Position numbers and translations under genes: made by a program | Shown: piece after piece, positions 1 to 64,000 of the stretch | How the letters are laid out: every line of letters begins with the position of its first letter | How positions within the stretch are numbered: position 1 is the first letter of the stretch | Assembly: GCA_964016885.1 (NCBI GenBank) | Contig: OZ024741.1 | Location: 409,386,001-409,450,000, forward strand | DNA length: 64,000 nt | Direction: 5' to 3' | Origin: Eledone cirrhosa | Lineage: Eukaryota | Notes under the pieces: generated by a model | Database searches by the model: none | What the model saw: only the letters and a program-made list of their open reading frames with translations | Told to the model about the DNA's origin: nothing

Positions 1-8
1 CCCCTTCT

Positions 9-12
<4 letters not shown>

Positions 13-64
<52 letters not shown>

Positions 65-80
65 CATATATATAAATATA
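13..80. repeat. (TA)n microsatellite
   Basis: Direct: near-perfect TA run. Confidence 0.95.
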
Positions 81-205
81 TCCAAAATTAAAATTAAGGG
101 ATGTCATGTCTGAGAGACATGCGCCATATCCACCATAGAATAACCTCAAAGATTAGATCGGAGCATTACATATCAGACATGACAACCCTGAATTTTAATT
201 TTGGA
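81..205. mobile_element. MITE-like element with 33-bp terminal inverted repeats, in TA context
   Basis: 81-113 tccaaaattaaaattaagggatgtcatgtctga is the reverse complement (2 mismatches) of 173-205 tcagacatgacaaccctgaattttaattttgga. TA runs flank both sides and there is no coding capacity. Confidence 0.6.
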
Positions 206-814
206 TATATATACGGCCCCTTAATTGTTGAGCTAATTCAGTTGAATAGGCTCGGCTGCTATTTCTGGCTGTCAATGGTCCTATTCACGAGACTGGGATG
301 ACGTTCAATGAGCGTATTTTTTTTTAAAATGCAACACGTGGTTCGAATCATTCACAGATTTGCAATTGCTTTGTAAACACAGATGGTTATTTTTCTTCTC
401 CTTTGGTGAACATCCGAGAATTTAACTGCTGTGATTTATGGATTAATAGGTGAAATATATTTCTTACTTAAAGAAATATATACAAAGGAGATTAATCATT
501 TTAAAAGGTATCTATATTTGAAGTTCTAGTCAAACTTTAATTAGTTACCTACCTAGCTATGTGTGCCTACATTCTTTACAAATTATTCCTTGCGATTGTT
601 TGATGTATTTATTTTATATATATATATATGTCAATCTATTTCTAGTTGATATATATAGATATATATATTAGCTTACCTGTAAGTTGGCAAGAACAGATTT
701 AATTTGCTCTAAAACTGAAGTTTCGGTATTGTTTAGTAACTCTGATAAGCTGTCGGAACTGTCCTGTTTACCAATCTGTTTGGGAGCAGCTAAATTCTGC
801 CGGACATCGGTCAA

Positions 815-1017
815 GCAGTCTGAAATATGAAGATGATAAGTATAAGATAGAGCTGCTAACTCTCCTCATCTAGAGATCACATCTCTACTACAATAGACAT
901 GAGGTTAGAATTTCTAAGGAAGGACTCACTCAACAGATTTCATAGTCAAAGTGAACTGGCTGGAGAGCCAGAGATAGACCATGAACAAGAAGATTAGATA
1001 ACATCCATATGGTTGGT
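815..1017 (+). pseudogene. Decayed 3' end of an RTE-clade (Rex3/Expander-like) LINE ORF that runs into the 56-bp satellite
   Basis: The frame starting at 850 reads ELLTLLI*RSHLYYNRHEVRISKEGLTQQIS*SK*TGWRARDRP*TRRLDNIHMVG. This is colinear with the RTE C-terminal motif EPLLLxIERSQLRWxGHxxRM...TGRRxRGRPRTRWxD (recalled, aligned by eye). Confidence 0.7.
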
Positions 1018-4000
1018 GAAGAGCCAGAGATAGACCATGAACGAGAAGATTAGATAACATCCATATGGTTGGTGGAGAGCCAGAGATAGACCATGAACAA
1101 GAAGGTTAGATAACATCCATATGGTTGGTGGAGAGCCAGAGATAGACCATGAACAAGAAGGTTAGATAACATCCATATGGTTGGTGGAGAGCCAGAGATA
1201 GACCATGAACAAGAAGGTTAGATAACATCCATATGACTGGTGGAGAGACAGAGATAGACCATGAACAAGAAGGTTAGATAACATACATATGGTTGGTGGA
1301 GAGCCAGAGATAGACCATGAAGAAGAAGGTTAGATAACATCCATATGGTTGGTGGAGAGACAGAGATAGACCATGAACAAGAAGGTTAGACAACATCCAT
1401 ATGGCTGGTAGTGAGACAGAGATAGACCATGAACAAGAAGGTTAGACAACATCCATATGGTTGGTGGAGAGACAGAGATAGACCATGAACAAGAAGGTTA
1501 GATAACATCCGTATGACTGGTGGAGAGACAGAGATAGACCATGAACAAGAAGGTTAGATAACATCCATATGGTTGGTGGAGAGACAGAGATAGACCATGA
1601 ACAAGAAGGTTAGATAACATCCATATGGTTGGTGGAGAGACAGAGATAGACCAGGAACAAGAAGGTTAGATAACATCCATATGACTGGTGGAGAGACACA
1701 GATAGACCATGAACAATAAGGTTAGATAACATCCATATGACTGGTGGAGAGACACAGATAGACCATGAACAAGAAGGTTAGATAACATCTATATGACTGG
1801 TGGAGAGACAGAGATAGACCATGAAAAAGAAGGTTAGATAACATCCATATGACTGGTGGAGAGACACAGATAGACCATGAACAAGAAGGTTAGATAACAT
1901 CCATATGGTTGGTGGAGAGACAGAGATAGACCATGAAGAAGAAGGTTAGATAACATCCATATGGTTGGTGGAGAGCCAGAGATAGACCATGAACAAGAAG
2001 GTTAGATAACATCCATATGGTTGGTGGAGAGACAGAGATAGACCATGAAGAAGAAGGTTAGATAACATCCATATGGTTGGTGGAGAGCCAGAGATAGACC
2101 ATGAACAAGAAGGTTAGATGACATACATATGGTTGGTGGAGAGACAGAGATAGACCATGAACAAGAAGGTTAGATGACATCCATATGGTTGGTGGAGAGA
2201 CAGAGATAGACCATGAACAAGAAGGTTAGATAACATCCATATGGTTGGTGGAGAGCCAGAGATAGACCATGAACAAGAAGGTTAGATGACATCCATATGG
2301 TTGGTGGAGAGACAGAGATAGACCATGAACAAGAAGGTTAGATAACATCCATATGACTGGTGGAGAGACAGAGATAGACCATGAACAAGAAGGTTAGATA
2401 ACATCCATATGACTGGTGGAGAGACAGAGATAGACCATGAACAAGAAGGTTAGATAACATCCATATGACTGGTGGGGAGACAGAGATAGACCATGAACAA
2501 GAAGGTTAGATAACATCCATATGACTGGTGGGGAGACAGAGATAGATCATGAACAAGAAGGTTAGATAACATCCATATGGTTGGTGGAGAGACAGAGATA
2601 GACCATGAACAAGAAGGTTAGACAACATACATATGGCTGTTAGAGAGACAGAGATAGACCATGAACAAGAAGGTTAGACAACAACCATATGGTTGGTGGA
2701 GAGACAGAGTTAGACCATGAACAACAAGGTTAGATAACATCCATATGACTGGTGGAGAGACAGAGATAAACCATGAACAATAAGGTTAGATAACATCCAT
2801 ATGACTGGTGGAGAGACAGAGATAGACCATGAACAAGAAGGTTAGATAACATCCATATGACTGGTGGAGAGACACAAATAGACCATGAACAAGAAGGTTA
2901 GATAACATCCATATGACTGGTGGAGAGACAGAGATAGACCATGAACAAGAAGGTTAGATAACATCCATATGACTGGTGGAGAGACACAGATAGACCATGA
3001 ACAAGAAGGTTAGATAACATCCATATGACTGGTGGAGAGACAGAGATAGACCATGAACAATAAGGTTAGATAACATCCATATGACTGGTGGAGAGACACA
3101 GATAGACCATGAACAAGAAGGTTAGATAACATCCATATGACTGGTGGAGAGACACAGATAGACCATGAACAAGAAGGTTAGATAACATCCATATGACTGG
3201 TGGAGAGACACAGATAGACTATGAACAAGAAGGTTAGATAACATCCATATGACTGGTGGAGAGACACAGATAGACCATGAACAAGAAGGTTAGATAACAT
3301 CCATATGGTTGGTGGAGAGCCAGAGATAGACCATGAACAAGAAGGTTAGATAACATCCATATGGTTGGTGGGGAGACAGAGATAGACCATGAACAAGAAG
3401 GTTAGATAACATCCATATGGTTGGTGGAGAGACAGAGATAGACCATGAACAAGAAGGTTAGATAACATCCATATGACTGGTGGAGAGACAGAGATAGACC
3501 ATGAACAAGAAGGTTAGATAACATCCATATGGTTGGTGGAGTGACAGAGATAGACCATGAACAAGAAGGGTAGATAACATCCATATGGTTGGTGGAGAGA
3601 CAGAGATAGACCATGAACAAGAAGGTTAGATAACATCCATATGACTGGTGGAGAGACAGAGATAGACCATGAACAAGAAGGTTAGATAACATCCATATGG
3701 TTGGTGGAGAGACAGAGATAGACCATGAACAAGAAGGTTAAATAACATCCATATGACTGGTGGAGAGACAGAGATAGACCATGAACAAGAAGGTTAGATA
3801 ACATCCATATGGTTGGTGGAGAGACAGAGATAGACCATGAACAAGAAGGTTAGATAACATCCATATGACTGGTGGAGAGACAGAGATAGACCATGAACAA
3901 GAAGGTTAGATAACATCCATATGACTGGTGGAGAGACACAGATAGACCATGAACAAGAAGGGTAGATAACATCCATATGACTGGTGGGGAGACACAGATA

Positions 4001-7000
4001 GACCATGAAGAAGAAGGTTAGATAACATCCATATGACTGGTGGAGAGACAGAGATAGACCATGAACAAGAAGGTTAGATGACATCCATATGACTGGTGGG
4101 GAGACACAGATAGACCATGAACAATAAGGTTAGATAACATCCATATGACTGGTGGAGAGACAGAGATAGACCATGAACAAGAAGGTTAGATAACATCCAT
4201 ATGACTGGTGGGGAGACAGAGATAGACCATGAACAAGAAGGTTAGATAACATCCATATGGTTGGTGGAGAGCCAGAGATAGACCATGAACAAGGTTAGAT
4301 AACATCCATATGGTTGGTGGAGAGACACAGATAGACCATGAACAAGAAGGTTAGATAACATCCATATGGTTGGTGGAGAGACAGAGATAGACCATGAACA
4401 AGAAGGTTAGATAACATCCATATGACTGGTGGAGAGACAGAGATAGACCATGAACAAGAAGGTTAGATAACATCCATATGACTGGTGGAGAGACACAGAT
4501 AGACCATGAACAAGAAGGGTAGATAACATCCATATGACTGGTGGGGAGACACAGATAGACCATGAAGAAGAATTTTAGATAACATCCATATGACTGGTGG
4601 AGAGACAGAGATACACCATGAACAATAAGGTTAGATAACATCCATATGACTGGTGGAGAGACAGAGATAGACCATGAACAATAAGGTTAGATAACATCCA
4701 TATGGTTGGTGGAGAGACAGAGATAGACCATGAACAAGAAGGTTAGATAACATCCATATGACTGGTGGGGAGACACAGATAGACCATGAACAATAAGGTT
4801 AGATAACATCCATATGGTTGGTGGGGAGACACAGATAGACCATGAACAAGAAGGTTAGATAACATCCATATGACTGGTGGGGAGACAGAGATAGACCATG
4901 AAGAAGAAGGTTAGATAACATCCATATGACTGGTGGAGAGACAGAGATAGACCATGAACAAGAAGGTTAGATAACATCCATATGACTGGTGGAGAGACAG
5001 AGATAGACCATGAACAAGAAGGTTAGATAACATCCATATGACTGGTGGGGAGACAGAGATAGACCATGAAGAAGAAGGTTAGATAACATCCATATGACTG
5101 GTGGAGAGACAGAGATAGACCATGAAGAAGAAGGTTAGATAACATCCATATGACTGGTGGAGAGACAGAGATAGACCATGAACAATAAGGTTAGATAACA
5201 TCCATATGGTTGGTGGAGAGACAGAGATAGACCTTGAACAAGAAGGTTAGATAACATCCATATGACTGGTGGAGAGCCAGAGATAGACCATGAACAATAA
5301 GGTTAGATAACATCCATATGGTTGGTGGAGAGACAGAGATAGACCATGAACAAGAAGGTTAGATAACATCCATATGGTTGGTGGAGAGACAGAGATAGAC
5401 CATGAACAAGAAGGTTAGATAACATCCATATGGTTGGTGGAGAGACAGAGATAGACCATGAACAAGAAGGTTAGATAACATCCATATGGTTGGTGGAGAG
5501 ACAGAGATAGACCATGAACAAGAAGGTTAGATAACATCCATATGGTTGGTGGAGAGACAGAGATAGACCATGAACAAGAAGGTTAGATAACATCCATATG
5601 GTTGGTGGAGAGACAGAGATAGACCATGAACAAGAAGGTTAGATAACATCCATATGGTTGGTGGAGAGACAGAGATACACCATGAACAATAAGGTTAGAT
5701 AACATCCATATGACTGGTGGAGAGACAGAGATAGACCATGAACAAGAAGGTTAGATAACATCCATGACTGGTGGAGAGACAGAGATAGACCATGAACAAG
5801 AAGGTTAGATAACATCCATATGACTGGTGGAGAGACAGAGATACACCATGAACAAGAAGGTTAGATAACATCCATATGACTGGTGGAGAGACAGAGATAC
5901 ACCATGAACAAGAAGGTTAGATAACATCCATATGACTGGTGGGGAGACAGAGATATACCATGAACAAGAAGGTTAGATAACATCCATATGACTGGTGGAG
6001 AGACAGAGATAGACCATGAACAAGAAGGTTAGATAACATCCATATGGCTGGTGGAGGGACAGAGTTAGACCATGAACAAGAAGGTTAGATAACATCCATA
6101 TGGTTGGTGGAGAGACAGAGATAGACCATGAACAAGAAGGTTAGATAACATCCATATGGTTGGTGGAGAGACAGAGATAGACCATGAACAAGAAGGTTAG
6201 ATAACATCCATATGGTTGGTGGAGAGACAGAGATATACCATGAACAAGAAGGTTAGATAACATCCATATGGTTGGTGGAGAGACAGAGATAGACCATGAA
6301 CAAGAAGGTTAGATAACATCCATGTGACTGGTGGAGAGACAGAGATAGACCATGAACAAGAAGGTTAGATAACATCCATGTGACTGGCGGAGAGACAGAG
6401 ATAGACCATGAACAAGAAGGTTAGATAACATCCATGTGACTGGTGGAGAGACAGAGATAGACCATGAACAAGAAGGTTAGATAACATCCATATGGTTGGT
6501 GGAGAGACAGAGATAGACCATGAACAAGAAGGTTAGATAACATCCATATGGTTGGTGGAGAGACAGAGATAGACCATGAACAAGAAGGTTAGATAACATC
6601 CATATGGTTGGTGGAGAGACAGAGATAGACCATGAACAAGAAGGTTAGATAACATCCATATGGTTGGTGGAGAGACAGAGATAGACCATGAACAAGAAGG
6701 TTAGATAACATCTATATGACTGGTGGAGAGACAGAGATAGACCATGAACAATAAGGTTAGATAACATCCATATGACTGGTGGGGAGACAGAGATATACCA
6801 TGAACAAGAAGGTTAGATAACATCCATATGACTGGTGGAGAGACAGAGATAGACCATGAACAAGAAGATTAGATAACATCCATATGGTTGGTGGAGAGAC
6901 AGAGATAGACCACGAACAAGAAGGTTAGACAGCATCCATATGACTGGTGGAGAGACAGAGATAGACCATGAACAAGAAGGTTAGATAACATCCATATGAC

Positions 7001-10000
7001 TGGTGGGGAGACAGAGATATACCATGAACAAGAAGGTTAGATAACATCCATATGACTGGTGGAGAGACAGAGATAGACCATGAACAAGAAGGTTAGATAA
7101 CATCCATATGGCTGGTGGAGAGACAGAGTTAGACCATGAACAAGAAGGTTAGATAACATCCATATGGTTGGTGGAGAGACAGAGATAGACCATGAACAAG
7201 AAGGTTAGATAACATCCATATGGTTGGTGGAGAGACAGAGATAGACCATGAACAAGAAGGTTAGATAACATCCATATGACTGGTGGAGAGACACAGATAG
7301 ACCATGAACAAGAAGGTTAGATAACATCCATATGACTGGTGGAGAGACACAGATAGACCATGAACAAGAAGGTTAGATAACATCCATATGACTGGTGGAG
7401 AGACACAGATAGACCATGAACAAGAAGGTTAGATAACATCCATATGGTTGGTGGAGAGACAGAGATAGACCATGAACAAGAAGGTTAGATAACATCCATA
7501 CGACTGGTGGAGAGACAGAGATAGACCATGAACAAGAAGGTTGGATAACATCCATATGACTGGTGGAGAGACACAGATAGACCATGAACAAGAAGGTTAG
7601 ATAACATCCATATGACTGGTGGAGAGACAGAGATAGACCATGAACAAGAAGGTTAGATAACATCCATATGACTGGTGGAGAGACACAGATAGACCATGAA
7701 CAAGAAGGTTAGATAATATCCATATGGTTGGTGGAGAGACAGAGATAGACCATGAACAAGAAGGTTAGATAACATCCATATGACTGGTGGAGAGACACAG
7801 ATAGACCATGAACAAGAAGGTTAGATAACATCCATATGACTGGTGGAGAGACACAGATAGACCATGAACAAGAAGGTTAGATAATATCTATATGACTGGT
7901 GGAGAGACAGAGATAGACCATGAACAAGAAGGTTAGATAACATCCATATGGCTGGTGGAGAGACAGAGTTAGACCATGAACAAGAAGGTTAGATAACATC
8001 CATATGGTTGGTGGAGAGACAGAGATAGACCATGAACAAGAAGGTTAGATAACATCCATATGGTTGGTGGAGAGACAGAGATAGACCATGAACAAGAAGG
8101 TTAGATAACATCCATATGACTGGTGGAGAGACACAGATAGACCATGAACAAGAAGGTTAGATAACATCCATATGACTGGTGGAGAGACACAGATAGACCA
8201 TGAACAAGAAGGTTAGATAACATCCATATGACTGGTGGAGAGACACAGATAGACCATGAACAAGAAGGTTAGATAACATCCATATGGTTGGTGGAGAGAC
8301 AGAGATAGACCATGAACAAGAAGGTTAGATAACATCCATACGACTGGTGGAGAGACAGAGATAGACCATGAACAAGAAGGTTAGATAACATCCATATGGT
8401 TGGTGGAGAGACAGAGATAGACCATGAAGAAGAAGGTTAGACAACATCCATATGGTTGGTGGAGAGACAGAGATAGACCATGAACAAGAAGGTTAGATAA
8501 CATCCATATGACTGGTGGAGAGACACAGATAGACCATGAACAAGAAGGTTAGATAACATCCATACGACTGGTGGAGAGACAGAGATAGACCATGAACAAG
8601 AAGGTTAGATAACATCCATATGACTGGTGGAGAGATACAGATAGACCATGAACAAGAAGGTTAGATAACATCCATATGACTGGTGGAGAGACACAGATAG
8701 ACCATGAACAAGAAGGTTAGATAACATCCATATGGTTGGTGGAGAGACAGAGATAGACCATGAACAAGAAGGTTAGATAACATCCATACGACTGGTGGAG
8801 AGACAGAGATAGACCATGAACAAGAAGGTTAGATAACATCCATATGACTGGTGGAGAGACACAGATAGACCATGAACAAGAAGGTTAGATAACATCCATA
8901 CGACTGGTGGAGAGACAGAGATAGACCATGAACAAGAAGGTTAGATAACATCCATATGACTGGTGGAGAGACACAGATAGACCATGAACAAGAAGGTTAG
9001 ATAACATCCATATGACTGGTGGAGAGACACAGATAGACCATGAACAAGAAGGTTAGATAATATCTATATGACTGGTGGAGAGACAGAGATAGACCATGAA
9101 CAAGAAGGTTAGATAACATCCATATGGCTGGTGGAGAGACAGAGTTAGACCATGAACAAGAAGGTTAGATAACATCCATATGGTTGGTGGAGAGACAGAG
9201 ATAGACCATGAACAAGAAGGTTAGATAACATCCATATGGTTGGTGGAGAGACAGAGATAGACCATGAACAAGAAGGTTAGATAACATCCATATGACTGGT
9301 GGAGAGACACAGATAGACCATGAACAAGAAGGTTAGATAACATCCATATGACTGGTGGAGAGACACAGATAGACCATGAACAAGAAGGTTAGATAACATC
9401 CATATGACTGGTGGAGAGACACAGATAGACCATGAACAAGAAGGTTAGATAACATCCATATGGTTGGTGGAGAGACAGAGATAGACCATGAACAAGAAGG
9501 TTAGATAACATCCATACGACTGGTGGAGAGACAGAGATAGACCATGAACAAGAAGGTTAGATAACATCCATATGGTTGGTGTAGAGACAGAGATAGACCA
9601 TGAAGAAGAAGGTTAGACAACATCCATATGGTTGGTGGAGAGACAGAGATAGACCATGAACAAGAAGGTTAGATAACATCCATATGACTGGTGGAGAGAC
9701 ACAGATAGACCATGAACAAGAAGGTTAGATAACATCCATACGACTGGTGGAGAGACAGAGATAGACCATGAACAAGAAGGTTAGATAACATCCATATGAC
9801 TGGTGGAGAGACACAGATAGACCATGAACAAGAAGGTTAGATAACATCCATATGGTTGGTGGAGAGACAGAGATAGACCATGAACAAGAAGGTTAGATAA
9901 CATCCATATGACTGGTGGAGAGACACAGATAGACCATGAACAAGAAGGTTAGATAACATCCATATGGTTGGTGGAGAGACAGAGATAGACCATGAACAAG

Positions 10001-13000
10001 AAGGTTAGATAACATCCATACGACTGGTGGAGAGACAGAGATAGACCATGAACAAGAAGGTTAGATAACATCCATATGACTGGTGGAGAGACACAGATAG
10101 ACCATGAACAAGAAGGTTAGATAACATCCATACGACTGGTGGAGAGACAGAGATAGACCATGAACAAGAAGGTTGGATAACATCCATATGACTGGTGGAG
10201 AGACACAGATAGACCATGAACAAGAAGGTTAGATAACATCCATATGACTGGTGGAGAGACAGAGATAGACCATGAACAAGAAGGTTAGATAACATCCATA
10301 TGACTGGTGGAGAGACACAGATAGACCATGAACAAGAAGGTTAGATAATATCCATATGGTTGGTGGAGAGACAGAGATAGACCATGAACAAGAAGGTTAG
10401 ATAACATCCATACGACTGGTGGAGAGACAGAGATAGACCATGAACAAGAAGGTTAGATAACATCCATATGACTGGTGGAGAGACACAGATAGACCATGAA
10501 CAAGAAGGTTAGATAACATCCATACGACTGGTGGAGAGACAGAGATAGACCATGAACAAGAAGGTTAGATAACATCCATATGACTGGTGGAGAGATACAG
10601 ATAGACCATGAACAAGAAGGTTAGATAACATCCATATGACTGGTGGAGAGACACAGATAGACCATGAACAAGAAGGTTAGATAACATCCATATGGTTGGT
10701 GGAGAGACAGAGATAGACCATGAACAAGAAGGTTAGATAACATCCATACGACTGGTGGAGAGACAGAGATAGACCATGAACAAGAAGGTTAGATAACATC
10801 CATATGACTGGTGGAGAGACACAGATAGACCATGAACAAGAAGGTTAGATAACATCCATACGACTGGTGGAGAGACAGAGATAGACCATGAACAAGAAGG
10901 TTAGATAACATCCATATGACTGGTGGAGAGACACAGATAGACCATGAACAAGAAGGTTAGATAACATCCATACGACTGGTGGAGAGACAGAGATAGACCA
11001 TGAACAATAAGGTTAGATAACATCCATATGACTGGTGGAGAGACAGAGATAGACCATGAAAAAGAAGGTTAGATAACATCCATACGACTGGTGGAGAGAC
11101 AGAGATAGACCATGAACAATAAGGTTAGATAACATCCATATGACTGGTGGAGAGACAGAGATAGACCATGAAAAAGAAGGTTAGATAACATCCATATGAC
11201 TGGTGGAGAGACAGAGATAGACCATGAACAAGAAGGTTAGATAACATCCATATGACTGGTGGAGAGCCAGAGATAGACCATGAACAAGAAGGTTAGATAA
11301 CATCCATATGGTTGGTGGAGAGACAGAGATAGACCATGAACAAGAAGGTTAGACAACATCCATATGACTGGTGGAGAGACAGAGATAGACCATGAACAAG
11401 AAGGTTAGATAACATCCATATGGTTGGTGGAGAGACAGAGATAGACCATGAACAAGAAGGTTAGATAACATCCATATGGTTGGTGGAGAGACAGAGATAG
11501 ACCATGAACAAGAAGGTTAGACAACATCCATATGGTTGGTGGAGAGACAGAGATAGACCATGAACAAGAAGGTTAGATAACATCCATATTGTTGGTGGAG
11601 AGACAGAGATAGACCATGAACAAGAAGGTTAGATAACATCCATATGACTGGTGGAGAGACAGAGATAGACCATGAACAAGAAGGTTAGATAACATCCATA
11701 TGGTTGGTGGAGAGACAGAGATAGACCATGAACAAGAAGGTTAGATAACATCCATATGGTTGGTGGAGGGACAGAGATAGACCATGAACAAGAAGGTTAG
11801 ACAACATCCATATGGTTGGTGGAGAGACAGAGATAGACCATGAACAAGAAGGTTAGATAACATCCATATGGTTGGTGGAGAGACAGAGATAGACCATGAA
11901 CAAGAAGGTTAGATAACATCCATATGACTGGTGGAGAGACAGAGATAGACCTTGAACAAGAAGGTTAGATAACATCCATATGACTGGTGGGGAGACAGAG
12001 ATAGACCATGAACAAGAAGGTTAGACAGCATCCATATGGTTGGTGGAGAGACAGAGATAGACCATGAACAAGAAGGTTAGATAACATCCATATGGTTGGT
12101 GGAGAGACAGAGATAGACCATGAACAAGAAGGTTAGATAACATCCATATGGTTGGTGGAGAGACAGAGATAGACCATGAACAAGAAGGTTAGATAACATC
12201 CATATGACTGGTGGAGAGACAGAGATAGACCATGAACAAGAAGGTTAGATAACATCCATATGACTGGTGGAGAGACAGAGATAGACCATGAACAAGAAGG
12301 TTAGATAACATCCATATGGTTGGTGGAGAGACAGAGATAGACCATGAACAAGAAGGTTAGATAACATCCATATGGTTGGTGGAGAGACAGAGATAGACCA
12401 TGAACAAGAAGGTTAGATAACATCCATATGGTTGGTGGAGAGACAGAGATAGACCATGAACAAGAAGGTTAGATAACATCCATATGACTGGTGGAGAGAC
12501 AGAGATAGACCATGAACAAGAAGGTTAGATAACATCCATATGGTTGGTGGAGAGACAGAGATAGACCATGAACAAGAAGGTTAGATAACATCCATATGGT
12601 TGGTGGAGAGACAGAGATAGACCATGAACAAGAAGGTTAGATAACATCCATATGGTTGGTGGAGAGACAGAGATAGACCATGAACAAGAAGGTTAGATAA
12701 CATCCATATGACTGGTGGAGAGACAGAGATAGACCATGAACAAGAAGGTTAGATAACATCCATATGGTTGGTGGAGAGACAGAGATAGACCATGAACAAG
12801 GTTAGATAACATCCATATGGTTGGTGGAGAGACAGAGATAGACCATGAACAAGAAGGTTAGATAACATCCATATGGTTGGTGGAGAGACAGAGATAGACC
12901 ATAAACAAGAAGGTTAGATAACATCCATATGGTTGGTGGAGAGACAGAGATAGACCATGAACAAGAAGGTTAGATAACATCCATATGGTTGGTGGAGAGA

Positions 13001-16000
13001 CAGAGATAGACCATGAACAAGAAGGTTAGATAACATCCATATGGTTGGTGGAGAGACAGAGATAGACCATGAACAAGAAGGTTAGATAACATCCATATGG
13101 TTGGTGGAGAGACAGAGATAGACCATGAACAAGAAGGTTACATAACATCCATATGGTTGGTGGAGAGACAGAGATAGACCATGAACAAGAAGGTTAGATA
13201 ACATCCATATGGTTGGTGGAGAGACAGAGATAGACCATGAACAAGAAGGTTAGATAACATCCATATGACTGGTGGAGAGACAGAGATAGACCATGAACAA
13301 GAAGGTTAGATAACATCCATATGGTTGGTGGAGAGACAGAGATAGACCATGAACAAGAAGGTTAGATAACATCCATATGGTTGGTGGAGAGACAGAGATA
13401 GACCATGAACAAGAAGGTTAGATAACATCCATATGACTGGTGGAGAGACACAGATAGACCATGAACAAGAAGGTTAGATAACATCCATACGACTGGTGGA
13501 GAGACAGAGATAGACCATGAACAAGAAGGTTGGATAACATCCATATGACTGGTGGAGAGACACAGATAGATCATGAACAAGAAGGTTAGATAACATCCAT
13601 ATGACTGGTGGAGAGACAGAGATAGACCATGAACAAGAAGGTTAGATAACATCCATATGACTGGTGGAGAGACACAGATAGACCATGAACAAGAAGGTTA
13701 GATAATATCCATATGGTTGGTGGAGAGACAGAGATAGACCATGAACAAGAAGGTTAGATAACATCCATACGACTGGTGGAGAGACAGAGATAGACCATGA
13801 ACAAGAAGGTTGGATAACATCCATATGACTGGTGGAGAGACACAGATAGACCATGAACAAGAAGGTTAGATAACATCCATATGACTGGTGGAGAGACAGA
13901 GATAGACCATGAACAAGAAGGTTAGATAATATCCATATGGTTGGTGGAGAGACAGAGATAGACCATGAACAAGAAGGTTAGATAACATCCATATGGTTGG
14001 TGGAGAGACACAGATAGACCATGAACAAGAAGGTTAGATAATATCCATATGGTTGGTGGAGAGACAGAGATAGACCATGAACAAGAAGGTTAGATAACAT
14101 CCATACGACTGGTGGAGAGACAGAGATAGACCATGAACAAGAAGGTTAGATAACATCCATATGACTGGTGGAGAGACACAGATAGACCATGAACAAGAAG
14201 GTTAGATAACATCCATACGACTGGTGGAGAGACAGAGATAGACCATGAACAAGAAGGTTAGATAACATCCATATGACTGGTGGAGAGATACAGATAGACC
14301 ATGAACAAGAAGGTTAGATAACATCCATATGACTGGTGGAGAGACACAGATAGACCATGAACAAGAAGGTTAGATAACATCCATATGGTTGGTGGAGAGA
14401 CAGAGATAGACAATGAACAAGAAGGTTAGATAACATCCATACGACTGGTGGAGAGACAGAGATAGACCATGAACAAGAAGGTTAGATAACATCCATATGA
14501 CTGGTGGAGAGACACAGATAGACCATGAACAAGAAGGTTAGATAACATCCATACGACTGGTGGAGAGACAGAGATAGACCATGAACAAGAAGGTTAGATA
14601 ACATCCATACGACTGGTGGAGAGACACAGATAGACCATGAACAAGAAGGTTAGATAACATCCATATGACTGGTGGAGAGACACAGATAGACCATGAACAA
14701 GAACGTTAGATAATATCTATATGACTGGTGGAGAGACAGAGATAGACCATGAACAAGAAGGTTAGATAACATCCATATGACTGGTGGAGAGACACAGATA
14801 GACCATGAAAAAGAAGGTTAGATAACATCCATACGACTGGTGGAGAGACAGAGATAGACCATGAACAATAAGGTTAGATAACATCCATATGACTGGTGGA
14901 GAGACAGAGATAGACCATGAAAAAGAAGGTTAGATAACATCCATACGACTGGTGGAGAGACAGAGATAGACCATGAACAATAAGGTTAGATAACATCCAT
15001 ATGACTGGTGGAGAGACAGAGATAGACCATGAAAAAGAAGGTTAGATAACATCCATATGACTGGTGGAGAGACAGAGATAGACCATGAACAAGAAGGTTA
15101 GATAACATCCATATGACTGGTGGAGAGCCAGAGATAGACCATGAACAAGAAGGTTAGATAACATCCATATGGTTGGTGGAGAGACAGAGATAGACCATGA
15201 ACAAGAAGGTTAGACAACATCCATATGACTGGTGGAGAGACAGAGATAGACCATGAACAAGAAGGTTAGATAACATCCATATGGTTGGTGGAGAGACAGA
15301 GATAGACCATGAACAAGAAGGTTAGACAACATCCATATGGTTGGTGGAGAGACAGAGATAGACCATGAACAAGAAGGTTAGATAACATCCATATTGTTGG
15401 TGGAGAGACAGAGATAGACCATGAACAAGAAGGTTAGATAACATCCATATGACTGGTGGAGAGACAGAGATAGACCATGAACAAGAAGGTTAGATAACAT
15501 CCATATGGTTGGTGGAGAGACAGAGATAGACCATGAACAAGAAGGTTAGATAACATCCATATGGTTGGTGGAGAGACAGAGATAGACCATGAACAAGAAG
15601 GTTAGATAACATCCATATGACTGGTGGAGAGACAGAGATAGACCATGAACAAGAAGGTTAGATAACATCCATATGACTGGTGGAGAGACAGAGATAGACC
15701 ATGAACAAGAAGGTTAGATAACATCCATATGGTTGGTGGAGAGACAGAGATAGACCATGAACAAGAAGGTTAGATAACATCCATATGGTTGGTGGAGAGA
15801 CAGAGATAGACCATGAACAAGAAGGTTAGATAACATCCATATGGTTGGTGGAGAGACAGAGATAGACCATGAACAAGAAGGTTAGATAACATCCATATGA
15901 CTGGTGGAGAGACAGAGATAGACCATGAACAAGAAGGTTAGATAACATCCATATGGTTGGTGGAGAGACAGAGATAGACCATGAACAAGAAGGTTAGATA

Positions 16001-19000
16001 ACATCCATATGGTTGGTGGAGAGACAGAGATAGACCATGAACAAGAAGGTTAGATAACATCCATATGGTTGGTGGAGAGACAGAGATAGACCATGAACAA
16101 GAAGGTTAGATAACATCCATATTGTTGGTGGAGAGACAGAGATAGACCATGAACAAGAAGGTTAGATAACATCCATATGGTTGGTGGAGAGACAGAGATA
16201 GACCATGAACAAGAAGGTTAGATAACATCCATATGACTGGTGGAGAGACAGAGATAGACCATGAACAAGAAGGTTAGATAACATCCATACGACTGGTGGA
16301 GAGACAGAGATAGACCATGAACAAGAAGGTTAGATAACATCCATATGACTGGTGGAGAGACAGAGATAGACCATGAACAAGAAGGTTAGATAACATCCAT
16401 ACGACTGGTGGAGAGACAGAGATAGACCATGAACAAGAAGGTTAGATAACATCCATATGACTGGTGGAGAGACACAGATAGACCATGAACAAGAAGGTTA
16501 GATAACATCCATATGACTGGTGGAGAGACACAGATAGACCATGAACAAGAACGTTAGATAATATCTATATGACTGGTGGAGAGACAGAGATAGACCATGA
16601 ACAAGAAGGTTAGATAACATCCATATGACTGGTGGAGAGACACAGATAGACCATGAAAAAGAAGGTTAGATAACATCCATACGACTGGTGGAGAGACAGA
16701 GATAGACCATGAACAATAAGGTTAGATAACATCCATATGACTGGTGGAGAGACAGAGATAGACCATGAAAAAGAAGGTTAGATAACATCCATACGACTGG
16801 TGGAGAGACAGAGATAGACCATGAACAATAAGGTTAGATAACATCCATATGACTGGTGGAGAGACAGAGATAGACCATGAAAAAGAAGGTTAGATAACAT
16901 CCATATGACTGGTGGAGAGACAGAGATAGACCATGAACAAGAAGGTTAGATAACATCCATATGACTGGTGGAGAGCCAGAGATAGACCATGAACAAGAAG
17001 GTTAGATAACATCCATATGGTTGGTGGAGAGACAGAGATAGACCATGAACAAGAAGGTTAGACAACATCCATATGACTGGTGGAGAGACAGAGATAGACC
17101 ATGAACAAGAAGGTTAGATAACATCCATATGGTTGGTGGAGAGACAGAGATAGACCATGAACAAGAAGGTTAGATAACATCCATATGGTTGGTGGAGAGA
17201 CAGAGATAGACCATGAACAAGAAGGTTAGACAACATCCATATGGTTGGTGGAGAGACAGAGATAGACCATGAACAAGAAGGTTAGATAACATCCATATTG
17301 TTGGTGGAGAGACAGAGATAGACCATGAACAAGAAGGTTAGATAACATCCATATGACTGGTGGAGAGACAGAGATAGACCATGAACAAGAAGGTTAGATA
17401 ACATCCATATGGTTGGTGGAGAGACAGAGATAGACCATGAACAAGAAGGTTAGATAACATCCATATGGTTGGTGGAGAGACAGAGATAGACCATGAACAA
17501 GAAGGTTAGATAACATCCATATGACTGGTGGAGAGACAGAGATAGACCATGAACAAGAAGGTTAGATAACATCCATATGACTGGTGGAGAGACAGAGATA
17601 GACCATGAACAAGAAGGTTAGATAACATCCATATGGTTGGTGGATAGACAGAGATAGACCATGAACAAGAAGGTTAGATAACATCCATATGGTTGGTGGA
17701 GAGACAGAGATAGACCATGAACAAGAAGGTTAGATAACATCCATATGGTTGGTGGAGAGACAGAGATAGACCATGAACAAGAAGGTTAGATAACATCCAT
17801 ATGACTGGTGGAGAGACAGAGATAGACCATGAACAAGAAGGTTAGATAACATCCATATGGTTGGTGGAGAGACAGAGATAGACCATGAACAAGAAGGTTA
17901 GATAACATCCATATGGTTGGTGGAGAGACAGAGATAGACCATGAACAAGAAGGTTAGATAACATCCATATGGTTGGTGGAGAGACAGAGATAGACCATGA
18001 ACAAGAAGGTTAGATAACATCCATATGACTGGTGGAGAGACAGAGATAGACCATGAACAAGAAGGTTAGATAACATCCATATGGTTGGTGGAGAGACAGA
18101 GATAGACCATGAACAAGAAGGTTAGATAACATCCATATGGTTGGTGGAGAGACAGAGATAGACCATGAACAAGAAGGTTAGATAACATCCATATGGTTGG
18201 TGGAGAGACAGAGATAGACCATGAACAAGAAGGTTAGATAACATCCATATGGTTGGTGGAGAGACAGAGATAGACCATGAACAAGAAGGTTAGATAACAT
18301 CCATATGGTTGGTGGAGAGACAGAGATAGACCATGAACAAGAAGGTTAGATAACATCCATATGGTTGGTGGAGAGACAGAGATAGACCATGAACAAGAAG
18401 GTTAGATAACATCCATATGGTTGGTGGAGAGACAGAGATAGACCATGAACAAGAAGGTTAGATAACATCCATATGGTTGGTGGAGAGACAGAGATAGACC
18501 ATGAACAAGAAGGTTAGATAACATCCATATGGTTGGTGGAGAGACAGAGATAGACCATGAACAAGAAGGTTAGATAACATCCATATGACTGGTGGAGAGA
18601 CAGAGATAGACCATGAACAAGAAGGTTAGATAACATCCATATGACTGGTGGAGAGACACAGATAGACCATGAACAAGAAGGTTAGATAACATCCATACGA
18701 CTGGTGGAGAGACAGAGATAGACCATGAACAAGAAGGTTAGATAACATCCATATGACTGGTGGAGAGACACAGATAGACCATGAACAAGAAGGTTAGATA
18801 ACATCCATATGGTTGGTGGAGAGACAGAGATAGACCATGAACAAGAAGGTTAGATAACATCCATATGACTGGTGGAGAGACACAGATAGACCATGAACAA
18901 GAAGGTTAGATAACATCCATATGGTTGGTGGAGAGACAGAGATAGACCATGAACAAGAAGGTTAGATAACATCCATACGACTGGTGGAGAGACAGAGATA

Positions 19001-22000
19001 GACCATGAACAAGAAGGTTAGATAACATCCATATGACTGGTGGAGAGACACAGATAGACCATGAACAAGAAGGTTAGATAACATCCATACGACTGGTGGA
19101 GAGACAGAGATAGACCATGAACAAGAAGGTTGGATAACATCCATATGACTGGTGGAGAGACACAGATAGACCATGAACAAGAAGGTTAGATAACATCCAT
19201 ATGACTGGTGGAGAGACAGAGATAGACCATGAACAAGAAGGTTAGATAACATCCATATGACTGGTGGAGAGACACAGATAGACCATGAACAAGAAGGTTA
19301 GATAATATCCATATGGTTGGTGGAGAGACAGAGATAGACCATGAACAAGAAGGTTAGATAACATCCATACGACTGGTGGAGAGACAGAGATAGACCATGA
19401 ACAAGAAGGTTAGATAACATCCATATGACTGGTGGAGAGACACAGATAGACCATGAACAAGAAGGTTAGATAACATCCATACGACTGGTGGAGAGACAGA
19501 GATAGACCATGAACAAGAAGGTTAGATAACATCCATATGACTGGTGGAGAGATACAGATAGACCATGAACAAGAAGGTTAGATAACATCCATATGACTGG
19601 TGGAGAGACACAGATAGACCATGAACAAGAAGGTTAGATAACATCCATATGGTTGGTGGAGAGACAGAGATAGACCATGAACAAGAAGGTTAGATAACAT
19701 CCATACGACTGGTGGAGAGACAGAGATAGACCATGAACAAGAAGGTTAGATAACATCCATATGACTGGTGGAGAGACACAGATAGACCATGAACAAGAAG
19801 GTTAGATAACATCCATACGACTGGTGGAGAGACAGAGATAGACCATGAACAAGAAGGTTAGATAACATCCATATGACTGGTGGAGAGACACAGATAGACC
19901 ATGAACAAGAAGGTTAGATAACATCCATACGACTGGTGGAGAGACAGAGATAGACCATGAACAATAAGGTTAGATAACATCCATATGACTGGTGGAGAGA
20001 CAGAGATAGACCATGAAAAAGAAGGTTAGATAACATCCATACGACTGGTGGAGAGACAGAGATAGACCATGAACAATAAGGTTAGATAACATCCATATGA
20101 CTGGTGGAGAGACAGAGATAGACCATGAAAAAGAAGGTTAGATAACATCCATATGACTGGTGGAGAGACAGAGATAGACCATGAACAAGAAGGTTAGATA
20201 ACATCCATATGACTGGTGGAGAGCCAGAGATAGACCATGAACAAGAAGGTTAGATAACATCCATATGGTTGGTGGAGAGACAGAGATAGACCATGAACAA
20301 GAAGGTTAGACAACATCCATATGACTGGTGGAGAGACAGAGATAGACCATGAACAAGAAGGTTAGATAACATCCATATGGTTGGTGGAGAGACAGAGATA
20401 GACCATGAACAAGAAGGTTAGATAACATCCATATGGTTGGTGGAGAGACAGAGATAGACCATGAACAAGAAGGTTAGACAACATCCATATGGTTGGTGGA
20501 GAGACAGAGATAGACCATGAACAAGAAGGTTAGATAACATCCATATTGTTGGTGGAGAGACAGAGATAGACCATGAACAAGAAGGTTAGATAACATCCAT
20601 ATGACTGGTGGAGAGACAGAGATAGACCATGAACAAGAAGGTTAGATAACATCCATATGGTTGGTGGAGAGACAGAGATAGACCATGAACAAGAAGGTTA
20701 GATAACATCCATATGGTTGGTGGAGGGACAGAGATAGACCATGAACAAGAAGGTTAGACAACATCCATATGGTTGGTGGAGAGACAGAGATAGACCATGA
20801 ACAAGAAGGTTAGATAACATCCATATGGTTGGTGGAGAGACAGAGATAGACCATGAACAAGAAGGTTAGATAACATCCATATGACTGGTGGAGAGACAGA
20901 GATAGACCTTGAACAAGAAGGTTAGATAACATCCATATGACTGGTGGGGAGACAGAGATAGACCATGAACAAGAAGGTTAGACAGCATCCATATGGTTGG
21001 TGGAGAGACAGAGATAGACCATGAACAAGAAGGTTAGATAACATCCATATGGTTGGTGGAGAGACAGAGATAGACCATGAACAAGAAGGTTAGATAACAT
21101 CCATATGGTTGGTGGAGAGACAGAGATAGACCATGAACAAGAAGGTTAGATAACATCCATATGACTGGTGGAGAGACAGAGATAGACCATGAACAAGAAG
21201 GTTAGATAACATCCATATGACTGGTGGAGAGACAGAGATAGACCATGAACAAGAAGGTTAGATAACATCCATATGGTTGGTGGAGAGACAGAGATAGACC
21301 ATGAACAAGAAGGTTAGATAACATCCATATGGTTGGTGGAGAGACAGAGATAGACCATGAACAAGAAGGTTAGATAACATCCATATGGTTGGTGGAGAGA
21401 CAGAGATAGACCATGAACAAGAAGGTTAGATAACATCCATATGACTGGTGGAGAGACACAGATAGACCATGAACAAGAAGGTTAGATAACATCCATATGG
21501 TTGGTGGAGAGACAGAGATAGACCATGAACAAGAAGGTTAGATAACATCCATATGGTTGGTGGAGAGACAGAGATAGACCATGAACAAGAAGGTTAGATA
21601 ACATCCATATGGTTGGTGGAGAGACAGAGATAGACCATGAACAAGAAGGTTAGATAACATCCATATGACTGGTGGAGAGACAGAGATAGACCATGAACAA
21701 GAAGGTTAGATAACATCCATATGGTTGGTGGAGAGACAGAGATAGACCATGAACAAGGTTAGATAACATCCATATGGTTGGTGGAGAGACAGAGATAGAC
21801 CATGAACAAGAAGGTTAGATAACATCCATATGGTTGGTGGAGAGACAGAGATAGACCATAAACAAGAAGGTTAGATAACATCCATATGGTTGGTGGAGAG
21901 ACAGAGATAGACCATGAACAAGAAGGTTAGATAACATCCATATGGTTGGTGGAGAGACAGAGATAGACCATGAACAAGAAGGGTAGATAACATCCATATG

Positions 22001-25000
22001 GTTGGTGGAGAGACAGAGATAGACCATGAACAAGAAGGTTAGATAACATCCATATGGTTGGTGGAGAGACAGAGATAGACCATGAACAAGAAGGTTACAT
22101 AACATCCATATGGTTGGTGGAGAGACAGAGATAGACCATGAACAAGAAGGTTAGATAACATCCATATGGTTGGTGGAGAGACAGAGATAGACCATGAACA
22201 AGAAGGTTAGATAACATCCATATGACTGGTGGAGAGACAGAGATAGACCATGAACAAGAAGGTTAGATAACATCCATATGGTTGGTGGAGAGACAGAGAT
22301 AGACCATGAACAAGAAGGTTAGATAACATCCATATGGTTGGTGGAGAGACACAGATAGACCATGAACAAGAAGGTTAGATAACATCCATATGACTGGTGG
22401 AGAGACACAGATAGACCATGAACAAGAAGGTTAGATAACATCCATACGACTGGTGGAGAGACAGAGATAGACCATGAACAAGAAGGTTGGATAACATCCA
22501 TATGACTGGTGGAGAGACACAGATAGATCATGAACAAGAAGGTTAGATAACATCCATATGACTGGTGGAGAGACAGAGATAGACCATGAACAAGAAGGTT
22601 AGATAACATCCATATGACTGGTGGAGAGACACAGATAGACCATGAACAAGAAGGTTAGATAATATCCATATGGTTGGTGGAGAGACAGAGATAGACCATG
22701 AACAAGAAGGTTAGATAACATCCATACGACTGGTGGAGAGACAGAGATAGACCATGAACAAGAAGGTTGGATAACATCCATATGACTGGTGGAGAGACAC
22801 AGATAGACCATGAACAAGAAGGTTAGATAACATCCATATGACTGGTGGAGAGACAGAGATAGACCATGAACAAGAAGGTTAGATAATATCCATATGGTTG
22901 GTGGAGAGACAGAGATAGACCATGAACAAGAAGGTTAGATAACATCCATATGGTTGGTGGAGAGACACAGATAGACCATGAACAAGAAGGTTAGATAATA
23001 TCCATATGGTTGGTGGAGAGACAGAGATAGACCATGAACAAGAAGGTTAGATAACATCCATACGACTGGTGGAGAGACAGAGATAGACCATGAACAAGAA
23101 GGTTAGATAACATCCATATGACTGGTGGAGAGACACAGATAGACCATGAACAAGAAGGTTAGATAACATCCATACGACTGGTGGAGAGACAGAGATAGAC
23201 CATGAACAAGAAGGTTAGATAACATCCATATGACTGGTGGAGAGATACAGATAGACCATGAACAAGAAGGTTAGATAACATCCATATGACTGGTGGAGAG
23301 ACACAGATAGACCATGAACAAGAAGGTTAGATAACATCCATATGGTTGGTGGAGAGACAGAGATAGACAATGAACAAGAAGGTTAGATAACATCCATACG
23401 ACTGGTGGAGAGACAGAGATAGACCATGAACAAGAAGATTAGATAACATCCATATGACTGGTGGAGAGACACAGATAGACCATGAACAAGAAGGTTAGAT
23501 AACATCCATACGACTGGTGGAGAGACAGAGATAGACCATGAACAAGAAGGTTAGATAACATCCATATGACTGGTGGAGAGACACAGATAGACCATGAACA
23601 AGAAGGTTAGATAACATCCATATGACTGGTGGAGAGACACAGATAGACCATGAACAAGAACGTTAGATAATATCTATATGACTGGTGGAGAGACAGAGAT
23701 AGACCATGAACAAGAAGGTTAGATAACATCCATATGACTGGTGGAGAGACACAGATAGACCATGAAAAAGAAGGTTAGATAACATCCATACGACTGGTGG
23801 AGAGACAGAGATAGACCATGAACAATAAGGTTAGATAACATCCATATGACTGGTGGAGAGACAGAGATAGACCATGAAAAAGAAGGTTAGATAACATCCA
23901 TACGACTGGTGGAGAGACAGAGATAGACCATGAACAATAAGGTTAGATAACATCCATATGACTGGTGGAGAGACAGAGATAGACCATGAAAAAGAAGGTT
24001 AGATAACATCCATATGACTGGTGGAGAGACAGAGATAGACCATGAACAAGAAGGTTAGATAACATCCATATGACTGGTGGAGAGCCAGAGATAGACCATG
24101 AACAAGAAGGTTAGATAACATCCATATGGTTGGTGGAGAGACAGAGATAGACCATGAACAAGAAGGTTAGACAACATCCATATGACTGGTGGAGAGACAG
24201 AGATAGACCATGAACAAGAAGGTTAGATAACATCCATATGGTTGGTGGAGAGACAGAGATAGACCATGAACAAGAAGGTTAGACAACATCCATATGGTTG
24301 GTGGAGAGACAGAGATAGACCATGAACAAGAAGGTTAGATAACATCCATATTGTTGGTGGAGAGACAGAGATAGACCATGAACAAGAAGGTTAGATAACA
24401 TCCATATGACTGGTGGAGAGACAGAGATAGACCATGAACAAGAAGGTTAGATAACATCCATATGGTTGGTGGAGAGACAGAGATAGACCATGAACAAGAA
24501 GGTTAGATAACATCCATATGGTTGGTGGAGAGACAGAGATAGACCATGAACAAGAAGGTTAGATAACATCCATATGACTGGTGGAGAGACAGAGATAGAC
24601 CATGAACAAGAAGGTTAGATAACATCCATATGACTGGTGGAGAGACAGAGATAGACCATGAACAAGAAGGTTAGATAACATCCATATGGTTGGTGGAGAG
24701 ACAGAGATAGACCATGAACAAGAAGGTTAGATAACATCCATATGGTTGGTGGAGAGACAGAGATAGACCATGAACAAGAAGGTTAGATAACATCCATATG
24801 GTTGGTGGAGAGACAGAGATAGACCATGAACAAGAAGGTTAGATAACATCCATATGACTGGTGGAGAGACAGAGATAGACCATGAACAAGAAGGTTAGAT
24901 AACATCCATATGGTTGGTGGAGAGACAGAGATAGACCATGAACAAGAAGGTTAGATAACATCCATATGGTTGGTGGAGAGACAGAGATAGACCATGAACA

Positions 25001-28000
25001 AGAAGGTTAGATAACATCCATATGGTTGGTGGAGAGACAGAGATAGACCATGAACAAGAAGGTTAGATAACATCCATATTGTTGGTGGAGAGACAGAGAT
25101 AGACCATGAACAAGAAGGTTAGATAACATCCATATGGTTGGTGGAGAGACAGAGATAGACCATGAACAAGAAGGTTAGATAACATCCATATGACTGGTGG
25201 AGAGACAGAGATAGACCATGAACAAGAAGGTTAGATAACATCCATACGACTGGTGGAGAGACAGAGATAGACCATGAACAAGAAGGTTAGATAACATCCA
25301 TATGACTGGTGGAGAGACAGAGATAGACCATGAACAAGAAGGTTAGATAACATCCATACGACTGGTGGAGAGACAGAGATAGACCATGAACAAGAAGGTT
25401 AGATAACATCCATATGACTGGTGGAGAGACACAGATAGACCATGAACAAGAAGGTTAGATAACATCCATATGACTGGTGGAGAGACACAGATAGACCATG
25501 AACAAGAACGTTAGATAATATCTATATGACTGGTGGAGAGACAGAGATAGACCATGAACAAGAAGGTTAGATAACATCCATATGACTGGTGGAGAGACAC
25601 AGATAGACCATGAAAAAGAAGGTTAGATAACATCCATACGACTGGTGGAGAGACAGAGATAGACCATGAACAATAAGGTTAGATAACATCCATATGACTG
25701 GTGGAGAGACAGAGATAGACCATGAAAAAGAAGGTTAGATAACATCCATACGACTGGTGGAGAGACAGAGATAGACCATGAACAATAAGGTTAGATAACA
25801 TCCATATGACTGGTGGAGAGACAGAGATAGACCATGAAAAAGAAGGTTAGATAACATCCATATGACTGGTGGAGAGACAGAGATAGACCATGAACAAGAA
25901 GGTTAGATAACATCCATATGACTGGTGGAGAGCCAGAGATAGACCATGAACAAGAAGGTTAGATAACATCCATATGGTTGGTGGAGAGACAGAGATAGAC
26001 CATGAACAAGAAGGTTAGACAACATCCATATGACTGGTGGAGAGACAGAGATAGACCATGAACAAGAAGGTTAGATAACATCCATATGGTTGGTGGAGAG
26101 ACAGAGATAGACCATGAACAAGAAGGTTAGATAACATCCATATGGTTGGTGGAGAGACAGAGATAGACCATGAACAAGAAGGTTAGACAACATCCATATG
26201 GTTGGTGGAGAGACAGAGATAGACCATGAACAAGAAGGTTAGATAACATCCATATTGTTGGTGGAGAGACAGAGATAGACCATGAACAAGAAGGTTAGAT
26301 AACATCCATATGACTGGTGGAGAGACAGAGATAGACCATGAACAAGAAAGTTAGATAACATCCATATGGTTGGTGGAGAGACAGAGATAGACCATGAACA
26401 AGAAGGTTAGATAACATCCATATGGTTGGTGGAGAGACAGAGATAGACCATGAACAAGAAGGTTAGATAACATCCATATGACTGGTGGAGAGACAGAGAT
26501 AGACCATGAACAAGAAGGTTAGATAACATCCATATGACTGGTGGAGAGACAGAGATAGACCATGAACAAGAAGGTTAGATAACATCCATATGGTTGGTGG
26601 AGAGACAGAGATAGACCATGAACAAGAAGGTTAGATAACATCCATATGGTTGGTGGAGAGACAGAGATAGACCATGAACAAGAAGGTTAGATAACATCCA
26701 TATGGTTGGTGGAGAGACAGAGATAGACCATGAACAAGAAGGTTAGATAACATCCATATGACTGGTGGAGAGACAGAGATAGACCATGAACAAGAAGGTT
26801 AGATAACATCCATATGGTTGGTGGAGAGACAGAGATAGACCATGAACAAGAAGGTTAGATAACATCCATATGGTTGGTGGAGAGACAGAGATAGACCATG
26901 AACAAGAAGGTTAGATAACATCCATATGGTTGGTGGAGAGACAGAGATAGACCATGAACAAGAAGGTTAGATAACATCCATATGGTTGGTGGAGAGACAG
27001 AGATAGACCATGAACAAGAAGGTTAGATAACATCCATATGGTTGGTGGAGAGACAGAGATAGACCATGAACAAGAAGGTTAGATAACATCCATATGGTTG
27101 GTGGAGAGACAGAGATAGACCATGAACAAGAAGGTTAGATAACATCCATATGGTTGGTGGAGAGACAGAGATAGACCATGAACAAGAAGGTTAGATAACA
27201 TCCATATGGTTGGTGGAGAGACAGAGATAGACCATGAACAAGAAGGTTAGATAACATCCATATGGTTGGTGGAGAGACAGAGATAGACCATGAACAAGAA
27301 GGTTAGATAACATCCATATGGTTGGTGGAGAGACAGAGATAGACCATGAACAAGAAGGTTAGATAACATCCATATGACTGGTGGAGAGACAGAGATAGAC
27401 CATGAACAAGAAGGTTAGATAACATCCATATGGTTGGTGGAGAGACAGAGATAGACCATGAACAAGAAGGTTAGATAACATCCATATGGTTGGTGGAGAG
27501 ACAGAGATAGACCATGAACAAGAAGGTTAGATAACATCCATATGACTGGTGGAGAGACACAGATAGACCATGAACAAGAAGGTTAGATAACATCCATACG
27601 ACTGGTGGAGAGACAGAGATAGACCATGAACAAGAAGGTTAGATAACATCCATATGACTGGTGGAGAGACACAGATAGACCATGAACAATAAGGTTAGAT
27701 AATATCCATATGGTTGGTGGAGAGACAGAGATAGACCATGAACAAGAAGGTTAGATAACATCCATACGACTGGTGGAGAGACAGAGATAGACCATGAACA
27801 AGAAGGTTGGATAACATCCATATGACTGGTGGAGAGACACAGATAGACCATGAACAAGAAGGTTAGATAACATCCATATGACTGGTGGAGAGACAGAGAT
27901 AGACCATGAACAAGAAGGTTAGATAACATCCATATGACTGGTGGAGAGACACAGATAGACCATGAACAAGAAGGTTAGATAATATCCATATGGTTGGTGG

Positions 28001-31000
28001 AGAGACAGAGATAGACCATGAACAAGAAGGTTAGATAACATCCATACGACTGGTGGAGAGACAGAGATAGACCATGAACAAGAAGGTTAGATAACATCCA
28101 TATGACTGGTGGAGAGACACAGATAGACCATGAACAAGAAGGTTAGATAACATCCATACGACTGGTGGAGAGACAGAGATAGACCATGAACAAGAAGGTT
28201 AGATAACATCCATATGACTGGTGGAGAGATACAGATAGACCATGAACAAGAAGGTTAGATAACATCCATATGACTGGTGGAGAGACACAGATAGACCATG
28301 AACAAGAAGGTTAGATAACATCCATATGGTTGGTGGAGAGACAGAGATAGACCATGAACAAGAAGGTTAGATAACATCCATACGACTGGTGGAGAGACAG
28401 AGATAGACCATGAACAAGAAGGTTAGATAACATCCATATGACTGGTGGAGAGACACAGATAGACCATGAACAAGAAGGTTAGATAACATCCATACGACTG
28501 GTGGAGAGACAGAGATAGACCATGAACAAGAAGGTTAGATAACATCCATATGACTGGTGGAGAGACACAGATAGACCATGAACAAGAAGGTTAGATAACA
28601 TCCATATGACTGGTGGAGAGACACAGATAGCCCATGAACAAGAACGTTAGATAATATCTATATGACTGGTGGAGAGACAGAGATAGACCATGAACAAGAA
28701 GGTTAGATAACATCCATATGACTGGTGGAGAGACACAGATAGACCATGAAAAAGAAGGTTAGATAACATCCATACGACTGGTGGAGAGACAGAGATAGAC
28801 CATGAACAATAAGGTTAGATAACATCCATATGACTGGTGGAGAGACAGAGATAGACCATGAAAAAGAAGGTTAGATAACATCCATATGACTGGTGGAGAG
28901 ACAGAGATAGACCATGAACAAGAAGGTTAGATAACATCCATATGACTGGTGGAGAGCCAGAGATAGACCATGAACAAGAAGGTTAGATAACATCCATATG
29001 GTTGGTGGAGAGACAGAGATAGACCATGAACAAGAAGGTTAGACAACATCCATATGACTGGTGGAGAGACAGAGATAGACCATGAACAAGAAGGTTAGAT
29101 AACATCCATATGGTTGGTGGAGAGACAGAGATAGACCATGAACAAGAAGGTTAGATAACATCCATATGGTTGGTGGAGAGACAGAGATAGACCATGAACA
29201 AGAAGGTTAGACAACATCCATATGGTTGGTGGAGAGACAGAGATAGACCATGAACAAGAAGGTTAGATAACATCCATATTGTTGGTGGAGAGACAGAGAT
29301 AGACCATGAACAAGAAGGTTAGATAACATCCATATGACTGGTGGAGAGACAGAGATAGACCATGAACAAGAAGGTTAGATAACATCCATATGGTTGGTGG
29401 AGAGACAGAGATAGACCATGAACAAGAAGGTTAGATAACATCCATATGGTTGGTGGAGGGACAGAGATAGACCATGAACAAGAAGGTTAGATAACATCCA
29501 TACGACTGGTGGAGAGACAGAGATAGACCATGAACAATAAGGTTAGATAACATCCATATGACTGGTGGAGAGACAGAGATAGACCATGAAAAAGAAGGTT
29601 AGATAACATCCATATGACTGGTGGAGAGACAGAGATAGACCATGAACAAGAAGGTTAGATAACATCCATATGACTGGTGGAGAGCCAGAGATAGACCATG
29701 AACAAGAAGGTTAGATAACATCCATATGGTTGGTGGAGAGACAGAGATAGACCATGAACAAGAAGGTTAGACAACATCCATATGACTGGTGGAGAGACAG
29801 AGATAGACCATGAACAAGAAGGTTAGATAACATCCATATGGTTGGTGGAGAGACAGAGATAGACCATGAACAAGAAGGTTAGACAACATCCATATGGTTG
29901 GTGGAGAGACAGAGATAGACCATGAACAAGAAGGTTAGATAACATCCATATTGTTGGTGGAGAGACAGAGATAGACCATGAACAAGAAGGTTAGATAACA
30001 TCCATATGACTGGTGGAGAGACAGAGATAGACCATGAACAAGAAGGTTAGATAACATCCATATGGTTGGTGGAGAGACAGAGATAGACCATGAACAAGAA
30101 GGTTAGATAACATCCATATGGTTGGTGGAGAGACAGAGATAGACCATGAACAAGAAGGTTAGATAACATCCATATGACTGGTGGAGAGACAGAGATAGAC
30201 CATGAACAAGAAGGTTAGATAACATCCATATGACTGGTGGAGAGACAGAGATAGACCATGAACAAGAAGGTTAGATAACATCCATATGGTTGGTGGAGAG
30301 ACAGAGATAGACCATGAACAAGAAGGTTAGATAACATCCATATGGTTGGTGGAGAGACAGAGATAGACCATGAACAAGAAGGTTAGATAACATCCATATG
30401 GTTGGTGGAGAGACAGAGATAGACCATGAACAAGAAGGTTAGATAACATCCATATGACTGGTGGAGAGACAGAGATAGACCATGAACAAGAAGGTTAGAT
30501 AACATCCATATGGTTGGTGGAGAGACAGAGATAGACCATGAACAAGAAGGTTAGATAACATCCATATGGTTGGTGGAGAGACAGAGATAGACCATGAACA
30601 AGAAGGTTAGATAACATCCATATGGTTGGTGGAGAGACAGAGATAGACCATGAACAAGAAGGTTAGATAACATCCATATTGTTGGTGGAGAGACAGAGAT
30701 AGACCATGAACAAGAAGGTTAGATAACATCCATATGGTTGGTGGAGAGACAGAGATAGACCATGAACAAGAAGGTTAGATAACATCCATATGACTGGTGG
30801 AGAGACAGAGATAGACCATGAACAAGAAGGTTAGATAACATCCATACGACTGGTGGAGAGACAGAGATAGACCATGAACAAGAAGGTTAGATAACATCCA
30901 TATGACTGGTGGAGAGACAGAGATAGACCATGAACAAGAAGGTTAGATAACATCCATACGACTGGTGGAGAGACAGAGATAGACCATGAACAAGAAGGTT

Positions 31001-34000
31001 AGATAACATCCATATGACTGGTGGAGAGACACAGATAGACCATGAACAAGAAGGTTAGATAACATCCATATGACTGGTGGAGAGACACAGATAGACCATG
31101 AACAAGAACGTTAGATAATATCTATATGACTGGTGGAGAGACAGAGATAGACCATGAACAAGAAGGTTAGATAACATCCATATGACTGGTGGAGAGACAC
31201 AGATAGACCATGAAAAAGAAGGTTAGATAACATCCATACGACTGGTGGAGAGACAGAGATAGACCATGAACAATAAGGTTAGATAACATCCATATGACTG
31301 GTGGAGAGACAGAGATAGACCATGAAAAAGAAGGTTAGATAACATCCATACGACTGGTGGAGAGACAGAGATAGACCATGAACAATAAGGTTAGATAACA
31401 TCCATATGACTGGTGGAGAGACAGAGATAGACCATGAAAAAGAAGGTTAGATAACATCCATATGACTGGTGGAGAGACAGAGATAGACCATGAACAAGAA
31501 GGTTAGATAACATCCATATGACTGGTGGAGAGCCAGAGATAGACCATGAACAAGAAGGTTAGATAACATCCATATGGTTGGTGGAGAGACAGAGATAGAC
31601 CATGAACAAGAAGGTTAGACAACATCCATATGACTGGTGGAGAGACAGAGATAGACCATGAACAAGAAGGTTAGATAACATCCATATGGTTGGTGGAGAG
31701 ACAGAGATAGACCATGAACAAGAAGGTTAGATAACATCCATATGGTTGGTGGAGAGACAGAGATAGACCATGAACAAGAAGGTTAGACAACATCCATATG
31801 GTTGGTGGAGAGACAGAGATAGACCATGAACAAGAAGGTTAGATAACATCCATATTGTTGGTGGAGAGACAGAGATAGACCATGAACAAGAAGGTTAGAT
31901 AACATCCATATGACTGGTGGAGAGACAGAGATAGACCATGAACAAGAAGGTTAGATAACATCCATATGGTTGGTGGAGAGACAGAGATAGACCATGAACA
32001 AGAAGGTTAGATAACATCCATATGGTTGGTGGAGAGACAGAGATAGACCATGAACAAGAAGGTTAGATAACATCCATATGACTGGTGGAGAGACAGAGAT
32101 AGACCATGAACAAGAAGGTTAGATAACATCCATATGACTGGTGGAGAGACAGAGATAGACCATGAACAAGAAGGTTAGATAACATCCATATGGTTGGTGG
32201 AGAGACAGAGATAGACCATGAACAAGAAGGTTAGATAACATCCATATGGTTGGTGGAGAGACAGAGATAGACCATGAACAAGAAGGTTAGATAACATCCA
32301 TATGGACTGGTGGAGAGACAGAGATAGACCATGAACAAGAAGGTTAGATAACATCCATATGACTGGTGGAGAGACAGAGATAGACCATGAACAAGAAGGT
32401 TAGATAACATCCATATGGTTGGTGGAGAGACAGAGATAGACCATGAACAAGAAGGTTAGATAACATCCATATGGTTGGTGGAGAGACAGAGATAGACCAT
32501 GAACAAGAAGGTTAGATAACATCCATATGGTTGGTGGAGAGACAGAGATAGACCATGAACAAGAAGGTTAGATAACATCCATATGGTTGGTGGAGAGACA
32601 GAGATAGACCATGAACAAGAAGGTTAGATAACATCCATATGGTTGGTGGAGAGACAGAGATAGACCATGAACAAGAAGGTTAGATAACATCCATATGGTT
32701 GGTGGAGAGACAGAGATAGACCATGAACAAGAAGGTTAGATAACATCCATATGGTTGGTGGAGAGACAGAGATAGACCATGAACAAGAAGGTTAGATAAC
32801 ATCCATATGGTTGGTGGAGAGACAGAGATAGACCATGAACAAGAAGGTTAGATAACATCCATATGGTTGGTGGAGAGACAGAGATAGACCATGAACAAGA
32901 AGGTTAGATAACATCCATATGGTTGGTGGAGAGACAGAGATAGACCATGAACAAGAAGGTTAGATAACATCCATATGACTGGTGGAGAGACAGAGATAGA
33001 CCATGAACAAGAAGGTTAGATAACATCCATATGGTTGGTGGAGAGACAGAGATAGACCATGAACAAGAAGGTTAGATAACATCCATATGGTTGGTGGAGA
33101 GACAGAGATAGACCATGAACAAGAAGGTTAGATAACATCCATATGACTGGTGGAGAGACACAGATAGACCATGAACAAGAAGGTTAGATAACATCCATAC
33201 GACTGGTGGAGAGACAGAGATAGACCATGAACAAGAAGGTTAGATAACATCCATATGACTGGTGGAGAGACACAGATAGACCATGAACAAGAAGGTTAGA
33301 TAATATCCATATGGTTGGTGGAGAGACAGAGATAGACCATGAACAAGAAGGTTAGATAACATCCATACGACTGGTGGAGAGACAGAGATAGACCATGAAC
33401 AAGAAGGTTGGATAACATCCATATGACTGGTGGAGAGACACAGATAGACCATGAACAAGAAGGTTAGATAACATCCATATGACTGGTGGAGAGACAGAGA
33501 TAGACCATGAACAAGAAGGTTAGATAACATCCATATGACTGGTGGAGAGACACAGATAGACCATGAACAAGAAGGTTAGATAATATCCATATGGTTGGTG
33601 GAGAGACAGAGATAGACCATGAACAAGAAGGTTAGATAACATCCATACGACTGGTGGAGAGACAGAGATAGACCATGAACAAGAAGGTTAGATAACATCC
33701 ATATGACTGGTGGAGAGACACAGATAGACCATGAACAAGAAGGTTAGATAACATCCATACGACTGGTGGAGAGACAGAGATAGACCATGAACAAGAAGGT
33801 TAGATAACATCCATATGACTGGTGGAGAGATACAGATAGACCATGAACAAGAAGGTTAGATAACATCCATATGACTGGTGGAGAGACACAGATAGACCAT
33901 GAACAAGAAGGTTAGATAACATCCATATGGTTGGTGGAGAGACAGAGATAGACCATGAACAAGAAGGTTAGATAACATCCATACGACTGGTGGAGAGACA

Positions 34001-37000
34001 GAGATAGACCATGAACAAGAAGGTTAGATAACATCCATATGACTGGTGGAGAGACACAGATAGACCATGAACAAGAAGGTTAGATAACATCCATACGACT
34101 GGTGGAGAGACAGAGATAGACCATGAACAAGAAGGTTAGATAACATCCATATGACTGGTGGAGAGACACAGATAGACCATGAACAAGAAGGTTAGATAAC
34201 ATCCATATGACTGGTGGAGAGACACAGATAGCCCATGAACAAGAACGTTAGATAATATCTATATGACTGGTGGAGAGACAGAGATAGACCATGAACAAGA
34301 AGGTTAGATAACATCCATATGACTGGTGGAGAGACACAGATAGACCATGAAAAAGAAGGTTAGATAACATCCATACGACTGGTGGAGAGACAGAGATAGA
34401 CCATGAACAATAAGGTTAGATAACATCCATATGACTGGTGGAGAGACAGAGATAGACCATGAAAAAGAAGGTTAGATAACATCCATATGACTGGTGGAGA
34501 GACAGAGATAGACCATGAACAAGAAGGTTAGATAACATCCATATGACTGGTGGAGAGCCAGAGATAGACCATGAACAAGAAGGTTAGATAACATCCATAT
34601 GGTTGGTGGAGAGACAGAGATAGACCATGAACAAGAAGGTTAGACAACATCCATATGACTGGTGGAGAGACAGAGATAGACCATGAACAAGAAGGTTAGA
34701 TAACATCCATATGGTTGGTGGAGAGACAGAGATAGACCATGAACAAGAAGGTTAGATAACATCCATATGGTTGGTGGAGAGACAGAGATAGACCATGAAC
34801 AAGAAGGTTAGACAACATCCATATGGTTGGTGGAGAGACAGAGATAGACCATGAACAAGAAGGTTAGATAACATCCATATTGTTGGTGGAGAGACAGAGA
34901 TAGACCATGAACAAGAAGGTTAGATAACATCCATATGACTGGTGGAGAGACAGAGATAGACCATGAACAAGAAGGTTAGATAACATCCATATGGTTGGTG
35001 GAGAGACAGAGATAGACCATGAACAAGAAGGTTAGATAACATCCATATGGTTGGTGGAGGGACAGAGATAGACCATGAACAAGAAGGTTAGACAACATCC
35101 ATATGGTTGGTGGAGAGACAGAGATAGACCATGAACAAGAAGGTTAGATAACATCCATATGGTTGGTGGAGAGACAGAGATAGACCATGAACAAGAAGGT
35201 TAGATAACATCCATATGACTGGTGGAGAGACAGAGATAGACCTTGAACAAGAAGGTTAGATAACATCCATATGACTGGTGGGGAGACAGAGATAGACCAT
35301 GAACAAGAAGGTTAGACAGCATCCATATGGTTGGTGGAGAGACAGAGATAGACCATGAACAAGAAGGTTAGATAACATCCATATGGTTGGTGGAGAGACA
35401 GAGATAGACCATGAACAAGAAGGTTAGATAACATCCATATGGTTGGTGGAGAGACAGAGATAGACCATGAACAAGAAGGTTAGATAACATCCATATGACT
35501 GGTGGAGGGACAGAGATAGACCTTGAACAAGAAGGTTAGATAACATCCATATGGTTGGTGGAGAGACAGAGATAGACCATGAACAAGAAGGTTAGACAAC
35601 ATCCATATGACTGGTGGAGAGACAGAGATAGACCATGAACAAGAAGGTTAGATAACATCCATATGGTTGGTGGAGAGACAGAGATAGACCATGAACAAGA
35701 AGGTTAGATAACATCCATATGGTTGGTGGAGAGACAGAGATAGACCATGAACAAGAAGGTTAGACAACATCCATATGGTTGGTGGAGAGACAGAGATAGA
35801 CCATGAACAAGAAGGTTAGATAACATCCATATTGTTGGTGGAGAGACAGAGATAGACCATGAACAAGAAGGTTAGATAACATCCATATGACTGGTGGAGA
35901 GACAGAGATAGACCATGAACAAGAAGGTTAGATAACATCCATATGACTGGTGGAGAGACACAGATAGACCATGAACAAGAAGGTTAGATAACATCCATAC
36001 GACTGGTGGAGAGACAGAGATAGACCATGAACAAGAAGGTTAGATAACATCCATATGACTGGTGGAGAGACACAGATAGACCATGAACAAGAAGGTTAGA
36101 TAACATCCATATGACTGGTGGAGAGACACAGATAGACCATGAACAAGAACGTTAGATAATATCTATATGACTGGTGGAGAGACAGAGATAGACCATGAAC
36201 AAGAAGGTTAGATAACATCCATATGACTGGTGGAGAGACACAGATAGACCATGAAAAAGAAGGTTAGATAACATCCATACGACTGGTGGAGAGACAGAGA
36301 TAGACCATGAACAATAAGGTTAGATAACATCCATATGACTGGTGGAGAGACAGAGATAGACCATGAAAAAGAAGGTTAGATAACATCCATACGACTGGTG
36401 GAGAGACAGAGATAGACCATGAACAATAAGGTTAGATAACATCCATATGACTGGTGGAGAGACAGAGATAGATCATGAAAAAGAAGGTTAGATAACATCC
36501 ATATGACTGGTGGAGAGACAGAGATAGACCATGAACAAGAAGGTTAGATAACATCCATATGACTGGTGGAGAGCCAGAGATAGACCATGAACAAGAAGGT
36601 TAGATAACATCCATATGGTTGGTGGAGATACAGAGATAGACCATGAACAAGAAGGTTAGACAACATCCATATGACTGGTGGAGAGACAGAGATAGACCAT
36701 GAACAAGAAGGTTAGATAACATCCATATGGTTGGTGGAGAGACAGAGATAGACCATGAACAAGAAGGTTAGATAACATCCATATGGTTGGTGGAGAGACA
36801 GAGATAGACCATGAACAAGAAGGTTAGACAACATCCATATGGTTGGTGGAGAGACAGAGATAGACCATGAACAAGAAGGTTAGATAACATCCATATTGTT
36901 GGTGGAGAGACAGAGATAGACCATGAACAAAAAGGTTAGATAACATCCATATGACTGGTGGAGAGACAGAGATAGACCATGAACAAGAAGGTTAGATAAC

Positions 37001-40000
37001 ATCCATATGGTTGGTGGAGAGACAGAGATAGACCATGAACAAGAAGGTTAGATAACATCCATATGGTTGGTGGAGAGACAGAGATAGACCATGAACAAGA
37101 AGGTTAGATAACATCCATATGACTGGTGGAGAGACAGAGATAGACCATGAACAAGAAGGTTAGATAACATCCATATGACTGGTGGAGAGACAGAGATAGA
37201 CCATGAACAAGAAGGTTAGATAACATCCATATGACTGGTGGAGAGACACAGATAGACCATGAACAAGAAGGTTAGATAACATCCATATGACTGGTGGAGA
37301 GACACAGATAGCCCATGAACAAGAACGTTAGATAATATCTATATGACTGGTGGAGAGACAGAGATAGACCATGAACAAGAAGGTTAGATAACATCCATAT
37401 GACTGGTGGAGAGACACAGATAGACCATGAAAAAGAAGGTTAGATAACATCCATACGACTGGTGGAGAGACAGAGATAGACCATGAACAATAAGGTTAGA
37501 TAACATCCATACGACTGGTGGAGAGACAGAGATAGACCATGAACAATAAGGTTAGATAACATCCATATGACTGGTGGAGAGACAGAGATAGACCATGAAA
37601 AAGAAGGTTAGATAACATCCATATGACTGGTGGAGAGACAGAGATAGACCATGAACAAGAAGGTTAGATAACATCCATATGACTGGTGGAGAGCCAGAGA
37701 TAGACCATGAACAAGAAGGTTAGATAACATCCATATGGTTGGTGGAGAGACAGAGATAGACCATGAACAAGAAGGTTAGACAACATCCATATGACTGGTG
37801 GAGAGACAGAGATAGACCATGAACAAGAAGGTTAGATAACATCCATATGGTTGGTGGAGAGACAGAGATAGACCATGAACAAGAAGGTTAGATAACATCC
37901 ATATGGTTGGTGGAGAGACAGAGATAGACCATGAACAAGAAGGTTAGACAACATCCATATGGTTGGTGGAGAGACAGAGATAGACCATGAACAAGAAGGT
38001 TAGATAACATCCATATTGTTGGTGGAGAGACAGAGATAGACCATGAACAAGAAGGTTAGATAACATCCATATGACTGGTGGAGAGACAGAGATAGACCAT
38101 GAACAAGAAGGTTAGATAACATCCATATGGTTGGTGGAGAGACAGAGATAGACCATGAACAAGAAGGTTAGATAACATCCATACGACTGGTGGAGAGACA
38201 GAGATAGACCATGAACAAGAAGGTTAGATAACATCCATACGACTGGTGGAGAGACAGAGATAGACCATGAACAAGAAGGTTGGATAACATCCATATGACT
38301 GGTGGAGAGACACAGATAGACCATGAACAAGAAGGTTAGATAACATCCATATGACTGGTGGAGAGACAGAGATAGACCATGAACAAGAAGGTTAGATAAC
38401 ATCCATATGACTGGTGGAGAGACACAGATAGACCATGAACAAGAAGGTTAGATAATATCCATATGGTTGGTGGAGAGACAGAGATAGACCATGAACAAGA
38501 AGGTTAGATAACATCCATACGACTGGTGGAGAGACAGAGATAGACCATGAACAAGAAGGTTAGATAACATCCATATGACTGGTGGAGAGACACAGATAGA
38601 CCATGAACAAGAAGGTTAGATAACATCCATACGACTGGTGGAGAGACAGAGATAGACCATGAACAAGAAGGTTAGATAACATCCATATGACTGGTGGAGA
38701 GATACAGATAGACCATGAACAAGAAGGTTAGATAACATCCATATGACTGGTGGAGAGACACAGATAGACCATGAACAAGAAGGTTAGATAACATCCATAT
38801 GGTTGGTGGAGAGACAGAGATAGACCATGAACAAGAAGGTTAGATAACATCCATACGACTGGTGGAGAGACAGATAGACCATGAACAAGAAGGTTAGATA
38901 ACATCCATATGACTGGTGGAGAGACACAGATAGACCATGAACAAGAAGGTTAGATAACATCCATACGACTGGTGGAGAGACAGAGATAGACCATGAACAA
39001 GAAGGTTAGATAACATCCATATGACTGGTGGAGAGACACAGATAGACCATGAACAAGAAGGTTAGATAACATCCATATGACTGGTGGAGAGACACAGATA
39101 GCCCATGAACAAGAACGTTAGATAATATCTATATGACTGGTGGAGAGACAGAGATAGACCATGAACAAGAAGGTTAGATAACATCCATATGACTGGTGGA
39201 GAGACACAGATAGACCATGAAAAAGAAGGTTAGATAACATCCATATGACTGGTGGAGAGACAGAGATAGACCATGAACAAGAAGGTTAGATAACATCCAT
39301 ATGGTTGGTGGAGAGACAGAGATAGACCATGAACAAAAAGGTTAGATAACATCCATATGACTGGTGGAGAGACAGAGATAGACCATGAACAAGAAGGTTA
39401 GATAACATCCATATGGTTGGTGGAGAGACAGAGATAGACCATGAACAAGAAGGTTAGATAACATCCATATGGTTGGTGGAGAGACAGAGATAGACCATGA
39501 ACAAGAAGGTTAGATAACATCCATATGACTGGTGGAGAGACAGAGATAGACCATGAACAAGAAGGTTAGATAACATCCATATGACTGGTGGAGAGACAGA
39601 GATAGACCATGAACAAGAAGGTTAGATAACATCCATATGACTGGTGGAGAGACACAGATAGACCATGAACAAGAAGGTTAGATAACATCCATATGACTGG
39701 TGGAGAGACACAGATAGCCCATGAACAAGAACGTTAGATAATATCTATATGACTGGTGGAGAGACAGAGATAGACCATGAACAAGAAGGTTAGATAACAT
39801 CCATATGACTGGTGGAGAGACACAGATAGACCATGAAAAAGAAGGTTAGATAACATCCATACGACTGGTGGAGAGACAGAGATAGACCATGAACAATAAG
39901 GTTAGATAACATCCATACGACTGGTGGAGAGACAGAGATAGACCATGAACAATAAGGTTAGATAACATCCATATGACTGGTGGAGAGACAGAGATAGACC

Positions 40001-41763
40001 ATGAAAAAGAAGGTTAGATAACATCCATATGACTGGTGGAGAGACAGAGATAGACCATGAACAAGAAGGTTAGATAACATCCATATGACTGGTGGAGAGC
40101 CAGAGATAGACCATGAACAAGAAGGTTAGATAACATCCATATGGTTGGTGGAGAGACAGAGATAGACCATGAACAAGAAGGTTAGACAACATCCATATGA
40201 CTGGTGGAGAGACAGAGATAGACCATGAACAAGAAGGTTAGATAACATCCATATGGTTGGTGGAGAGACAGAGATAGACCATGAACAAGAAGGTTAGATA
40301 ACATCCATATGGTTGGTGGAGAGACAGAGATAGACCATGAACATGAAGGTTAGACAACATCCATATGGTTGGTGGAGAGACAGAGATAGACCATGAACAA
40401 GAAGGTTAGATAACATCCATATTGTTGGTGGAGAGACAGAGATAGACCATGAACAAGAAGGTTAGATAACATCCATATGACTGGTGGAGAGACAGAGATA
40501 GACCATGAACAAGAAGGTTAGATAACATCCATATGGTTGGTGGAGAGACAGAGATAGACCATGAACAAGAAGGTTAGATAACATCCATACGACTGGTGGA
40601 GAGACAGAGATAGACCATGAACAAGAAGGTTAGATAACATCCATACGACTGGTGGAGAGACAGAGATAGACCATGAACAAGAAGGTTGGATAACATCCAT
40701 ATGACTGGTGGAGAGACACAGATAGACCATGAACAAGAAGGTTAGATAACATCCATATGACTGGTGGAGAGACAGAGATAGACCATGAACAAGAAGGTTA
40801 GATAACATCCATATGACTGGTGGAGAGACACAGATAGACCATGAACAAGAAGGTTAGATAATATCCATATGGTTGGTGGAGAGACAGAGATAGACCATGA
40901 ACAAGAAGGTTAGATAACATCCATACGACTGGTGGAGAGACAGAGATAGACCATGAACAAGAAGGTTAGATAACATCCATATGACTGGTGGAGAGACACA
41001 GATAGACCATGAACAAGAAGGTTAGATAACATCCATACGACTGGTGGAGAGACAGAGATAGACCATGAACAAGAAGGTTAGATAACATCCATATGACTGG
41101 TGGAGAGATACAGATAGACCATGAACAAGAAGGTTAGATAACATCCATATGACTGGTGGAGAGACACAGATAGACCATGAACAAGAAGGTTAGATAACAT
41201 CCATATGGTTGGTGGAGAGACAGAGATAGACCATGAACAAGAAGGTTAGATAACATCCATACGACTGGTGGAGAGACAGATAGACCATGAACAAGAAGGT
41301 TAGATAACATCCATATGACTGGTGGAGAGACACAGATAGACCATGAACAAGAAGGTTAGATAACATCCATACGACTGGTGGAGAGACAGAGATAGACCAT
41401 GAACAAGAAGGTTAGATAACATCCATATGACTGGTGGAGAGACACAGATAGACCATGAACAAGAAGGTTAGATAACATCCATATGACTGGTGGAGAGACA
41501 CAGATAGCCCATGAACAAGAACGTTAGATAATATCTATATGACTGGTGGAGAGACAGAGATAGACCATGAACAAGAAGGTTAGATAACATCCATATGACT
41601 GGTGGAGAGACACAGATAGACCATGAAAAAGAAGGTTAGATAACATCCATACGACTGGTGGAGAGACAGAGATAGACCATGAACAATAAGGTTAGATAAC
41701 ATCCATACGACTGGTGGAGAGACAGAGATAGACCATGAACAAGAAGGTTAGATAACATCCATA
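955..41763 (+). repeat. 56-bp satellite array, ~729 copies, truncated on the right by the assembly gap
   Basis: Consensus ggtggagagacagagatagaccatgaacaagaaggttagataacatccatat(ggtt/gact), repeated head-to-tail without interruption. There are two major variants (ggtt vs gact) plus recurrent minor variants. Confidence 0.99.
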
Positions 41764-41963
41764 NNNNNNNNNNNNNNNNNNNNNNNNNNNNNNNNNNNNN
41801 NNNNNNNNNNNNNNNNNNNNNNNNNNNNNNNNNNNNNNNNNNNNNNNNNNNNNNNNNNNNNNNNNNNNNNNNNNNNNNNNNNNNNNNNNNNNNNNNNNNN
41901 NNNNNNNNNNNNNNNNNNNNNNNNNNNNNNNNNNNNNNNNNNNNNNNNNNNNNNNNNNNNNNN
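41764..41963. other. Assembly gap (200 N)
   Basis: Exactly 200 Ns. The round size is typical of a scaffolding placeholder, so true distance and adjacency are unknown. Confidence 0.99.
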
Positions 41964-44900
41964 CTACTACTACTACCAACATCTACTACTTACTACCATC
42001 ATTACTACTACGACTACTACCAACATTACTACTACTACCAACATTACTACTACTACTACCAACATTACTACTACTACTACAACATTACTACTACTACTAC
42101 CAACATTACTACTACTACTACCAACATTACACTACTACCAACATTACTACTACTACCAACATTACTACTACTACCAACATTACTACTACTACCAACATTA
42201 CTACTACTACTACCACATTACTACTACTACTACCAACATTACTACTACTACCAACATTACTACTACTACTACCAACATTACTACTACTACTACCAACATT
42301 ACTACTACTACTACTACCAACATTACTACTACTACCAACATTACTACTACTACTACCAACATTACTACTACTACTACCAACATTACTACTACTACTACTA
42401 CCAACATTACTACTACTACCAACATTACTACTACTACTACCAACATTACTACTACTACCAACATTACTACTACTACTACCAACATTACTACTACTACCAA
42501 CATTACTACTACTACCAACATTACTACTACTACTACCAACATTACTACTACTACCAACATTACTACTACTACTACCAACATTACTACTACTTACTACCAA
42601 CATTACTACTACTACCAACATTACTACTACTACTACCAACATTACTACTACTACTACCAACATTACTACTACTACTACCAACATTACTACTACTACTACC
42701 AACATTACTACTACTACTACCAACATTACTACTACTACTACCAACATTACTACTACTACTACCAACATTACTACTACTACCAACATTACTACTACTACTA
42801 CCAACATTACTACTACTACCAACATTACTACTACTACTACCAACATTACTACTACTACCAACATTACTACTACTACCAACATTACTACTACTACTACCAA
42901 CATTACTACTACTACCAACATTACTACTACTACTACCAACATTACTACTACTACCAACATTACTACTACTACTACCAACATTACTACTACTACCAACATT
43001 ACTACTACTACTACCAACATTACTACTACTACCAACATTACTACTACTACCAACATTACTACTACTACTACCAACATTACTACTACTACCAACATTACTA
43101 CTACTACCAACATTACTACTACTACCAACATTACTACTACTACTACCAACATTACTACTACTACCAACATTACTACTACTACTACCAACATTACTACTAC
43201 TACTACCAACATTACTACTACTACTACCAACATTACTACTACTACCAACATTACTACTACTACTACCAACATTACTACTACTACCAACATTACTACTACT
43301 ACTACCAACATTACTACTACTACCAACATTACTACTACTACCAACATTACTACTACTACCAACATTACTACTACTACCAACATTACTACTACTACCAACA
43401 TTACTACTACTACAACATTACTACTACTACCAACATTACTACTACTACCAACATTACTACTACTACTACCAACATTACTACTACTACCAACATTACTACT
43501 ACTACCAACATTACTACTACTACCAACATTACTACTACTACTACCAACATTACTACTACTACTACAACATTACTACTACTACCAACATTACTACTACTAC
43601 CAACATTACTACTACTACTACCAACATTACTACTACTACCAACATTACTACTACTACCAACATTACTACTACTACTACCAACATTACTACTACTACCAAC
43701 ATTACTACTACTACCAACATTACTACTACTACTACCAACATTACTACTACTACCAACATTACTACTACTACTACCAACATTACTACTACTACTACCAACA
43801 TTACTACTACTACCAACATTACTACTACTACCAACATTACTACTACTACTACCAACATTACTACTACTACCAACATTACTACTACTACCAACATTACTAC
43901 TACTACCAACATTACTACTACTACCAACATTACTACTACTACCAACATTACTACTACTACTACCAACATTACTACTACTACTACCAACATTACTACTACT
44001 ACCAACATTACTACTACTACCAACATTACTACTACTACTACCAACATTACTACTACTACTACAACATTACTACTACTACCAACATTACTACTACTACTAC
44101 CAACATTACTACTACTACCAACATTACTACTACTACCAACATTACTACTACTACCAACATTACTACTACTACCAACATTACTACTACTACCAACATTACT
44201 ACTACTACCAACATTACTACTACTACCAACATTACTACTACTACCAACATTACTACTACTACCAACATTACTACTACTACCAACATTACTACTACTACCA
44301 ACATTACTACTACTACCAACATTACTACTACTACTACCAACATTACTACTACTACCAACATTACTACTACTACTACCAACATTACTACTACTACCAACAT
44401 TACTACTACTACCAACATTACTACTACTACCAACATTACTACTACTACTACCAACATTACTACTACTACCAACATTACTACTACTACCAACATTACTACT
44501 ACTACCAACATTACTACTACTACTACCAACATTACTACTACTACTACCAACATTACTACTACTACTACCAACATTACTACTACTACCAACATTACTACTA
44601 CTACCACATTACTACTACTACCAACATTACTACTACTACCAACATTACTACTACTACCAACATTACTACTACTACCAACATTACTACTACTACCAACATT
44701 ACTACTACTACCAACATTACTACTACTACCAACATTACTACTACTACCAACATTACTACAACTACCAACATTACTACTACTACCAACATTACTACTACTA
44801 CCAACATTACTACTACTACTACCAACATTACTACTACTACCAACATTACTACTACTACTACCAACATTACTACTACTACTACCAACATTACTACTACTAC

Positions 44901-47900
44901 CAACATTACTACTACTACAACATTACTACTACTACCAACATTACTACTACTACTACCAACATTACTACTACTACCAACATTACTACTACTACCAACATTA
45001 CAACTACTACCAACATTACTACTACTACCAACATTACTACTACTACTACCAACATTACTACTACTACCAACATTACTACTACTACCAACATTACTACTAC
45101 TACTACCAACATTACTACTACTACTACCAACATTACTACTACTACCAACATTACTACTACTACTACCAACATTACAACTACTACCAACATTAATACTACT
45201 ACCAACATTACTACTACTACTACCAACATTACTACTACTACCAACATTACTACTACTACTACCAACATTACTACAACTACCAACATTACTACTACTACCA
45301 ACATTACTACTACTACCAACATTACTACTACTACCAACATTACTACTACTACTACCCAACATTACTACTACTACCAACATTACTACTACTACCAACATTA
45401 CTACTACTACTACCAACATTACTACTACTACCAACATTACTACTACTACCAACATTACAACTACTACCAACATTACTACTACTACTACTACCAACATTAC
45501 TACTACTACCAACATTACTACTACTACCAACATTACTACTACTACCAACATTACTACTACTACTACCAACATTACTACTACTACCAACATTACTACTACT
45601 ACTACCAACATTACTACTACTACCAACATTACTACTACTACCAACATTACTACTACTACCAACATTACAACTACTACCAACATTACTACTACTACTACTA
45701 CCAACATTACTACTACTACCAACATTACTACTACTACCAACATTACTACTACTACCAACATTACTACTACTACTACCAACATTACTACTACTACCAACAT
45801 TACTACTACTACTACCAACATTACTACTACTACCAACATTACTACTACTACCAACATTACTACTACTACTACCAACATTACTACTACTACCAACATTACT
45901 ACTACTACCAACATTACTACTACTACCAACATTACTACTACTACCAACATTACTACTACTACTACACAACATTACTACTACTACCAACATTACTACTACT
46001 ACCAACATTACTACTACTACCAACATTACTACTACTACTACCAACATTACTACTACTACCAACATTACTACTACTACCAACATTACTACTACTACTACCA
46101 ACATTACTACTACTACCAACATTACTACTACTACTACCAACATTACTACTACTACCAACATTACTACTACTACTACCAACATTACTACTACTACCAACAT
46201 TACTACTACTACTACCAACATTACTACTACTACCAACATTACTACTACTACTACCAACATTACTACTACTACCAACATTACTACTACTACCAACATTACT
46301 ACTACTACTACCAACATTACTACTACTACTACCAACATTACTACTACTACTACCAACATTACTACTACTACCAACATTACTACTACTACCAACATTACTA
46401 CTACTACCAACATTACTACTACTACCAACATTACTACTACTACTACCAACATTACTACTACTACCAACATTACTACTACTACCAACATTACTACTACTAC
46501 TACCAACATTACTACTACTACCAACATTACTACTACTACTACCAACATTACTACTACTACCAACATTACTACTACTACTACCAACATTACTACTACTACT
46601 ACCAACATTACTAACTACTACCAACATTACTACTACTACTACCAACATTACTACTACTACTACCAACATTACTACTACTACCAACATTACTACTACTACC
46701 AACATTACTACTACTACCAACATTACTACTACTACCAACATTACTACTACTACCAACATTACTACTACTACCAACATTACTACTACTACTACCAACATTA
46801 CTACTACTACCAACATTACTACTACTACTACCAACATTACTACTACTACCAACATTACTACTACTACTACCAACATTACTACTACTACTACCAACATTAC
46901 TACTACTACCAACATTACTACTACTACTACCAACATTACTACTACTACCAACATTACTACTACTACCAACATTACTACTACTACCAACATTACTACTACT
47001 ACTACCAACATTACTACTACTACTACCAACATTACTACTACTACCAACATTACTACTACTACCAACATTACTACTACTACCAACATTACTACTACTACTA
47101 CCAACATTACTACTACTACCAACATTACAACTACTACCAACATTACTACTACTACTACTACCAACATTACTACTACTACTACCAACATTACTACTACTAC
47201 CAACATTACTACTACTACCAACATTACTACTACTACTACCAACATTACTAACTACTACCAACATTACAACTACTACCAACATTACTACTACTACTACTAC
47301 CAACATTACTACTACTACTACCAACATTACTACTACTACCAACATTACTACTACTACTACCAACATTACTACTACTACCAACATTACTACTACTACTACC
47401 AACATTACTACTACTACTACCAACATTACTACTACTACCAACATTACTACTACTACTACCAACATTACTACTACTACTACCAACATTACTACTACTACCA
47501 ACATTACTACTACTACCAACATTACTACTACTACTACCAACATTACTACTACTACCAACATTACTACTACTACTACCAACATTACTACTACTACTACCAA
47601 CATTACTACTACTACCAACATTACTACTACTACCAACATTACTACTACTACTACCAACATTACTACTACTACCAACATTACTACTACTACTACCAACATT
47701 ACTACTACTACCAACATTACTACTACTACTACCAACATTACTACTACTACCAACATTACTACTACTACTACCAACATTACTACTACTACCAACATTACTA
47801 CTACTACTACCAACATTACTACTACTACTACCAACATTACTACTACTACCAACATTACTACTACTACTACCAACATTACTACTACTACTACCAACATTAC

Positions 47901-50900
47901 TACTACTACCAACATTACTACTACTACCAACATTACTACTACTACCAACATTACTACTACTACCAACATTACTACTACTACCAACATTACTACTACTACC
48001 AACATTACTACTACTACTACCAACATTACTACTACTACCAACATTACTACTACTACTACCAACATTACTACTACTACCAACATTACTACTACTACTACCA
48101 ACATTACTACTACTACTACCAACATTACTAACTACTACCAACATTACTACTACTACTACCAACATTACTACTACTACTACCAACATTACTACTACTACCA
48201 ACATTACTACTACTACCAACATTACTACTACTACCAACATTACTACTACTACCAACATTACTACTACTACCAACATTACTACTACTACTACCAACATTAC
48301 TACTACTACCAACATTACTACTACTACTACCAACATTACTACTACTACCAACATTACTACTACTACCAACATTACTACTACTACCAACATTACTACTACT
48401 ACTACCAACATTACTACTACTACTACCAACATTACTACTACTACCAACATTACTACTACTACCAACATTACTCCTACTACCAACATTACTACTACTACTA
48501 CCAACATTACTACTACTACCAACATTACTACTACTACCAACATTACTACTACTACCAACATTACTACTACTACTACCAACATTACTACTACTACTACCAA
48601 CATTACTACTACTACCAACATTACTACTACTACCAACATTACTCCTACTACCAACATTACTACTACTACTACCAACATTACTAACTACTACCAACATTAC
48701 TACTACTACCAACATTACTACTACTACTACCAACATTACTAACTACTACCAACATTACAACTACTACCAACATTACTACTACTACTACTACCAACATTAC
48801 TACTACTACTACTACCAACATTACTACTACTACCAACATTACTACTACTACCAACATTACTACTACTACTACTACCAACATTACTACTACTACCAACATT
48901 ACTACTACTACCAACATTACTACTACTACTACTACCAACATTACTACTACTACCAACATTACTACTACTACCAACATTACTACTACTACCAACATTACTA
49001 CTACTACTACTACCAACATTACTACTACTACCAACATTACTACTACTACCAACATTACTACTACTACCAACATTACTACTACTACTACTACCAACATTAC
49101 TACTACTACTACTACCAACATTACTACTACTACTACTACCAACATTACTACTACTACCAACATTACTACTACTACCAACATTACTACTACTACCAACATT
49201 ACTACTACTACTACCAACATTACTACTACTACCAACATTACTACTACTACTACCAACATTACTACTACTACTACTACCAACATTACTACTACTACTACTA
49301 CCAACATTACTACTACTACCAACATTACTACTACTACCAACATTACTACTACTACCAACATTACTACTACTACCAACATTACTACTACTACCAACATTAC
49401 TACTACTACTACCAACATTACTACTACTACCAACATTACTACTACTACTACCAACATTACTACTACTACCAACATTACTACTACTACTACCAACATTACT
49501 ACTACTACCAACATTACTACTACTACTACCAACATTACTACTACTACTACCAACATTACTAACTACTACCAACATTACTACTACTACTACCAACATTACT
49601 ACTACTACCAACATTACTACTACTACTACCAACATTACTAACTACTACCAACATTACAACTACTACCAACATTACAACTACTACCAACATTACTAACTAC
49701 TACCAACATTACTACTACTACTACCAACATTACTACTACTACCAACATAACAACTACTACCAACATTACTACTTCTACCAACATTACTACTACTACCAAC
49801 ATTACTACTACTACCAACATTACTACTACCAACATTACTAACTATTACCAACATTACTAACTACTACCAACATTACTACTACTACCAACATTACTAACTA
49901 CTACCAACATTACTACTACTACTACCAACATTACTACTACTACCAACATTACTACTACTACCAACATTACTAACTACTACCAACATTACTACTACTACAA
50001 ACATTACTAACTACTACCAACATTACTACTACTACCAACATTACTACTTCTACCAACATTACTAACTACTACCAACATTACTACTACTACAAACATTACT
50101 AACTACTACCAACATTACTAACTACTACCAACATTACTACTACTACCAACATTACAACTACTACCAACATTACTAACTACTACCAACATTACTACTACTA
50201 CCAACATTACTACTACTACCAACATTACTACTACTACCAACATTACTACTACTACTACCAACATTACTAACTACTACCAACATTACTACTACTACTACCA
50301 ACATTACTAACTACTACCAACATTACTACTACTACTACTACCAACATTACTACTACTACCAACATTACTACTACTACCAACATTACTAACTACTACCAAC
50401 ATTACTACTACTACCAACATTACTAACTATTACCAACATTACTAACTACTACCAACATTACTACTACCAACATTACTAACTATTACCAACATTACTACTA
50501 CTACCAACATTACTACTACTACCAACATTAATACTACTACCAACATTACTACTACTACCAACATTACTAACTACTACCAACATTACTACTACTACCAACA
50601 TTACTAACTACTACCAACATTACTACTACTACCAACATTACTACTACTACCAACATTACTAACTACTACCAACATTACTAACTACTACCAACATTACTAC
50701 TACTTCCAACATTACTAACTACTACCAACATTACTAACTACTACCAACATTACTAACTACTACCAACATTACTACTACTACCAACATTACTACTACTACC
50801 AACATTACTAACTACTACCAACATTACTAACTACTACCAACATTACTACTACTACCAACATTACTAACTACTACCAACATTACTACTACTACCAACATTA

Positions 50901-51303
50901 CTAACTACTACCAACATTACTCCTACTACCAACATTACTAACTACTATCAACATTACTACTACTACCAACATTACTACTACTACCAACATTACTACTACT
51001 ACCAACATTACTACTACTACCAACATTACTACTACTACCAACATTACTAACTACTACCAACATTACTCCTACTACCAACATTACTAACTACTATCAACAT
51101 TACTAAGTACTACCAACATTACTACTACTACCAACATTACTACTACTACCAACATTACTACTACTACCAACATTACTACTACTACCAACATTACTACTAC
51201 TACCAACATTACTACTACTACCAACATTACTACTACTACCAACATTACTACTACTACCAACATTACTACTACTACGAACATTACTATCTACTACCAACAT
51301 TAC
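41964..51303 (+). repeat. Minisatellite array CCAACATTA(CTA)n, mostly 18- and 21-bp units (occasionally 15 or 24)
   Basis: Direct: units ccaacatta+(cta)2-5. The + strand is almost G-free. A 1-nt-insertion variant (ctaactacta) becomes frequent after ~49550. Confidence 0.99.
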
Positions 51304-51682
51304 TACCACCACCACCACCACCTCCACAACCACTACCACCACTAAGGCCACCACCACCACCACGACTACCACCATCACCACTACCACTACCACCACCATC
51401 AACACCACTTCCACACAACCACCATCATCACCACCACCATCATTACCACCAATAGCACCACCACTACGACCACTACCACCACCACCATCACCACCACCAC
51501 CACCACAACTACCACCACCACCACCACCACCACAACCATCACCACCACTACCACCACCAAAACCACCATCACCACCACCACCACTACCACCACCACAAAC
51601 ACTACCACCACCACCACCACCACCACACCACCACCACCACACCACCACCACATCCACCACCACACCACTACCACCACCACCA
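51304..51682 (+). repeat. Degenerate (CCA)n/(CTA)n trinucleotide tract
   Basis: Direct: cca-rich imperfect triplets contiguous with the minisatellite. Confidence 0.92.
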
Positions 51683-51846
51683 AATATATATATTTTTTCC
51701 TTTTTTTGTCCCTCTCTCTCTCTCTTTTCTGGTTTAGAAAATGATTAAAACGAAATGTTTTACTTTGTGAAGTGTTAAGGTATTAGTTGATTTATTTATT
51801 ATTTAACAATGGCATTTATTTATCTATTTATATATTTAATTATTGT

Positions 51847-51884
51847 CTATTACCGGTTTCTGCATTTATATGCATTATCAAATG
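51847..51884 (-). ncRNA. Minimal hammerhead ribozyme-like motif (U3-A8 core), inverted copy of 52788-52829
   Basis: Minus strand: TTGATAA-TGCAT-ataa-ATGCA-GAAA-CCGGTA. Stem I is weak. Confidence 0.5.
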
Positions 51885-51995
51885 TTAGTGAAATGTATTA
51901 GTGTGGTGTCGCACATGTTAAACAGAAGATGCAGAAAGAATAATGTTATATACAAACAAGGTTTAAGAAGTGAAAAGAAAAAAAAAGAAAAAAAT

Positions 51996-52372
51996 CTAAT
52001 AGAAGGTTCAACATTCCATTTTAATCAAGGACAACGTTTCACAGTTAAACACAACTTTACATGTGTATCTGAAAACCTTATCTATGTTTTGACTTGCTCA
52101 GGTTGTCAAGAACACTACATGGGACAGACAAAAACAGCCTCCGTCAACGTATGACCATCCATAAATCCCAAATTAAAATACAGGAATACAGAAAGATTGC
52201 ATTTAGTGAACATATCGCCAATTGTGCTCTCAACCAACTTCCAAACTTTAAAATTTTCCCGATTTACAAATTCATAGACGACGCTATTTTCATCCAACGC
52301 ACCAATAAGGAAACACATTTCATTAATAAATTTCAACCAGTACTCAATGCCCTAAAAATCGGACCAATCTAA
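51996..52372 (+). pseudogene. GIY-YIG endonuclease domain of a PLE (CCHH / Neptune-like type), one frameshift
   Basis: Joining ORFs 51843 and 52094 across a frameshift near 52135 gives FTCVSENLIYVLTCSGCQEHYMGQTKT/LRQRMTIHKSQIK...FSEHIANC...KETHFINKFQPVLN. It shows the LIY and YMG motifs with an intervening CxxC, plus the conserved R, H, E and terminal LN. Confidence 0.88.
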
Positions 52373-52787
52373 AACTGCAACAAACCATCAAACATTTACA
52401 AGAGTTACCTTCCTCACACCTAATCCTTTTTCTTAAATAAATTAAATATCACCCAGCAAGAATTGCTTCCCCCTGCATATTAACTCTCTAAAAAGGGAAA
52501 TCATATCAAACCACAGTCCACCATTTGCCTCCTTCATGGAACCATGGTTCAACTAAGCACTCTTGCGATATTAACACACTTTGAACTGCTTAACTTCAAT
52601 GACTGTACTTGTAAATAACATTAACTTTTCTTCCACATTGACTTTTTACGTTCCACATTATGCACGTTTTTTTTTACTTCTTTTTTTTCTTTTTTTTTCT
52701 TTTCACTTCTTAAACCTTGTTTGTATATAACATTATTCTTTCTGCACCTTCTGTTTAACATGTGCGACACCACACTAATACATTTCA

Positions 52788-52829
52788 CTATCATTTGATA
52801 ATGCATATAAATGCAGAAACCGGTAATAG
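52788..52829 (+). ncRNA. Minimal hammerhead ribozyme-like motif (U3-A8 core)
   Basis: TTGATAA (52795-52801), 5-bp stem II TGCAT/ATGCA, GAAA (52816-19), palindromic ACCGGT stem III, GUA site. Stem I has only ~2 adjacent pairs. Confidence 0.55.
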
Positions 52830-53306
52830 ACAATAATTAAATATATAAATAGATAAATAAATGCCATTGTTAAATAATAAATAAATCAACTAATACCTTA
52901 ACACTTCACAAAGTAAAACATTTCGTTTTAATAATTTTCTAAACCAGAAAAGAGAGAGAGAGAGGGACAAAAAAAGGAAAAAAATATATTTTTCTTCCTC
53001 ATAATCGTCTCTTTCTCCCTGTTTTCATATATATATATATATTAGCTATATTATCCCCTCATCTGTTTCTTCCTCTATGCCTTTCTTTTCTTTCCTCTTT
53101 CTTCAGTAATTTTAATTATTTGAATATTTAACAGTTATATTGCTGCCATGTATTTTTTAAGCTGTCTCACACGCACCCTCTCTATTATATGTATTATATG
53201 TAGTTTTTTTCCTGTTTTCAATATTAAGGTATATAAGTCATATATTACTCACTACCATGACTGAATCTTAACCATCTACTATGTCAGGGTATGTCATGCA
53301 TCATCT

Positions 53307-53373
53307 TATTTCGTCTGATGAGGACGTACTGTTGAAGTTAACTCAGTACCTCTGAAATATGTATAATAAAATA
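53307..53373 (+). ncRNA. Type I hammerhead ribozyme (canonical CUGAUGA core) at PLE 3' end
   Basis: Stem I TATTTCGT/ATAAAATA (7 of 8 pairs), CTGATGA 53315-21, stem II containing GTACTG/CAGTAC, GAAA 53354-57, near-palindromic stem III. Predicted cleavage after AUA at 53365. Confidence 0.7.
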
Positions 53374-53510
53374 TACTTGATCACAAGAATATCTATTTTG
53401 TTAATATTTTGAATTAATATTAATAACTCCGGAAAACCATATTTGTTGAGTGCTTCCAATCTATTGTAAAACTCATTCTTTGATTTATTCATTGAACCTT
53501 GTTTAACCTT

Positions 53511-53517
53511 TATATAT

Positions 53518-53561
<44 letters not shown>
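53511..53561. repeat. (TA)n microsatellite between two convergent PLE ends
   Basis: Direct. Confidence 0.95.
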
Positions 53562-53565
<4 letters not shown>

Positions 53566-53745
53566 ATATTAATAAATGGAAACTATATTTATAAAACCAT
53601 ATTTATTTTATTATATATATATTTCAAGGGCAACCAAAGCAAATTATTGTGCGCTTTCATCAGATAAAATACAGATTTGTTTTATAAATAAATATTGACA
53701 TACCCAGAAAAAAGATAACCTTAACGGTTGGAGCTTCCTGGATAG
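53562..53745 (-). mobile_element. Short PLE terminal-repeat fragment
   Basis: Contains a hammerhead. It shares gggtatgtca upstream of the core and the stem I sequence with the 53307 motif, and is bounded by (TA)n on both sides. Confidence 0.6.
53604..53671 (-). ncRNA. Type I hammerhead ribozyme (canonical core)
   Basis: Minus strand: perfect 8-bp stem I TATTTTAT/ATAAAATA, CTGATGA, stem II closed by AAG/CTT, GAAA, palindromic (AT)n stem III, AUA site. Confidence 0.75.
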
Positions 53746-53776
<31 letters not shown>

Positions 53777-53834
53777 CTCTCTATCTCTCTCTATATATGT
53801 TTATGTATTTATCTCTATCTCCCTCTCTCTATAT

Positions 53835-54168
53835 ATCATCATCATCATCATCATCATTCTACGTCCACTTTGCTTGCAAGGGTGGGACGGGAACTGATTC
53901 TGGCTTGATTTCTACAGCTGGATGCCCTTCCTAACACCAACCTCATTTACAGTGAGTGTTGGGTGCTTTTTTGCCATGGCACCTCCACGACCACTTTGCA
54001 GTGGAATGGTATAGACCCCAGTCCCTATCATCTCATTTCTACAGCTGAGTAAACTGGAGCAATGTGAAATAAAGTGTCTTGCTCAAGGACACAACACATC
54101 ACCCGGTCTGAGAATTGAACTCACAACCTTTCGATTGCAAGGCCAATGCTCTAACCACTAAGCCATAT
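53835..54168 (-). mobile_element. tRNA-derived SINE: pol III head, CORE-like central domain, RTE-LINE-derived 3' tail with (GAT)n
   Basis: A box TGGCTTAGTGG (54165-54155), B box GAGTTCAATTC (54122-54112), central tgtgtccttgagcaagacactt. The 3' ~160 nt match the 3' UTR of the LINE at 57441. Confidence 0.88.
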
Positions 54169-54480
54169 ATATGTATTTATCTCTCTATATATGTATTTAT
54201 CTCTCTATATATGTATTTATCTCTATCTATATGTATTTATCTCTATCTATATGTATTTATCTCTCTATATATGTATTTATCTCTCTCTCTATATATATGT
54301 ATTTATCTCTATCTCTATCTCTCTATCTCTCTATATATATTTATCTCTCTCTCTCTATATATATATATGTATTTAAATCTCTATTTATCTCTCTATCTCT
54401 CTCTATATATATGTATTTAAATCTCTATTTATCTCTATCTCTCTCTATATATATTTATCTCTCTCTCGCTCTCTCTCCAT
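54169..54480. repeat. Compound TA/TC microsatellite with a ~20-bp period (atatgtatttatctctctat), merging into the polypyrimidine tract
   Basis: Direct. Confidence 0.9.
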
Positions 54481-54488
54481 CTCCACAG

Positions 54489-55906
54489 GTTCATTTGGAG
54501 TTGATTTTGACTTGAGCATCAATGCTTTCTACGACGCTCTGCTAATCTACACAAGTGATGAGAATACACCGAAACTATTGAAGGATATCCGGCTTGTGAT
54601 CAACGACCGTGACAGCGTGACGTTTGCCATCATCATCCTCAACCAGTTGAATTCCATGGACTCTAAAGAAATCACAGAGGCTGCCCTGGAACGGTACAAG
54701 TTCTCTTGTAGGAAACAAACACAAAGACATTGTTCACAGCAGACAAAAAAACCGACTGGAGGTTCTGTAGAAACAAAAACCAGCGAAGCAAAACTGAAGA
54801 AGCAGTTGATTGTGAAAGAGTCACAGCTGGAACCACCGGTGCCGTCGGAGGTTAATAAACCGATAGGGTTGGGTTCACCTCGTCGCAGTCCCTCCTACAC
54901 TCAAGCTATGTGCCAACTGGAGAATGGCTGTATGACAAAGAACGACACGCAGGCGAACTGTGAACAAAAAGCAAATTCTTTGAATTTTCGCAAGAAGGCC
55001 GATTGCAAAATCGATGAAGAGAGTCCAGACGGGGTCACGTCGTGCCTTTCGGCTTTAATTCATCAAACAAAAACAACCCTGGGAGCCATTAGAGAGACTA
55101 ATCTGGACCGGAAACGATCCAGTTCTGTGGGATCAATAGTGCGAAATCGAATACAATCTAGCGCTGTAGGTGGAAGTGACATGGACGTTCGCGTCGGCGC
55201 AAGGCTGGCTAGATCCAGTTCATGCCATCTTGAAAAAGATGAGAAGAATGCTGCCAATTCGACCAGCAACACAAACAATAGCAACAACATTAACAGCAGT
55301 CATTGTGAAGATGGCGGAAAAGGATGTAGCAGTAGAGACACGAAAGGTTCCAAGGCGGCCTGCAGCTCTGCGACATCAACGCCGTCCAAAAGTCACCAAT
55401 CTACTTCTGTTAAACAAGCACTACTGAGTACATCACAAAAAGTCCACTCTAAGGATTCGTCGACGCCGCGCTCGGGTTTTCAACCACCAAAAAGTATGGA
55501 AAGCACATCGGAGAAGGACTCTAAATCAACTGCCCATCGCGGAGAAAAGAGCAAAAAAGACACAGACAAATCTAAAAAAGATGGCGACTATGACATGCGC
55601 GCCACAAACCACATCGCTGCTCTTCTGGACAAAGAGCGGGACTTGTGTAGCAGCTGTCGAGAGAGAATTGGACAGCGAGAAGAACTGTGTTGCGGTCACT
55701 GTTTGTGTAAAACATGCTACCGTGAAATTACAAAGAAGAAACCTGTCTGCCCTGACTGCGGGACCGTGTATGCACCGATTGTTGGGGATCAGCCCAAGAA
55801 CGGCAAAATGTGTGTTACATTGGAACATAAACTTAAATTGCCCGGATATGAGACAGCCAATGGGACTATTGTCATCAACTATAATATACCTGATGGCATA
55901 CAAGAG
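54489..55906 (+). CDS. Internal coding exon of a Deltex-family (DTX3L-like) RING E3 ubiquitin ligase: probable macrodomain C-terminus, low-complexity linker, RING-HC, start of the Deltex C-terminal domain
   Basis: Acceptor ctctctccatctccacAG|gt (54488/54489, phase 1) and donor gag|GTcagt (55906/55907, phase 0) bracket a 1418-nt stop-free frame. RING: CSSC-x11-CGH-x2-CKTC-x10-CPDC. It is followed by GDQPKNGKM...LPGYETANGTIVINYNIPDGIQ, the typical Deltex C-terminal start. The N-terminus GSFGVDFDLSINAFYDAL...LLKDIRLVIND resembles the end of a macrodomain. Confidence 0.9.
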
Positions 55907-55967
55907 GTCAGTTTTCTCTCTCTCCCTCTCCCTCTCTCTTTAAAGTTGTGAGTATATATATATATAA

Positions 55968-56051
55968 GTTTATCCCGGGTTCAAGCCGGGGTAACCACAG
56001 TAAGTAAGGTACTCAATACAAAGCAGAGTATAAATAATTAATATTTAATAG

Positions 56052-56052
<1 letters not shown>
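55968..56052 (-). mobile_element. Short repeat-terminus fragment (probable PLE end)
   Basis: Minus strand gtattgagtaccttacttactgtggttaccccgg matches 57141-57175 on the + strand. Flanked by (TA)n. Confidence 0.45.
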
Positions 56053-56124
<72 letters not shown>

Positions 56125-56126
<2 letters not shown>

Positions 56127-56393
56127 CATCATCATCATTTCATTTTACGTCCGCTTTTCCCTGCTTGCAAGGGTGGGACGGGAACTGATTCTGGCTTGAT
56201 TTCTACAGCTGGATGCCCTTCCTAACACCAACCTCATTTACAGTGAGTGCTGGGTGCTTTTTTGCCGTGGCACCTCCACGACCACTTTGCAGTGGAATGA
56301 TAGGGACCCCAGTCCCTATCATCTCATTTCTACAGCTGAGTAAACTGGAGCAATGTGAAATAAAGTGTCTTGTTCAAGTAAACAACACATCAC
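56125..56393 (-). mobile_element. 5'-truncated copy of the same SINE (no tRNA head)
   Basis: Colinear with 53835-54102: (GAT)n tail, LINE-like segment, CORE-like segment. Confidence 0.85.
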
Positions 56394-56631
56394 ATATATA
56401 TATATATAGAAGTAGTAACACAACAGTTAGGTCACCATACCGTCTATATGCTTATATATATATATATATTTATATCTGTATTTTTGACCGTTGGTCAGTC
56501 AATGATAAACATTGATTGCCAAATGAATTAACTATGGAGATATAAAAGATGCAGAAGCGAAAACCAACCAAACAGTGAGTGTGTTCTCTTATTATTTCTG
56601 GCATTACAACAATATCACCCTCCCCAAATAT

Positions 56632-56668
<37 letters not shown>

Positions 56669-56700
56669 TCACTCTCTCTATATATCTATATCTATATGTA

Positions 56701-57028
56701 TATTAGAAAGTGAGGGTTTTTTTACAAAATGAAAAATAACTGAGGTGTCCTACACGAGTGAAAGTATAAAGAAAAGAAGATGAAATCAAAAATGCAACTG
56801 GAGTCTTATTTTTTTTTAAATATATAAATTTATTTGGTTCCTTTACCGGTTTCGCAGTTCTTCTGCTTTTCAAAAGTAGAGTTGAGATGGAGGGTCTGTG
56901 GTTATATTTTTTTTTTAAAATAAGACTCCAGTTGCATTTTAGATTTCATCTTTTTTTCTTTATACTTTCACTTGTGTAAGACACCTCAGTTATTTTTCAT
57001 TTTGTAAAAAAAACCTCACTTTCTAATA
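56701..57028. mobile_element. Fold-back element: ~125-bp inverted arms around a ~75-bp spacer containing a hammerhead motif
   Basis: 56701-56827 is an imperfect reverse complement of 56902-57028, with TA runs outside. Confidence 0.8.
56839..56878 (-). ncRNA. Minimal hammerhead ribozyme (U3-A8 core)
   Basis: Minus strand: CTT-TTGAAAA-GCAG-aagaa-CTGC-GAAA-CCGGTA-AAG. Stem I 3 bp, stem II 4 bp closed by G-C, palindromic ACCGGT, followed by AATAAA. Confidence 0.7.
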
Positions 57029-57040
57029 TATATATATATA

Positions 57041-57190
57041 TGTCTGGCAGGGCATTCCTGCTGGTTTCATACGAATGAAACAGTTCTAGTCCTGTAGAAC
57101 CCATTTCTAAATTAAATGTTGTTGTTTTCACTCTTCTAATGTATTGAGTACCTTATTTACTGTGGTTTCCCCCAATTTGACTTGGAATCT
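57041..57190 (+). mobile_element. Short repeat-terminus fragment (probable PLE end)
   Basis: Carries GTATTGAGTACCTT (shared with 55968-56052 and ~62086) and a GAAA-CAG...CTG-TA hammerhead 3'-half-like sequence. Confidence 0.45.
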
Positions 57191-57440
57191 ACACACACAC
57201 ACACACATATATATTTATCTAACCTGATTGGTTATTTTGTTGCTTTGGTATTATGTGGCTAGGCTCGCCTGTCGCAGTTTTCAATTAGTCAAGCTATCTA
57301 ATGTATGTTATTACTCTAAGGTGACACAGCCTTATCGAGTGCTTTGCTGCACATTCCTAATTGTATATCGTTAGCTTGGCCACAGCCAAAACTTCGATTT
57401 TACTAAACTTCCATTTGTATATATATATATATATATGTAT

Positions 57441-59617
57441 ATCATCATCATCATCATCACCGTTTTACGTCCGTTCTTCCACGCTAGCATGGGTTAGACG
57501 GGTTGTCCTGTTGTGGGCAGTGTCTGGTCGGCTGACCATGCCTTGCTCATACAGGAACTGATCTGGCTTGATTTCTACAGCTGGATGCCCTTCCTAACAC
57601 CAACCTCATTTACAGTGAGTGCTGGGTGCTTTTTCGTGGCGCCTACACGTCCACTTTACAGTGTGGGCTGGGTGCTTTTTTGCCGTGGCACCTCCACGAC
57701 CACCTTGCGGTGGGGGGGGGGGGGGCATATTGTTTATATGCTTCAGCATGTACCCATGGGAGGTCGGGTACCCTGTATTACTGCGTGACGCCAGAAGTCA
57801 CGGTCGTGTGTCATTGACTTTGAGAGGTGTAGTTGGGTAAGGTCGGCTTTTATCACCTCATCCCAAGTCATCTTGGGTCTCCCCACTCCGCGGTTTCCAT
57901 CAACTTCTAGTGCTCTGCACCTTTTTATGCAGCTGTCATCCTTCATACGCATCACATGTCCATACCAGCGTAACCGCCTCTCCTGCACGCAGCATTTGAT
58001 TCCTCTTATGCTCAGTCTCTCTCTCAATTCATTTATGCTTTGTCGTTCACGTATATTACTGTTACACATCCATCGGAGCATGCAGGCTTCGTTTCTCTCT
58101 AATCTACGTAAGTCTTCCACCTTCAGCGCCCAGGTCTCACTACCATGCAACATCGCTGTTCGGATACACGCATCATACAGTCTGCCTTTCATTCTGAGGG
58201 AGAAGCCTTTTGCAGCTAGCAGTGGTAGTAGTTCCCTAAACTTCTTCCATCCCGTTCTTACCCTAGTTATTGTACTTTCTGAGCACCCACCTCCGTTGCT
58301 AATTCGGTCACCTAGGTAGCAGAAGCTGTCTACTGTTTCTACAGGGCCCTCCCAGAGATTGGTGGTACTTGTTTCCTGTGGCTGTTTGCTTGCTGTTTCA
58401 GCACAGCTGCTGCATGTGAATCCTACATTCTTAATTAAGCTTCCTGAGATCCCGCTACATCTCTTGTGTACCCATTGTTTGCATTTGGGGCAAAGAATGG
58501 AGTTCCTACCTACACCTTTCCTACATACTGAGCAAGGCCATTTCCCTGAGGGGATCTGGGTTCTGTTTTCTCGTCTACTTATAAGGACCTTAGTCTTTGT
58601 CATGTTGACTTTGAGGCCCTTTCTCTCTAGTCCCTGCTTCCAGGTTTGGAATTTATTCTCTAGTTCTACCATAGATTCAGCTATGAGTGCGAGGTCATCA
58701 GCATACAGGAGTTCCCATGGGCATCCGGTCTTAAACTCCTCCGTTATTGCCTGCAGGACTATGATGAACAGGAGAGGGCTAAGAACAGAGCCCTGGTGGA
58801 CCCCAACCTGTACGCTAAATTCCTCGCTATACTCATTGCCAATCCTAACTTTGCTGACTGCTCCCCTATACATGGCTTGTACCGCTTTCACAAGCCATTC
58901 ATCTACTCCTAGTTTTCTAAGAGCCCACCAGATTACTGCACGTGGAACTCTGTCAAAGGCTTTCTCAAGGTCGACAAATGCCAAGTAGAGTGGCTTACTT
59001 TTAGCTAGGTACTTTTCCTGTAATTGCCTCACAAGGAAGAGCGCATCAGTGGTGCCTTTCCCTGGAACAAACCCAAATTGCATCTCGTCTATATTCACCC
59101 GGTCCCTAATCAGCTGTGCTATAACTCTTTCTGTTACTTTCATGACCTGGTCCATCAACTTTATACCTCTATAGTTTCCTCTATCTAGTGCATCGCCTTT
59201 ACCTTTGTAGCAGTTGACAATGATGCTACTGCACCAATCTTTTGGTATGGCCCCCTCTAGTATTACCTGGTTAACGATACGTGTGGTTATAGTGTGACCT
59301 ACAGACCCAGATGCCTTCAGCATCTCGGCAGCTATACCCGATGGACCGGTTGCCTTCCCTATCTTCATATCTCTGATTGCCTTACTTACTACGCTGCCGC
59401 TGACTTGTACTGCTGGTCCCTCTATAGGGTCTACGTGGGGTAGGGTCTCTTCTTCCCATGCATTCTCCTCATTTAGTAATCTATCATAATGACTCTTCCA
59501 TGCATCTTTCTTCTCAGCACTTGTGAGGGCAAGCTCACCTTTATCATTCCGGATACACTTCTCTCCAATGACATCACAACTATCTCTGACACACTGCCTC
59601 GCAATCTTGAATACCTC

Positions 59618-59620
<3 letters not shown>
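57441..59620 (-). mobile_element. 5'-truncated RTE-clade LINE inserted in (TA)n
   Basis: Open RT frame, ~300-nt 3' UTR, (GAT)n tail at 57441-57458, TA runs on both sides. Confidence 0.95.
57743..59620 (-). CDS. LINE reverse transcriptase (5'-truncated, endonuclease missing) with an embedded PHD finger
   Basis: 541-aa ORF with NYRGIKL, QFGFVPGKGTTDA, FVDLEKAFDRV, GVHQGSVLSPLLF and YADD motifs. The frame stays open upstream to ~59620 (EVFKIARQ...WKSHYDRLLNEEN). C4HC3 motif CSVC..CPKC..HKRC..CSSC lies after the RT core. Confidence 0.92.
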
Positions 59621-59649
<29 letters not shown>

Positions 59650-59653
<4 letters not shown>

Positions 59654-59885
59654 TCATCATCATCATCACCGTTTTACGTCCGTTCTTCCATGCTAGCATG
59701 GGTTAGACGGGTTGTCTTGTTGTGGGCAGTGTCTGGTCGGCTGACCATGCCTTGCTCATACAGGAACTGATCTGGCTTGATTTCTACAGCTGGATGCCCT
59801 TCCTAACACCAACCTCATAGTGAGTGTTGGGTGCTTTTTTTCATGGCACCTACACGTCCACTTTACAGTGGGAAGGTGTGGGGGA
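59650..59885 (-). mobile_element. 3'-UTR-only copy of the same RTE LINE
   Basis: Near-identical to 57441-~57665, with (GAT)n tail and TA flanks. Confidence 0.9.
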
Positions 59886-59917
<32 letters not shown>

Positions 59918-60000
59918 ATACTTTGGGAGGGTCATGTTGCCATATCGGTTTCAACACATGATTTCAGATAAAGAATCTTGCTAAACAAATTCAGAAACGA

Positions 60001-60083
60001 AATATATATACATATACATATATATATACATATACATATATATATACATATACATATATATATACATATACATATATATATAC

Positions 60084-60128
<45 letters not shown>

Positions 60129-60201
60129 CATATACATATATATATACATATACATATATATATACATATACATATATATATACATATACATATATATATA
60201 C

Positions 60202-60232
<31 letters not shown>

Positions 60233-60233
60233 C

Positions 60234-60280
<47 letters not shown>

Positions 60281-60379
60281 CATATATATATATACAAATA
60301 TATATATATATACATATATATATACAAATATATATATATATACATATATACATATATATATATATACATATATATATAC

Positions 60380-60412
<33 letters not shown>

Positions 60413-60423
60413 CATATATATAC

Positions 60424-60472
<49 letters not shown>

Positions 60473-60526
60473 CATATATATACATATATACATATATATA
60501 CATATATATACATATATATATATACA
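60001..60526. repeat. (TA)n/(TATACA)n microsatellite
   Basis: Direct. Confidence 0.97.
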
Positions 60527-60527
60527 T

Positions 60528-60646
60528 GAAGGCGTGTGGCTGAGTGGTTAGAGAATTGGATTCACAATCATAAGGTTGTGAGTTCGATTCCTGGACCAGG
60601 CGATGCGTTATGTCCTTGGGCAAGACACTTTATTTCACGTTGCTCC
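60528..60646 (+). mobile_element. tRNA-derived SINE 5' part (head and CORE-like domain)
   Basis: A box TGGCTGAGTGG 60537-47, B box GAGTTCGATTC 60580-90, then tgtccttgggcaagacactttatttcac as in the SINE at 53835. Confidence 0.85.
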
Positions 60647-60745
60647 TTCTACCTGGAGTTGCGACCGATAGATAGTATTAGCAATTGGAAAGACCAACGG
60701 AAACATTGTTCCCTCGGTCCGATTTGACGAAAGTCGATCGACTCC

Positions 60746-60817
60746 TATATATACATATATATACATATATATATATATACATATATATACATATATATAT
60801 ATATACATATATATACA

Positions 60818-60909
<92 letters not shown>

Positions 60910-60914
60910 CATAT
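60746..60914. repeat. (TA)n/(TATACA)n microsatellite
   Basis: Direct. Confidence 0.95.
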
Positions 60915-61971
60915 ATCATCATCACCGTTTTACGTCCGTTCTTCCACGCTAGCATGGGTTAGACGGGTTGTCCTGTTGTGTGCAGTGTCTGGTCGGCTGA
61001 CCATGCCTTGCTCATACAGGAACTGATCTGGCTTGATTTCTACAGCTGGATGCCCTTCCTAACACCAACCTCATTTACAGCGAGTGCTGGGTGCTTTTTC
61101 GTGGCGCCTACACGTCCACTTTACAGTATGGGCTGGGTGCTTTTTTTGCCGTGGCACCTCCACGACCACCTTGCGTTGGGGGGAGTGGGGGCATATTGTT
61201 TATATGCTTCAGCATGTACCCATGGGAGGTCGGGTACCCTGTATTACTGCGTGACGCCAGAAGTCACGGTCGTGTGTCATTGTCTTTGAGAGGTGTAGTT
61301 GGGTAAGGTCGGCTTTTATCACCTCATTCCAAGTCATCTTGGGTCTCCCCACTCCGCGGTTTCCATCAACTTCTAGTGCTCTGCACCTTTTTATGCAGCT
61401 GTCATCCTTCATATGCATCACATGTCCATACCAGCGTAACCGCCTCTCCTGCACGCAGCATTTGATTCCTCTTATGCTCAGTCTCTCTCTCAATTCCTTT
61501 ATGCTTTGTCATTCACGTATATTACTGTTACACATCCATCGGAGCATGCAGGCTTCGTTTCTCTCTAATCTACGTAAGTCTTCCACCTTCAGCGCCCAGG
61601 TCTCACTACCATGCAACATCGCTGTTCGGAAACACGCATCATACAGTCTGCCTTTCATTCTGAGGGAGAAGCCTTTTGCAGCTAGCAGTGGTAGTAGTTC
61701 CCTAAACTTCTTCCATCCCGTTCTTACCCTAGTTATTGTACTTTCTGAGCACCCACCTCCGTTGCTAATTCGGTCACCTAGGTAGCAGAAGCTGTCTACT
61801 GTTTCTACAGGGCCCTCCCAGAGATTGGTGGTACTTGTTTCCTGTGGCTGTTTGCTTGCTGTTTCAGCACAGCTGCTGCATGTGAATCCTACATTCTTAA
61901 TTAAGCTTCCTGAGATCCCGCTACATCTCTTGTGTACCCATTGTTTGCATTTGGGGCAGAGAATGGAGTTC
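60915..61971 (-). mobile_element. Second, shorter 5'-truncated copy of the RTE LINE
   Basis: Near-identical to 57441-58505; compare ORFs 57873 and 61339, which differ by a few residues. (GAT)n tail, TA flanks. Confidence 0.95.
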
Positions 61972-62003
<32 letters not shown>

Positions 62004-62137
62004 TATGAGAATGGAGTTCTATGTATATATATATATATATACATAACGAAGGAAATGTGGTAAGGAACCAGGTGGACCATAACGCACCAAAGTACTCAAT
62101 ACTTGAGGTAGTAGAGTGGGTAATAGGAACCAGTAAG

Positions 62138-62231
62138 ACCCCGACAGCTGAGCTCAAGCCGTTTCGACGGCTAATTCTGGACTAAATGAAAATTTATCCT
62201 GGTATTTAAATAGCCGATCTTCTCAAGGGGT
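62138..62231 (-). ncRNA. Complete type I hammerhead ribozyme with U3-A8 core and long stem II
   Basis: Minus strand: ACCCC | TTGAGAA | GA(T)CGGCTA...TAGCCGTC | GAAA | CGGCT-tgagctc-AGCTG | TC | GGGGT. All three stems pair. GUC site, with cleavage predicted after 62143. Confidence 0.85.
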
Positions 62232-63352
62232 AATTCCATATATGGTCAAAGTGATTGTCAAAAATCAGTAGTAATTCTGTGGTTGCAAATTAGTAGGGGA
62301 GATGGTGGCTAAACCTGCCAGTAGGAGAAAGAGGGGCGGGGGTGGAGTAGACCCAATCAAGCGTTGGTAGTGCCAGCTACAGCTGGGCATGAGGTCAAAG
62401 AAGATACAGGGGAGGGGGAGGGGGAGGAAGTCGGAACGGTAGGTAGAACAATGGGGGGTAGAAGGGGTAGAAATATATAGGAAAGAAAAAATACTGAGAG
62501 TGAAGAAAAGCAAATAAGTGTAAAGAAAAAAGTAAAGTAAATTAAATTCTACGACCTAGGTCTCAGGCTATTGTTAGGCTAGAATAAAATAAATAAAGAA
62601 AGAAAGAAGTAAAGAAAAAAATAAATAAAGAAATAACGATATAAGTAAAAGAACTAGGTGGGACGGGATAGGCAAGGACCCTTATAAGAGGTATAAGTAC
62701 GTAAATGATACGGTGACGGGTCAACAAAAGGGGCCAAAATACTAAAGAGACTACCACGAAATAAACAATAAAGGTTTCCATCCCGGGCCAGCAACGGCCC
62801 AGTGCAGCAAAGTGAACTTGTACGAGATAATAATTCTGAGTCCCGAGAAAAATATATACTAATGCTAACTCTAAAAGATCTAAAACAAGCTACATGAAAG
62901 TTCGTACGAAATAAAGGTAGAATACGGAGAAATAAATTCAGAATCCACCCCGCCCAGAAGAAAAGCGGAGCAAGAAATACTGAAACGAAAAAATAAGGCA
63001 TAAGTGCCACTAAGAAATATAGAGGGCACAGAGAATAGTGGGAGCGGTCGGAAAAAGGGGGCAAGTATCCGGGGTCTAAGCCAACTGCTATAAAGGGCGG
63101 AGTCCGCCAAATCTATCATAGACTAGGGGAGGGGGTGGTGGGGGTACTAAGGCTACATGGGGCCAAAGGGCAGCCTCGGGTGGGCGAGAAAAGAAGCCGA
63201 CAAAGGAGAAGAGCTGGGGTAGAAGGACTAAGGAGAGAGGGGGGAAGGAAATAAAGGAAGCGATAAAAGAATACAAAGAAGATCTTACGTCTTCCTTGGC
63301 AAGCAGGGGTTACCCATTGCAAAATCGGCAAGTGGGGTGTTATAGCCCTAGT

Positions 63353-63474
63353 CTACCCCCCCGGGTCATTATGGGGTTTGAGGGCGAGGTAAGTCCTACG
63401 CAATCTATGTTTACATGCAGTAACCAGTTCATCTTTCTTGTTTAGGAGTTGGTCCGTCGAAAACAGCATTTGTA
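63353..63474 (-). pseudogene. Extreme C-terminus of a PLE ORF
   Basis: QMLFSTDQLLNKKDELVTACKHRLRRTYLALKPHNDPGG* (stop at 63355-63353), truncated at the inversion junction. Confidence 0.6.
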
Positions 63475-63936
63475 AAGGGTCCTTGCCTAATCCGTCCCAC
63501 CTAGTTCTTTTACTTATTTCGTTATTTCTTTATTTATTTTTTTCTTTATTTTTTTCTTTACTTCTTTCTTTCTTTCTTTATTTTATTCTAGCCTAACAAT
63601 AGCCTGAGACCTAGGTCGTAGAATTTAATTTACTTTACTTTTTTCTTTACACTTATTTGCTTTTCTTCACTCTCAGTATTTTTTCTTTCCTATATATTTC
63701 TACCCCTTCTACCCCCCATTTCTACCTACCGTTCCGACTTCCTCCCCCTCCCCCTCCCCTGTATCTTCTTTGACCTCATGCCCAGCTGTAGCTGGCACTA
63801 CCAACGCTTGATTGGGTCTACTCCACCCCCGCCCCTCTTTCTCCTACTGGCAGGTTTAGCCACCATCTCCCCTACTAATTTGCAACCACAGAATTACTAC
63901 TGATTTTTGACAATCACTTTGACCATATATGGAATT

Positions 63937-64000
63937 ACCCCTTGAGAAGATCGGCTATTTAAATACCAGGATAAATTTTCATTTAGTCCAGAATTAGCCG
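63937..64000 (+). ncRNA. Mirror copy of the 62138-62231 hammerhead, cut by the window edge
   Basis: acccc-TTGAGAA-gatcggcta...tagccg is identical to the minus-strand copy up to base 64000. Confidence 0.7.

What the first reader, a model, noticed from the sequence alone, without database searches (positions are those of the whole stretch)
815..1100. A 41-kb satellite with its origin still visible: the 56-bp monomer is a piece of an RTE LINE coding sequence
Seen: unique DNA at 850-954 and the first monomer read as one continuous decayed frame, ELLTLLI*RSHLYYNRHEVRISKEGLTQQIS*SK*TGWRARDRP*TRRLDNIHMVG. Known: RTE/Rex3-type ORFs end in ...IERSQLRWxGHxxRM...TGRRxRGRPRTRWxD. The stop in RP*TR is TGA where CGA (Arg) is expected, i.e. 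CpG decay, and one monomer at ~6911 has cacga. Similar sequences at both ends of the unit (actggctggag vs gttggtggag) offer a microhomology for the first duplication. Inference: ~729 copies were amplified in place from 56 nt of a dead retrotransposon, with the ancestral flank still attached.
Basis: partly seen in the sequence, partly recalled or inferred. Interest (0 to 1): 0.75.

Follow-up and report, generated by a model that had tools for sequence, protein, structure and literature searches.

The report
Giant intronic minisatellite from dead LINE
At least 729 copies of a 56-base piece of an old, broken jumping gene (a Rex3-like LINE) sit at one place in an intron of an octopus VPS51 gene, still joined to the rest of that jumping-gene copy, and they likely multiplied on the spot long after it died, a clear example of a known process.

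Summary
Confirmed, but a known kind of event. Window 845-1016 (flank plus monomer 1) aligns without gaps over 172 bp to a dispersed LINE family whose longer copies carry reverse transcriptase and whose C-terminus matches Rex3/RTE proteins (HMM 26.1 bits; best of 1,000 shuffles 3.8). Flank and monomer are equally decayed (23.3%, 23.2%), and the monomer junction occurs 709 times in the genome, all 709 in this window. So the array likely grew in place, late, from an already dead copy.

Corrections: the array ends at an assembly gap, so 729 is a minimum (crude read depth suggests 0.8-1.6 times that). The 'cacga' monomer is one of 22 singleton variants and is no evidence.

New context: the array lies in a VPS51 intron, 141 bp from an exon; the first half of the gene is not found in the assembly. 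The same family forms shorter arrays at 20 of 73 loci examined. This scan noted similar LINE-derived arrays before on other DNA of this genome.

The parts
677..819 (-). VPS51 coding exon (about residues 428-474), GT donor at 676-675
   Evidence: 817-677 is 100% identical over 47 aa to four octopus VPS51 proteins; tblastn; a spliced 2,424-nt contig of run X8 joins it to other exons on both sides
820..844 (-). 3' splice acceptor (CAG at 822-820) and pyrimidine tract of the intron that holds the LINE remnant and the array
   Evidence: read from the sequence; branch point not tested
845..960 (+). Unamplified 5' part of a 5'-truncated Rex3-like RTE LINE copy (C-terminal coding region), antisense to VPS51
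   Evidence: 27 of 116 differences to the family consensus, no gap; HMM 10.3 bits against at most 2.1 in shuffles
957..963 (+). 7-bp motif TGGCTGG, identical to the family's sequence 57 bp downstream; inferred seed of the first duplication
   Evidence: 0.33% of 24,040 control position pairs reach 7 bp; T961 in 1 of 61 other copies
961..1016 (+). Monomer 1, still colinear with the LINE frame
   Evidence: 13 of 56 differences to the family; 11 of them carried by at least 632 of 721 monomers; contigs of runs X5 and X6 read 640-1017 with no difference, X7 640-992
982..984 (+). TGA stop from CGA by CpG decay, present before amplification
   Evidence: T at 982 in 719 of 721 monomers; family codon counts
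961..41763 (+). 56-bp tandem array, 729 monomers, 92 distinct 56-bp types, mean pairwise difference 4.3%
   Evidence: single locus
9636..27550 (+). Tandem duplication of a 160-monomer block (8,957 bp)
   Evidence: 11 differences in 8,957 bases
23910..35110 (+). Tandem duplication of a 100-monomer block (5.6 kb)
   Evidence: 6 differences in 5,544 bases compared
36903..41715 (+). Tandem duplication of a 43-monomer block (2,406 bp)
   Evidence: 6 differences in 2,406 bases
41764..41963 (.). Assembly gap (200 N) that hides the array's far end, the expected ~130-bp LINE 3' remainder and probably the first half of VPS51
   Evidence: VPS51 residues 1-423 not found with four queries; remainder length from the family consensus

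Best explanation
The array is a single-locus 56-bp minisatellite of at least 729 copies whose unit is the C-terminal coding end of an old Rex3-like RTE LINE copy in a VPS51 intron, and it likely grew in place long after that copy died. Shown: homology, colinearity with the flank, equal decay, single locus in the assembly, intronic position. Inferred steps: (1) a 5'-truncated copy of about 300 bp inserted antisense 25 bp from the splice acceptor; (2) it decayed by about 23%, gaining the TGA stop; (3) changes at 957 and 961 made a perfect 7-bp direct repeat with a site 57 bp downstream, slippage or unequal exchange between them gave the first duplication, and the founder lost one base (57 to 56); (4) unequal exchange of ever larger blocks (43, 100, 160 monomers) expanded it, the last steps very recently. 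No function is indicated; the intron is spliced out, so the array is most likely neutral.
For: Ungapped 172-bp alignment across the flank-monomer border. Flank 27/116 and monomer 13/56 from the family, while 0 of 61 family copies are as diverged over the flank and 1 of 61 over the monomer (medians 9.5% and 7.1%). 11 of monomer 1's 13 derived bases are in at least 632 of 721 monomers, so decay came first. The family base C at unit position 8 survives in 6 of the first 12 monomers and 18 of the other 709. Junction count 709 genome-wide, 709 in the window. RT in longer family copies (RVT_1 E 7.5e-6 and 3.9e-6); nearest full-length proteins are endonuclease-RT at 55-58% identity. 7-bp match reached by 0.33% of control pairs. 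Block duplications 0.11-0.25% apart. Flank-to-array border present in read contigs. Spliced VPS51 contig.
Against: The far end is missing: no LINE continuation after a monomer in the assembly (0 matches) and no such loose end listed in three runs, so the flanking repeat and any target-site duplication are not seen. The microhomology is one base out of register; at offset 56 there is none at the junction. T961 could also come from conversion by the array rather than precede it. The 61 comparison copies were picked as best hits, so they are biased to young copies and the copy's true source subfamily may be unsampled. The assembly is incomplete here, so a second array could be unassembled. The large blocks could partly be assembly duplication. 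No orthologous site was examined.
Confidence: 0.9

Rival explanations
1. The repeat was born in another LINE copy and was copied into this one by gene conversion or repair, as earlier notes of this scan propose for the 65-bp and other units.
For: The same family has shared junctions at many loci: the 123-bp junction matches exactly 1,464 times genome-wide and the 65-bp unit occurs at 2 of 73 loci examined. Parts of the genome are unassembled.
Against: This junction occurs nowhere else in the assembly with up to 1 mismatch; flank and monomer share the same unusual decay; read depth leaves little room for a large second array.
Confidence: 0.05
2. The tandem duplication arose during reverse transcription at insertion (template jump) and was homogenised since.
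For: PMC3389668 suggests that retrotransposition can initiate such repeats; complete turnover of an old array can also fix old mutations in all units.
Against: Monomers differ by 4.3% from each other but 21-34% from the family; the edge monomer, which should escape homogenisation, is 2 bases from the GT-type consensus; the perfect 7-bp repeat depends on T961, found in 1 of 61 other copies.
Confidence: 0.04
3. The origin is right but the size is largely an assembly artefact (blocks duplicated by the assembler).
For: Three near-identical blocks account for 303 of 729 monomers; the contig breaks inside the array.
Against: Blocks differ at 11, 6 and 6 bases; monomer-to-flank depth ratios of 267, 519 and 687 compare with 340, 479 and 479 expected from the assembled array. 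Depth is crude and the three runs are one sample.
Confidence: 0.1

Closest known systems
TE-derived minisatellites of the human genome (Ahmed and Liang 2012, PMC3389668; passages seen)
   Same: Unit is an internal piece of a transposon copy, expands by local duplication inside that copy; 7,276 of 31,472 (23%) human minisatellites are of this kind; a minority start from 5-20-bp flanking direct repeats, mostly 7 bp (Haber-Louis model as described there).
   Different: Human cases average 2-3 units for Alu; this one has at least 729 units and multi-kb block duplications, and comes from a Rex3-like RTE coding region.
LINE-ORF-derived satellites: PROsat (L1 ORF2), Pvc 20 (L1 ORF2), chicken HinfI (CR1), common cetacean satellite (as listed in PMC9659126; passages seen)
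   Same: Monomer derives from the 3' part or ORF of a LINE.
   Different: Those are known by similarity of the monomer; here the array is single-locus and still colinear with its parent copy. I did not read the primary papers.
Lathyrus sativus satellites from arrays inside LTR retrotransposons (PMC7004042; abstract seen)
   Same: Many short arrays inside dispersed retroelement copies, a few of which expand greatly.
   Different: There the short arrays are part of the element and expand mainly in primary constrictions; here the 56-bp duplication is private to one dead LINE copy in an intron 7 Mb from a scaffold end.
Rex3 / RTE subgroup of non-LTR retrotransposons (PMC2887409 passages and supplement file 2 passages; PMC6274825 passages)
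   Same: Endonuclease-RT-C-terminal layout and the same C-terminal motifs as the zebrafish and stickleback Rex3 proteins shown there; GAA repeats just after the stop.
   Different: The fish Rex3 signature tail of GATG/GATC repeats was not seen in the octopus copies; no tree with named references was built.

Membership tests
RTE-clade LINE, Rex3/RTE subgroup (source element) | Reverse transcriptase upstream of the matched region in the same family | tested here: met
   RVT_1 in 2 of 3 family stretches scanned (E 7.5e-6, 3.9e-6; partial, below Pfam's cut-off); L075 1206-2000 runs from the RT end into the region homologous to the window flank
RTE-clade LINE, Rex3/RTE subgroup (source element) | AP endonuclease and RT in one ORF of about 1,000 aa | tested here: inconclusive
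   True of the nearest full-length homologues P0008 and P0010; no full-length octopus copy was fetched
RTE-clade LINE, Rex3/RTE subgroup (source element) | Rex3-type C-terminal domain | tested here: met
   HMM 26.1 bits against at most 3.8; family translation matches DrRex3-a01 and GaRex3-a01 C-termini by eye
RTE-clade LINE, Rex3/RTE subgroup (source element) | Short tandem-repeat tail just after the stop | tested here: met
   GAA runs end many family copies; the window copy's own tail is missing
Rex3 in the strict sense (fish) | GATG/GATC tandem tail after two GAA (PMC6274825) | tested here: not met
   Not seen in the 3' ends of 18 copies printed; hence 'Rex3-like'
RTE-clade LINE, Rex3/RTE subgroup (source element) | Target-site duplication | tested here: inconclusive
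   Shared flank words of 4-10 bp in 18 family copies, no control; not testable for the window copy
RTE-clade LINE, Rex3/RTE subgroup (source element) | Placement in an RT tree with named references | not tested
   Named references were seen only as supplement text
TE-derived minisatellite (criteria of PMC3389668) | Unit at least 20 bp, GC at least 40%, units at least 95% alike | tested here: met
   56 bp, GC 0.41, 96% matches, 4.3% mean pairwise difference
TE-derived minisatellite (criteria of PMC3389668) | Unit at least 70% similar to a TE consensus, or array overlaps a TE | tested here: met
   75-77% to the family consensus and colinear with the copy
TE-derived minisatellite (criteria of PMC3389668) | Local expansion: units match each other better than any other locus | tested here: met
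   (150 of 382 matches listed, all in the array)
TE-derived minisatellite (criteria of PMC3389668) | Flanking direct repeat of 5-20 bp (Haber-Louis initiation) | tested here: inconclusive
   7-bp repeat inferred from the family consensus, one base out of register; far end missing
Satellite DNA in the strict sense (definition recalled) | Arrays of hundreds of kb or more, or at several loci | tested here: not met
   One locus, 40.8 kb assembled, crude depth 0.8-1.6 times that
Satellite DNA in the strict sense (definition recalled) | Heterochromatic or centromeric location | not testable with these tools
   Lies in an intron of a transcribed gene, 6.9 Mb from the end of a 416-Mb scaffold

The most novel reading that the evidence does not exclude
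This locus keeps the whole record of a minisatellite's birth: a private point change in a LINE copy dead for tens of millions of years created a 7-bp direct repeat, that alone triggered the first duplication, and the array then ran to more than 40 kb within 141 bp of an exon of a working gene. With the 123-, 111-, 99-, 97- and 65-bp arrays from the neighbouring 120 bases of the same family, the coding 3' end of this Rex3-like LINE would be a genome-wide nursery of tandem repeats in octopus.
Probability: 0.45. Interest if true: 0.45.

Novelty: new member of a known kind. Interest (0 to 1): 0.3.

Why it matters
Origins of long tandem repeats are usually erased; PMC3389668 could assign an initiating mechanism to only 6% of human TE-derived repeats. 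Here the parent copy, the order of events (decay first, amplification later) and a candidate 7-bp trigger can be read at one locus and tested in related octopuses. It is also a practical point: the contig breaks inside this array and the first half of VPS51 is not found in the assembly. It does not show a new mechanism or a function, and the scan has noted several larger LINE-derived arrays in this genome.

Tried and rejected
Far end of the array: a pattern for monomer end plus LINE continuation gave 0 matches; loose ends in three runs of one sample were other LINE copies or monomer 2. Upstream VPS51 exons: PF08700 rang only at L064, which does not match VPS51 protein P0003; full protein found only residues of about 424 onward under a stricter first look; a 132-aa piece and a 24-base exon motif with 1 mismatch gave nothing; absence from the assembly is likely, not proven. 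A dimer DNA search was saturated by the array itself (63 candidates, 40 scored, 150 of 382 matches listed) and could not test for other loci; the pattern count replaced it. Another individual: one reduced-representation run laid 0 reads, no test. No related animal genome is held, so orthology was not tested. The cacga monomer as a relic: rejected (1 of 721; 22 singletons). The AC junction variant equals the flank's bases 955-956 in the 57-bp register, which could mark a second crossover, but 6 GC intermediates (all left of 9,100) fit two successive transitions equally well: unresolved. A coding role for the array: every frame stops in each unit. Literature: 7 searches listed no paper on this array or on RTE-derived arrays in octopus; PMC13282606 has no occurrence of 'satellite' in its main text, its supplement was not read.

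Full report
Observation. Tandem Repeats Finder gives a 56-bp array at 955-41763 with 729 copies and 96% matches. Cutting from 961 gives 729 monomers, 722 of 56 bp, 92 distinct types among the 721 complete ones, mean 1.6 differences to the consensus and 4.3% mean pairwise difference. The array runs into 200 N at 41764-41963, so its size is a minimum.

The flank is a dispersed repeat that runs through monomer 1. A search of the own genome with 700-955 found 1,349 candidates, 40 scored, matching only from about 845 on, at 73-84%. Fetched copies align on through 1008-1017. Against a majority consensus of 43 loci, 845-1016 aligns over 172 bp with no gap; the flank differs at 27 of 116 and monomer 1 at 13 of 56 bases. 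After 1016 the family goes on for about 130 bp to a stop and GAA repeats; the window goes on into monomer 2.

The family is a Rex3-like RTE LINE. Longer copies hold RT frames; two of three stretches scanned hit RVT_1 at E 7.5e-6 and 3.9e-6, partial and below Pfam's cut-off. A 265-aa open stretch of L075 finds 36 longer proteins at E at most 1e-20, the best 55-58% identical, about 1,050 aa, with endonuclease and RT domains. A profile of these 36 scores window 790-1016 at 26.1 bits at positions 885-942 of 983; the best of 1,000 shuffles scores 3.8. The family's C-terminus matches by eye the zebrafish and stickleback Rex3 proteins in supplement file 2 of PMC2887409 (passages), which places Rex3 in the RTE clade (passages). 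The GATG/GATC tail that PMC6274825 calls the Rex3 signature (passages) was not seen in 18 copies printed, so I say Rex3-like.

Born here. A 25-base junction pattern with up to one mismatch matches 709 times in 3.0 Gb and 709 times in the window. Of 73 distinct family loci, 61 span the region; none is as diverged as the window over the flank and one over the monomer (medians 9.5% and 7.1%; these copies were best hits and so lean young). Equal, unusual decay on both sides of the border points to one copy. Eleven of monomer 1's 13 derived bases are in at least 632 of 721 monomers, among them the stop (719 of 721), so most decay came before amplification. The family codon at the stop reads CGA 25, CAA 18, TGA 11 of 61, as expected for CpG decay. 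The cacga monomer is one of 22 singletons and adds nothing. The family base at unit position 8 is kept by 6 of the first 12 monomers and 18 of the other 709, so the left edge is the older part. On the scale quoted in PMC13282606 (distance 0.2 = 56 million years; first third of the text and passages read), the copy's distance of 0.28 would be nominally 70-80 million years and the array's spread a few million; both are rough, since the source subfamily is unknown and arrays do not keep a clock.

First duplication. Using the family's own continuation, TGGCTGG at 957-963 is matched exactly 57 bp downstream; 31 of 61 copies read TTGGCTGG there. With the same freedom of search, 0.33% of 24,040 control position pairs in the family reach 7 bp. 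T961 is found in 1 of 61 other copies, which would explain why this junction is private. The unit is 56 bp and the junction lacks the C, so a 1-bp loss in the founder must be assumed; at offset 56 there is no junction microhomology. I put this step at about 0.6. PMC3389668 (passages) describes such initiation from flanking repeats of mostly 7 bp for 300 of 7,276 human cases.

Expansion. Blocks of 160, 100 and 43 monomers are duplicated in tandem with 11 of 8,957, 6 of 5,544 and 6 of 2,406 bases different, as expected from unequal exchange. Read contigs support the border (640-1017 without a difference in X5 and X6, and a joint going back 56). Monomer-to-flank depth ratios are 267, 519 and 687 against 340, 479 and 479 computed from the assembly for the paths I infer those contigs to be; junction types give 0.7-1.6. 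The tool warns that depth is no copy number, and the three runs are one sample, perhaps the assembled one, so this only excludes a many-fold error.

Setting. 817-677 on the minus strand is 100% identical to octopus VPS51; later exons lie to the left. The LINE remnant starts 25 bp and the array 141 bp from the exon, on the intron side. A 2,424-nt contig of run X8 splices across this intron, and the same run holds a monomer contig. Residues 1-423 were not found with four queries, and right of the gap lie an 18-bp array and a Deltex-like exon on the other strand, so the gap likely hides the array's end and half the gene. The far end was not recovered. Other introns of the gene hold 60-, 52- and 96-bp arrays, and the site is 6.9 Mb from the scaffold end.

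How special. Tandem arrays from the neighbouring part of the same family occur at 20 of 73 loci examined (123 bp at 16; 65 bp at 2; 111, 97 and 99 bp at one each, the 99-bp one beside a 65-bp array); the sample favours such loci because repeated words rank high. The 123-bp junction alone matches 1,464 times. Earlier notes of this scan report 99-, 65- and 48-bp LINE-derived arrays, some far larger, on other pieces of this genome; they are unchecked notes, used as leads; their conversion idea was tested here as a rival and is not supported for this array. LINE-derived tandem repeats are well described (PMC3389668; PMC9659126, passages; PMC7004042, abstract). Seven literature searches listed no paper on this array.

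Verdict. A real, well-preserved, single-locus example of a known process, with a testable trigger and no sign of function. New member of a known kind; interest 0.3.

Noticed in passing
L004, L005, L006, L007, L014, L019, L021, L022, L024, L025, L026, L092, L093, L094, L103, L104: A 123-bp (41-codon, in-frame) tandem unit of the same LINE family with identical breakpoints at 16 of 73 loci, 2-15 copies each, with different 5' starts, unrelated flanks and often an intact GAA tail; its junction matches exactly 1,464 times genome-wide. No microhomology at its breakpoints. Either a subfamily that retrotransposed with the duplication or a junction spread by conversion.
   Followed up: partly
L008, L020, L029, L110; G000:C24:11849250-11850454; G000:C2:397660764-397662373: Further arrays from the same 120-bp stretch of the family with units of 111, 65, 99, 97 and about 84 bp.
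   Followed up: partly
L062 3395-5025, 5404-7683, 8671 to L061 7557: Three more tandem arrays in VPS51 introns left of the window: 96 bp x17, 52 bp x44, 60 bp x about 148; origins not tested.
   Followed up: no
window 41764-41963: VPS51 residues 1-423 were not found in the assembly although a spliced contig holds the upstream exon; the scaffold join at this gap may be wrong or hide much more than 200 bases.
   Followed up: partly
window 41964-51682: 9.4-kb array of an 18-bp unit built on TAC repeats, with no G on the + strand over kilobases, followed by 380 bp of (ACC)n.
   Followed up: no
window 54482-55909 +: Long exon with a RING finger and the start of a Deltex C-terminal domain (DTC E 2.8e-6), a DTX3/DTX3L-like gene.
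   Followed up: partly
window about 51690-52990: About 290-bp inverted repeats seen by eye around a decayed frame that looks like a GIY-YIG endonuclease of a Penelope-like element (name recalled).
   Followed up: no
window about 57700-59620 and 60915-61970, minus strand: Two truncated copies of a different RT-coding LINE interrupted by (TA)n; related copies in L062 and L063.
   Followed up: no
window about 62030-62640 and 63500-64000: A roughly 550-bp segment appears again in inverted orientation about 900 bp downstream, seen by eye.
   Followed up: no

What the first reader, a model, noticed from the sequence alone, without database searches (positions are those of the whole stretch)
54489..55906. 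Macrodomain-RING-Deltex protein: a possible one-polypeptide equivalent of the PARP9/DTX3L complex
Seen: the exon starts in phase 1 with (G)SFGVDFDLSINAFYDALLIY...LLKDIRLVINDRDSVTFA and ends with a C3HC4 RING plus the Deltex C-terminal start, joined by a long Ser/Lys/Thr-rich linker. Known: macrodomains end with an (S/T)GxFG loop that binds ADP-ribose phosphates, a helix, and an LxxIx(L/F)VxxD strand. In mammals the macrodomain protein PARP9 and the RING-DTC ligase DTX3L are separate partners in interferon and DNA-damage responses, and RING-DTC modules ubiquitylate ADP-ribose. Inference: this invertebrate gene fuses an ADP-ribose reader to the ligase, suggesting an ADP-ribosylation-directed ubiquitylation system in an animal without classical interferon. 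Only the last third of the putative macrodomain is in the window. I cannot tell whether this architecture has already been described.
Basis: partly seen in the sequence, partly recalled or inferred. Interest (0 to 1): 0.75.

Follow-up and report, generated by a model that had tools for sequence, protein, structure and literature searches.

The report
Disarmed macrodomain-Deltex ligase of octopuses
This octopus exon belongs to an old invertebrate gene type that joins an ADP-ribose-handling domain to a Deltex ubiquitin ligase, but the octopus copy has replaced the residues that Deltex ligases need to attach ubiquitin to ADP-ribose while staying almost unchanged between species, so it is likely a non-catalytic regulator rather than a working ligase.

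Summary
Exon 54489-55906 encodes the last third of a macrodomain, a Ser/Lys/Thr-rich linker, a C3HC4 RING and the DTC start. Orthologs 88-92% identical (Octopus, Argonauta) are 1,482-1,530 aa: RRM, Macro, RING, DTC. The gene's 5' part was not found in this assembly; a 200-N gap lies 12.5 kb upstream.

The fusion is not new. It occurs from sponges to amphioxus (17 of 29 long relatives), and a 2026 preprint states that DTX3L lost its macrodomain when PARP9 arose.

The functional reading fails for this gene. Its DTC has Asn, Cys and Gln at DTX3L His707, Tyr719 and Glu733, shown in this genome's own exons. Published mutants at the equivalent positions impair ADP-ribose ubiquitylation. The RING's E2-binding Ile is Ser. 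All six other molluscan orthologs keep these residues. The octopod branch is long (1.22), then almost frozen (0-0.025), which points to repurposing, not decay. A second macro-RING-DTC gene in the same genome keeps the catalytic pair.

Verdict: a likely pseudo-ligase variant of a known architecture, untested biochemically.

The parts
54489..55906 (+). Internal coding exon (phase 1 to phase 0, 472 codons) of the octopod macrodomain-Deltex gene, 'gene A'
   Evidence: AG/GT borders and open frame; 92% identical to Octopus and 88% to Argonauta orthologs
54489..54673 (+). C-terminal third of the macrodomain: loop 2 (G-S-F-G), following helix, last strand and helix
   Evidence: 100% identical over 62 residues to O. 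bimaculoides and Argonauta; aligns to PARP14 macrodomains
54491..54496 (+). Loop-2 Ser-Phe: the aromatic is kept, the usual hydrophobic residue is replaced by Ser. O. bimaculoides and O. sinensis have an annotated isoform with 15 extra residues at this exon junction
54674..55630 (+). Ser/Lys/Thr-rich linker, presumed disordered, but conserved (86-89% among octopods, 63% to unnamed P0001)
   Evidence: disorder inferred from composition
55646..55759 (+). C3HC4 RING, all eight zinc ligands present; Ser at the E2-binding Ile position (CSSC)
55784..55906 (+). Start of the DTC domain. It is completed by two in-frame exons outside the window (G000:C2:409495383-409495600 and 409499022-409499091), which carry the His-to-Asn, Tyr-to-Cys and Glu-to-Gln changes
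41764..41963 (.). 200-N gap between two long tandem arrays; likely where the 5' part of the gene (RRM, KH-like region, linker, macrodomain N-part) is missing from the assembly
   Evidence: gap shown; 5' part not found; its location in the gap is inferred

Best explanation
The exon belongs to the octopod ortholog of a molluscan RRM-macrodomain-RING-DTC gene; its DTC has lost the catalytic His and Glu and its RING the E2-binding Ile, so the protein is predicted not to ubiquitylate ADP-ribose and likely acts as a non-catalytic adaptor or decoy. Shown: the architecture in orthologs, orthology with gastropod and bivalve genes, the substitutions, and a burst of change followed by strong conservation. 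Inferred from human mutants: loss of ADP-ribose ubiquitylation and weak E2 recruitment. Inferred and untested: the macrodomain, which keeps its Asn, loop-1 Gly (Octopus) and loop-2 Phe, still engages mono-ADP-ribosylated targets; the RRM/KH-like end and long linkers bring the protein to RNA or PARP14-like partners; and it would then shield or gate marks that active ligases in the same genome (gene B at C2:279.43 Mb, the Deltex at C22) ubiquitylate. The 15-residue insert in loop 2 would switch ADP-ribose binding off.
For: Orthologs with RRM, Macro, RING, DTC. Concatenated Macro+RING-DTC tree: octopods group with 6 other molluscan-type genes at 98/98, stem 1.22, tips 0-0.025; the macro-only tree agrees (SH-aLRT 96). 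Alignment to PDB 3pg6, 6y22 and 6y5n places Asn, Cys and Gln at His707, Tyr719 and Glu733 (numbering, counted along the alignment). The same residues are in this genome's exons and in unnamed relative P0180. Of 47 complete DTC motifs in 43 of 150 representatives, 42 have His+Glu, 46 keep Glu, and only the octopod has Asn+Gln. All tested substitutions of DTX2 His582 or Glu608, including E608Q, impaired Ub-NAD+ formation (PMC7615817 section 9); DTX1 H581A, H593A and I413A/Y424A are defective (PMC7500938). RING: 147 of 150 matches have Ile or Val at that position, and the single Ser is the octopod. Folded domains stay 91-100% identical among octopods. Gene B is in frame over five exons and keeps GDIT, CPIC, His, an aromatic and Glu.
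Against: No activity, binding, partner or expression was measured. Four of the six DTX1 side chains that contact NAD+ (Trp, Thr, Arg, Ser) are kept, so the pocket may still bind a nucleotide. Unnamed relative P0001 has Val, not Ser, in the RING, so E2 loss may be limited to octopods, and the published RING mutant was a double mutant. The RING-DTC tree alone did not place the octopod group with the other molluscan genes. Macrodomain status is open: Asp-to-Ser/Asn is common in this family, Argonauta also lost the loop-1 Gly, and Ile-to-Ala in loop 2 of coronavirus Mac1 left hydrolysis normal and raised binding (PMC10802294 abstract). The macrodomain link is not shown in this genome itself. Gene B is not a close sister of gene A, so division of labour is only inferred.
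Confidence: 0.55

Rival explanations
1. Ordinary lysine-directed E3 ligase: the DTC no longer activates ADP-ribose but now binds a protein substrate, and the RING still recruits an E2.
For: All zinc ligands and the Pro of the last CxxC are kept; RING and DTC are 92-99% conserved among octopods; P0001 keeps Val at the E2 position; Deltex ligases also ubiquitylate proteins.
Against: Ser at the BRCA1-Ile26-equivalent position in all named octopod sequences; Gly at the linchpin position, which is suboptimal though also seen in DTX3.
Confidence: 0.25
2. One reading: a working one-chain ADP-ribose reader plus ADP-ribose ubiquitin ligase.
For: Architecture confirmed in orthologs; part of the NAD+ pocket is kept.
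Against: His, aromatic and Glu are all replaced; mutants at each equivalent position impair the reaction in human Deltex proteins.
Confidence: 0.1
3. New chemistry: the remodelled Asn/Cys/Gln pocket accepts a different small or nucleic-acid acceptor.
For: The three changes are fixed in all cephalopod-type sequences seen; the pocket Trp, Thr, Arg and Ser are kept.
Against: No general base remains at the known positions; no ligand evidence.
Confidence: 0.06
4. In this species the gene is really 5'-truncated or a relic.
For: Residues 1-912 of the ortholog were not found in G000 (run with a stricter first look, 0 matches, no match on C2).
Against: The half-domain is 100% identical to the orthologs; three exons are in frame to a normal stop; a 200-N gap between long repeats lies upstream, the same length as another gap on this contig.
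Confidence: 0.04

Closest known systems
Macrodomain-bearing DTX3L orthologs of non-vertebrate metazoans (bioRxiv 10.64898/2026.04.23.720386, section 5)
   Same: RRM, macrodomain and RING-DTC in one chain
   Different: The text I read calls the catalytic residues strictly conserved and does not mention molluscs or octopus (0 hits; figure and supplements not seen). The octopod protein has replaced them, has about 650- and 320-residue linkers, and has an annotated loop-2 insert isoform.
Human DTX3L (PDB 3pg6) with PARP9
   Same: RRM start, C3HC4 RING, DTC (E 4e-40); macrodomain most like PARP14 macrodomain 1 by score, PARP9 hit E 3.6e-9
   Different: One chain; no ART domain; no Pfam KH_DTX3L match; His707, Tyr719 and Glu733 replaced
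Gastropod and bivalve orthologs (Haliotis XP_048249649.1, Patella KAK6185919.1, Mytilus XP_076105086.1, Tegillarca, Dreissena)
   Same: Same clade (98/98) and the same core domain order; RRM matched by Pfam in Patella, Mytilus and P0014
   Different: They keep His, aromatic, Glu, RING Ile and 4 of 4 macrodomain hydrolase features
macroH2A1.1 versus macroH2A1.2 (splice switch recalled, from no call)
   Same: An alternative exon in a macrodomain that changes ADP-ribose binding
   Different: Here an insertion in loop 2, known only from gene models of two Octopus species; effect untested

Membership tests
Deltex (RING-DTC) family | C-terminal RING directly followed by DTC | tested here: met
Active Deltex ADP-ribose ubiquitin ligases | DTC catalytic His and Glu (DTX3L 707/733, DTX2 582/608) | tested here: not met
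   Asn and Gln
Active Deltex ADP-ribose ubiquitin ligases | Adenine-stacking aromatic (DTX1 His593, DTX3L Tyr719) | tested here: not met
   Cys in Octopus, Argonauta and P0180; in this genome the Cys follows the last exon junction
Active Deltex ADP-ribose ubiquitin ligases | Other NAD+ contacts (DTX1 Trp577, Thr584, Arg534, Ser566) | tested here: met
   read from the alignment to 6y5n
Active Deltex ADP-ribose ubiquitin ligases | E2-binding Ile of the RING (DTX1 Ile413) | tested here: not met
   Ser in octopods, Val in P0001
Active Deltex ADP-ribose ubiquitin ligases | Forms Ub-ADPr in vitro | not testable with these tools
   needs a bench assay
Macrodomain (Pfam PF01661) | Whole-domain match above cut-off | tested here: met
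   in orthologs: 74.7 and 77.3 bits, cut-off 22; only the C-terminal third is in this assembly
Hydrolase-type macrodomain (PARP9/PARP14 macrodomain 1) | Asn/Ser and Gly at loop 1; hydrophobic plus aromatic in loop 2 (PMC10221186) | tested here: inconclusive
   3 of 4 in O. bimaculoides, 2 of 4 in Argonauta; the missing hydrophobic is dispensable in Mac1
Macrodomain-bearing DTX3L-like proteins of invertebrates | RRM + Macro + RING-DTC in one chain | tested here: met
   in Argonauta and O. bimaculoides; not shown in G000 itself
Vertebrate DTX3L | One-to-one orthology, KH array, PARP9 binding | tested here: inconclusive
   no KH_DTX3L match; the RING-DTC tree is unresolved at depth; binding not tested

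The most novel reading that the evidence does not exclude
Cephalopods turned the ancestral molluscan macrodomain-Deltex ADP-ribose ubiquitin ligase into a tightly conserved pseudo-ligase that regulates ADP-ribose/ubiquitin signalling without catalysis, with an alternative exon that toggles its ADP-ribose-binding loop. This would be a natural loss-of-catalysis variant beside active orthologs, independent of any vertebrate disarmed Deltex.
Probability: 0.35. Interest if true: 0.7.

Novelty: new variant of a known kind. Interest (0 to 1): 0.45.

Why it matters
The His-Glu pair is described as strictly conserved in Deltex proteins. A lineage that replaced it and then conserved the protein at 91-100% in its folded domains implies a Deltex function that does not need ADP-ribose ubiquitylation. 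Active orthologs (abalone, mussel), the disarmed octopus gene and an intact paralog in the same genome make a ready comparison set for separating catalytic from scaffold roles. The intact molluscan genes also allow a test of how a hydrolase-type macrodomain and an ADP-ribose ligase cooperate in one chain. The fusion itself is not a discovery.

Tried and rejected
1) Upstream exon in this genome. Macro family search gave 31 matches, none near the gene. Macro-bearing frames against 264 kb around the exon gave only repeat hits. The whole ortholog against that region and the genome found only the three 3' exons. The 141-residue macro N-part gave 0 matches. The RRM family gave 3 matches, none on C2. 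Result: not found with these queries.
2) Sequencing runs: no RNA holder listed; this is no evidence either way. No reads were laid, so splicing and expression in this species are open.
3) The 15-residue insert is not encoded in the assembled region (best 7 of 15 identities, none on the + strand between the gap and the exon). Cassette exon versus alternative acceptor is not resolved.
4) Neighbouring minus-strand exon 17 kb left of the window, recalled as VPS51-like: no Pfam or PDB match, single copy. PF08700 gave 3 matches elsewhere and a motif pattern gave 0. This is at most weak support that a second gene's 5' end also lies in the gap.
5) Atlas search of the N-terminus: best hits RBM43-like at 0.89, a lead only.
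6) Loss of the macrodomain GDI Asp as a cephalopod novelty: rejected, it is Ser, Asn or Ala in many relatives.
7) The motif counts returned 0 through a pattern error and were redone.
8) No structure or complex prediction was run: the folds are clear from sequence and no binding is claimed.
9) Literature searches. None listed a paper on a cephalopod or catalytically disarmed macrodomain-Deltex; four locus or accession ids gave 0 papers. The library lacks most subscription papers.

Full report
Observation. The window is mostly tandem repeat: a 56-bp array at 955-41763, a 200-N gap at 41764-41963 and an 18-bp array to 51314. The exon at 54489-55906 has AG/GT borders, starts in phase 1 and reads 472 open codons. 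Pfam finds the DTC start above cut-off and a weak RING. The window is G000:C2:409386001-409450000. Two more exons 53 and 57 kb downstream complete the DTC in frame to a stop.

The macrodomain is real. A search of 1.84 billion representatives returned P0002, 1,482 aa, matching the whole exon; it is GAB1604051.1 of Argonauta hians. Pfam gives RRM 9-77, Macro 810-926 (E 7.8e-21), RING and DTC. Orthologs in O. bimaculoides, O. sinensis and O. vulgaris are 92% identical over the exon. In all of them the exon's first residues complete loop 2 of the macrodomain and align to the last helix and strand of PARP14 macrodomains. The 5' part was not found in G000 (one search ran with a stricter first look). 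The half-domain is 100% identical to the orthologs and a gap between long repeats lies 12.5 kb upstream, so I infer the 5' exons are missing from the assembly, not from the animal.

The architecture is old and in print. I scanned all 29 representatives of 529 aa or more among the best 150; 17 have Macro with RING and DTC. [quoted passage not shown] I read its abstract, passages and sections 5 and 14, not its figures or supplements. An earlier scan note on a clam gene reached the same view (an AI note, not independent support).

This gene differs from its relatives at the active sites. Aligned to DTX3L, DTX2 and DTX1, the octopod DTC has Asn for His707, Cys for Tyr719 and Gln for Glu733 (numbering from PMC10810221 passages, and the preprint). 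The same residues are in this genome's exons and in an unnamed relative 91% identical. PMC7615817 (passages and section 9) reports that all tested substitutions of His582 or Glu608, including E608Q, impaired Ub-NAD+ formation. PMC7500938 (passages) reports defects for DTX1 H581A, H593A and the RING double mutant I413A/Y424A. Among 47 complete DTC motifs in 43 of the 150 representatives, 42 have His and Glu, four lack only the His, and only the octopod lacks both (the pattern misses variant motifs such as Saccoglossus). At the RING Ile position 147 of 150 matches have Ile or Val and the one Ser is the octopod; unnamed P0001 has Val. Against a full loss: Trp, Thr, Arg and Ser of the NAD+ pocket remain.

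Macrodomain type. PMC10221186 (passages) lists four features of hydrolase-active macrodomains. All six non-cephalopod members of the molluscan clade have 4 of 4, O. bimaculoides 3 and Argonauta 2. The missing loop-2 hydrophobic residue, visible in the window as Ser, is dispensable in coronavirus Mac1 (PMC10802294 abstract), so activity is open. The family looks like an eraser type more than a pure reader. Gene models of O. bimaculoides and O. sinensis each include an isoform with the same 15 extra residues inside loop 2. I could not verify it with reads, and it is not in the assembled intron here.

Evolution. On Macro plus RING-DTC (19 rows, 393 columns) the two octopod sequences join gastropod and bivalve genes at 98/98, with a stem of 1.22 and tips of 0-0.025 changes per column. 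The macro tree agrees; the RING-DTC tree alone left them unplaced. The insert isoform P0167 was left out of both macro trees, and truncated P0168 out of the concatenated one. All six other clade members keep His, aromatic and Glu. A long stem followed by near stasis suggests a change of function, not decay.

Second gene. Gene B at C2:279428853-279441800 has five in-frame exons encoding Macro, RING and DTC. It shares three intron positions and phases with gene A and keeps GDIT, CPIC, His and Glu, but has no loop-2 aromatic. A third DTC gene on C22 also keeps His and Glu.

Mechanism. Most likely gene A encodes a pseudo-ligase: it would bind ADP-ribosylated targets through the macrodomain, localise through its RRM/KH-like end and linkers, and gate or shield marks handled by the active ligases (0.55). 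Every step after the substitutions is inferred.

Novelty. The fusion is known. I found no paper on the disarmed cephalopod form or the insert isoform (searches; passages of PMC13224862, PMC11251020 and PMC8166818 added nothing on it). Earlier scan notes describe a separate disarmed vertebrate Deltex related to RBM43 (not tested here). The N-terminus here resembles RBM43 by features at 0.89, a lead only. Because the molluscan orthologs are intact, the cephalopod loss would be independent of that one. Verdict: new variant of a known kind, interest 0.45.

Noticed in passing
G000:C2:279428853-279441800 (L033, L061-L063): Second Macro-RING-DTC gene (gene B), compact and fast-evolving, with intact DTC His/Glu, RING Ile and GDIT; the likely working reader-ligase in this genome.
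   Followed up: partly
P0167/P0177 versus P0178/P0175, at the junction matching window 54489: Identical 15-residue insert in macrodomain loop 2 in annotated isoforms of two Octopus species; a possible splice switch for ADP-ribose binding.
   Followed up: partly
G000:C3:290.28-290.94 Mb (L029-L031, L034-L041, L043-L045, L049-L058): Tandem array of near-identical macrodomain exons (11 copies of one exon among the 31 matches), recalled as PARP14-like; a recent expansion or one many-macro gene.
   Followed up: no
window 955-41763: 40.8-kb array of a 56-bp unit (729 copies, 96% matches) ending at the gap.
   Followed up: no
window 41964-51682: 9.3-kb strand-biased 18-bp array (GC skew about -1) followed by ACC repeats; its long open frames are repeat artefacts.
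   Followed up: no
L004:2793-3170 (-), G000:C2:409368793-409369170: Single-copy exon recalled as VPS51-like, on the opposite strand; its 5' end was not found and may also lie in the gap.
   Followed up: partly
window 57743-59650 (-) and 61200-61970 (-): Fragments of a reverse-transcriptase retroelement (recalled as RTE/LINE-like) in the intron after the exon; copies recur in the flanks.
   Followed up: no
P0028, P0033, P0094, third DTC of P0003: Other DTC domains lacking only the catalytic His (Pro, Pro, Ser, Asn), so partial disarming recurs in the family.
   Followed up: no
P0060, P0093, P0094, P0130: Scallop and oyster proteins with two macrodomains before RING-DTC, the second lacking hydrolase features, as in PARP9's arrangement.
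   Followed up: no
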